Source: Asterias rubens (taxonomy: Eukaryota). From it: a stretch of 64,000 nucleotides of DNA. Positions within the stretch are counted from its first letter, which is position 1; every line of letters starts with the position of its first letter. The stretch covers positions 1,860,001 to 1,924,000 of the forward strand of contig NC_047073.1 of the NCBI RefSeq assembly GCF_902459465.1, written 5' to 3'. A program made the translations under genes and the position numbers. Below are positions 1 through 64,000 of this stretch, piece by piece. The notes under the pieces are model-generated. The model saw nothing but the letters and a program-made list of their open reading frames with translations, had not been told where the DNA came from and ran no database searches.

Positions 1-658
1 TTTTAATTTGGTATTGTTGAAGCACAGAAATTTGTGCAACAAGAGTGTTTTTCTTTCATTACTCTCTTGCAACTTCGATGACCAATTGAGTAAAGATTTT
101 CACAGAATTGTTATATTTTATGCATATGTTGGGATACACAGAATGATAAGACTGGTCTTCGACAATTACCAAAGGTGTCCAGTGCTTTTAAGAACAGGAA
201 TGCGTAAGCAGCATTCTTGTCTCCGATTTCACAAAGAGCTATCCCTTGTTTCCCATCTTCAAGGACCAATCAGAATCAATAATTTTTATAAAAATACAAA
301 AACTAACGGTTTGTGTATTATCGTTACAAAAAAATAAAATGGGCACACGCACTAAGTAAACAGTGGTTCGCATAGCTAATAGTTTTTAAACTAAACATTA
401 TAAACAATTTGTGCATAAAAACAGAGCCGATAAAAAGACCAAAAAGGGGCAAGCTAGTCATTAAACTGGTTCCCTGTTCTTATAGTATAAGGACAGGTAT
501 TGGTTTTACAGAACCAGTGATATCATTGGGTACAGCATACATATGATGATGTATGTAAATTGTACATACATCTTGACTGCGAAATGAAATCAACGGTGTA
601 TATTTGAACCACATAACTGTCAATATATTAACGTTGGTTCGAGGCCACTCTCGGGCTT

Positions 659-851
659 AATAGACAGATCCATTAAGCTTCGCCCCATTGCGTATTGACC
701 AATCACAACGCAACGAAGGTCCGACACTAAGGTCCGGCATGTGTGTGCGTATGCTTGGCGCGCGCGGCAGAGTTGTGCAGAAAGGCATTGGAAAGCCCCA
801 TGTGTTCTTGCTCACACGTGTGTCGTAGGCGGAGCCTACTGGATCGGTCTA
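659..851. mobile_element. MITE with AATAGAC(A/C)GATCCA..A.GCT.CGCC TIRs
   Basis: AATAGACAGATCCATTAAGCTTCGCC at the left end; GGCGGAGCCTACTGGATCGGTCTATT at the right end. Confidence 0.6.
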
Positions 852-2482
852 TTCACAAGCCTCGTGAGGCTATAGCTAGTCAGTGGCCACCACTTGATGG
901 CGCTGCCTCAATATAACATAGACTTATTGCAAATTATGTGGAATGAGGTGTGGAATAAGGTGCATGCTGGTCTAGCTAGCAGTCAAGTTTGATTAGAAAT
1001 GCCAGCCAGAAGCCGTACACTAAGCTGTCGTGTAGACTGGGATCACACCTGAAGCTTATCAATGCCGGTGAATTAATCCAGAGGTCGTTGGTTCAAGTCC
1101 CGTTCCAGTAAATTTTGTTTTGTTGAAAGCAACCCATTTCAAATTTACGCAGTCAGCTTCCCTTTTGGTTTATTACTTGATATTCAAGAATAATTTTAAA
1201 TGACTAGAGTGCTCCTCTGAACTACAAAGCAAGTTCACAATTCATTATTATTCATAAAACTTTGGTTTTTCTCAATTTGTTTTAAAAAAAAAAACTGACT
1301 AAAAGTACTGCTAAACACACCACCAGTATTGCATTACCAAATAATCCTCAATCCCACATTATTATTTGTTTTCAATTAAATAAAGCATTATCTATTTTCA
1401 ATCTATTTCAACAACCAAAGTTCATCTTCTAAAAAGTCATATATGTGTACTGCTATATGCAGTCTTCATTCATAGAAGTTAGGTTTTACTGTGCACATCC
1501 TAAAAGCAATTCGCATCGCAATTTGCCGATAGCGCCAAAGTTAACGGTATTTCACAGAGTTGGGAAGTATATATGTTTTAATCTTAGTCTGAAAGCTAAC
1601 TTTTTTTCAAAGTTCAAACAAGATTCTTAATGTCATTGACCACCATCTTTGATGAAACGTGCACGAGTAAAAGGCTACTATTGGCTGAGAGCTGTGCGCA
1701 GCCCGTACACGCGTGCATTTTGTCCACTGTTAATTATCAAACATGGCAGTAGATGACGGTATGCGCAATCCATCTATTGTTCCAATTAGAAGATAAGTGC
1801 GGCAGTCATAATCTGAAAGTCTTAATCAAAATCCTTTCTTGTTTCAGGACAATTGTTGGATTCAAGCCTGATATTTCATAGAGGCAATGAAGGCGACTGC
1901 CTCATGCCCCCTGCTGGTCGTTGCCTTGGTGCCCTTGAAATGTTCCAGTAGAAATTTACAATTTCTTCATAGAGTGCCCTTTACCAGGGAGAAAATGCCT
2001 TGGTGCCCTTGCCCTTTCAAAAACAAGGCGTACAAGCCTGTGGATTATTTATCTTAATTTAATGACAATGTTACACCATATTTATTTCAGAACGCACACT
2101 CATCTAGGAATCTTTTCTGCACGCCTTTTCTGCTCTCTACACTCACTAAGTGACAGTCCGCTACTAAGCATAAATATTCACTTCAACAAAATAAGGCAAG
2201 CCATGAGAAATCTTTGGAATGAAACAAAACGTCTGTTGTTTCGCCAACATTTTCATTTTGGCAGGAAAAATAAATAGTACTGATAAGTTTTCCCCCCAAG
2301 CACAATAAAAAAACCGCTGCTAAATCTGAGAGAATCCTACCATAAATTGAATCTATTTCTCAAGAGCGAACACAATTCTTGTCGCAGGCTGCCAGCTCAA
2401 CACTCATGCTTACCAGTTGTACATAAATCCTGCTTTGTTAGCGGAAGAATTGACTTGTAAACAGGTCCTCTCTGAGTTGTTG

Positions 2483-4483
2483 CTAGATTCCTCTGCGATG
2501 AATCTTTATCTTGAGTGTGGTGTATTTCTCCTTTGTGAGGAGTTTGATAGCGTGACTGTGAGTGGACATGGTCAAGTCTAGGCCATTCACCTGTCAAACA
2601 GGAAAGATCCACAAAATAAGAAAACTCGTTGCGTGCAAAATGAAAACCACTCTAACCCCAAAATACATCTTCTCTCTGTAATTGTTGCAGTTATGGCTGC
2701 TAAAATATAGGATTTAAAATGCCTCTAGCTACCGGCAATCTCAGTTGTCTGTACTTGGTAAGACACTGCTCTAGAATTGCAAACGGCATGAGTTTGAATC
2801 TCACCCGAGTGGATTTATGTTTTATATTATCATAAACTTACCTCCAGTATTTTGTCTCCAATAGCTAATCCTGAGAGTTCAGCAGGACTGCCTGGTTTCA
2901 CGACACTTACAAAAATACCCTGCAAAATGGAAAAAACAAATGGAATGAGTAATCTACGCTTGGGGGCGTATCAGTCGTAATGTGCTTGTATCTGCACGCA
3001 AATCGTGCGCATCAGTTCAATACGTTAGCTTAGGTGCATGAGGACAGCCCTGCGCTTTCTTGAGAAGAGGGTTTGAATTTCATGGTTGAGTGGTTAAGGG
3101 CATCAACTGGTGGTTAAGTCATCAGAGTGTTGGTTCAAATCCGGGTCGTGACCCACCTGTGTCCTTGAGCGAGATGCTTCCACCCAGATATATAAATGGG
3201 TACCTGCGAGGGTAGAGGTTTATAATGTGTTGCGTGTATGAAAAGGCCACTAGCGCCATACAGCAGCTCTGTACTCCCCAGGGAGGTGAGCAAGATCAAA
3301 GGAATGTTATTGGCCTAAGGACCAGGGCACTAATGTAAAGTGCATCGAGACGTTGTTGTGAAATGCGCTTTGTAGTTATTATTAATATTTTTCTTACCGC
3401 ATCTCCTGGTACGAAAGGGTTCTTGGATTTATCCTGATCGATTCCTCCGGCTATACTTAGCCCAAGACCAGCTCCGGGAATCTTCTTTAATGTTATGTCA
3501 ATCTGAAAATGTCAAGAGACAAAAATATTATTAGTACTTAAAAATCTTGTAATTCAAAACCTGATGACATCATCATGATGTCACTGTCCAAGTTTCCTCC
3601 TAGAACTACGAGGTTCGTTCTGCTATCGTCTCTAGACAGTAGCAGAATGAACTCCATAGTTCTAGGAGTATGTTCAAAATCAAGTGCCGTCCTCATGGTC
3701 CAAATGCCAAGGTTCAAGGTTCAATTTGAGTTACTCACACTATACTATTAGTGAGCCAATATTATTGGCGTAATTCTATATTTATAGAAAACAAATTCAA
3801 GTAAAAAAGTATGAAAGATTTAACTAAAAGTGAAAGAATGTTCAAGTAATTTTGTCACTTGATCCCCCCCTCCCCCCGAGTCTCAATTGAAACACTATAT
3901 ACAAAATATAGACTAAAAAGGTACAAAAAACATCCCCATTCCAAGTTTTTCTTTTGATTTATTCCCAAAGACTAATTTAAATTTCAACTTGACTCACCAA
4001 ATAAATCTAAATCACATTGGCAATGTCAGTTGTCACAACAATAATAATATATTAATAAAGGGGGTGTTGTGGTTAAACAAGTAAATAATGAAGTCAATAA
4101 TAACCTTGAGTGGTTTGTCATGTTTGTTTACATTTGAATGACAAGTTGTAACATACAGTTTGGTTTGTTGTTGATACAAAACCAAAATATTAAACTTTCT
4201 GAATACTCGTTCATCAGAAAATTAAAAGATAAATAATAAACAGCGCCCTCTACAGTTGATTGATTTAATCTTGGGCGCATCAAAAAAGTTCTGGGCGGTA
4301 GAAACGAACAGCAAATCTTCATCTTTAGACACTCATTTGGGGTAGAAAAACAAAAAATTTGCTACAGCCATAGACCTGGAATGGTTTTATCGGGTGATCA
4401 TCTTTAAAATTCTGACAATATCTTTCAAACGTCATAAAAACAACACTTACACACGGTATTCCACCACCGCCCATGGACGCCAT
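2483..4483 (-). CDS. TAX1BP3: Tax1-binding protein 3 (TIP-1)-like single-PDZ protein, 4 coding exons, 107 aa
   Basis: Exons 4483-4451, 3502-3398, 2919-2842, 2590-2483; all GT-AG, all phase 0. Translation: MASMGGGGIPC/IDITLKKIPGAGLGLSIAGGIDQDKSKNPFVPGDA/GIFVSVVKPGSPAELSGLAIGDKILE/VNGLDLTMSTHSHAIKLLTKEKYTTLKIKIHRRGI*. The GGIDQDxSxNPF insertion is the TIP-1 hallmark, and the introns before GIFV and VNG match my recollection of TAX1BP3. Confidence 0.8.
3082..3385 (+). mobile_element. tRNA-headed SINE with a Meta-like central domain
   Basis: TGGTTGAGTGGTTAAGG head, GGTTCAAATCC B box, GTGTCCTTGAGC...CCACCCAGATATATAAATGGGTACC, then a tail ending in an ATT-rich stretch. Confidence 0.6.
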
Positions 4484-4999
4484 GTTGGTAATTGTGTGGC
4501 TGTTGAATTTCCAGAGAGGAAAAAAGTAAAACCATAAACATTTTGCACATACGAGAAAAACTCACATATGGAATTATAACGAGTCATCTTTTAGGAGTGG
4601 AATTTTATCGGTAGGAAACAAAACACAATAATAAATTATTATAAGGAATGGAATTCTTTGAGTTTGTTGCTACATTACAAAGTCTGTTAGTGTTGGTAAA
4701 AAAACTGCAAAAAGAAAGCAATGTTTAGTCTGGTTTTCACGTGAATTTATTCAACCTCAAATAACATCGTATGCAGGTTAGGTACAACACCAATTTTGTC
4801 GCCATATGGCACATCAGCTGGTCCCATGTGTTTCTTACCTTAAATGCCACGTAGAAATATGTTACCAGTTAAAATACACGAAAGCAAAATAAAAAGCAAA
4901 TTTACTGAAGAAAGTTACCGGAAGAAGTCACGGCACAAGTCACAAAATCATCACAGCTGCCTTCTGGTTTTTGCTGTATTTTGCCCTCTATCTGAACAG
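4484..4999. promoter_or_regulatory. Probable bidirectional promoter between the TAX1BP3-like gene and SLC30A7
   Basis: The divergent ATGs are at 4483 (-) and 5000 (+), only 516 bp apart. An ETS-like ACCGGAAG lies at 4917-4924 and a YY1-like CGCCATGTT overlaps the minus-strand ATG (4479-4487). Confidence 0.6.
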
Positions 5000-17190
<12,191 letters not shown>

Positions 17191-17298
17191 ACATCCATCA
17201 TCGTGTCATGCTCTGGCAGTGGCTTTAAGATGACAAGGTGCTGTCTTAAGATGTCATCTCATCCTTAAGAAGGTGGATCAGAATGAACTACTGTATGT

Positions 17299-17644
17299 TT
17301 AAGGGTTTTGGTACTTTTTGTACAAAACACAACACAACACCCACAGATTTCCATTAAACTTACATGGTTTATGATGGTAGAAAGCTTCCCTTATAATATT
17401 ACCTGCTGTGGTGCTGTAGTTTTGAGAAATGAGTAAGACAAATTATAAAAATAATTGTCTTATTATGAGACGGTTTTTAAAACATGGCTCTGTGATCTCC
17501 ACTTTTTTTTTTCTTCAAAATCTTGATGACTCATAAAGCTGAAACTTCTACAGGTAAATTATATAACATACATCTTCATTCACAGTGGGTAGGGACTTAT
17601 ATCATGTCAAAAAACTTGATCTACAAAAGGTATCAAAACCCTTT
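17299..17644. mobile_element. Kolobok-type MITE downstream of the SLC30A7 stop (probable 3' UTR)
   Basis: TTAAGGGTTTTGGTACTTTTT...AAAAGGTATCAAAACCCTTTAA. Related right ends at about 25920 and 55990. Confidence 0.6.
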
Positions 17645-18369
17645 AAGATGCCAAAGTGCTGTCCTAAGATGCCCTCTCGTCCTTAAGAACGTGTTACGTA
17701 ATGAACTACTGTGTGTTGAGGGCAAGTGGTAGAATGCGATACGCTTAGGAGGGTACTAGATTGACAAAGTCATTCCACAGTATACAGCTGTTGCACGCTG
17801 TGACAGGATCCATGGTGTTTTGTACACCCAAGGGGGGCAAGTGGCCCCCGAGGCGAACGCATTGATCCCCATCATAGCATGCAACAATTGTTTTGATATA
17901 CCTTGGTAACATTATTATTCCCCTTCTCCAAGTTCTGTTGTCATCATCAAACATATTACGACTGAGTATGCATAGTTAAATGACCAGACCAACAGTTGTT
18001 CAAACAAGAAACAACTCTTCACTTCCCTCAAACCCGCGGCTGTTTCGGACAAAGTGCTGGAAATGTTAGAATTTCATGTGTTAATATCATGTTGTTGTCT
18101 TGTATATAAACGGTATGCACCATTATTTTCATGTCACAAAGTGCATGCATTATTTATAGACCCTGTCCTTCCAGAGAAAGTGTGACATGTAGCACAACTC
18201 ATGTCTGATTTAGTAGAATAATTGTAAAACGTTACATGTAGCTTCAGCTTTAGTACCAATGGCAAAACCTGTCATCATAAGTTTGCTGGAACCACAACTA
18301 GGGGCTGCTTTGGGATTGGTTGCAAAAACTGCAATCATAGGTTTGCTTTTTATTTTATTTTAGTAAATC

Positions 18370-18655
18370 GCCAGACACACAAGGCCTGAAGGCCACTTCA
18401 AGGTGTGAGCTACAATTATTTTTTTCCAGAGGCCGCTGCCACCTACTCCTAGGGCTGAAACAGGGTTACCCCTTTTACAGTCCATACGAATGTAGGCTTG
18501 GGTATCGTCAGTCCGAAGTCTGGCTGGTAGAGCAGAAAGCACTACCTCCCCAATTTTACGTAGGAAGTGTCACGACCGGGATTCGAACCCACACTGCTGA
18601 TCAAACACCAGAGCTTGAATCCGGTGCTCTTAACCGCTCGGCCATGACACGCCAT
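18370..18655 (-). mobile_element. tRNA-headed SINE with the same head as 12981 but a different body
   Basis: Head on the minus strand: GGCGTGTCATGGCCGAGCGGTTAAGAGCACCGGATTCAAGCTCTGGTG..GGGTTCGAATCCCGG. The body CTTTCTGCTCTACCAGCCAGAC..GATACCCAAGCCTACAT also occurs in a plus-strand copy at about 56313-56485. Confidence 0.7.
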
Positions 18656-19395
18656 GACTTGCTGAAACCAAAAGTAGCTACTGCTTTGGCAACAGTGGCA
18701 AAAACTGCTATCATAAGGGGCAACCTAGTTTCGAGTTTTGGGCAGAAAGTGTTTGGTCTGGGCGTGGATGTTACAAGTAAAGAATTATTTTCTGTTCCTA
18801 TAAAAACGAAAACAAAAACAATATTATTTTTCATGCTTTCTCATCTGAAATGGTTCTGGGAGCTTATAAACCTCAATAAAGTAGCTTTTTAAAACAACAA
18901 AATGTTCTCTAACAAAGTTTACTTGGCAGAGAAACGACCACTATATTTATTTTTCCTTGAAATTTATATTTTACCTACATTTTAAAGTAACATTTTTCAA
19001 CTCCCGATCCCAAACATGATTTAGTTTTAGTCGATTTAATTCATAACTCTCTTGTTACAATGTGGCTGTCATTTTTAAACGCATGAAGCTGGCAAACCCA
19101 TGGTATTTGGGTTTGTTTGTTTGTTTGTCTGTTCTTAATTTGTTTTGTAAAGTTCATGGCGAAGTATATCTACTTATTATTGTACAGCCATAATGCAGCT
19201 TAGTCAAAAAAACATTTTCTGATGTTAAAAATTACTTCAAGTTGCATCGCCCAATATTTTGCCAAACAACTTTGAAAGTGGTTTATCAAATGTTTACATC
19301 AAAAAATTACATGAGTTGGGATTTGCCAGGATTTTTTGAATTTCGGGCTTTAAGAAGTTTGGCCCTGTTTGAAATTCAAAGATATAGTCTGTTAA

Positions 19396-19689
19396 AGGCA
19401 GTGGACACTATTGGTAATTACTCAGAATAATTAGTAGCATAAAACCATACTTGGTAACGAGTAATGGGGAGAGGTTGATAGTATAAAACATGAGAAACAG
19501 CTCCCTCTGAAGTGACGTAGTTTTCGAGAAAGAAGTAATTTTCCACGAATTTGATTTTGAGACCTCAAGTTTAGAATTTGAGGTCTCAAAATCAATCATA
19601 TGAAAGCCCACAACTTCGTGTGACAATTTGTTGAGATACACCAAGTGAGAAGACTGGTCTTTGACAATTACCAATAGTGTCCACTGTCT
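19396..19689. mobile_element. Kolobok/T2-type MITE, family A, complete copy (opposite orientation to 7486)
   Basis: TTAA on both sides; TIRs AGGCAGTGGACACTATTGGTAATT / AATTACCAATAGTGTCCACTGTCT. Confidence 0.85.
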
Positions 19690-20884
19690 TTAACCTGTAG
19701 CATGCAACATTATGTTCATTCAAGTTGCTTTGTTGCCACACCAGGAAACAATTGCATCTATTTTGTAAATTCCATACAATCCCATCTGACCATAAATTTG
19801 GCCAAAAATGGGGCGATGCATCATGGGCTGATTTCACAAAGAGCTAAGATTGATCTTAACTGCAAATCAATCGTAGTTGCTAAGTAAAGTGTGATGCCAC
19901 AATAAAACATCACTCTGGTAATACTCATTATTTGTCTTGCGATGAATTTTATTGCTCTGTGAAATCGGCCTCTGTAACGATTATAAATGGATTGAAAGCC
20001 ATTTCAAAAAGAAACAACAAAAGCTGAAATTAATCTTTAATTTTGAAATAACTAATAAATGCTTTGCTTAAAATTACACTGCCACATGAGAACTTATGGT
20101 TTCCAAGGTCAATTAAAGGGATACGTTGCCTAGGAATGTTGGATCAGGCAAGTTAAAAAAGCATTTGAAACTGTTTGTTCAGAAATGCATATGGTTAGAA
20201 AGATGTTTAAAAAGTAGAATATACATGTAATGATCCACACAAATATGCCTTGAAGATGCATGGTTTTTCCTAACTTTGTGATCTAACAGTCGACCATTTC
20301 GTTAATTTGACTCAACAAATTGGAGTGCCGTGTTAGTTTGACGACGTATAATGAAAACCATGCAATTTCGAGACATATTTTGTGTGGATCATTATATTCT
20401 ACTTTTAAAACATCTTTCTAAACCAAATGCATTTTATAACTAACTGTTTAAACACTTTTCATCCTGTTCATAGACAAACTCGCCCGATCCAAGGCAATGT
20501 TTCCCTGTAAGGTATAAAATGTTTTTTGGTCTTAAAATTTGTATTTGTGCTTTTACCCATCCAAGCATCAATGTGTGAGAAGCGCTGTATTAATTCAGTT
20601 TGCCGAGTAAGAAATTAAATTAAAAAAAAAAAATTCATTCTTTTTTTCTCTCAATTGTTTTTGTAGTTGACCATGTTGACAACAAAAGGGAAATGTCAAA
20701 TCATTGGTGACTTGCTGACACAAATGACATAACCATATTACAGCAGGATGTTGACCATCCGATCCCCAATATGGAAGTTGTTATTCAAAGCTTGGAATTA
20801 TTCATGATTCACTGCTGAGGCAGGAAGTAGATTTGAATCTATAACCACCTTGCTGTATAAAGCGCTATTGTTGGTGTATTATTT

Positions 20885-21545
20885 TAAAGACACTGGACAC
20901 CTTTGGTAATAGTCAAAGACCAGTATTCTTACGTGGTACATGTATATCCCATCATAATTAAACATAAAATAACAACTCTGTGAATTTTTGTACTCAATTG
21001 GTCATGGAAGTTGCAAGAGAATAATGAAAGAAAAAAACCGACATCACTTAAGAGGGAGCCGTTTCTCACAATGTTTTATACTATCAGCAGCCATTGCTTG
21101 ATACCAAATACATGTAAGTTTGTGTGCTAGCAATTATTTTGAGTAATTACCAATAGTGTTATGTGCCTTGAAGGCACTGTCCACTATTGGTATTCACTCA
21201 AATAATTGTTTGCATAAAACCTTACTTGGTATTGAGCAACGAAGAGATGATAGTAAAACACAGTGTGAGAACTGGCTCCCTCTGAAGTAAAACAGTTTTT
21301 GAGAAAGAGGTAATTTCTCATTAAAATATATTTAAGACTACCTGGCCTGAAGCCCTTTTTATTCATCTGGAAAAAAACATAAAAGTTTGTGCAACAAGGG
21401 TGTTTTTTCTGTCATTATTCCCTTGCAAATTCGTTGACCAATTTGGTGAAATTGCTCAAAGATTTGTTGTTTTATGCATCTATGCTGGGAATACTGGTGT
21501 TTGACAATTATCAAAATTGTCAAGTGCCTTCGACACCTTTTAAGC
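20885..21545. mobile_element. Two adjacent family A MITE copies
   Basis: AAAGACACTGGACACCTTTGGTAAT at about 20886 and AAGGCACTGTCCACTATTGGTATT at about 21171; internal blocks are shared with the 7486 copy. Confidence 0.7.
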
Positions 21546-23454
21546 ACTTTGAAATTAAAGTAGTACAAATGGCTCTCATTGTGAATGCCAGAACACATTC
21601 GTGTACATTTTGTGGGTTGTTTTCCCTGAAATGACAAAGATTTACTTTGATGTTTATAAATCAATTTATAAATGTTTTGCATCCCTGCAATGGCGATTGT
21701 ACTTTCAATCGTTGAAAGATAGAACGTTCCAATCTTCCCTTTGTTAAATGGAACATTTAACCAATGGTGCCAAAACGAAGTTATTTTATTTGAGGGTAGG
21801 TTTTGTTTTGTTAATTTTTGTTCGCAACTCTTGCACGATTCCTAAAGAGTTCTCATATTTTCCTGAATGTCTTACTGTGGGTGTGTTCGATTAGCTTCCC
21901 CGGGTCGACCCCGGTCTTCCCCAGGTTCGTTCGAATAGCTTTGCCATCATTCCAGGGGCTCAACCGGGTCAGCCCCAAGTGGCCTGCTTGTGGAATGGGT
22001 CACATGGGGGCTGGCCCCAGGTGCATGACGTCACCACGAGAGGGCGAGTGTGATCGTTCGATTAGCTCTTGTCAGGGGCTCACTGGGATGAGCACCGCAG
22101 GGTCGACACTGGGACGCAATCGAACGCAACCTTTGTATGCTTTAAGTCATGGATTTGAGATTGTCAAAATTACTTCTATGAATGAGCATTGTGTCTAGTC
22201 ATACTGTTTTAAATATGTAGGATTTGAAACTTTGTTTTAAGTTCTCTGTCTTATTGTACCTCGTCAGCTAATAAATGAAACCTGTATAAACCCCTAATAG
22301 ATCATGTGACCTTTGTTTACAATACGTGTGACCATGTACATTTTGGGGCTTTTCTACTAAGCAAGACACTGCACTGGTCATACCAGAAAGATTGCATTTT
22401 GTGTCATAATTTCCACATAAATCAAGAGTTGTAAAAGTAACAGCTGAACAATTTTTGAGTTGTGCCCCCTTTTATCATTTAAAAAACTGATAAAAATTAG
22501 ACAGGACAATGTCCATAAACTATAACATTTTACGTTTTCTTTCATTAAGCTGTGTACAAATCGTGCAGGCAGGAAGTCCAGCCATTGATTTCACCAAACT
22601 CTTCCTAACGAATAGGATTAATCTTTGGACTTAATGACGAGTTAAGTTCCGTATCCATAGACGTTGGAATGCATTGAACCCATCCTAAGATAGGACAAGT
22701 TACTCGTCCTAAATCGAGATGGGATTAATCCTAGCGTTTTGTGAAATTGGCCGCAGTCTCTTTTGTAATTATGTGATGTCACATTATCTACATGCCTTGG
22801 ACTTATTTGCTGCTGTTAAACTTGCTGAAACTACTAACTAATTCAAAACACTGGTCAAAACACATTCGTTTAAATGAAGTTTTCATTTGTTTTCTTTTAC
22901 CATGTTTACTCCAGCGCATAACGACCTCTAGACGCTAAACAAGACATGTCTTATATGATAGATATTAATTTTATGGTTTTTTTTATAACTACATACGTAC
23001 AGTATCAAGGAAAAATCTGAATATTTTAGTTTACATCAATGATTGGTGCGAATTGCCAACTCTTCCTGATTCTGCATCAAGTTCCCTCAAAATTAACCAC
23101 TCTTTCCATATAATAATAATACCCAAACTTACATAGCGCCCTAATCAACCTTTATGGCTGGCGAGGTGCTGTGGGTCTTCTCGGTGCTATGTCGGCAAAT
23201 TATTGCGTCTTCGCTGCTCTACTTAGACATCTGCATACCAGATGGTGATCTGGTGAACAAATTTAAAAATCTCCCTGAAAGCTTTTCCTCAAGAAAGTTG
23301 AATGAAACTCTAAATATCAAGTATCATTCCCTTCTGATTGTTGTACAAAATCTCCCTGACTGCAACATGTAAATGTTGGCCTGTTGGTGAGCGATACTTT
23401 TGGTTATGTGTCTCTCGTCATTAGTGAGTGAAGCAAAGTCTCAAAGCCTTTAAT

Positions 23455-23640
23455 CAAATCAATCAATCATAAATAATTTTTAAAGCGCCCAAATCAAAGG
23501 TTTGCTTAAAGGTGCTTAGGCACAGAAGAAATAAATAAGTCATTGACGGGCGGCCTTCGAAACAAGTGGGCTTTCAGAAGTGACCTGTATGTGTTGAAGG
23601 ATGGATGTTGTGTCCCTGATGTGATTTGGAAGTAATGTCA
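23455..23640 (-). mobile_element. L2/CR1-clade LINE extreme 3' fragment with tail
   Basis: LPNHIRDTTS..TYRSLLKAHLF followed by GGCGCTTTAAAAAT and (GATT)n. Confidence 0.6.
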
Positions 23641-23804
23641 TGGATAATAAATCTTTAATGTACAGTCAATGAGCTTGGTTGAGGCGTCGCTTGGCGGATT
23701 AATCTATCCATTATTTAGTTAGTTCAGAGAAGTAGTACTGTTTCCGAGGTAACAGACAATACATTTTAGCTGGTCCCTTGTAAGCCCTCCACCTATTCCT
23801 CCAT

Positions 23805-26800
23805 TCACCTCTTCTCCGCTTCTTCCAACAACCGATCAAAAACTGCCGGTTCTACGGCAACCAGTTTTAACATCTCTAACTCTATTGGATGCATATGGCC
23901 TGTGATGATCAATGAGTGAAGCGGTTCACCGAGGTCGACCGTTGCCAGTTGCTGAAGGGTTCCAGCTGCCATTTGTTGCGACTCGGATCCGACGCGTGCG
24001 ACTCCTACGCAGATGGTGTCTTCACTCAGTGCTGAAAGAGTAAACAAAAATCAGTTAATGGCACTAGACACCTTTGGTACTTTACTTTTCAAAGACCAGT
24101 ATTTTCACTTGTTGTGTATCCCAAATATGTATAAAATACAAAATCTTTCTCACCTAGTTTTTCTTGACTCTCCGTTGTTCTCTTCCTCTCAACGATATTA
24201 ATGAGTTGAGAAGCTGCTTGGCTGACCGTCATGTAACGAGGTGGTTCATAAATCTTCCTCCCTCTGATGATGTAAAGTTAAAATTAAATAATATTTATTT
24301 TCCGTTTTCTAATATTCATCCTCAAAGATATAAGTAATTCATTACCCAATTGTGTGGGTTTCTGAAATTTTCAACAGCAGCTCTATACAAGTTTCAACAG
24401 GCCTATGGGTCGCAACAGTGCTGGTCACCTTTCAGGGTCCCTTGATTTCATGACCAGAAAGTTACTACAGTAGTTTTTACATTTGAAGACAGGTCTCACT
24501 ACACAATTTTCTTTCAGTGACACCTTGAGTTTTTCACTAATCAGGAGAGACTGCTGAGTTCAAATATGAATTTGTACTGCTGTTATCTACCATGTCTACT
24601 GGTTCTGAGTAGACTTTAAATCAGGAGTCTACCGAGATCAAAGGGCCCAATTTCATGAAAAATTTAAGCACACAAATTCTGCTTAGCAGAAACTGGTTAC
24701 CAGCCAAAATTCCATAATGTTTGCAATGTTTTGACTGCCGCCTCACTCATTGTTGCTTAGCATAGACATTTACAAAGCAGTAAGCAGTAATTCATGCTTA
24801 ACAGCTAAATAAAATAAACCCAAGAACTTGTCCTGCTGTTATCTGCTGCTGAGTAGATTTGGAATCGAGAAAAAAATCTAGTTTTGATGACAACAACTTT
24901 TCCTTCTGTAGATTGGGAAATCCTGGAGTGACTTGGTCCTTGCGAGAACAAGTCCTGCTTTTCATCTAACTCCTGAGAAGTGAGATATTGCGGTCTCAAT
25001 TTATTATTATTATTAAGCCAAGTTACCTCATCATGTTCTCAATGGATTGTTCCTTGACCTTAATGTCAAGAAGACACAGCGTGTGTAAACCCATGGCTCT
25101 GTTTCGTGCAATCTTATCGTAGTAGCTGTCGGGGGTCCACGTGTCCGTCCAGAACACAATGGAGATTGTCTCACCATAGTTGTACAACTACAAAGGGAAG
25201 AAACAATAGAGAGTTTGTAAAGTACAACTTTAAGGCACTGGACACTATGGACCAAAGGAGTTGAAGTCATTAAGCCGCCATCTTAGTATTTCTCCTTGGT
25301 AAAGAGCATCCTAAACCATGTGTATAATTAAACAGAACAGCAACAACTCACTAAGTTATAGGAGTCTGCAATATGCAAATAAGTTCCCATGAACACTAAT
25401 TATGCAAATTTCATTCATACCTGTAGACCGCAGCAGCCAACCGCATTCATAATTGATGCACTGTGAATCACTCTAGCCCTGTACTCTACACTATGCAATC
25501 AATGAATAGTAATTATGCACATTTCATTCATACCTGTAGACCGCAGCAGCCAATCGCATTCATAATTGATGCATTGTGAATCACCCTGTACTCTATCCCT
25601 TCTTGTTTTGCCCTCAGGGCTAAATCTGTGTGAGTTGTTGCACTGAATGAAAGAAAAAAGTACAAGTATAAATGAGGTCGGAAAATCACATGAGCATTAC
25701 ATAGACTCGGGAGCTTACACTTACAGGCCTGCAACTTTATCTAAGAAGGCTAGATCATTTTTTTTTTGAAGGGTAGTTTCATTGGATAATCTTAAAATTG
25801 TTTAGAAAACTGCAGCACCTCAGCAAGTAATATTTTAAGGGAATCTTTCTATCATCATCACTATCGTAAAACCAAGTAAGTTTAAATGTAAGTTTTGTGT
25901 CAAAACAAAAAGTACCCAAACCCTTTATACATTGATTGTTTTGAATGCACCATAAAACTACGAGGGAGCGAAAGTCTGATTGCCTGCGCCTATCTTACCC
26001 AAACGGATCTCCAACCACGAGGAATGCGATGTCTTCAGTTTTTGCGTCTCTGAAAAGTTCATCTGACTGTTGTTCCACCATATCCCTATCGGCCAGAATC
26101 AGATCCCGGCCGTAAAACTCCTCCTAGTCAAATATTGAAGTTTAAAGTTAATGTCATGGATTGTTCTTTGTCATTTAATGCTGAGTTATTGCTAGCCCTA
26201 TAAATACGACCCATCCACTTCATATCCTTAGCCCCAGCGCCAATGCAAAGCGCCAGTATTTTTGTGCCCAAATGTAAACATTTAAAAAACAATGAGTACA
26301 GAGCCCGAGTTACCGTGTCTAAATAAAATATGTGAATGTTTCTTCAAACAACTGAAAATGAATATTGAATAAACATAGGCGTTATTAAACCAATGTTTGT
26401 ATGAGACTGAGAGAGATGCTGTTGCTAGCTTGGCGTTTATATCTCTTTGAGGGAATTTGCTGAGTTCCCTTGATGGGAAGATCATTCAAACAAACAAACA
26501 AATAAACAAACAAACAAACAAACGAAAGTGAATGTTTCTTCAAACAACTGAAATTCTAAACAGCATTTTCTGAGAAAACAGCAAACAATTTCACTGTATT
26601 TTCAAAGGGCTCCGCAACATTCACAAACTGACACCAACCCTAAGAATTTTATTGTTGATTTTTGGTAATATGAATACTTAAATGACGAGTGGCTTGGCTG
26701 CCTGACAATTACTCCTAGAACTATGAGGTTTCGTTTCGATATCGACGATAGCAGAACAAAAACCTCATAGTTCTAGGAGTAAATTTGTAATGCACAAAAA

Positions 26801-27152
26801 CTAACTTGCAAAGCACGAAACAGGACCAGCCAAAATTACAACAATAAGTTTAAACTGTTGTGACTTCGTTAAAAGACAGTCGTCAAGCAGTATTTACCAC
26901 TTAATTAAAATATCTTTATGAACTTTCTCCATGGCTGCCTGACCTGGGTTGAATCAATAATCATGACATCTGATTCTGAGCTGACAAAAAAACAAAACAA
27001 AAAATAAATGTACATACCAAACATTCTTTACCAACTGTGAGAATGGATGTATATGCCTCTAAATACACCCTCTTTGCTCCTCGAACCACCTCTAACCCTT
27101 TCACTGTGATATCCTTTGCGTCTCCCAGCCCTAAACCTACAAAGTATAGCAT
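23805..27152 (-). CDS. DPH5: Diphthine methyl ester synthase, 6 coding exons, 288 aa
   Basis: Exons 27152-27018, 26123-25999, 25642-25534, 25187-25027, 24263-24154, 24031-23805; 867 nt, phases consistent. Motifs: [80 protein letters not shown]. Confidence 0.97.
25397..25488 (-). repeat. Tandem duplicate of the 3' half of DPH5 exon 3 plus its donor site
   Basis: Copy of about 25510-25595 with period 113. It keeps CAG|GTATGA and differs in the exon-derived part by two substitutions and a 6-nt insertion. Confidence 0.92.
26487..26523. repeat. (AAAC)n microsatellite
   Basis: CAAACAAACAAACAAATAAACAAACAAACAAACAAAC. Confidence 0.9.
26712..26781. mobile_element. About 70-bp palindromic mini-MITE
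   Basis: TACTCCTAGAACTATGAGG...CCTCATAGTTCTAGGAGTA. A second copy is at about 3596-3669, and a different short palindrome with similar ends is at about 53984-54044. Confidence 0.65.
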
Positions 27153-29295
27153 TGTGTGTGAGTGAACGTAGGATTGATCACTGAAGTATATTGTAGGTGT
27201 GCTGTAACCGAGTGGTTGTAAATAAAGATCAGGTGGTCGTTAACACGTGCGAGTCATCCAATGTTTGACCTTTAGCCTCGTTCAAACAATGTAATTGTGT
27301 ACAGGCCGTATTCAACTCAACAGTACATATGTTGTAGTTAAACTGTTGTTAAAAATATGCATGTTCATGTATTACTGAATCATTTAATCAAATTTTAGTT
27401 TATTTATAAAGACAAGTTTTTAAAAACGAAAGGAGTATAACAATATTGTGACAGTGCCTGAAGTCTTCAAAAGACTAAAAGGTTCAGGCTTGAGGGCGCC
27501 CTCCAATGCATGTTTTTGTCGTCTGCTACGCAAAGGGATAATAATGCTTTGTTTGTTTTTACAATAAAACAAGTAGAAATCTTTCAATTTGTTACTGTCA
27601 AGAGAAAATTATCTATTGATTTAATAAACTTGTACCCTCTGCTAGAGTTGATATGGGTTGTTCCATTGGTTGCACATTTCAAACGTCTGAGCTGATCAGT
27701 CTTTCATTTTGTTTTTACACAGGCCTACACCTTTCGGCAAATTAGTTTTTTGAGGCCCATGTCATCCACAATTTTTCTATAGTTAGTAATGAACCCCATG
27801 GCTCTCAATTTGTCTAGTACAGAACTTTTTGCAGGGGCTTTAGTGAGATGCATCTTGGGCCCAATTCATAGAGCTGAAAATATTGCTTAAAATGTCGGCT
27901 AAGCACAACTATAAGCAGGATACCAATTAAATGTTGGACATGTAAAATGTTATTTTTAGCTGGTAATGCTATTCTGATAAGCAACAATTTTTCCCAAAGC
28001 AACTTTTTACGCTTAAGCAGCTCTATAGGGTGGCCCTGTTGAGATCGGCTCATAAGACAATGAAATAATAATTATGACATATCTGAGGCATATTTTAATA
28101 TTTACAGTCATTTACAATTTTATTAGCAAAACAAAATGAAGTTTCATCAAGAACAGCGATTAAAGCATTAATCAAGGCAGTGCTTACTGGTTAATCGTAA
28201 TTTACCGACGATGCGTTATACGCCATTGCCGATAAGGTACTTACAAAAATCATTAACATCCGAATTATTTACATCATATAATATAAAATAGTCATTACAA
28301 AAGTTTGTATTAATAATAATTATATTTAAGAACTAGGTGGTAGCCATTAATGTTTGTATATATTTATGTTATTTGTTTAATGTTTAAGGCAACATCTAGT
28401 ACTTATTAGTTTGAGTAATCAATATTTTGCAAATCAAAAGACAATCAACTTTGTACAGGCGGTGCTTCATTGTTGTTTTTACAGTTAGATTTGTTGTTAT
28501 TCTTGCAGTTTTATATGCCGAGTCACACTTTTAAAACACGTCAAAAAGTCCGATACTCTATCAAAGTAGAAGCCATTAACTATTCTTTGCATTGTTACCA
28601 TACCCGGCCCAATTTCGTAGAGCAGCCAAGCACACAAATTTGCTTGGCATAAAATGTCTTCCTTGATGAAAAAAAACCCCAGGATTACCAACCAAATTTC
28701 CATTCTTTGCATATCGCTTGGTACTGGTATTCAGCTGTTCTTTGCTTATCCTAAAAATAACCTGAAAATTTGGTTGGTAATCCTGTTTTTACCCAGACAA
28801 TTCATGCTAAGCAAATTGTTGTGCTTAGCAGCTCTATGAAATTGGGCACAAGTCATTTTGGTTGATGATAACAGCCAATTATATTTTCTCACTCTACAAA
28901 GTATGTACAATATATTACTGATATTACCAAGTAAATATTTTTTTTGTATACCGATCTTCAGGACAAATGAACAGCGTTTCATTGTCACTAATTTGTATAA
29001 ATTAATCAACAATATTATTATTATCCTTTTAGTAGAAAAAAACGCACCACTGCGGAAGCGTATTGCAGACACATGAATAAATAAATGTGCTCCCTCTTAT
29101 CGTGTACGTAAACGATCGTGTACGTATACAAAATGAGAGAATTTGTTTATTCATGTGGCGCAATATGCTCCCGTACAACACTTACGACCCCCATTTAAAG
29201 AACTAGTCCTTTTTTTATATAAAAAGATCTACTTTAAAAAATCTTTATTTTACAAACCTAATTACCACAATCATTGCACGTTACCCACGTTATCC

Positions 29296-32200
29296 CTAAA
29301 CTGCGCCCGATACTATGAACGACCCATGCCTTCTTTTCTTCGAATGGTGGAACATGCTTTTATACAAATGGCGACAGCAGCAGCAACAACAACAACAGCA
29401 ACAGTACAGCAGGCATACCACACCAGCTATTACAGCACCCACAATAAGCCAGAAAGTTGTTACTTCTGCAGATGTAGAAGCTTCACTCCCGTCACAACAT
29501 GTGGCTTCCGAACAACACAGGCTGGAACATGTATTGTTCTGTAAAGTATAACAAGAACAAAAGAAACGATTAGGGCAAGAATGCCAGGTCAATGCATTGA
29601 AAGGGGCCATAGAAGTGTACGTGGTTAAGGACTTAACTGTTATCCATTTATTTTTTGGATGCAGTAATACCATATGAGTATCTACTATTACTTAGGTGGT
29701 TTTTTTCTTTTGAGAACTTGCTTGCTTTTTTTCTATTACCTCGTTTCGGAATAGCTTGCTCTAGTCATCGTCAGGAGACTGAACTGTTGTAGGCCTAAAT
29801 GTTGCATCATAATAAAAAACACTCAATATAGCTAGAGCATAGAATACGTCTGCTTTGGAATGCAAAATATGGTGGGTTCGAATCCCGCCTGTTGACATGT
29901 TCACATTTGGTGGTGCATTAGACGGTGACATGCGTAAATTTCAGTCAAGGGCATTGACACTACACACACGAGGCAACTTTTACAGGCAACGGCGAAGGCA
30001 ACCAACTGCAGTGCATGCTACGGGAGCATTGGTAGCACACGAGTAGGGAAAACTTCCGTATTCTGCTACCACTTTTCACTAATTTTTACCAAAAGGAATA
30101 TCTCATTTTGATTAGATTAGATCACAATATTTTATTCCATAACTAAATAAAAAGTGGTTGCAGACTACGGTATTTTTTTCCCATGAGTATATCATTTTTT
30201 AGAACGATGTATGAACGCCAAGAAAAACAATTTGTGAATATTCAAAATGTAAATGACCATTTCATCACCCGGCTAGTTAAATTTTGAGTCTTTTCGGAGA
30301 TTGCCGAGAACTGGTTGCCTGTAAAATTGCCTCGTGTTGCGTGCGCCGTAGGGAACCTGCGAAAGTTACACGTCGGCCATTAATGGAACACGCACGAATT
30401 TTCGGGAGGAGCAGAGCTGAAAACTTTCAGACACTACAAAAAAGGACTGTCTTCGCTAGAAAAAGAACCTCGCTGGATATGTGAAACTAGCTATAGATAA
30501 CAGGAGACTTTTCAAGAAACTGTTTGGATGTCAAAGGAATGTTTTTGTCGATGGATTTGTGGAAATGCTACGCACCTTGATGATGCATTGGTCTGGATTT
30601 ACCACGGGGCAGCAGTCGAGCGGACAACTGTTCGAAGTTTCAACGGAGTCGTCGCACCGCCCATCCCCACAAAAGCTACCTTCGGACGACCTGCAAATTT
30701 GTAAGAGATTTTCTTTTTATAAACTCAATTATTGGAAGGAAAACTGTCCGTATCCTGCCACCACCTTTCCCTCATTTTATTATACAAAAAGGAATATCTC
30801 GTTTGAGTACTATATTATTTCATAACGAATGAAAAAGTGGTGGAAGGATACGCACGACAAATGTGGCATATTTTCCCCGCTTTTTTGTTGATGTGCTGTC
30901 AGTGTGTTTATATTTAGTATCGGAGAGGCTCCAAACTCTCAAAATACGTTCACTGTAATATTCTGCTTCCCCCTCCCAACTTTAATGAGCATGTCCTCTG
31001 CTGCTGCCTAAAAAATATCAAATTTTGTTTTAACTGCCGAAAAATGACAGTCGGACGTGTAAATCTATTAAAATAACCATTTAGCTGTAGCCGTGTATTA
31101 TATGAATGCGTCTTTGTCACTGTCTACGCGAATGGCTTGAAATTGTTTGTTCTCGGTCGGGCTTCTATTAAGTGGCACATTATAACCACCAAACAATGAA
31201 ACGGTACGATAATAAGGATTAAGGATACTCTCCATTATGTTGTCAGAGTTTTAGTCCTATCTTATACTGACTACGGCAATCTACTTTTATTTGGTGCCAG
31301 GTCACATGAATATGACATGAATTTGACAGAGTTAAAATATTACAAATAGTGCAGCCCGTTTAATTGTTCCACACCCTTGAAAGAACATGTTATCACTTGA
31401 GGAACTTCATTGGCTACCGATCAGAGGACGTATCCATTTAAAAATTGCTCTTCCTGTTTGTAAATGCTAGAACAAAACTACTCCTCGATATATTTCCACT
31501 TTACTGTCACATCACACTCCTCCACGATTTCTTCAGTCCACACTTTAACATCACTCGCTTGAATGTTCCCCGAGCAAACAAAGTTCGAGTTAAAAAACTG
31601 TCAGTGTAGCTGGGCCAATGATGTGGAACAATCTCCCTATTGCCATGAGGGAATCTGTTACTCTATCTACATTTCGTAAAGCTCTAAAGACTCACCTTTT
31701 CCTAATCTTGTTAGTTGTTTTCAAGTGCGCTATGATATTGATGGAATAACGCCTTATAAATCGTAATTGTTATGTTATTCATGAGGAATATAGGCCATTA
31801 TGCCCAAACCTACCCGGGTCTGCATGCAGCTTCAAAACATTCTGACCACACCCAACAGTCGTCTGTGCTTAACCAGCCCCATCGCTGGTTACACCTGTCG
31901 AGAAAAAGTCATATTTATTCTAATAAAATAAATAAATAATGTTTATTGATAACATGCATTTGGTGGCGATTATACATGTTGACATTACGACACTCGCAAT
32001 ATTATGTTTTAAAAGTATTACATGTAACTGCACTATCTGTAAATACGTTACGTTTCGATGCTTACAATTTTTTCAAATAATTTAATATATATGGCCTTAC
32101 AAAGTTTATTTACTAGGCTATTGTTGGTTAAATTTTCCGTGTAAGCGCCCATGACATTTCCTGTTAAATTCCCGATCTACTTACCACCTTTCTGAGTTTC

Positions 32201-33558
32201 CCTTTTCGCTGAATGGTTAAATTTTGCTGTTTATTAACATTTTGTCCGTAATTACGTGATGTTGTATTGCTTATAGTTACCATTTTTCAACCAGATCATG
32301 GCTCTATAAGCATGGAGGTCTACCTCCATGCTCAAAGTTACGCACAATGTTTGGTCATTAATGCTATATTATTATGGTTGCTGAACCTTTCCTGTATCTC
32401 ATGACGTTTCCTGTTAGATTCCAAAGCCTACTTTACTTACCACTTTTCAGCGTTTCCCTTGTCGGTGCATTGGAACATTTGCTGTTGATTATAGTCTGTT
32501 GTGGTGAGATGAGATGGGTTGCAGTCATAGTTGTGTATGGTCACCTGTAAATTTGATAATGGAAGTATCTCAGTTTCCCCTTTGTAGGCCCGATGCTTCA
32601 CAAAGGCAACGAATGCGACTGCCTCCATGCCCCTGGGCCCAATTTCATAGAGCTGTTCAAGCACAAAATTGTGCTTTAGCAAAAACGTCCTTGCTTAGTA
32701 AAATCAGATTACCGGCCAAGACTCCACTAAATTGGTATGCTAAGTTAACAACAGCTAAATACCAGTCACAAGCAATGTATATGGCATGACATTTTTGCCA
32801 GTAACATGTGAAAAATAAGCGAGCTATTTTCATGTTTAAGCAATTTTTTTGCTTAAGCAGCTCTATGAAATTGGCCCCTGGTCATTGCCTTGATGCCCTT
32901 AAAATGCTCCAGTAACAATGTATAGTTTCCTGTGTGCCCTTTACCACGGAGAAAATGCATTGGTGCCCACGCCCTTTAAAAAACGAAACATACCTGCATG
33001 CCTTGTATTAAAATGATTTGATATTGTATGACTCCAAATACTAGGGGAAATCATGTGCCACGAGCCCCATTGATAATTTGTGAACCACCAACACTATTTT
33101 GTAAACCAAATAATTAGGTGCTGACTTTTAGGGATTGTTGAAAACATGATCAATAATTATTGCTTATGGTGATTGTTGACTTTCAACATGGCCCAACTTG
33201 ATAGACAATTCGACAATTAATCTTTATTAGATCCCAAGGGTAATTCAAATTCGCATACAGTAAAAACATTGAAACATTTAAAACATTTAAAAACATTAAA
33301 AACAGAGTGTAATACCTTGGTTTTGGCGTCTATTTTAGCTGTCCCTTCACCAAGCGTTTCACAACACGTGTAGAAGTAGTCTGTATTTCTCGTTGCATCG
33401 ACGAGATTGTAGTTGACGCAATTATTGTCGGAGGACTGGGCGGCCTTCTGTGGCCGATCAGCGGCGTCTTGAATCGGTGGCGAATCCGTCGCCAGACTCG
33501 CAACACCGAGGAGCAAAACTGTCGCAATGCAGAGGTAAAGGCCACATAATGATGACAT
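29296..33558 (-). CDS. Uncharacterised Cys-rich type I membrane protein, paralogue A (5 exons, 261 aa)
   Basis: Exons 33558-33316, 32544-32441, 31894-31814, 30690-30576, 29538-29296; phases 0,2,2,0; 786 nt. Signal peptide MSSLCGLYLCIATVLLLGVASLA, 20-Cys ectodomain (YFYTCC, DCNP, CNQRWGW, FCGDGRC..CPLDCC, CCSEATCC), TM FWLIVGAVIAGVVCLLY, ten consecutive Cys, short basic tail. Exon-by-exon homology with paralogue B supports the model. Confidence 0.82.
31375..31705 (+). mobile_element. L2/CR1-clade LINE 3' fragment
   Basis: Frameshifted translation LEELHWLPIRGRIHLKI...SVAGPMMWNNLPIAMRESVTLSTFRKALKTHLF is the typical C-terminus of L2/CR1 ORF2. Confidence 0.75.
32148..32290 (-). pseudogene. Decayed duplicate of paralogue A exon 2 (pseudo-exon with intact donor)
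   Basis: GAA AAG GGA AAC TCA GAA AGG TG|gtaagt compared with the real GAC AAG GGA AAC GCT GAA AAG TG|gtaagt, 256 nt apart. The downstream intron sequence is also duplicated; the upstream part has stops and frameshifts. Confidence 0.7.
32586..33000. mobile_element. Family C MITE interrupted by a nested family B MITE (32636-32877) with a CTG target duplication
   Basis: The host reads ...CTCCATGCCC-CTG-[GGCCCAATTTC...GAAATTGGCCC]-CTG-GTCATTGCC... Uninterrupted family C copies are at about 1863-2041, 6170-6327, 6583-6734 and 16735-16933. Confidence 0.8.
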
Positions 33559-34132
33559 GTTTAAAATCTGAGAAGCTGCCCGCGTTCCTCACATGATGGC
33601 TGAGTTTTAGGTGTTCACTGAAGAGGGAAATATAGTGTGTTGCTTGGCATAGGTTTGAGAAGGAAGTGTTCAACAGTAGAGCTTCGGTGGGAAATGTGGA
33701 TCTGTGAGTTGAAGTGATTGTGATCGGGGGAAGTTGGATTCCGGCTGAGGAGAACGCTGTGTTACCCGGTGGCCTTGCTCTCTGTTAATACGGGGAAGCT
33801 GTCAGTCCCTTGCTCAGGAAATAAAAGCTGTTTTGCTGATGCCTTCCCCGGTGTATCGCTTCACATACGAAGTTGCTACACTGTTACACCTATTGCGGAT
33901 GGGGCCATAGTATTAGAACTTGTGTACACACAATTTGGATGCGGTTGAGAGTGTTTAATATTAATTGTTGTAGGTCTACCCATGACATATAGATGATGCA
34001 TCTGATTTTCCTTTGTGTCGTTTAAACTTTTACTGAGGGATCTGTTCGCATCTGTATTTTTCTTAATAATTTGTTATACACAATTGTGGACGCTTTAACA
34101 TACAGTATTTTCGTTTGAATTATGAGACCTAG

Positions 34133-34282
34133 GGTGGATTTCACAAAGAGTTAGGATTAGTCTTATCTCGAGTTAGGACCAGTTTATACTCGTCCTAACT
34201 TAGGACTATCCATGCAATTTGTATATCTCCTAGGACTAGTCCTAAGTTAGGACTAGTCCTAACTCTTTGTGAAATCGACCCC
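34133..34282. mobile_element. MITE family D (GATTTCACAAAGAGTTAGGA TIR, TAGGACTAGTCCTA repeats)
   Basis: Ends are GGTGGATTTCACAAAGAG / CTCTTTGTGAAATCGACC. Related copies at about 19825-19972, 22580-22755, 45770-45880, 48220-48310, 48540-48670 and 52428-52550. Confidence 0.7.
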
Positions 34283-34361
34283 TGATCCTTGTATAGCACC
34301 ATGTAATGGTTTACAAGGTGCTGACGCAATGTGATGCCATTCAAAATGGACATTATTACAA

Positions 34362-34420
34362 AATATTCCTGACGATGACTAGAGCAATCTAGTCGAAACG
34401 TTCAGACCAATGAACGTATT
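34362..34420 (+). ncRNA. Minimal hammerhead ribozyme motif (second subfamily)
   Basis: CTGACGA-T-GACTAG(AGCAAT)CTAGTC-GAAA-CG-TT-CAGAC. Sister copies at 29741-29779 (-) and 39483-39523 (+). Confidence 0.5.
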
Positions 34421-37400
34421 ATGAGATGTCCCCTCGATCCACTATTAAAAGCTGAATAATGGTCATCGAATTCTATAGAAGTGTCTACCCAAAACTAGAC
34501 CACCGAGATTGCCCGGTAGCTAGGAGGCAGTTGGAATCATTTATTTTAGCAGTGGGTCTGCAACGATTTCCATCTATTCATATTTATTTTTGTCTGTTGA
34601 ATCAACAAGTGTCATCCATTCACGTGATGACGGAGGTTAATCCACAAGAGGGCGCGATGTAATGCAATTATGTTTTGGCCATCAGGTAGACTTCAAAGCC
34701 ACTTTCACGGACTTGGAACCAAGTCTGATGTGGTAGAAGTTGTTGTATGGCAACCTCGATTGAGTAAATAATACTCTATCTTGTGAATAGCGTTAAGGAT
34801 GTTAAGTTCCTGTTCCTGTGCGGTGTGCCCATCCGTTTACTTCCTTTTTACCTGATAAGTCAATCTTAAAACTTGGCAGGATGTCAAAAGGCCTTGAACT
34901 GATGCTACTGTAGGTTGTAACCCAATTAATTTTATGAAATTTACTTCAGACGAACCGGGCATCTTATAGTCACATAATGACAAATAGTCACACAATGACA
35001 GATGTCATTTTGCCCAGAGTCACTCAGTAGTAAAATATGTCATCATAATATTTGCATGTTGATTTGCATGACAAGTGAAGTCAGTTGCGACATTGATGCA
35101 AATAGATTTCAATAGAGGGCGGTTTAGATGTAAATCTAGGACAAGTTCGAGCAATGACACTTTTTGTCAACCACTAGTCAATGTTCCATGGTGGCCTTTT
35201 CGTGCAATACATCCTGTGTACCAGGCAAAATCGCCCAATGTGCGACAATAACCGCCATCTTTGATGACGTCAGAGGGCCCCCCTAAAAGCCGATTAAATT
35301 AAAACCATCGAAACAAGTTTATTTATACTGTCTTTATTCATTAAATGACATTTACAAACGCAATATTTAAAAATTTACAAACAAATTAAATATTTTTATT
35401 ATACTTTTTAGGCCTACGGGAAATAAGTTATACAAATTAATAATTACTGTTCAGCAGTAAATGGCTGGTTTAAAAATCAATTCATTGTAATTAAATGATC
35501 TGTACGTTTGGTTTTTGGAACCCTTCGAATGTTTCAATCATAAATGTATATTAACATTAAATAAAACTTAACCAGGGTCGCGTTTTTAAGGTATCGCTTA
35601 CAATTTGGATTGAATATGTCCACACAATCATAATAATCCCTAAGACATACATAATCTTAGAAGCGTTACCGCGGTAACGCTGATTTTTTTCAAATATTGA
35701 GGGAGAAAAGGTGATATATTTTTCCATAACCGCAGTTCTTCAAAGTTAAAATGTTTCTTAAAATGTATTACACATATCCAAATCTGCTGTACTTCTTACC
35801 ACGTAAGTTTTTTTTTCTTACATTACTTTCAGAGTCATTACCAGACGTACACAGACCCTGTCATTGTCTATATCGTCGACTTTGAAATTCGATTTCGTTT
35901 GTTTCTTTCTAAGTTATGGACAGCAATTCGCTTTGTTTGTATCGAAAACAACTAATCGATTTGTACGAGTCGATAACTGATACGCTTCCGTATCAATAAT
36001 CTTTGACGTTTTTTTTCAACTGTGGTCTCTTTAAAAAAAAGGAAATCTGTGAACATTTGTTGGTGTGGTTTAATAAAATTAATAATACAATTTATAAAAT
36101 TAATTAATAATCACATTTTCTGAGAACTATGATGTATGATCGAGTGTATTTTTATTTTGAAGATTATAGTGGCCCATTGACTTTCTACTTTAGGGATAAT
36201 CATATTTTTCAAACAAGCAAAACCTTCTGAAAGAAATAGCAATTACCTGAAATCAATTGAAAGAAATTCAAAAATAGTAAAAGTTTCAAATTTGAAAGTA
36301 AGAATTGTTATAGAACAATGACTTCCTTTGAATATACCCGAAATTGTTGGGAAAGTAACGCATAATCGCATTAGCCTTTTTGAGAAATGGCGGACACTAC
36401 ATGAGTGCACTGATTGGTTTGGGTGTTTACAGAGAATGTTACCCAAACTAAATAGTGTCGTGTTGGGTCCACCATCCTTCAAAATTTGCTTACTTACAAG
36501 TAACACAATCATTTATAACAAAAAGATAAATAAAAAAGCAGTAATATAAAGTCTCTGGTAATGCCCGTTCATCAAAGTTAATATTACACTTTCAAATCAC
36601 ACAATATTTATTCAGAAACCTTTAAGAATACTTTGTAAAGCCGAAGTATTATTTGCATGGAATTGATTTAACCCGTTTACCTGCCGTTTTAGTTAATTAT
36701 CTTAGTTGAATAAGATTACATACAAAATAATATCAAGAATTACCTTACATTTAAATTATTTAATATTATTCAAATCGCTCTCTTTATTTGAGTGAAATAT
36801 ATGAGGCCATCCTGGACATATCTGACGTAACAATTCGAGGCTCATGAATTTCGTCGGAGAGTGGCATTTAGCCTACGTCAAGATTCTGACGGTCACGTGG
36901 CATGAATGTATCGTTAATTTCACTTTCATTTCGCATTCAAATTGTACGGACACGTATGTATACATGTGGGGAACTGATGGGGAATTCTTGCCCAATTTCG
37001 TTGATCTGTTTAAGCACAAAGGTAAGCAAAGTTTATTTTTGCTTAACATAAAACTGTTAAGCAACATTTAGATCTGCATCTGTGCATAAACAGCAGTTGT
37101 GTGAGATCGGGCCCTGACTCAAAAACGGCGCAACTAAGTTTTTGAGTGATGACGTCAGATGAATTTGGTTAATAATACAAATATATTAGTTATTTTGTCT
37201 AATACCATAATTGGTTAAAAAAAGGAATTTAAGAATTTAAACAAAAGTGGTAATTATACATGACCACACACTAAAACAGTCCCGTAATAAGTTTTAAATT
37301 TACTTCATAATAATATCATCCATGACCAAACAAATGAATACATTTGAAAAATAACTCCTTTACGACAATATTTTCATCTTGGAGTCGATTATCTTTTATA

Positions 37401-38251
37401 AAAAATACACTTTCATTCCGAAAACTGTTGTCAATTGCATAAAATACCATCATATTTTATATACACGTTCGATTTGCATAAAAGGCTATCATTGGCTAAG
37501 AGTCGTGTGCAGGGCGTGTACGCGTAATCTTTCCCATTGGTTTTACATCAAAGATTGTGGTCAATGACTTCATGTGCAATCTATCTACGAAGTACTAGGC
37601 CTATGACAGCTTTTTTAACAGTTAAATGTTTTCTTATCGATTCCAAGTTCGCTCGGTGTTTGTTTCAAAATTTCAAACTTGTAATGTAGCTGTTTGTCGT
37701 GGTAGGGTTAGTCGTCTCTCAAAAGTTATGCAGAGTCTAGCCGGCTGGAATATGACTTGATTACTAGGCCTAACTTACTGTCCAGTTGTGCGCGCCTAAT
37801 CTGAACCGAAACCGTACTTAAACATTTTCGATAATGATAAAGAGCTGTTTAAGCAGAAACTAGTCGCCTGCTGTTGAGCAAAGATAGGCAAGTTTACCAG
37901 TCACAGGTTGTACATGTGACATGGTATTTTGGCTGGTGAACTTATTCTTGTAAAGCATGACGTTGGTTGTGCTGAGCGTTTCCTATGTGCTTGAGCAGCT
38001 CTATGAAGTTGGGAAAGAGTCCAAATACGATTTAACATGTTCTGCTGTAAGGATTGCCTTAAAAATTAAGTAATGTTTTAGAGTTAATTTACGGTGTTAT
38101 GTCAAGTAAAATGGTTCATTATTTGGGGGATTATACTTGTTTCGTGCATGCATATTGTTTCAGGCCGGGATGTGACTCTGTAAGCGGATAAATTCATCTT
38201 TTTTAGTAAAGTTGGTGCTGCAAACATTGTTTTAATCTAACATAAATGTAC

Positions 38252-38522
38252 CAGTGTTGTTGACTCGAGTTGGTGACTTGGACTCGAGTCAGAATCGAGT
38301 CACCAGTTTTACTGACTTGAGACTTGACGTGAGTTGGGGGGGGGGGGAACTTGTGACTTACTTGGGGGGGGGGTGTGTCTTGTGACTTGATTTGAGGGAA
38401 AATGACGTAATTCTTGACTGTACTTGACTTGAGGGAAAACTACTTGAGGCTTGGCTTGTCTTGCACAAAAGTGACTTGTGACCTAACTTTACTTGAGAAT
38501 TAATGACTTGGTTACAACACTG
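38252..38522. mobile_element. hAT-like MITE with GACTTG subterminal repeats
   Basis: TIR CAGTGTTGT...ACAACACTG; 8-bp flanks AAATGTAC / TAATGTAC (7 of 8 identical). Confidence 0.8.
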
Positions 38523-38893
38523 TAATGTACACTAGTAATCGATGAATACCGACATTCAATGGGGGATCGAGGTACCTGACTATTATTCCCCTCACTGTAT
38601 TGGTTTGGTTCACATTGCTGTGAACGGGGAACCAACCAAGATGGCATATTGCAACAAGCAAGAACACCAACCAATGTTCTGAACCTGCGACGTAAATCTG
38701 TGGCAAATGACTGTCTTTGTCTCAGAAATGACTGTCTTTGTCTGCCTTGGTTTTACGCGGGAATTTTAAGTGTTTCTTCACATCGTTCCCGCGCACGAGT
38801 TGTTGCCCGCAGATTAAACAAAAAGATGCCGGCTCGATACAATCAACGTCATATGCCGTCATGATGACACACTGCCGTAATGGATGGAAAGCG

Positions 38894-40389
38894 TTACATG
38901 GATAACACCGTCATCGTGGTGTCTTGACGGTCTACCCTAGGTGGATGTTTCTCTTTTCTCTGCACATTCTTGCATCTCCTGAAGCAACACCAACAACAAC
39001 AGCAACAGCAGAAATTGATGAGTAGGAATACTCCTCCGATTACACTGAAAACAATGATCCAAAAGGTATTGAAGAACTCCTCTGTAGAGCTGGCACAGCA
39101 CGCCGTCTCAGAGCAGCAGGCCGGGGTACACGTGCTGTTTCGCATGAGGCATTTTTCCGGGTTCTTTTGGGGGCAACAGTCGGACGGACATGAGTCGGTG
39201 CTCTCGGTCGAATCACAACGTCCGTCACCGCAAAACCCTTCCGATAGGTACCTACAAGATAGACAAGTTAAATATAATAATAATAATGCATAATAATAGT
39301 GTTTTTTTTATAAAGCGCACAAATCCGTCACTCAGTGACGCTCCTGGCGCTGTAACATACAGTGTTTCATGCAAGATGTGAACTAGGTTTGAATTATGCG
39401 ATCCAATCATTTTATAGCACAATGTAATGGTTTACAAGGTGCTGGCGCAATGTCATGCCATCCAAAATGGATATTATTATTTCTGACGATGACAAGAACA
39501 AGCTATAGTCGAAACTATGAGACCTTTACACACTCACTCCGCGGTAGTGAAGTTTATAGTTAGAAGTCCCTCGATCCACTAAAGCTGAAATGGTCATCGA
39601 AATTGCCAGAGAACAATGAAAGAAATAACACCCTTGTTGCACAATGTGTGCTTTAGTTTTAGATGACCAAAAAGTTTGATGCCTGAAGTCTTTAAACATT
39701 TTGGTGAGAAATTACCCCTTTCTAAAAAACTACGTTAGTTCAGAGTGAGCTGTTTCTCACAATGTTTTATACTACCAACAGCTATCCATTGCAAACTCAT
39801 GCAAACTAATTATTTTGAGTAATTACCAGTGTGTCCATGCCTTCAATAACAAGGATCTCATAGCAGGATTTACTAAAATTTGACCACAACCATGTTTGGA
39901 CAAAATACCGGGATCTGGACTTTAAGTGACCCTATAACAAATAATAAACCTTTGAAAAAGTAAACTAATATTGGTCATCGGTACACCAGGAGCCGTACCT
40001 GGTCATTATGAATTTGCATTTTCTTTGTTTATACCCGTGTTTCCTTTAATTGTTTTGTGTTTATTTACTGCATATCCCTGAAGGATGTTATACTGTTTTG
40101 TTCACACGGTTATCACTTCATCTGGTGTACTTCTTCCTTGAAGATAATATTACAACCTTGGTCATCGTTCCAGGAAAATAGTGGAATATATCATAGAAAC
40201 AACAAAGAGCATTGTCATTCATTGTTTTAGATACTTGTTTTATGCTTCGTGTATTTCAAATGAATCCGGATGCATGTTTCAAAGATACCCCGGAACGCGG
40301 GCTTCCTTTCTGATGATCGATCAGAAAAGTTGGCCAAAAACCAGCGCGGAAATTTGTTTAGGATAAAAATGTATGGGAACACAATTATT

Positions 40390-40420
<31 letters not shown>

Positions 40421-43400
40421 GGGGGGGGGTTGCAGTTTTAAGGTACACTGACACAATGGTTTGCTCTCGCCTTGCATATTGCTTTGCTGAACGGAACGAG
40501 TTCACATAGGCCTTACTCTTATAAAGGGTCAAAGTGTAAAACTGAATAACGTCACACTGTAAATGACAGTTGCTGTTCACAAAAAAAAGCAAGATTTGGT
40601 AGGGTCCAGTTCTCTCTTATTGAAATATTTATGCTTCTGAACGGGGGGAAACGGGGTGTTTTTAGACAAACAGGCTTACCCGGGGTCCGTTTCCTCTTTT
40701 ATGCACACACCAGCAAAGCATGCCGTCCAAGCCCAACACTCCTCGGCGGCTATCCAACCCCATCGGGCGTTACACCTGGTAACAAAATACAAAAACAAGA
40801 AATAAGCATGCGGCGAATGACTCGAAAAATATTCTATTAAAAACACAGCATTATAGAAAGCAATGTACCAGCGAACATAATCATTAAGCCTAGGTTTATA
40901 CGGTCAAAGAGAAGGAACAGTGGAGGACGATTTGATAAGCTAAGGCTAAATAACTCTGCATGCATGTTTCCCCCTCCCTTTTTAAGGGGGTGGGGTTCAA
41001 ATCAGGTTTCAAAAAGATTCACTCTGTCATTGCAGTGATCATAAAGTATGACTCGGCGTTCGAACTGTCATATACTCGTGAATCCCCCCCCCCCCCGTCT
41101 GTTGCCCAAATACTCGTATTCGAATGCTAGTCGGCCACGTACTCAACAGGGTTCAAATTCATAAGGCATGTTACTTGCTAAGCACAGAAAAAGTATTGCT
41201 TAACAGAAACAGGTTATCCATAATAACAATTGTTGTGACTGCCTCACTCAATATTTGCGTATCAAAGAAGATCGTCAAGCGGTATTTGCTGCTTAAGAGT
41301 TGTATTGGTCCCAGTATTTGATACTCGTTGTAAAAGTTTGATTACCATAACTTTTAATTGTAAAGTGCCTTATCAGAAGTAACAAAACAATTTTTTGTTG
41401 TCAGTAAGTTTAAGGTTCAGCAGTATGACAGGCACAAACACCCCCTCTATGTTTCCGGTGGATCCTGAACCACGCCCGGTCCGTTCCCCAGAAACACCAC
41501 ATTATGGTTACAGCTTCACCACAAAGACAAAACAAAAAACAAATGTCATTGTCTCATTCTTTTACCACATACTTTAGCCCACCTTATCCACCATGTCTCA
41601 TTGGCCCTGACCATATTTGTCTTATTCCCTTTACCCACGGAGTCGGAGGCCTTTTGTGGGGCCAGCGGAGCTCCGTCCCCCACGAGATATGTCAGCATTT
41701 TCAGAAAACGAAAGAGTTAGGCGGGTATGAACCGCCTCCCTCACAGCGTACGGTTTGTACGCTATAATACGCCTTTATAAAGTGTTGTGAACGGCCCTTA
41801 CATTGTATCAAGTGACTGAATACAGAGCAGTCACCAATATTATTTTATCCATTGTAAAGATTGATTTTATCAACTTTGACCAGACATCTTTAATCTCAAG
41901 GGGGGGGGGGGGTCCGAAAAACACAACGGATATTGTTAGACAAGTGCCCTCCAAGGACATGTGTGTACAGAAAGTATCATGACAGAAGTTAGTCGGTCAT
42001 TGGTGCAAAGATAGCATCCGGTGGTCAAAACAACAAATGCATTAGACTTGTGGACAAGTCGTTAAAGGTTCTTTAAACTACTGGTAATTACTCAAAATAA
42101 TTGTTAGCATCAAGACTTACTTGGTAACGAGCAATGGCGGGCTGTTAATAGTATGAAACATTATGAGAAACCGTTCCCTCTGGTACATAGTTTCCTAATA
42201 GTTTTTGAGAAAGAGGTAATTTCTTACTCAAAATATTAAAATACTTAACGAGCTATGGAGAGCTGTTTATAGTATAAACATTGTGAGTTGCTTTATGGTT
42301 GGGATACATCAAGTGGGAATACTGGTCTTTACAATATTACGTATTGCATTTTATACGACTTGTCCACAAGTCTACGAATACATATGAGACAAATAACTAT
42401 ACGGCTGTTTGTTTAATCAGTGGGGTGTATCTGTTTCACAACTAAATGATTTTGCTCAGTAGGATATTCTTTTATTAGGTTGATATTTGTTACAATATTG
42501 AAAGTTATTGATGAGGTTTTGGTCAGGAAGACCGTTCTTGCAAACGGTCGAGGCCAAATCTTTTAGAGCTATACTGCCCCCAAATGAGAACTTGGCATTA
42601 ATCTTAAATTATTACTAAACAATAATTAGTTGGGGACCATTCAAACGCAGCATGTCATTTGGTTCGGGTGCCAACCAATCAAGTTGTTTTTAGTTACATG
42701 TTATTGTTATCTTTGATGGTCAAAAATTTATAAAATCTCAGGAATGTTTGGTTTATAAGGAACGGCCACAAGCCGTTCGATTACCATTTCAAATTTAATA
42801 ATACCTGCAGTGTACATGTGGTTCTACTTTTGGTTTTACAAATGACACCAAACGTTTCCTTCGAAGGAAATCCTCTTTTTTTAGTTTTAAAGTCACTGGA
42901 CACGTTTAGTATTTACTCAAACTTTTAACAAGCAACGGAGAGCTGTTGATAGTATAAAACATTGTGAGAAACGACTCCCTCTAGACTGCCCTCTGAGTAA
43001 CGTAGTTTTTAAGCTTAAAGAAAGAGGTAATTTCTCACTCAGTATGAAACTGAGTTTAAAGAAAGACCGTCAGGCCTTAAGCCTCTCCGAGGCATACGAA
43101 AGCACACAAATTGAGCACCACACCAAGGGTGTTTTCTTTCATTATTCTCTTGCAACTTCCATGACCAGCTGAGCCAAAATGTTCACAGGTTTATTATTTT
43201 TCGCATAATGTCATGGGATACACCAAATGAGAATACTGTCTTTGACAACTACCAAACGTGTCCAGTGCCTTTAAGCAGGCCGGGTGGGTCACTGTGGGTC
43301 AATTTTTCTGAGCTCTGGTACACTACATTTGACTGTTTGTTTTGTTTTTACTGGCATTATTCTTTGGCCGGATACCAAAAGGCCACTGACGAAACGTTTC

Positions 43401-46400
43401 CTGTTACGTCACCGCGATCCCAAGCTAAGTTCAATCGAACACAAAAATGCCCTCGGCTTTTTTGTTAACCAAGTAAAAAATAACTGAAGGCAAATTATTT
43501 GCAATTTTTGTTGATGTTCCTTTTCTGTTTTGAAGTGTTTTGCGGATTCTCTGTACTGTCTTAAAGCATAGAGCTTAAAGTCAAAGTAGGTCTATTCATT
43601 CGGTTTTTTTAACTATTCTGTTGTTTTAGTCCTACAAGTGAAGATTTAGCAACAATACCCTTGAAAATTTCATGTCAAAAGGTGGTAGCGTTTTTAAAAA
43701 ATTGCCGAAAATCTGGAGCGGTTATGTCCATGCAGGAAGAATAATCCGCAATTGGAATGCACAATCCGTAAAACGTTTCTCTGATTGAAACGTTTGTTTA
43801 TAAAAACTGTATTCCTCTGAAAGTATACTTGTTTCTCAAAATGTCATACGTTATCGACATCTGTAGTGATTCTTACTAAGTATAAGTTTGTGGAAATGAT
43901 TTTGTTTTAATAGTAATTACCAAAAGTATACCTTTCTGTAAAGGCACAGGACATGGTTATCGGTAATTACTCAAAATAACTGTTAGCATAAAAACTTACT
44001 TGGTAACGAGTAACGGAGAGCTGTTAATTGTATAAAACATTCTTTCATGTCATAATTTTTCAGGGTTTTGTAAAATCATGAGCATTGTAGACTTGTTTGA
44101 TTAGTTGATTGTGAATTTGCTTAATTAAGTATAATTGAAACAAATTAATATGTTGAACAAAAATCACAAAACGGGATACCAGTGCAATTACTCTAACAAA
44201 AATAAATGCTTTATGCGAAATTGTTTCAAATATAAAGGCACAGTAGACACCTTTGGTAATTGTCAAAGACCAGTCGTCTCACCCGGTAATCACAAAATAA
44301 TGCATAAACTAGCATCTGTGAACATTTGGACTCAATTGGTCATCAAAGTTGCACGAGAATAATGAAAGAAAAAACACCCTTGTTGCAGAGATTTAGTGTG
44401 CTTTCAGACTACTTACAAAACTTCGGGTCTGAAGCCTTTTATCCGATTCATTGTTTGACTGAGAAATTACCTCTTTCACAAAAACTACGTTACTTCACAG
44501 GGAGCCGTTTCTCACAATGTTTTATACTACCAACAGCTCTCAATATTGCTCGTTTAAACCAAGTAAGTTATTATGCTAACAATGACTTATACCAATACTG
44601 TCCAGTGTTTCTACCTCCATGCTATATAGCTCCATGATAAAGGGTGCGTTCGTTTAGCTTCCCTGGGTCGACCCCGGTGTGTGGCATTTTTTTTCCCCAA
44701 GACAAGTGTGTGCTGATAATTACCCTCGTTCGTCCTGGTAAAAAAAAAAAACGCACCGGGGTCGACCCAGGGGAGCTAAACGAACGCACCCATAATGAAG
44801 TAGACCTACCCTTGGCTTCGTAACTGTTATGATTCACCGGGGTATGACCGGTATTTTGGTTGCCGTTCTGTTTTTTTTTCCTTTCAAACGTCTGTCTGCT
44901 GATACAAACTAAACGAATTAACTGAAGACCGACCCGTGTGTGACCTAGGGCCGTATCCTAATCGGTGGCTACAGCTACGATTGTTTCTAAGTGTGTTGCT
45001 AAGGACGTCCTATACTTCAACGCATGATGACGCAGAAATCTAGCCGTAGCCGTAGCTGTAGCCGCTTATTCGGATACGGCCTATAAAGTGGTCACTGTAC
45101 AGTCCATTCGAGGACCTGCTTGCTGAAAGGTATGGCCTATATTGTAGGATTTTGTAAGTTTCATTCTGGAAGCTCATGTGTTAAATACTTTAAAGGCACT
45201 GGACACTTTTGATGTCAAAGACCAAGTTTCTCACTTGTAACCCAACATAAAATAACAAATCTGTGAAAGTTTGGACTAAATTGGCCATCGAATATGCAAG
45301 ATAATAATGAAAGGAAAAAACACCCTTATAACACAACTTTGTGTGTGCTTTCAGATGCCTAATAAAAGGCCCCAGGCCGAAAGTCTTCCAATATTTGAGT
45401 GAGAAATTATCTCCTTCTTAAAAACCACATTACTTCAGAGGGAGCCGTTTCTCTTAATGTTTTGTATTATCAACAGCTCTCCATCTAACATTATTTTGAG
45501 TAACGGCCAGTAGTCTCCAGTGCCTTTAATGGCGTCAGTGATTTGTTATAGCGTCTTTCTCGTAGAGGAACTCATTCATTTAGGAGTATTTTAAGCTGAC
45601 AGATCGGAAGCGACGCCTATTATAAGAATGTCATATGATAGCTACTGTGCACCACAGATGTACAGTGGGACAGCAGTGTTTTCGAGTCCTACATGACTGT
45701 AATACTATGTACAGCGCTGTTGAGTTTTTTTTTTCTTTTCAGTAATTACATCTCCATTGTAATTATAGCCTTATTTTGAGTTAGGACGAGTTTAACTTGT
45801 CGTAACTTAGGGACTATAACTTTAAGTTTTTAAAAACTTCCAAATAGTCCCAGTCCTAGTGTACGTGAAATCGACCATAAAGCACTTATACCTATGTAAT
45901 TATGTTTAAGCTTTAAGATCTAGGTCCGGTTTATGGCCGATTTGACTCGAATTATTTAAATTCAAATTTGAAATAGCTATTGTTTTAGACTCAAGAAGGT
46001 TAACTTTCATTTAAGAGACTGTAAAACCGAAATAAATTATCTAAGTCAAATGTTTGTCTATTAACAAAAATTGTTTTTTTTTATTTATAATCTTAATCCC
46101 TCTGTAGCAAACGTTCCCAAATTTCGTATTTCAAATAGCAATTTTTCGATCAGAAAAACTGCGGCAAAATTTACAAACTTCAATAGTTCTAATAATTAAT
46201 CCTCTTGACATAAAAAGTTGGCTATCCCTGTCTATTCTATTTGTTTTAGTTTAAGTGTTACATTCTGAAAACTTATTGACCCAATTTCTGGTTCCCATAA
46301 TTGGAGCTGATCCATTTTCTGGTCAGGTTAAAAAAGGTAACAAAACTGAAATAAATCAGGCCTGTATTTACGCGGTCTCCATTGCCTCTGGTCTTGGCCT

Positions 46401-47882
46401 TGTTGCCCTCTTCAAAGTTTCCAATTGACTTGCAGATTTTCCAATGGAAGGCCCCCTTTGGTAAATGTAAATGGCCTTGCCCCTTCGAATATATAATCCC
46501 TTGCTAGAAAACTAATTCGGATACTGTGACGTTTGTCCCAATTATTTGGGTCATTTTTGACACAGGGTTCCGTGGATAGGTCAGGTCCCCACGGAACCCA
46601 GATCCGGATAAATTCTGACCGGAACTGTTTATAGAGTGCGGTTTAAAACTTACATTTCTCTGGCCGTCTTTTGTCCTATTTCACTGTTGCAGTTATACCG
46701 CTCCGTCTCGTTAAATGTCGCCCATCCAATTCGTGGTGGGTTACAGTCCCAGTTTGCCACCATTTCCTTGGATCACAAGAAAAATATAACAATGCTGTAT
46801 TATTGCATACCGTAATCAAAGGTTTTTCTACAGGGAATTTCTCACGACAAATCACTTACAGGCACTGGACACTGTTTGTATTAACTCAAAATAATTGTTA
46901 GCATAGAGACTTAATTATTGTTAGCATATAGAGACTTACTTGGTAACAAACATGCAATGGATGGAGAGATGTTGTAGTATCGTGAGAAACGGCTTCATCT
47001 GAAGTAACGTATTTTTCGAGAAAGAGGTAATTTCTAACTCAAATATTTGAATCTGATTAAACACTTTTTTAGGTTGCACCTTCGATGACCAATAATTAAG
47101 TCCACATTTTCACAGATTCGTTATTTTATGCTTATGTTGGGATACACCAAGTGAGAATTCTTGCCTCTGACAGGATTACCAAAAATGTGTCCGGTTAGGC
47201 AGTACAATCCCATCTCAAGTTGCAGTTCATTTTGAAATTATTAACTACATTTCCCGTTTTACTGTTTCCAGATTAATCTTAATAAGAAATTGTCTTGCTG
47301 TTTAATTATGCTCTGCCTTTGAAGTAGATTAGGAAATAGGCGAGTTTAAATAACTTGTCTGCGTTTTTTTCACTGCAGCTGAGTTGATTTGCAACACCGG
47401 GTTACTGTAGCAGTTTCAGCTTTATTTTTTAGTTTTGAGAAAAAATAGTGAAAATCACAAAACAAAGTTTTCAGGGGAGTCGCGTCGGTTTCGTTCCAAA
47501 AAGTTATAGATTCATCCTGAAAAGCTACACACTAAAATTGTTAGAATAGTTTTTTCTTCACTCATGTTTTGATGTAGGCCTTTCATATTGAAAATGATAT
47601 CATTTCGGGAAGTTTAATTTATGCCCCTACCTCAGTTGCACTCGGGGGGTTGTCAACCTTCAGCTGCCCACAACATGTGTAGAAATAGTTGGTGGACTTG
47701 CCGATGGAAAGCTTGAAGTTTGTACACTCCTTTGGCGCCCCTTCCCCGGTCACATCTTGCCCCGTCCCCTGGCCCCCGACCACGGCCTGCGACGGTTGGT
47801 TGCCTTGCCTCGCTCTCTCCGGCTCTTGGCAGCTGACTACGCATAAAAGTAGCAAAGTTAAACTCGATACATACAGCAACAT
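38894..47882 (-). CDS. Uncharacterised Cys-rich type I membrane protein, paralogue B (4 exons, 272 aa)
   Basis: Exons 47882-47631, 46766-46654, 40775-40680, 39251-38894; phases 0,2,2; 819 nt. Signal peptide MLLYVSSLTLLLLCVVSC, the same 20-Cys skeleton (YFYTCC, DCNP, CNARWGW, FCGDGRC..CPSDCC, CCSETACC), TM FWIIVFSVIGGVFLLINF, then CCCCCCWCC and a basic tail. Confidence 0.82.
42891..43270. mobile_element. Family A MITE, complete copy
   Basis: TTAA|AGTCACTGGACACGTTT...AAACGTGTCCAGTGCCT|TTAA. Confidence 0.8.
44641..44792. mobile_element. Harbinger-like MITE with 37-bp TIRs
   Basis: GGGTGCGTTCGTTTAGCTTCCCTGGGTCGACCCCGGT / ACCGGGGTCGACCCAGGGGAGCTAAACGAACGCACCC, flanked by TAA. A related element lies at about 21880-22132. 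Confidence 0.75.
44947..45083. mobile_element. MITE with GGCCGTATCC..AAT..G(T)GGCTACAGCTACG TIRs
   Basis: Inverted ends at 44947 and 45083. Related copies at about 14553-14685, 55425-55500 and 60405-60545. Confidence 0.65.
45194..45525. mobile_element. Family A MITE, complete copy
   Basis: TTAA|AGGCACTGGACAC...TCTCCAGTGCCT|TTAA. Further degenerate copies lie at about 1-190, 24057-24150, 39600-39845, 42075-42340, 43935-44610, 46858-47190, 50050-50350, 52560-52650 and 61903-62210. Confidence 0.75.
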
Positions 47883-49820
47883 GATTATACTTTCCAAAAT
47901 TGCTTCTTCTTCTTTTTGGAGGGAAAAACTTTCGAAAAGTTGTGCGCTGTTACTATATGATTGTAAAGCAAAGTCTGTCTGACGATGATTCACGTTCTGT
48001 GAGTAATATCTGCCCAATGGAAATGTGCTCGATGGTGCGTCGTTCTGAAGCCTATATACAGTAGCAGAGTTGACAAGTACAACTTCCGCTCAATATGTTA
48101 ATGATGTACCACCTTGACTTAATCTATGGTGATATGCAAATATGGGGAAAAGTTTAGGAGGGAGTTGGCATCCGACTGGATTTTGACATGCCTCCAAAAG
48201 GTCTAAACGTGAACAGGAGTGGCCTTACAAAGATTAAGACTTATTTTATCTTGAGTTAGGACGAGTCCCATTCCAGAAAGGGTAAGAACAAAACTCGTCT
48301 AAGGGGAAGATCATAGGTGTACATAAAACGTACAGTTACCCGGTCGATTCATTTTGTTTTTAAATCGATGTCATGCAAAAGGTGTAATCGTTTTTTAATA
48401 TTTTTCTCGTGACCCAGATGGCCGATCGATCTCAAACTTCTAAGTTTTTTTTTATAGTTTATGTATATGGTGGATTACATAAAGTGTTTACACTGCCAGC
48501 AACTGTTTTGTTAGTAAAAACAAATTCCAAAGTGCTCCTTTACACCTAGTTTTATCTCGAGAGGACGAGTTACTCGTCCTACCTTTACGATTAGCCTTAA
48601 GTTTTTAATAACTTCCAAAGAGTCATCATGACTAGTCCTAAGTTGGGACTATCTTTGTGAAGTCGACTCCTTGGCCTATAACTGGAGACAGTTGTCACCT
48701 TTAAAAACATGACACAATCAAGAAGCTAAAATAAATTCTTGGCGTACCTTTTTCGGTTTATAAAACAGAACATTTTGTGTAATGGGACAAGTCCTATAGT
48801 TCGGACTATCTTTGTGAAATCTTGACCCTTGGCCCTTAATTTGAGACAATTTTCACTTTTAACATGCCACAATCAAGAAACTACAACACATTCTTGGCAC
48901 ACCTTTTTCGGCTTAAAAACGGAAAATGAAGGAGCACAAAAATTAACGCAGCATTCTTTGAAAAGTTGTAAATGTTTTCCTGCAGGATGGACTGTTGACA
49001 CTCGTGCGAAAATGGATTCATCTTCATCCGGTCCCGCTCCCAGAATGTGAACACCCCAGCCTAGTCACCTTCCAATGTTGAAAACAGTACCGCATCGAGC
49101 AAAAAATAAACAATAAATGATACTATAGGAGGAAAGTTGTAAATGTTTTTTTTTTTCGGGATTGTTGACACTCGCGAAAAGGGATTTAACTTCCGGCCCC
49201 GCCCACAGAGTTTGAACATCCCAGCAAAGTTATCTTCCCTCTCAGCATTACAAAGAATAAACAAATATAAATGTCATCATTCGTCATCGTTTTTCCTTTT
49301 TCGCCTGTAATGTTTTTGTTGTTGTTCTATTTTGTTTTGCCTTATCTATTTATTATTTCTTGAATCCCGTAATTGTGATACTAGTTCCCTGGCCGAATAG
49401 AGACACAAATTAAATGAAGGGTCTTGATACTTAAAAAAAAAAAAAAAAAAAATTAAATTAATTCCATTCAATTTAATAAACAGTTATTTCGGTATTTCCT
49501 TCAAAATATTAACAGTGACAGTTTTAAGTAGTAATGATTTTTTTTTCAATTCAGACGGGCAAAACTTAGGACTAGGTGAAACCTTGTCTTATGTACCCTA
49601 ACCCATTGACAGAATCACAAAGACAAAGACAAACACAAATACACGGGACAATGGATCTTCTGCAGATAAATTTTTTTGCCATGACATAAATCCACACTCA
49701 CTGTGAATGAAGATGTATGTTATAATTCAACTGTAGATATTTCAGCTTAGTTATAGTCAAGGTTTTGCGAAAAGAAGAAAAGAAAATCACAGAGCAATGT
49801 TTTCATGAGAGTCGCGTATA

Positions 49821-50070
49821 AAATACGTTGTAAATGCCAAAACAATTTTCGTATACGTACACAAACCAATTGTTGATAGCTCACAATGTCGCAAAACATG
49901 CATTTGTTTTGGCAACATGGTTTTAAGACACTGGGCATCTTTGGTAAATACGTTGTAAATGCTAAAACAATTTTCGTATACGTACACAAACCAATTGTTG
50001 ATAGCTCACAATGTCGCAAAACATGCATTTGTTTTGGCAAAATGGTTTTAAGACACTGGGCATCTTTGGT
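49821..50070. repeat. Two-copy 125-bp tandem duplication including the left end of a family A MITE
   Basis: 49821-49945 and 49946-50070 are nearly identical; each ends in TTAAGACACTGGGCATCTTTGGT(AA). Confidence 0.9.
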
Positions 50071-50439
50071 AATTGTCAAAGACCAGTATTCTCACTTTGT
50101 GCAAATCTGTGCAAAATTGGACTCAATTGGTCACTCATCGTAGTTGGAAGAGAATAATGAAAGAAAAAACACCAATGTTGCACACTTTTGTGTGCTTTTG
50201 TCAGGTTAAGGACTTTTAAGTGAGAAATTACATCTTTCTAAAAATACGTTACTTCAGAGGGCGTCGTTTCTTACAATTTGTTATACTATCAACAGCTCGA
50301 TTGCTCGTTACCAAGTAAGTTTTCATGCTAACAATATTGAGTATCAACAGTGCCCAAATACACGTACACCGTTTAATGATGAAACTGCAAAAATGTCACA
50401 CATAGTTTCTGTTCATTCGCACATTCGAGAAAGACGGAG

Positions 50440-50605
50440 CCGCAAATAATGTGGCCGCCTTTGCGCATGTCGTTGAATATTCATGATTCGCCATAGCAAC
50501 AAACAAGCACAAGCTTGCACTATGTTTAGGTTTAGCCCGCCTTTCCTGTGCGTAGCGGTGTTATGGAAGTCAAGTTCATAGCAACCGATCCATTCAGCTG
50601 AAAGA
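50440..50605. promoter_or_regulatory. Promoter-like island with two RFX X-box-like motifs
   Basis: GCCATAGCAAC (50490-50500), GTTCATAGCAAC (50574-50585), TTGCGCATG and CCCGCC in a CpG-enriched patch. Confidence 0.35.
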
Positions 50606-53600
50606 ATGGACGAGCTTCCAAAGTTTTTAAAAGTTGGAGGTAATATCAACTGCACTTTATGCAGAGATGAACTCTGACTTTTGACAGCACAGACACACTC
50701 TTGTGTTTAAGTTCTAATAATCCCGGGGGGGGGGAGGGGGGAGGTATTGCCTGCTGGAACTGGTTGCATGTCGTTCGATTTGGTCCTTGTGTCATCAAAA
50801 TCAAGTAAGGTTTCCTTTATTCGTTTCACCAACTATGCCTCAATTCATCAACATTATTATCATGAAGCGTGCCTATAGCAGTTGGTAGATATCTCCATAG
50901 TAGGAAAGGGATGTTGTATAATAAGAACTTAGATAATCACTCCTGGTCATGGTATGTCATGTAAGTTTTTATGCTAATAATTATTTTGAGTATTATCAGT
51001 AGTGTCCAGTGCAAATGCCCACACGAAGTTCTCAATAACCGCAAATTAAAGTTGCTAAACCGTGCCCAATATGTGGTTAGAGGGTTTTCCCCTAATCGTT
51101 CAATACTATTTTTCCGCTTGATGTACAGTTATATCACACTCCTCGCTATATATCACACCCCCTCACAAAGTATTCTAGAAAAGTCATGAGATTACAATAA
51201 TACAGTACACTTGCGGACAAGTCGTTAAAATGTCTGTAACGGTGATAGTAGCGAGACGGCTCCCTCGTAACAATCTCGCAAGACTACTGCTCTCACTACA
51301 GTCCCATTTAATTGCGGGAGAGTCCCTTTTCTATCGCCGAGACAGACATAAAACGACTTGTCCACAAGTCTACAAGAGGGGCAGGGTACCATCATGCCCC
51401 ATAAATGAAACTGTGCGTTGGTCCCAAGATGCTCCTCTCGACCACAGCGTCTTTGACATGGGTCTGGAAAAACTTAATGCCCAATCCACCAAGTTCTCCT
51501 CCATTCTCCTCCTGGTTATTATGTACCTTCGGGGATCGACATCCTATTATGAGTGGGAGTCTATTTCCTCTGACCCTCCTCAAGACTTAATGCCAACCGT
51601 CCACCTCGTCTTCAACCTTTTCCCCATGTCCCTTTAGACACGTCCATGACCCCTGGCACTTCTATATACATTAAAGTTTATGGGTGCACCCTTACTAAAT
51701 AAGGAGAAAACAGCGTCGAACTCATTATAATTGTGTGTACGTCATCAAAATGTTTTATATTAGACAGACATGAGAGTGCACAACTTGTGTCCATGTGACC
51801 TGGGGTTGTTGACTTCCAACCTGATGTATTTTGGATGACATTGGGCCCTCACAAAATTGCTGTCTATTTGCTGAGAGGTGTAGGGACATTTTTCAAGATT
51901 GATGCTCGGACGTTTGAAAAAACACACAAATAATCACACTGGTGTGGGTGGTTTAGCTTGGATGGAAATAATTCGACGGGCCCATCCCCAAGGACTCCCC
52001 ATATTAATTTGAGCCGAGGATTCAAGTTCCAGAGCCAATGAGTATTGTCACTTTACTGTAAAAACCTGTGAGACTTTTGAATATTTTTTGTGTATTTTTT
52101 AACATTAATTAGCATTTTCACTGTATGCTGTAGGAGTTTATTTTTAGTGGGGTGTGCCCTTATGTCCGCTTACCTGGTAAATCCTTCTCGCCCCATATAC
52201 CGATTCCCATTTTAAAGGTCAAATTTCTAGTGCTTGGGTTGCGTCTGTCTGGCAGACTGTCGCAAGGGAACTTCCGCTTTAAGGTCAACGGTCACGTGTT
52301 CCAAAAGGTCATCCGTTTGATCATCGCCGTCTTAAATTAACTCCTGGTCTTCCCCCTGAGGGCACTGTCTGTGACATTTTTGGGTGATCTTTAAAGCTAA
52401 GAGATGTCAGGTTTAAAGGCACTGGGAGCCGATTTCACGAAAAGCTAGGATTAATCGAGTTGTAGGCTAACTAGGATGGGTTCAATGCGTCCTCACGTCT
52501 ACAATCGGAACTTAAGTCGTCCTAACTCCTAAGATGTATCCTAAGTTACTGCAGAGGCTAGCTGTGTCAATTAGCAACTCTCCATTGCTCATTACCAAGG
52601 TTTTATGCCAACAACTATTTTGAGTTTACCAATAGTGTCCAGTGCCTTTAACTCTCATGGCTGCTGCCCTTCCTGTCTGTACACAAGTAGACTGCAAACA
52701 TATTTTAGTTAATACCTCGTTCAATTTTTAACAAAAATTGTTAAACCCTTTAGGTTCTATCCTCACAGGCCCGATCAACAAGGCCTATGACCCTGTATGA
52801 CTAATGACGGGCTCGGAATCTCCATTCAGCAAACACTTTCTACTCTACTAAGACTTGTGCACAAATATACTGCCATTTTACAGTCATGCAGTGATTAACA
52901 GGATTAACACATTCAATTTTTAATAATAATATCTGTTAATTTAGTTTTCGTCAAACTGTATCTCTTCAATGACATCTACTGGAAACGTTAATAGCTTTAC
53001 ACAAAAAGTATTGAATCAATAAATAAATCAAATGGGCAAAATGTAGGCCTACACAAATATGCGGCCGTCGCCCTAAAATATTGTATGATATATAGTAAGT
53101 ATGCTCAAGTTTTCGATCTATAGTCGCTGAAATTGAAATAAAGGTTAATACAAAAATTATTGTGTTTATCTAGGCCTGCTGAGAAAATACTGCACGGATG
53201 TAAGCAATGGGTTCTCAGTTTGAAAGCATGTCTGGATCCGTATGGCGCCACCACGTTTTCACTCATTTTTACGAAAAGGGATATTTGAGGTAAATTAGAT
53301 ACTATCGAATGAACAACAGAAACTTTTCCGCATGTCTTTTGATTTTCCAAGCTATTTATTTTAACAACAATGCACGAAGTTGATAAGAAAAGTACATGTA
53401 CATTGCGTTGTGTGTGCTGCATGCATGATTATTTACACCGCTAGCTAGCTGTGAGGGGTTTTGTACTGGGAGAACTACAAATTGCTATCTTGAGGTGAGA
53501 CTATGTTACTAATAAATGCACAAAATTACCTTTTGGTAAGAATTTTTTTGTTTCAAAAAGAGAAAGAAAGCCTGAATTCCATATAATTGTTCTAACGCTG

Positions 53601-53829
53601 TTATACGCACCCCGTCGCAACGTAGTCTCCTACTCAAGATTGCCGCGGTTGCTTTTTCTAGTTTACTTTGTTGGAAGTAAACGTAAACATATCGATAGAG
53701 GGCGTCCTAATACAAAATAATGGTTGTATGTGTCTGACGTGTACGCTGCTTGCTAGCTGCTGGTTTCGAGAATGAAATACATGCTGTGAAATGGTTTAAA
53801 ATAGTCAAAAGGAGCCCACGAATGACAAG

Positions 53830-57042
<3,213 letters not shown>

Positions 57043-57489
57043 CAAGTGACTTGAAAGCAACAGTGTATTCCTTCAAGATGGACTTTGAAGAGAGACTGAG
57101 TTAACAAAGTGCAAGACGGTCATTGTAAATATTAAGGACTACTTCATGGTGTTGCCTTCACCTCAGGCTGTGAATCTTGACATCACACGTTTACCAAATA
57201 ACTGTCTGGGTAATTAATTAATTTATATCGTGGCTTCTTATATAGCCCATATCCGTTTCTCTTTAAGTGGTAACTTGTGATCAAGCGAGAACTTCAAATG
57301 TAAGTGTTTCATTTTGACTAAGTCATTTTACCAGACATTTTTCAAATCTAACTCACAATTGGATTATTGGGTATGTGGTCTACCCACTTTGCACATTCTA
57401 AATTATGGTAATTTATAAAAAAGAAATTCAGTCAAAGAGCAACTGTTCCCCTCTCATTCTTCTTAGATCTTGTTACATGTTTAACTGTC

Positions 57490-57804
57490 TGCAGATTAGG
57501 GTAACCGTGTACAAATAAGATTAGTAAGATTTAAAAAAATACTTTGCATGACCACAGGCATCTGTTACATGTTCAATAAAATCTGCATAATTGCTTGTAA
57601 ACATTAGTCAATCAAATTGATAGAGCGGATGGTGCAATCAAATTGATAGAGCGGATGGTGCAGATTAGGGTAACCGTGTACAAATAAGATTAGTAAGATT
57701 TTAAAAAATACTTTGCATGACCACAGGCATCTGTTACATGTTCAATAAAATCTGCATAATTGCTTGTAAACATTAGTCAATCAAATTGATAGAGCGGATG
57801 GTGC
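57490..57804. repeat. 169-bp tandem duplication, with an internal 26-bp unit present three times, overlapping the receptor stop codon
   Basis: 57490-57635 matches 57659-57804. AATCAAATTGATAGAGCGGATGGTGC occurs at 57610, 57636 and 57779. Confidence 0.9.
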
Positions 57805-60800
57805 AATGATAGGTACATTGGTTGATATGGTGTCAGCAATAACATCAGAGGTGACATCAACGTCAGGATTGTCTGGTCCTGTAGAAAGTTCTTCCATGCC
57901 TGTCCGCACTACTGATAAAACAAATGAAAACAAACATTTGAAAACAAACTTTACTGAAGTTGTCAACAGAAGAGGATATGCAAAACATATTTGAAATGAA
58001 TTTAATATTTGATCTCCCTAGTTTATATGCTTTAATACATACCCATTGTTCGTGTCTGCGAACAACAAAATCGAGGGACCAAAATAATCTCGAGAGAACA
58101 AATCAATTTCGAGGGAACAAAATAACGCATTACATTGACAAAAGTAAAAGTATTTTGAGATAACGAAATTATATTTTGAGGGGAAGGAACAATATTTAAT
58201 ATTGTTTTTACATTTAAGTTTCAAAAAAAGGTGTTACCTTCACATTATCAAAACTGTTTAATCCCCAATGATTTAAATCTTGTGAAAATGATTATGACAA
58301 AGATCACTCTGGAACTTTCGATTTTAAGGAATTTCATGGGAACTTTGTCATCAACACTGCAGGGAGATGAATAGGTAGAGTTTCGTGGTAATATGAAGAT
58401 AATAGCAGCTATACATTTTGTCAAGGCAATTATTTAAAGACCTAAATTCAAATTAAAGTCTGAAATTTCTCATCCTCTCACACAAAACTGAAAAATATTT
58501 TTTTCTGAAATGAAAGTTTACAGAGATGTAAATGATGACATACCATTTACAGCGTTTAGATGTCTAAGCCTCTTCTTCCACCTGTCAAAGGTACGGAAAA
58601 TAAACAACAAACACAAAACTAACCTTTCACTAAGCAAAGAACAGTTGCACTTATTAGTTCACCAAATCATTAAGAAGGGTTTATCACATGCGCCGCAGCC
58701 AAAAGCCGAGGTCTACGGAGCTCTTTCGAAAAGATTAATAATTTTTACCCCTCGAAGTTATAAGTATTCCTTTCCCTCGACAAAATTATTACGTTTCCTT
58801 AAAATGTAATTTTGTTGCCCTGACATCATTCCGCTCCCCAAATTCATTGCAGAACCTCGAAAAATGTTTTTCCCCTCGAAATATTATTGCTAGGAAACCA
58901 AATATATAATGATACCTCACCATACAATGCCTCAAATCCTATATCCTGTTTATTCTGATGTTTTTTATTTCAATTCTTTCCCCTATTTTTGTTTAAGGAA
59001 CATCAGAGAATTTCACTAAGTTGAGCGTTTAATAACTACCTTATTATGACGACCACAGCAACTATAATACCAATCAGGACAATCAACACCAATGGAACCA
59101 CAACAGCAGCTACCGATGGGCTTGCACTTTGTGGCACTGACAAACAAACATTTCTCAATTATTACCTTATTATGACGACCACAGCAACCCCAATACCAAT
59201 CAGGACAATCAACACCAATGGAACCACAACAGCAGCTACCGGTGGGCTTGCACTTTGTGGCACTGACAAACAAACATTACTCAATTGAGACTTTAATAAC
59301 TACCTTATTATGACGATCACAGCAACCCCAATACCAATCAGGACAATCAACACCAATGGAACCACAACAGCAGCTACCGGTGGGCTTGCACTTTGTGGCA
59401 CTGACAAACAAACATTTACTCAATTGAGACTTTAATAACTACCTTATTATGAAGACCACAGCAACCCCAATACCAATCAGGACAATCAGCATCAATGGAA
59501 CCACAACAGCAGCTACCGGTGGGCTTGCACTTTGTGGCACTGACAAACAAACATTTACTCAATTGAGACTTTAATAACTACCTTATTATGAAGACCACAG
59601 CAACCCCAATACCAATCAGGACAATCAACACCAATGGAACCACAACAGCAGCTACCGGTGGGCTTGCACTTTGTGGCACTGCCAAACAAACATTTCTCAA
59701 TTATTACCTTATTATGAAGACCACAGCAACCCCAATACCAATCAGGACAATCAACACCAATGGAACCACAACAGCAGCTACCGATGGGCTTGCACTTTGT
59801 GGCACTGACAAACAAACATTTCTCAATTATTACCTTATTATGACGACCACAGCAACCCCAATACCAATCAGGACAATCAGCATCAATGGAACCACAACAG
59901 CAGCTACCGGTGGGCTTGCACTTTGTGGCACTGACAAACAAACATTTCTCAATTATTACCTTATTATGACGACCACAGCAACCCCAATACCAATCAGGAC
60001 AATCAACACCAATGGAACCACAACAGCAGCTACCGATGGGCTTGCACTTTGTGGCACTGCACGTTTCGGTACTGCCAACCAAACAAATAATCATATCAAG
60101 ATGTGAATTGATGTTAAAGCTTACATCTTCGAAATCAAGAGAAAAATATGTATACTGTAATTGTTTGACTGCAAGTTTGCTCAGCCGTTAACATTGTGTT
60201 TAGAATGTGTTCTGAGGAAGCGTTTAAACGGTGATGTTCAGTACACGAACGGTATCTAAACACCAGTGTTTAAGTTTGATGTATAGAGGCACTGTGCCTT
60301 TACTAAGAAAATGCACCAAAGTTAATTGCTTTTCAACACAACTCATCATGAGCCCTATACACTGTTAAGTTGTTAACCTATCAAAACACTCGTTTGTACA
60401 GTGTAGGCCATGTCGGAATGGGCGGCTATCAGCTAGGGCTACAGCTGCATCCACGCCGCCATGCGTTGGGGGTATAGGACGTCCTTAGCAACACCATTAA
60501 CAACAGCCGTAGCAGTAGCTTTAGAAGACAATTCGGACACGGCCGGAGTTTAAAGATTCCGGGTAAAAGAGAAATGTTACAATACGATCAATGTGGAGGT
60601 ATTGAGCAGTAACTTACCTTGAACTCTGAGCGGCTTACTCCATTTAACGGCAAAAGTCTAAGAAAAAAATAAGAGAGAAATAGCAACACATTGTTAAGCT
60701 GTTATCATTCTTACATATATATTCAACTTCCAACGCATGTTTACATGCTTTTAATACATAAAACACTTCTTTTAAAATTAATATGACAGTGATTGAGTAG

Positions 60801-63800
60801 TGTTGGGCCTGAAAAGAACTGGACGTTAGCGACTCAACGTTTCGATCAGTATACCTGATTGTCTTCAGAAGACTGTTGTTTATAAGCGACTTCCAGAAAT
60901 TGAAGGCAAGCGTGTCAGAGACACACACATCTGCGCATGGTGTGTTGTTGCAAATGGTCAATTTGTCACTGTTAAAATAATAACACGAGAGATAAAATTC
61001 AAGGCTCACCGATTGAGAAATCCTACTGACTGATCCCAGATAGATGTCATACTGAGTGTTGCTTTCCAGGGGTTTGTTTCCCTCTGTTTCTCCGTCACCC
61101 ACAGTGAATGTTGCAGGAAGGTCCTTCTTAGGTAATTCTGCAGCTACATAATCAAGAGTTGGTACAGTGGATCGTTGGTACCTTGATCCCCTGGTGTCCC
61201 TTCTATTGACTGTCTTAACCTGCTGTACACCAACTTGCATGCCTCTAAGAAATACAAAAAATGTTCTTGAGTAGAATTTTTAAATTTCAGTTTTCATTGT
61301 TTCTGTCACAATGTTGACATTTTCTTGGGAAATTTTTTTCTTTACCAAACAGATGCAATGTTAAAAACCAAAAACGGTGATTCACTACACATTGCATTAA
61401 TCAACGAGAAAAAAATGAACGTTGGCGCATATAATTGTAACTATTACTTTTAAGATAACAACGTTGATTGGTTGGCATACGATAACAGGAATATTTACGG
61501 CGATTCATGATTTATTCTGGAGTTTTTATCAGTCAAAATGTCATTGAATCGACCTTCGACTTTTGCGCAAAATTCCTCTTTGGAATGTACAATTAATTAT
61601 GTTAATGGTTACAATGACATCAGGTGGAAAATTACAAACTTAGAAAACCCCATATAAAAGTGAGGGTAGATACTTTGGGTTTCTCATCTCAATCTATTGA
61701 GCGCATCACAAAACTGAAATTGAACTTTAGTGTCCTCTTTAAATGTCAAGTGGTATTTTAAAATAAAATCACTAACATGGCTTAGTCACTTTGGACCCCA
61801 GACCCCCCGCCCCACCCCAAACGCTGATGAAACGTGCACTGTGAAACGTGCGTTTAGCAAATGGCTCCTATGAAGTTTTTTGTCTAGAATTTTTCAGGTT
61901 AATAGCATTGAACGCTGTTGGTAATTACGCAAAATAATTATTAGCATAAAACCTTACACTGTGAGAAACGGCTCCCTCTGAAGTAATGTAGTTTTCGAGA
62001 AAGAAGTAATTTTCCACGAATTTGATTTCAAGACCTGAAGGCACACAACTTCGTGTGACAAGGGAGTTTTTCTTTGATGATTATCTCGCAACATCGACGA
62101 CCGATTGAGGTCAAAATTTCACAGGTTTGTTATTTTGTGTATACATGTATGTTGAGATACACCAAGTGATAAGACTAGTCTTTGACAATTACCAATTGTG
62201 TCCAGTGTCTTTAAACATCCTATGCATAATTTCAACTCACGTAATGTACTCCGACGAGGGTGGAAGATTCAAAGCAATAGTGACTGTGGAAGAAGTCAAA
62301 TCTGAGATATCTTTTTGGGAAAGCTGAGTTGGAGCAGGAAGATCTGTAAAGCAAAAGAAACTGTGTACCTTAGGGGAGGTTCTCTTTCCAAAACAAAACC
62401 ATAAGAGAACATCTCAAAATTCAAAAGCGGTTCTGGCAGTCCAGTAAATTGCTGACGTATGTCTACAAGCATGTTTTTGCGCCTAGAATGTGCCCAACTT
62501 TTGAGACAGTCCCAAACAAGAATATGTTACAATTAGGCTATGAAGTAACAATAAAAGACAATAATTTTTTATTAATTTTTATTTTTTATTCTAATTTTAA
62601 TTTTAGTGACTTGGATTTATTGTTAACAAAACTTTGTATAAAGTAAAATATCTGTCAATTTAGTTCAACGAACTAGTTATTGAGTGCTATGTCTCACAAT
62701 ACCTGTCTGAACTTCAGTAAATGCCTCTAATGTTGCTTTATCTCCAACACCAGCACTGTTGAAACCTTGTAGTCGGAAATCATATTTTGTTGATGGTTCT
62801 AAACCACTGATGTTGCTGTGCATATCTGATGGTTCTATATCAACCGACTGAAATGAGCTGTTTGGACTAAAGTTGGTGTCATAAGGTTTTTCCAGCACCC
62901 TGTATGAGAGCTGTTCATTGTATGTAAATGGGAGATAAAAGGACACTGACAATTTTCGCAAAGTTTTACACTTAAATGAGGTTTGAAATAATGAAATGTG
63001 GAATAATTGAAAACATTGGAAAAATTGTTTTGATTTAAAACCATCTGCTATGAAGACTCACTCTGTATTTGGTTATCAAACCATTTCTTTGACCACACGG
63101 TATTTCACTCCAGCTCAATGCCACACTATGCTTCGCTGTTGAAGTAGTCTTGAATTCTGTTGGAGGTCCAGTTGGCTCTTAAATAAAAACACAAAACAGC
63201 AAGTTTACTTTTTACTTCCGTATGCTTAATAGATGCGATCTGTCATGGTGATGATAAGACAGTATAAGAATCACTCACTGTAATAAAAGGGTTCCAAATC
63301 TGAACACTTCTTCATCATCTTTGCTCTACACTGATGACATTCGCAAACCTATACTACAGGTCAAATTGTAGTCAATTTGAAGGATCCATTGATTGGTTTC
63401 CTCTCCAAAGATGTCACACTTTGTCTGTAATTTTACCTTAAATCCCTCATTTCTTCATTAAAAGTAATTTTCTTACAGCATAACAGACCATTATTTTAAA
63501 GCACTTGTAGTCCAATTCAAAAGATTAACATTTCGTTTAAAAAAAATGCCCACCGAAAAACTAGCTCAGTTCACTGACTAACATATGCTTCTTGAAATCA
63601 GTGAGTAACAACATTTTGAAGTTAATTTTGAAATAATGATGTTTCCATCTTTTTTGAACAACTTGAGTTATAGATTCCAGTATCAGGAAAAGTTTTACTG
63701 GAGAAGCAAATCAAACGAGGAAAAGTTCTTTAGATGAAAGCAAACAATAGGTATTATCTTCACCAGGCATACACAAATAAGTATGAATCCAGTTCAAAGT

Positions 63801-64000
63801 CACAGTTCCCACCCTTATACAGATACTCTCCTACCAGGAACTTACCCTTCTCAGGTGTGGTATGTTCGATATAAATGCTCTCCTGAAATTCCCCAAGTCC
63901 TGCCTCATTCCTGGCAAGAACACGAACCTTGTAGATTGAATTGGACTCTAAAGATGAATCAGAATATGGAAAAGGAGACTGTCTCTCAGTTGTGTTGTGT
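57781..64000 (-). CDS. FN3-repeat single-pass receptor with an RPTP-like membrane-proximal module and no phosphatase domain (5' partial)
   Basis: Exons >64000-63846, 63177-63062, 62910-62703, 62343-62241, 61244-61010, 60657-60618, TM exon 60071-59960, 58581-58544, 57911-57781; phases chain correctly. FN3 signatures: LESNSIYKVRVLARNEAGLG, WSEIPCGQRNGLITKY, GLEPSTKYDFRLQGFNSAGVG. YVAAELP..FTVGDG..NKPL...YDIYL resembles the juxtamembrane module of LAR/type IIB RPTPs. The TM is followed by RWKKR and a tail of about 55 aa. Confidence 0.85.
59040..60071 (-). repeat. Tandem array of 8 copies of the transmembrane exon (126/138/139-nt units)
   Basis: Copies at 59960-60071 (full 112-nt exon), 59834-59930, 59708-59804, 59582-59678, 59443-59539, 59304-59400, 59166-59262, 59040-59136 (97 nt each). 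Each is preceded by TTTGTTTG(T/G)CAG-like acceptor sequence and followed by GTAATA or GTAGTT. Confidence 0.95.
60831..60874 (-). ncRNA. Penelope-type minimal hammerhead ribozyme motif
   Basis: Minus strand reads GTCTT-CTGAAGA-C-AATCAG(GTATA)CTGATC-GAAA-CG-TT-GAGTC: complete core, 5-bp stem II, imperfect stem I, palindromic AACGTT in place of stem III. Confidence 0.55.

What the first reader, a model, noticed from the sequence alone, without database searches (positions are those of the whole stretch)
29296..47882. Tandem pair encoding an unrecognised 20-cysteine cell-surface protein family
Seen: two diverged paralogues (261 and 272 aa), each with a signal peptide, an ectodomain in which all 20 Cys align, one TM helix and a short tail. 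Shared motifs: C..YFYTCC, DCNP, CNxRWGW..CWxWxxCF..C..PG, FCGDGRC...E...CPxDCCP..NP..C, NxTC..CCSExxCC. Sequence between the Cys is poorly conserved, which indicates an old duplication with a constrained disulfide scaffold. I do not recognise the overall domain. The CGDGxC..CPxDC part recalls Cys-rich repeats of microbial and protist surface proteins (from memory, uncertain). The Trp-rich exon suggests a binding surface. Inference: a lineage-restricted receptor or recognition family.
Basis: partly seen in the sequence, partly recalled or inferred. Interest (0 to 1): 0.75.

Follow-up and report, generated by a model that had tools for sequence, protein, structure and literature searches.

The report
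Undescribed 20-cysteine membrane protein gene pair
Two neighbouring starfish genes encode real, expressed single-pass membrane proteins whose 20-cysteine outer domain matches no described family or known fold, yet the family is old and occurs in echinoderms, amphioxus, a ribbon worm and an annelid; its function is still unknown.

Summary
They are 41% identical (BLASTP 9e-50) and all 20 ectodomain Cys align. RNA contigs from four runs of two Asterias species carry all four introns of A. B is supported by orthologues and by RNA runs that hold its last exon. The order B, A, TP_methylase gene and the exon structures are the same in Patiria miniata, so the duplication predates the split of those starfish lineages.

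The family has no Pfam, NCBIfam or PDB sequence match, and every public name is "uncharacterized". A confident ectodomain model (pLDDT 88.5, pTM 0.85) finds no fold relative outside the family.

The family is not lineage-restricted. Members occur in all five echinoderm classes, Branchiostoma, a nemertean and an annelid. The CGDGxC...CPxDC unit is the same motif as tandem repeats in microbial surface proteins. The membrane-proximal C*C*CC*CC pattern recalls Shisa-like adaptors, but the membership tests fail.

Most likely these are palmitoylated type I surface glycoproteins that act through ectodomain binding. That function is inferred, not shown.

The parts
33316..33558 (-). Gene A (LOC117298055) exon 1: ATG, signal peptide, first Cys and the YFYTCC motif
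   Evidence: Built. The product is identical to P0002, RefSeq 'uncharacterized protein LOC117298055 [Asterias rubens]'. The RNA joint 32544/33316 is seen in 4 runs.
32441..32544 (-). Gene A exon 2: DCNP motif
   Evidence: RNA joints on both sides.
31814..31894 (-). Gene A exon 3: CNQRWGW..CWVWSECF..C..PG (Trp-rich helical part)
   Evidence: RNA joints 30690/31814 and 31894/32441.
30576..30690 (-). Gene A exon 4: FCGDGRC..E..CPLDCCP..NP..C module
   Evidence: RNA joint 29538/30576. The module profile matches microbial repeat units.
29296..29538 (-). Gene A exon 5: NNTC..CCSE..CC, TM helix (about 29472-29404), poly-Cys run (29403-29374), basic tail and stop
   Evidence: The 1202-nt RNA contig X2 record 7 covers exons 1, 2, 4 and 5 with 0 mismatches (table 8); its exon 3 piece is not in the abridged table, but the run's joints at 30690/31814 and 31894/32441 have the same depth (41.8) and an 81-nt shorter side, the length of exon 3 (table 5).
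47631..47882 (-). Gene B (LOC117297677) exon 1: ATG, signal peptide, YFYTCC
   Evidence: The N-terminus matches the A. amurensis orthologue P0092. RefSeq's A. rubens model P0093 replaces it with an upstream exon.
46654..46766 (-). Gene B exon 2: DCNP motif
   Evidence: The alignment to Patiria and Acanthaster orthologues runs ungapped across the junctions.
40680..40775 (-). Gene B exon 3: CNARWGW..CWAWTACF..C..PG
38894..39251 (-). Gene B exon 4 (equivalent to exons 4+5 of A joined): CGDG module, NSTC..CCSE..CC, TM helix (about 39076-39011), poly-Cys (39010-38972), tail and stop
   Evidence: RNA runs X1 and X2 hold 1.00 and 0.91 of its sampled words. The Patiria orthologue has the same single exon.
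24152..27164 (-). Downstream neighbour: gene with a TP_methylase domain, a synteny marker and not part of the family
   Evidence: tblastx of the Patiria downstream gene (288 aa, PF00590) hits five blocks here at 74-98% aa identity.

Best explanation
The two genes are real, transcribed tandem paralogues of an undescribed, ancient bilaterian family of type I single-pass membrane glycoproteins. Each protein has five parts. First, a cleavable signal peptide. Second, a compact ectodomain of about 160 aa held by ten disulfides (20 conserved Cys), with a beta-sheet N-part, a Trp/Phe-containing helical part, one copy of the CGDGxC..E..CPxDC unit also found as tandem repeats in microbial surface proteins, and a membrane-proximal C*C*CC*CC stretch with a conserved N-x-T sequon. 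Third, one TM helix. Fourth, in echinoderms, a run of 8-10 Cys at the cytoplasmic end of the helix. Fifth, a short basic tail that is conserved within each paralogue but not between them. The most likely mode of action is an inference: the protein sits at the cell surface, or in a secretory or endocytic membrane; it is S-palmitoylated on the poly-Cys run, which partitions it into ordered membrane domains; and it acts through binding by the family-wide conserved ectodomain, as a ligand-binding subunit or co-receptor, because it carries no enzymatic or known signalling domain. The paralogue-specific tails would then give A and B different sorting or partners. The A clade has a YxxM sorting-type motif and a KKRRH(G)S basophilic kinase-type site; the B clade has VDRQDTTMTVLS. 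Shown here: the gene models, splicing of A, paralogy, synteny, taxonomic spread, absence from domain and structure libraries, and a confident predicted single-domain fold. Inferred: disulfide bonding, glycosylation, palmitoylation, location and binding function.
Against: No experiment or expression pattern is available, and the run records were coded and gave no tissue. The function is therefore argued from architecture alone. No signal-peptide or palmitoylation predictor was available. The poly-Cys run is confined to the echinoderm clade, so it cannot be the family's core mechanism. The tails are not conserved across the family. RefSeq's model of B lacks the signal peptide, so an alternative non-secretory isoform cannot be excluded. 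The absence of a fold match rests on a predicted model, and the tools' own notes say that a weak or missing match does not prove a new fold.
Confidence: 0.6

Rival explanations
1. The proteins are divergent Shisa-like (STMC6) transmembrane adaptors. The membrane-proximal six-Cys stretch plus TM would be the Shisa-type module, and the proteins would bind other receptors in the ER, Golgi or at the surface and control their maturation, trafficking or degradation.
For: The last six ectodomain Cys (A: C178, C185, C189-190, C195-196) form C*C*CC*CC just before the TM helix. That is the pattern a paper gives as the signature of Shisa-like proteins (PMC5578492). The feature search lists CYYR1 and shisa-like-2A clusters among the named neighbours, but only at 0.69-0.70. 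Both are short single-pass proteins without catalytic domains.
Against: Pfam Shisa_N, CYYR1 and related models do not match any of 19 members or the last exons, even at E<=10. The tails contain no PPxY or LPxY motif (sequences). The atlas scores are below the tool's level for a lead. The six Cys are part of a 20-Cys domain that AlphaFold models as one unit. I could not run a profile-profile test against a Shisa alignment.
Confidence: 0.15
2. This is the reader's version: a rapidly diversifying recognition family (gamete, self/non-self or pathogen recognition) in which only the disulfide scaffold is constrained.
For: Non-Cys identity between A and B is 33%. Among the listed differences between A. 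rubens and its congener in gene A, 9 codons change the amino acid and 7 do not. Unnamed relatives occur as intronless tandem arrays of 3-5 genes in eukaryotic contigs, which is typical of expanding recognition families.
Against: Starfish keep just two copies in conserved synteny. Orthologues are 61-77% identical across starfish orders, and the tails are strongly conserved within the B clade. The family is old and spans four phyla rather than being lineage-restricted. The substitution list is partial, because one search shows only the best-supported differences, and it gives roughly dN/dS below 1.
Confidence: 0.15
3. The models are artefacts or decaying pseudogenes, in other words chance Cys-rich ORFs stitched together.
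Against: Gene A equals a RefSeq protein exactly. Its four introns are in RNA contigs of four runs. Frames are intact and all splice sites are canonical. Orthologues are present in several phyla. Paralogue similarity is E 9e-50.
Confidence: 0.02

Closest known systems
Shisa-like / STMC6 single-pass transmembrane adaptors (Shisa, CYYR1, WBP1, VOPP1, TMEM92)
   Same: Short type I single-pass proteins without catalytic domains. They have a Cys-rich extracellular part next to the TM helix, and the six membrane-proximal Cys follow the C*C*CC*CC pattern given for that group (PMC5578492).
   Different: No profile match to Shisa_N or CYYR1. No PY motifs in the tail. The ectodomain has 14 further conserved Cys and is predicted to be one 160-aa domain. 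Echinoderm members carry a poly-Cys run that is not described for Shisa.
Tandem CGDGxC-x3-E-x4-CPxDC repeats of microbial surface or secreted proteins (for example P0020, P0026, P0042; fused to trypsin, beta-helix or NEW3 domains; unnamed in Pfam and NCBIfam)
   Same: The roughly 25-aa unit with 4 Cys, an invariant Glu and an invariant Asp is the same motif. A profile of the animal module scores 26-35 bits on each microbial unit, against 7.7 bits or less on shuffles.
   Different: The starfish proteins have a single copy embedded in a larger domain, with an extra Cys (CPxDCC). The microbial proteins have 3-11 tandem copies and unrelated flanking domains. Whether the likeness is common descent, transfer or convergence is open.
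Small TM proteins with Cys clusters at the membrane (Pfam TMEM52, plant CR_prot_dom_plant)
   Same: A TM helix followed by a Cys-rich stretch. These give the only weak Pfam similarities: TMEM52 E 0.013 at 15.9 bits (cut-off 26.4) and CR_prot_dom_plant E 0.021 at 15.7 bits (cut-off 34.1).
   Different: Both are far below the curated cut-offs, are confined to the TM and poly-Cys region, and so are probably compositional. Neither has a comparable ectodomain.
Automatic name 'keratin-associated protein 5-3-like' given to the Branchiostoma belcheri member
   Same: High Cys content only.
   Different: The amphioxus member has no Pfam hit of any kind (protein 9) and shares the full ectodomain of this family. 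The name reflects composition.

Membership tests
The undescribed 20-Cys ectodomain family (echinoderm, amphioxus and spiralian 'uncharacterized proteins') | Full-length ectodomain homology with the 20 conserved Cys | tested here: met
   Against a family ectodomain HMM, A scores 2.5e-52 and B 1.4e-51. 18 Cys columns are invariant in the 19-row alignment and 13 in the 41-row alignment; in each, the remaining columns of the 20 hold Cys in at least 90% of rows.
The undescribed 20-Cys ectodomain family | Signal peptide, ectodomain, single TM helix and short tail | tested here: met
   Hydropathy shows segments at A 1-27 and 204-240, and B 1-20 and 212-246. No dedicated SignalP or TMHMM tool was available.
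Shisa-like / STMC6 | Six extracellular Cys in the pattern C*C*CC*CC next to the TM helix | tested here: met
   A: C178, C185, C189-190, C195-196. B: C188, C195, C199-200, C205-206. The pattern definition is from PMC5578492. This is a match of pattern only.
Shisa-like / STMC6 | Profile match to Shisa_N, CYYR1 or related Pfam models | tested here: not met
   None is listed for 19 members or for the isolated last exons at E<=10.
Shisa-like / STMC6 | Pro-rich cytoplasmic region with PY (PPxY/LPxY) motifs | tested here: not met
   The tails are 25-30 aa, basic and without PPxY or LPxY (sequences).
Microbial CGDG Cys-repeat proteins | The CGDGxC..E..CPxDC unit | tested here: met
   26-35 bits per unit, against 7.7 bits or less for shuffles.
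Microbial CGDG Cys-repeat proteins | Tandem array of the unit | tested here: not met
   One unit per protein in A, B and all aligned animal members. Microbial proteins have 3-11.
Any family with a solved or predicted fold | Structural match covering the ectodomain | tested here: not met

The most novel reading that the evidence does not exclude
The ectodomain is a truly new disulfide-rich fold that defines an ancient bilaterian surface-receptor family. The family would be retained in marine invertebrates (echinoderms, amphioxus, nemerteans, annelids) and lost from vertebrates and the classic ecdysozoan models. It would be built around a small acidic four-Cys unit, possibly Ca2+-binding, that it shares with prokaryotic surface-protein repeats. 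That would make it an unstudied signalling or adhesion component of deuterostome and spiralian biology.
Probability: 0.3. Interest if true: 0.6.

Novelty: new variant of a known kind. Interest (0 to 1): 0.45.

Why it matters
If the reading holds, this is a conserved animal cell-surface protein family with no name, no domain model, no literature and no detectable structural relative. It is old enough to have been present in the bilaterian ancestor, and it is absent from the organisms in which most receptor biology was done. It offers a compact ten-disulfide domain for structural work. It also offers a testable link between an animal ectodomain and a repeat unit of microbial surface proteins. 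Finally, it provides a clean pair of paralogues with the same ectodomain scaffold but different tails, in species where knock-downs are feasible (the sea star Patiria, and the sea urchin single-copy gene LOC762976). It does not by itself answer a long-standing question, because the function remains open.

Tried and rejected
1. Pfam scans of every exon, of ten full-length members and of all 19 rows of A1 at E<=10 gave only sub-threshold hits in the TM and poly-Cys region. NCBIfam gave nothing.

2. Profile searches of PDB sequences with A1 and A2 gave 0 hits at E<=10.

3. The first full-length AlphaFold model was mediocre (pLDDT 66.8), and its fold searches were dominated by the long TM helix. 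I replaced it with an ectodomain-only model built on a deeper alignment.

5. ESM-Atlas feature searches scored 0.75 or less and 0.62 or less, below the level of a lead.

6. Literature searches for eleven locus or accession identifiers and one locus tag of family members found no paper. The Pei and Grishin Shisa paper is not held.

7. Rfam and tRNA scans of 28-49 kb found nothing. The repeats there are interspersed intron repeats.

8. The profile search with A1 in the word-indexed database recovered few members, missing even rows of the query alignment, so it is not a census.

9. The spliced 272-aa B protein has no reference and I did not type it in. It was therefore searched as its last exon and through orthologue ids.

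Full report
WHAT IS THERE. Protein look-ups identify it as Asterias rubens.

On the minus strand I rebuilt two genes from stop-free segments and splice signals.
- Gene A has five exons: 33558-33316, 32544-32441, 31894-31814, 30690-30576 and 29538-29296. They total 786 nt and encode 261 aa.
- Gene B has four exons: 47882-47631, 46766-46654, 40775-40680 and 39251-38894. They total 819 nt and encode 272 aa.
- All introns are GT..AG.

The two proteins align over their whole length: BLASTP E 9e-50, 41% identity, and 33% once aligned Cys pairs are set aside. Each has 20 Cys between the signal peptide and the TM helix, and all 20 align. No third copy or fragment lies in the window. One structural difference stands out: the CGDG exon and the terminal exon of A form one exon in B.

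ARE THE GENES REAL? Gene A's product is letter for letter the RefSeq protein LOC117298055, 'uncharacterized protein'. I laid the contigs of four RNA runs (two of the window's species, two of a close congener) on 29250-33650. All four modelled introns appear as joints with CT..AC ends on the plus strand, that is GT..AG on the minus strand, at 29538/30576, 30690/31814, 31894/32441 and 32544/33316. One 1202-nt contig covers exons 1, 2, 4 and 5 without a mismatch; its exon 3 piece is not in the abridged piece table, but that run's joints on both sides of exon 3 share the contig's depth and have an 81-nt shorter side, the length of exon 3. The congener's transcript differs by substitutions and by two in-frame 3-nt indels.

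B has three other lines of support:
- an ungapped alignment across all three junctions to the Patiria miniata and Acanthaster planci orthologues, at 61-62% identity;
- the Asterias amurensis orthologue P0092, which has the same signal-peptide start;
- RNA runs X1 and X2, which hold 1.00 and 0.91 of the sampled words of its last exon, whereas they held only 0.38 and 0.19 of the intron-rich span of gene A.

RefSeq's A. rubens model for B (LOC117297677, P0093, 269 aa) is identical from residue 'VSCQEP' onwards. It begins, however, with 'MGIGIWGEKDLP', encoded by an upstream exon at 52210 on the minus strand, and so lacks the signal peptide.

AGE AND ARRANGEMENT. In Patiria the B orthologue lies upstream of the A orthologue on the same strand, followed by a gene with a TP_methylase domain. 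The same order holds here: B, then A, then five tblastx blocks of that gene at 24152-27164 on the minus strand. Patiria A has the same five coding blocks and Patiria B the same fused last exon.

A maximum-likelihood tree of 28 ectodomains gives these supports:
- an A clade of Asterias, an unnamed starfish and Patiria, at 100/99;
- a B clade of Asterias, Patiria and Acanthaster, at 98/94;
- an echinoderm clade, at 100/98.

The positions of A and B relative to the sea urchin, sea cucumber and brittle star sequences are unresolved. The duplication is therefore at least as old as the split of the Asterias and Patiria/Acanthaster lineages, and it may be older.

THE FAMILY. An exhaustive phmmer search with B's last exon (118 aa) against 1.84 billion representatives found 47 proteins at E<=1e-3. 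A family ectodomain HMM recognises about 50 of the proteins fetched. The members that carry names are all 'uncharacterized', 'hypothetical' or given a compositional name. They come from:
- Asteroidea: Asterias rubens and A. amurensis, Patiria, Acanthaster;
- Echinoidea: S. purpuratus LOC762976, Lytechinus;
- Holothuroidea: Apostichopus;
- Crinoidea: Antedon, with two proteins of consecutive accession numbers on one record;
- Ophiuroidea: Amphiura;
- Cephalochordata: Branchiostoma belcheri;
- Nemertea: Tubulanus;
- Annelida: Owenia.

Further unnamed members lie on long eukaryotic contigs of metagenome assemblies, as intronless genes in tandem arrays. The family is therefore not lineage-restricted. 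Among the members whose names I could look up there is no vertebrate, arthropod or nematode, but I did not take a complete census.

The 19-row alignment has 18 invariant Cys columns plus F105, E160, D168 and N174, and two more Cys columns above 90%. The 41-row ectodomain alignment confirms these and adds W130, F136 and P166 as nearly invariant.

IS IT A KNOWN FAMILY OR FOLD? No, as far as these tools reach.
- Pfam: nothing above threshold for any exon, ten full-length members or all 19 aligned members. The only weak hits (TMEM52, CR_prot_dom_plant, Comm, SCIMP) cover the TM and poly-Cys stretch and are 10-20 bits below their cut-offs.
- NCBIfam: nothing.
- PDB sequences with two family profiles: nothing at E<=10.
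- Literature: no paper mentions any of twelve identifiers.

A full-length AlphaFold model was mediocre. An ectodomain-only model on 41 sequences is confident, with pLDDT 88.5, pTM 0.85 and no segment under 50. It forms one compact domain with strands 4-12, 17-23 and 56-64, two longer helices 68-82 and 89-97, and four short helices in the C-terminal Cys-rich part.

Searches with that model gave:
- Foldseek against PDB: best E 0.34;
- AFDB clusters: only two hits below E 0.1, and by their accession numbers both belong to this family;
- ESM-Atlas shapes: TM<0.4;
- viral models: best E 0.16.

The weak neighbours (papain-like or NlpC/P60 chains, S27 zinc ribbons, GIY-YIG/Bro-N) share only a three-strand-plus-helix arrangement. 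By the tools' own caveats this does not prove a new fold, but no described fold was found.

TWO PARTIAL RESEMBLANCES.
That is correct. The phmmer hits include long proteins matched in 3-11 stretches, whose sequences are tandem YCGDGxCxxxExxxxCPxDCG units attached to trypsin, beta-helix or NEW3 domains. A profile of the 25-aa animal module scores 26-35 bits on single microbial units, against at most 7.7 bits on composition-matched shuffles. The unit itself has no Pfam or NCBIfam model. The animal proteins hold one copy inside a larger domain. The invariant Glu and Asp, together with the frequent Asp or Asn in CG(D/N)G, suggest a cation site. That is my inference only.
(b) The six Cys nearest the membrane follow C*C*CC*CC, the pattern a paper gives for Shisa-like (STMC6) adaptors (PMC5578492). 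But Shisa_N and CYYR1 models do not match, the tails have no PY motifs, and the atlas neighbours CYYR1 and shisa-like-2A score only about 0.70. I therefore do not file the family under Shisa-like; it stays as a rival mechanism.

HOW IT PROBABLY WORKS. Directly shown from the sequence:
- an N-terminal hydrophobic segment and one TM segment;
- a conserved N-x-T sequon before C185;
- in the echinoderm clade, 8-10 Cys at the cytoplasmic end of the TM helix (A CCCCCCCCCC; B CCCCCCWCC..C);
- short basic tails that are conserved within a paralogue (B clade..RHP..VDRQDTTMTVLS; A clade: (L/M)Y(K/N)SMF...SKKRRH(G)S) but not between paralogues or phyla.

From general knowledge, an even number of conserved Cys in a secreted domain implies disulfides. 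Cys clusters at the cytosolic membrane face are typical S-acylation sites. YxxM resembles a tyrosine-based sorting signal, and RRxS a basophilic kinase site.

Only the ectodomain is conserved family-wide, and there is no catalytic or signalling domain. The most economical reading is therefore a membrane-anchored, acylated binding protein (ligand-binding subunit, co-receptor or adhesion partner) whose two starfish paralogues differ in sorting or partners. I put about 0.9 on the structural statements and about 0.35 on the functional ones, or 0.6 overall.

A partial list of differences between congeners in gene A gives 9 replacement against 7 silent codons, with the Cys unchanged. That is a loosely constrained surface on a fixed scaffold. 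The list is incomplete and does not show positive selection.

VERDICT. The family is indeed undescribed and of cell-surface architecture, the duplication is old, and the CGDG recollection is right. It is not lineage-restricted, however, and the receptor or recognition role is untested.

On novelty, this is an undescribed family and possibly a new fold within a familiar class (Cys-rich single-pass membrane proteins), although its members already sit in databases as automatic 'uncharacterized' predictions. Interest is moderate. It is a good target for structure and knock-down work, but no open question is settled and no unusual mechanism is demonstrated.

Noticed in passing
window 52174-52210 (-) and about 47836 (-): RefSeq's A. 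rubens model of gene B (P0093, 269 aa) starts at an upstream exon, ATG at 52210, 'MGIGIWGEKDLP', donor GTAAGC. It joins an internal AG inside exon 1, which removes the signal peptide. This is either a mis-annotation or an alternative 5' exon.
   Followed up: partly
window 32631-32924 and 30279-30425 (introns of gene A): These intron stretches have summed RNA-contig depths of tens of thousands to about 185,000 in all four runs, with dozens of diverged contigs and many loose ends. They are interspersed repeats transcribed from many loci, not part of gene A. Rfam and tRNA scans found nothing there.
   Followed up: partly
window 24152-27164 (-): A gene with a TP_methylase domain lies immediately downstream of gene A. 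Five blocks are 74-98% identical at protein level to the gene in the same position in Patiria miniata, so microsynteny is conserved across starfish orders.
   Followed up: partly
L001 7135-10744; L002 2006-16284; L003 3713-12789: Relatives of the family on long eukaryotic contigs of metagenome assemblies are intronless and stand in same-strand tandem arrays of 2-4 genes of 247-337 aa (286 and 247 aa in L001; 337, 298, 329 and 324 aa in L002; 296, 298, 329 and 293 aa in L003), next to a class C GPCR and a ZBED5-like gene. The source organism is unknown. One sub-clade has an extra N-terminal Cys-rich part (..GAPGTNTRCVC..CRCQYWP..).
   Followed up: no
window 39694-39789, 44449-44544, 45389-45484; 42062-42162, 43941-44041, 46856-46916: Two families of short interspersed repeats (61-96 nt, 64-89% alike), mostly in the 5.9-kb intron 2 of gene B (one D1 copy lies in intron 3 and one D2 copy in intron 1), plus a 74-nt repeat shared by the A-B intergenic region (34285) and B's intron 3 (39406).
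   Followed up: no
P0008 (Amphiura filiformis XP_072019680.1), residues about 150-165: In this brittle star model the FCGDGxC half of the CGDG unit is replaced by unrelated sequence, while CPIDCC is kept. This may be a mis-predicted exon, or a genuine paired loss of two Cys, which would point to a C150-C155 disulfide.
   Followed up: no
It is unrelated to the present pair.
   Followed up: no

What the first reader, a model, noticed from the sequence alone, without database searches (positions are those of the whole stretch)
59040..60071. Eight-copy transmembrane-exon array: candidate mutually exclusive TM cassette
Seen in sequence: the TM exon of the FN3 receptor is repeated 8 times. Each copy has an AG acceptor giving phase 1 and a GT donor giving phase 2, so any single copy fits in frame between exons 60657-60618 and 58581-58544. 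No copy has a stop or indel, while the spacers vary in length (29,29,29,42,42,41,29 nt). All 8 peptides differ by shuffled variants of [S/P]VAAVVVPL[V/M]LIVLIGI[G/I]VAV[V/I][V/F]IIR. Established knowledge: spacers this short are generally below the minimum for splicing adjacent exons together, and close spacing enforces mutual exclusivity in alpha-tropomyosin exons 2/3. Inference: this may be a young, Dscam-like diversification system acting on the membrane anchor, where G-to-I and V-to-F changes could alter GxxxG-like dimerisation or protease cleavage. The copies are nearly identical, so the lack of disabling mutations is weak evidence of selection.
Basis: partly seen in the sequence, partly recalled or inferred. 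Interest (0 to 1): 0.85.

Follow-up and report, generated by a model that had tools for sequence, protein, structure and literature searches.

The report
Eight-copy membrane-anchor exon repeat, starfish
A starfish receptor gene that has lost its enzyme half carries eight near-identical, splice-ready copies of its membrane-anchor exon; the array is real and only one copy can be used per working message, but it looks like a young repeat expansion, not a proven diversity system.

Summary
On the minus strand at 60071-59040 there are eight head-to-tail copies of a 97-nt transmembrane exon (copy 1 is 112 nt from its native acceptor). The spacers are 29,29,29,42,42,41,29 nt. Every copy has AG/GT and fits the frame, and the eight peptides all differ.

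The context changes the reading. The window is very probably Asterias rubens LR699103.1:1,860,001-1,924,000. The gene belongs to a clustered family of receptor tyrosine phosphatases. Compared with its positional ortholog in A. amurensis, it has lost about 13.9 kb holding both phosphatase domains, and the breakpoint lies inside a coding exon.

The repeat units carry the intron flanks of a different paralog, which itself has two copies with an identical 41-nt spacer. All six A. amurensis loci I sampled have one copy. Five of the six variant events recycle paralog variants. The same family holds other repeat arrays of exon fragments that cannot work as cassettes.

Exactly one copy gives an open frame; none, or any allowed multiple, gives a premature stop. 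I found no RNA evidence, no catalogued protein for this gene, and no family isoform that differs in the anchor.

Verdict: a young exon-bearing minisatellite, structurally forced to one copy per message; selected diversification is unproven and unlikely (about 10%). The scan had already noted the two-copy sister (s1-151062).

The parts
63846..64000 (-). Partial FN3 exon (e1) of the receptor; the gene continues beyond the window end
   Evidence: Open frame and GT donor read; tblastn to family proteins at 82-88% identity; weak Pfam fn3 hit
63062..63177 (-). FN3 exon e2
   Evidence: AG/GT boundaries read; tblastn
62703..62910 (-). FN3 exon e3
   Evidence: Pfam fn3 E=1e-4; boundaries; tblastn
62241..62343 (-). 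Exon e4, start of the membrane-proximal FN3-like domain
   Evidence: Boundaries; tblastn
61010..61244 (-). Exon e5, membrane-proximal FN3 (PTPRU-type)
   Evidence: Pfam PF23144 Fn3_PTPRU E=3e-4; used as query, result
60618..60657 (-). Exon e6 (TFAVKWSKPLRVQ), ends in phase 1; the constitutive exon upstream of the array
59960..60071 (-). Transmembrane exon copy 1: 112 nt from the native acceptor at 60071, with a 97-nt core from 60056. Its upstream flank is of the gene's own (L002) type
59834..59930 (-). Transmembrane exon copy 2 (P, M variant)
59708..59804 (-). Transmembrane exon copy 3 (S, F variant)
59582..59678 (-). Transmembrane exon copy 4 (P, F variant)
59443..59539 (-). Transmembrane exon copy 5 (P, M, F variant); 99% identical to copy 1 of the paralog locus L004
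59304..59400 (-). Transmembrane exon copy 6 (P, I variant); followed by a 41-nt spacer identical to the L004 spacer
59166..59262 (-). Transmembrane exon copy 7 (consensus-like)
59040..59136 (-). Transmembrane exon copy 8 (S, G-to-I via GGG to ATA). Its 3' part and downstream flank are of the gene's own (L002) type
58544..58581 (-). Exon e8 (stop-transfer WKKRLRHLNAVN), phase 2 to phase 1
57781..57911 (-). Last coding exon e9 (juxtamembrane tail), cut short by the deletion junction at about 57793/57792 and ending ...IIAPSA|LSI plus stop
57490..57807 (-). 169-nt x1.9 tandem duplication (with a nested 26-nt x2.1) that starts at the deletion junction and repeats it

Best explanation
This is a young, species-specific, exon-bearing minisatellite. 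A 126/139-nt unit, made of a complete 97-nt transmembrane exon plus 29-42 nt of fused intron ends, has been amplified to eight copies. The host gene is the A. rubens positional ortholog of A. amurensis XP_071799509.1, a Tie-like Ig/EGF + FN3 + TM + double-PTP receptor, and it has lost its whole phosphatase half. The unit did not arise from this gene's own flanks. It was built in, or shared with, the paralog at L004, apparently by unequal recombination between short AATTGAG-type repeats on either side of that paralog's exon. It was then placed into this gene by gene conversion or unequal exchange and expanded by further unequal crossing-over, which also shuffled pre-existing paralog variants among the copies. 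For the transcript, the geometry alone dictates the outcome. Neighbouring copies are too close to be spliced to each other, and 97 is not a multiple of 3, so only mRNAs with exactly one copy keep the frame and all others should be lost to nonsense-mediated decay. Which copy is taken is most likely unregulated, with copy 1 (native acceptor) favoured. I infer that the array is neutral or mildly harmful to productive splicing, and that it is tolerated because the gene is truncated. Shown here: the array, the frames, the flank origins, the deletion, the copy numbers in relatives. Inferred: the mechanism of origin, the splicing behaviour, the lack of selection.
For: Family and species: the best hits are Asterias 'receptor-type tyrosine-protein phosphatase T-like' proteins. 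Window coordinates follow from the L004 repeat at 23953-24239, which is record 1,578,372-1,578,658 and lies exactly 281,343 before a window start of 1,860,001. Orthology and truncation: blastn is collinear with L002 except that L002 24923-38844 is missing. The junction was read base by base inside exon e9, and no PTP or kinase motif occurs anywhere in the window. Origin of the unit: the last 27 nt of the 29-nt spacer equal the upstream flank of L004 copy 1 (27/27). The 41-nt spacer is identical to the L004 spacer, while the outer flanks of copies 1 and 8 match L002. Copy number: six A. amurensis loci each have one copy. In A. rubens, L004 has two, L005 has a 92-nt x2 duplication that covers only the first 45 nt of the exon, and the window has eight. 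Recombination: the four-gamete test fails for the V/F site, and five of six variant events have both states in paralogs. Background process: a 112-nt array (40 nt of intron plus the first 72 nt of an Ig exon, no donor, some copies frameshifted) sits in every sampled family locus except L008, in both species, at 4.5-13 copies. A 61-nt array is also present in all of them, and there are several fresh two-copy duplications in the window itself. No selection signal: 5 of 6 events being nonsynonymous fits neutrality (p=0.43) and being stop-free is expected (0.92-0.94). No isoform evidence.
Against: The ectodomain exons inside the window are intact and look constrained. dN/dS against the ortholog is 0.33 (bootstrap 0.20-0.60), and changes private to the window lineage are 11 nonsynonymous to 10 synonymous (p=0.012 against neutrality). 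The gene may therefore still make a useful tail-less receptor. A. amurensis annotates an 827-residue tail-less product of a paralog (P0031). Every copy keeps native-grade splice sites. All five single-base variants fall on first codon positions and give conservative hydrophobic swaps (post hoc p about 0.012), though borrowing from functional paralogs explains this. No RNA data could be consulted, so use of several copies is not excluded.
Confidence: 0.65

Rival explanations
1. A functioning mutually exclusive cassette. The truncated receptor is expressed, several of the eight copies are each chosen singly, and the resulting anchors (S/P, V/M, V/F, V/I, G/I, with or without PKRAV) differ in dimerisation, sorting or cleavage and are kept by selection.
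For: Exactly one copy is required for an open frame, and all 46 allowed multi-copy choices, as well as skipping all copies, give premature stops. The spacers of 29-42 nt match the 'too short to excise' class proven in C. elegans (PMC4165533). All copies have AG/GT, and their donors and acceptor regions are identical to ones used in annotated paralogs. The eight peptides are distinct. The ectodomain appears constrained. A tail-less family product is annotated in A. amurensis. Alternative transmembrane exons are a known device in Drosophila Dscam1 exon 17 (abstract of PMC1397879; the transmembrane role is from my own knowledge).
Against: The array is absent from the ortholog and from five other A. 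amurensis paralogs, so it has no evolutionary depth. The variants are recycled from paralogs. There is no sign of constraint on the copies beyond chance. The two-copy paralog has one annotated model, which uses copy 1 only. No family isoform differs in the transmembrane exon. No protein for this gene turned up in three database searches. Candidate docking/selector pairing is at chance level, 23 of 300 shuffles. Seven equally good decoy exons would be expected to lower productive splicing, not to be regulated.
Confidence: 0.1
2. The whole locus is a dead, unexpressed partial gene copy. After the deletion removed the phosphatase domains, the 3' UTR and the polyadenylation site, the gene is a pseudogene and the array is a neutral repeat with no consequence for any transcript.
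For: A 13.9-kb deletion has its junction inside a coding exon. The tail exons show 11 nonsynonymous to 3 synonymous differences from the ortholog. No catalogued protein was found for the gene, although the neighbouring paralogs from the same A. rubens annotation were found. The largest array sits in the only truncated member seen.
Against: None of the eight exons in the window has a stop or frameshift. The window-lineage ectodomain changes are 11N:10S, significantly fewer nonsynonymous than neutral (p=0.012). My searches left a length gap of 229-455 residues in which a partial model could hide. The 5' part of the gene lies outside the window and was not examined.
Confidence: 0.2
3. Assembly artefact: the true genome has one or two copies and the assembler inflated the repeat.
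For: Only one assembly was seen and no raw reads could be consulted. Tandem repeats are error-prone in assemblies.
Against: The eight copies are all different and carry two spacer types in a non-periodic order, which is not what a spurious duplication gives. The array is only about 1 kb. Related duplications occur independently at two other loci of the same assembly, and other arrays of the family are present in both species' assemblies.
Confidence: 0.05

Closest known systems
C. elegans mutually exclusive exon clusters with intervening introns too short to excise (egl-15 5A/5B, 14 nt; let-2 9/10, 30 nt; Kuroyanagi et al. 2014, PMC4165533)
   Same: Homologous tandem exons are separated by spacers below the minimal intron size, and nonsense-mediated decay backs up exons whose length is not 3n. 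Here the spacers are 29-42 nt and the exon is 97 nt.
   Different: Those clusters have two to four exons, are experimentally shown to be used, and are regulated. Here there are eight near-identical copies, no RNA evidence, no conservation even in the sister species, and non-adjacent copies are not sterically excluded.
Drosophila Dscam1 exon 17 (two alternative transmembrane exons) and the exon 4/6/9 arrays
   Same: An Ig/FN3 cell-surface receptor in which a tandem exon array can swap the membrane-spanning segment (abstract of PMC1397879; the transmembrane role of exon 17 is from my own knowledge).
   Different: The Dscam variants are old, diverged, conserved across insects and selected through docking/selector RNA pairing. 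Here the copies differ by 1-7 nt, the best intron-spacer complementarity (10 nt) is at chance level, and the gene is a phosphatase-family member that has lost its catalytic half.
Alpha-tropomyosin exons 2/3 steric exclusion (Smith and Nadal-Ginard 1989; own knowledge, also summarised in PMC4165533)
   Same: The donor of one exon lies too close to the branch site and acceptor of the next for the two to be spliced together.
   Different: That is a single ancient pair with regulated tissue choice; this is an eight-unit young array.
Intragenic minisatellites of the same gene family (the 112-nt and 61-nt arrays in all sampled paralogs; the 92-nt x2 partial transmembrane-exon duplication in L005)
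   Same: Same genes, same unit size range, same head-to-tail structure with concerted evolution, and copy number that differs between paralogs and species.
   Different: Those units hold only an exon fragment without a donor, or no exon at all, and some copies are frameshifted. The window's unit happens to span a whole exon with both splice sites, which gives it coding potential.

Membership tests
Mutually exclusive exon cluster derived from tandem exon duplication | Adjacent homologous exons of equal length and identical splice phase | tested here: met
   Eight copies of 97 nt, phase 1 in and phase 2 out
Mutually exclusive exon cluster derived from tandem exon duplication | Every copy has usable splice sites | tested here: met
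   AG and GT are present at all copies. Both donor types (GTAATA, GTAGTT) and the 27-nt acceptor region are identical to those of annotated paralog exons. Actual use was not shown.
Mutually exclusive exon cluster derived from tandem exon duplication | A mechanism that prevents joint inclusion (steric, frame/NMD, RNA pairing or incompatible spliceosomes) | tested here: met
   The 29-42-nt spacers are below the roughly 40-nt limit cited for C. elegans. All 46 non-adjacent multi-copy combinations, and skipping all copies, give premature stops. Steric exclusion covers adjacent copies only.
Mutually exclusive exon cluster derived from tandem exon duplication | Transcripts contain exactly one copy, and more than one copy is used | not testable with these tools
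   No RNA data were reachable. Three protein searches found no product of this gene. The two-copy paralog has one model, using copy 1.
Mutually exclusive exon cluster derived from tandem exon duplication | Duplicates retained across species or under purifying or diversifying selection | tested here: not met
   There is a single copy in all six A. amurensis loci, including the positional ortholog. Substitution pattern and lack of stops are as expected by chance.
Dscam-type docking site / selector sequence control | Conserved intronic element complementary to a sequence next to each variant exon, beyond chance | tested here: not met
   The best pairing is 10 nt (60578-60564 against the 29-nt spacers). 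An equal or longer match occurs in 23 of 300 dinucleotide-preserving shuffles, duplex energy is unremarkable, and the element is absent from the ortholog and paralogs.
Minisatellite (tandem array evolving by unequal exchange) | Head-to-tail units of tens to low hundreds of bases with high identity | tested here: met
   Period 126/139, 7.8 copies, 93% matches
Minisatellite (tandem array evolving by unequal exchange) | Mosaic variant pattern and unit-length variants that indicate recombination among units | tested here: met
   Four-gamete violations; two spacer types in a non-periodic order; variants shared with paralogs
Minisatellite (tandem array evolving by unequal exchange) | Copy number differs between close relatives or individuals | tested here: met
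   8, 2 and 1 copies among paralogs and between the two Asterias species. Variation among individuals was not testable.
Receptor-type protein tyrosine phosphatase (Asterias 'PTPRT-like', Tie-like ectodomain) | FN3-containing ectodomain plus a single transmembrane segment, homologous to family members | tested here: met
   Pfam fn3 and Fn3_PTPRU hits; 82-95% identity per exon to family proteins
Receptor-type protein tyrosine phosphatase (Asterias 'PTPRT-like', Tie-like ectodomain) | Cytoplasmic PTP catalytic domain(s) | tested here: not met
   No HCxAGxGR, KNRY or WPD motif in any frame of the window. The homologous 13.9 kb is deleted.

The most novel reading that the evidence does not exclude
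A. rubens has very recently turned a phosphatase-less, Tie-like/FN3 receptor into a carrier of up to eight alternative membrane anchors. Choice among them would be enforced purely by geometry (spacers too short to splice, an exon length that is not 3n, and nonsense-mediated decay). That would be a mutually exclusive cluster caught at birth, before any regulatory RNA elements evolved, with anchor variants that tune dimerisation or sorting.
Probability: 0.08. Interest if true: 0.7.

Novelty: new member of a known kind. Interest (0 to 1): 0.35.

Why it matters
Tandem exon duplication has long been proposed as the source of mutually exclusive splicing, but nearly all known clusters are ancient, so the first steps are inferred rather than observed. 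Here one gene family offers a natural series: one copy in six A. amurensis genes, two copies in one A. rubens gene, a partial duplication in another, and eight copies in a truncated one. The unit's junctions can still be read, and the family contains built-in negative controls in the form of arrays of exon fragments. If public A. rubens RNA-seq shows several copies each spliced in singly, that would demonstrate that geometry alone can produce isoform diversity in one mutational step. If only copy 1 is used, or the gene is silent, the locus instead shows how exon-bearing repeats accumulate where constraint has been relaxed. It would also warn gene annotators, since one sister locus is already split into two gene models at such a duplication.

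Tried and rejected
1. Docking/selector RNA pairing. A 10-nt perfect complement (13 of 15) joins the upstream intron (60578-60564) and every 29-nt spacer. It carries three window-specific substitutions relative to the ortholog. Even so, matches of this length occur in 23 of 300 dinucleotide-preserving shuffles and the duplex energy is ordinary (an earlier version of the script timed out). I rejected it as evidence.

2. Selection on the copies. The lack of stops or indels, the nonsynonymous excess and the codon-position bias were each tested. Only the first-position bias is nominally unusual (post hoc p about 0.012), and borrowing of variants from functional paralogs explains it.

3. Transcript evidence through the protein collections. 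Three searches and cluster listings gave no product of this gene and no spliced fragment covering the transmembrane exon. The short ENA hits are genomic read-through ORFs.

4. Isoforms of family members. All annotated differences are one-residue acceptor shifts, a small juxtamembrane insert, or C-terminal truncations. None lies in the transmembrane exon.

5. A phosphatase or kinase domain further downstream in the window: none.

6. A first dN/dS attempt through tblastn codon maps lost short exons. I replaced it with exon-by-exon nucleotide alignment.

7. The 5' part of the gene lies beyond the window end and could not be fetched.
Full report
**1. The observation**

Reading the minus strand of 58400-60800 and running Tandem Repeats Finder (59037-60059, period 126, 7.8 copies, 93% matches) confirms a head-to-tail array.
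- A script that anchors on the exon start gives eight copies of exactly 97 nt, separated by 29, 29, 29, 42, 42, 41 and 29 nt.
- Every copy is preceded by AG and followed by GT.
- With the G left over from exon 60657-60618 and the G supplied by exon 58581-58544, each copy reads as a juxtamembrane stretch plus a 24-residue hydrophobic segment. All eight peptides differ.
- Copy 1 has a second acceptor 15 nt upstream (60071), which is pyrimidine-rich and native. It gives a 112-nt exon with five more residues.

**2. What the gene is**

The upstream exons in the window encode FN3 domains. The membrane-proximal one gives a weak hit to the PTPRU-type FN3 model.
- A full-library HMMER search with exon 61243-61010 found a 1459-residue Asterias amurensis protein with Ig/EGF/FN3, a transmembrane segment and two phosphatase domains.
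- A word-indexed search found a family of 'receptor-type tyrosine-protein phosphatase T-like' paralogs clustered on one chromosome in A. amurensis and A. rubens.
- None is identical to the window's exons.
- The A. rubens locus L004 (LR699103.1:1,554,420-1,598,628) holds a 287-nt repeat at 23953-24239. Its end is record position 1,578,658. An earlier scan note places a 287-letter 'duplicated transmembrane exon with a 41-nt spacer' 281,343 letters before this window, which gives a window start of exactly 1,860,001.

I therefore take the window to be A. rubens LR699103.1:1,860,001-1,924,000. This is inferred, not looked up.

**3. The gene is truncated**

blastn of the window against the fetched loci shows collinearity with L002, the gene of XP_071799509.1 in A. 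amurensis. The collinearity runs from the FN3 exons through the transmembrane exon, exon e8 and the juxtamembrane exon e9. It then jumps from L002 24923 to L002 38844.
- The junction, read base by base, lies inside exon e9. The two sequences agree up to ...CCATCCGCT and the window then continues with sequence from 13.9 kb further on in L002.
- The reading frame ends three codons later.
- All phosphatase exons and the original 3' end are gone, and no PTP or kinase signature exists in any frame of the window.
- The order of the three A. rubens loci (L005, L004, window) matches that of their A. amurensis counterparts (L001/L008, L003, L002). This supports positional orthology.
- The junction itself has since been tandemly duplicated (169 nt x1.9 and 26 nt x2.1).

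**4. Is the remnant still constrained?**

- Exon-by-exon alignment gives dN/dS = 0.33 (bootstrap 0.20-0.60) for 283 ectodomain codons against the ortholog. This is similar to the values against paralogs.
- I polarised the differences with four paralogs. Changes private to the window lineage are 11 nonsynonymous to 10 synonymous. That is fewer nonsynonymous than neutral expectation (77%; p=0.012).
- The tail exons show 11 nonsynonymous to 3 synonymous differences.

So either the ectodomain has been kept functional for most of its history or the truncation is recent. A tail-less 827-residue product of a paralog is annotated in A. amurensis (P0031), so phosphatase-less forms are not foreign to the family. 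On the other hand, I found no catalogued protein for this gene in three searches that did return its A. rubens neighbours. Lengths of 229-455 residues were not covered.

**5. Where the repeat unit came from**

Comparing each copy with its flanks and with the single exons of the paralogs gives four facts.
- The outer flanks of the array (upstream of copy 1, downstream of copy 8) are of the gene's own L002 type. So is the ATA codon in the 3' part of copy 8.
- The last 27 nt of the 29-nt spacer are identical to the native upstream flank of L004 copy 1.
- The 42/41-nt spacer is the first 28 nt or so of the L004-type downstream intron fused to the last 13 nt or so of its upstream intron. The join falls at an AATTGAG-type motif present on both sides of that exon.
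- The 41-nt version is identical to the spacer between the two L004 copies.

The unit was therefore made in, or shared with, the L004-type paralog and placed into this gene. This fits the patchwork exon identities that point to frequent gene conversion in the family. Among the copies, the V/F site violates the four-gamete rule with two other sites. For five of the six variant events both states occur in paralogs, and only the GTC (V) state at exon position 87 is private to the window.

**6. Copy number in relatives, and controls**

- All six A. amurensis loci sampled (L001, L002, L003, L006, L007, L008) have a single transmembrane exon.
- In A. rubens, L004 has two copies.
- L005 has a 92-nt x2, 100%-identical duplication that covers 47 nt of intron and only the first 45 nt of the exon. 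The public annotation splits that gene into a 176-residue and a 680-residue model exactly there.
- Every sampled family locus except L008, in both species, carries a 112-nt array of 4.5-13 units. Each unit is 40 nt of intron plus the first 72 nt of an Ig-domain exon. The units have no donor, and some copies carry one-base deletions.
- A 61-nt intronic array recurs in all of them.
- The window itself has fresh two-copy duplications of 125, 40, 26 and 169 nt.

The process that makes such arrays therefore ignores exon boundaries. The transmembrane unit is the one case in which a whole exon with both splice sites was captured.

**7. What the array must do to a transcript**

I computed the products from window coordinates.
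- Any single copy gives an open frame to the same stop.
- Skipping all copies shifts the frame and stops after eight codons.
- All 21 + 20 + 5 combinations of non-adjacent copies stop prematurely.
- Retaining a spacer stops immediately, because the donors read AGG TAA or AGG TAG.
- Adjacent copies are 29-42 nt apart. In C. elegans, intervening introns of 14 and 30 nt in proven mutually exclusive clusters are never excised, and about 40 nt is taken as the minimum (PMC4165533). The minimal intron size in sea stars is not known to me.

Productive mRNA therefore needs exactly one copy, with nonsense-mediated decay expected to clear the rest (inferred). Nothing in the sequence suggests regulated choice.
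- The spacers are almost identical.
- The only notable intron-spacer complementarity is at chance level.
- The one relevant annotation, the two-copy paralog, uses its first copy only.
- No family isoform differs in this exon.

**8. Selection on the copies**

- Only 3 of 291 possible single-base changes create a stop, so 6-8 changes stay stop-free with probability 0.92-0.94.
- Five nonsynonymous events out of six is what neutrality predicts (p=0.43).
- The five single-base variants all sit on first codon positions (post hoc p about 0.012). In a hydrophobic segment this yields V/I/M/F/L swaps. Because these states pre-exist in functional paralogs, they were filtered there and not necessarily here.

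**9. Verdict**

The array is real, and its geometry is that of a mutually exclusive cluster with too-short spacers. Its youth, its borrowed variants, its truncated host gene, the non-functional sister arrays and the lack of any isoform evidence make a neutral or mildly harmful exon-bearing minisatellite the best reading (about 0.65). The rivals are a fully dead locus (0.2), a functional cassette (0.1) and an assembly artefact (0.05). RNA junction data for A. rubens would settle the matter and exist publicly, but they could not be reached with these tools.

Noticed in passing
L004:14658-15784; L005:2100-3228 and 3744-4414; L001:13264-13766 and 14562-15090; L002:11638-12386; L003:11012-11734; L006:3272-4723; L007:3321-4063: A 112-nt minisatellite (40 nt of intron end with a good acceptor, plus the first 72 nt of an Ig-domain exon) sits at the same place in seven of the eight sampled paralog loci of both Asterias species, at 4.5-13 copies. 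The last unit is the real exon start, and some units are frameshifted. An array of decoy acceptors kept in position across paralogs and species is odd and unexplained.
   Followed up: partly
L005:14149-14335: A 92-nt x2, 100%-identical duplication covers the intron end and the first 45 nt of the transmembrane exon of another A. rubens paralog. The public annotation splits this gene into a 176-residue FN3 fragment (LOC117297671) and a 680-residue phosphatase-only protein exactly here.
   Followed up: partly
window 57781-57807, and L002:24923 / 38844: Clean junction of a roughly 13.9-kb deletion inside the juxtamembrane coding exon, removing both phosphatase domains. The junction sequence was afterwards tandemly duplicated (169 nt x1.9 at 57490-57807; 26 nt x2.1 at 57609-57662).
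   Followed up: yes
L003:10001-19611: A. amurensis annotates an 827-residue 'uncharacterized protein' (XP_071799918.1) that overlaps a full-length family gene. It ends by reading through the donor after the stop-transfer exon, which makes it a natural tail-less, phosphatase-less receptor form.
   Followed up: no
L003:25451-26357; L004:31224-31914; L005:22376-23073; shorter in L001, L002, L006, L007, L008: A 61/62-nt intronic minisatellite recurs in the phosphatase half of every paralog, with 2 to 15 copies.
   Followed up: no
window 49821-50072 and 54886-54965: Fresh two-copy tandem duplications (125 nt at 98% identity; 40 nt at 100%) in intergenic sequence. Together with the others, they suggest that short tandem duplication is a common mutation type in this genome.
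   Followed up: no
window 60564-60578: An intron element 40 nt downstream of the e6 donor has a perfect 10-nt complement to every 29-nt spacer and carries three window-specific substitutions relative to the ortholog. Statistically it is at chance level (23 of 300 shuffles).
   Followed up: yes
window 60057-60071: Only copy 1 can encode the extra PKRAV segment (a dibasic KR just outside the membrane). A. amurensis P0020 has the same PKRAV and P0002 has a related LKRAV, but the other seven paralogs do not, so the two exon lengths (112 and 97 nt) are both native states in the family.
   Followed up: partly
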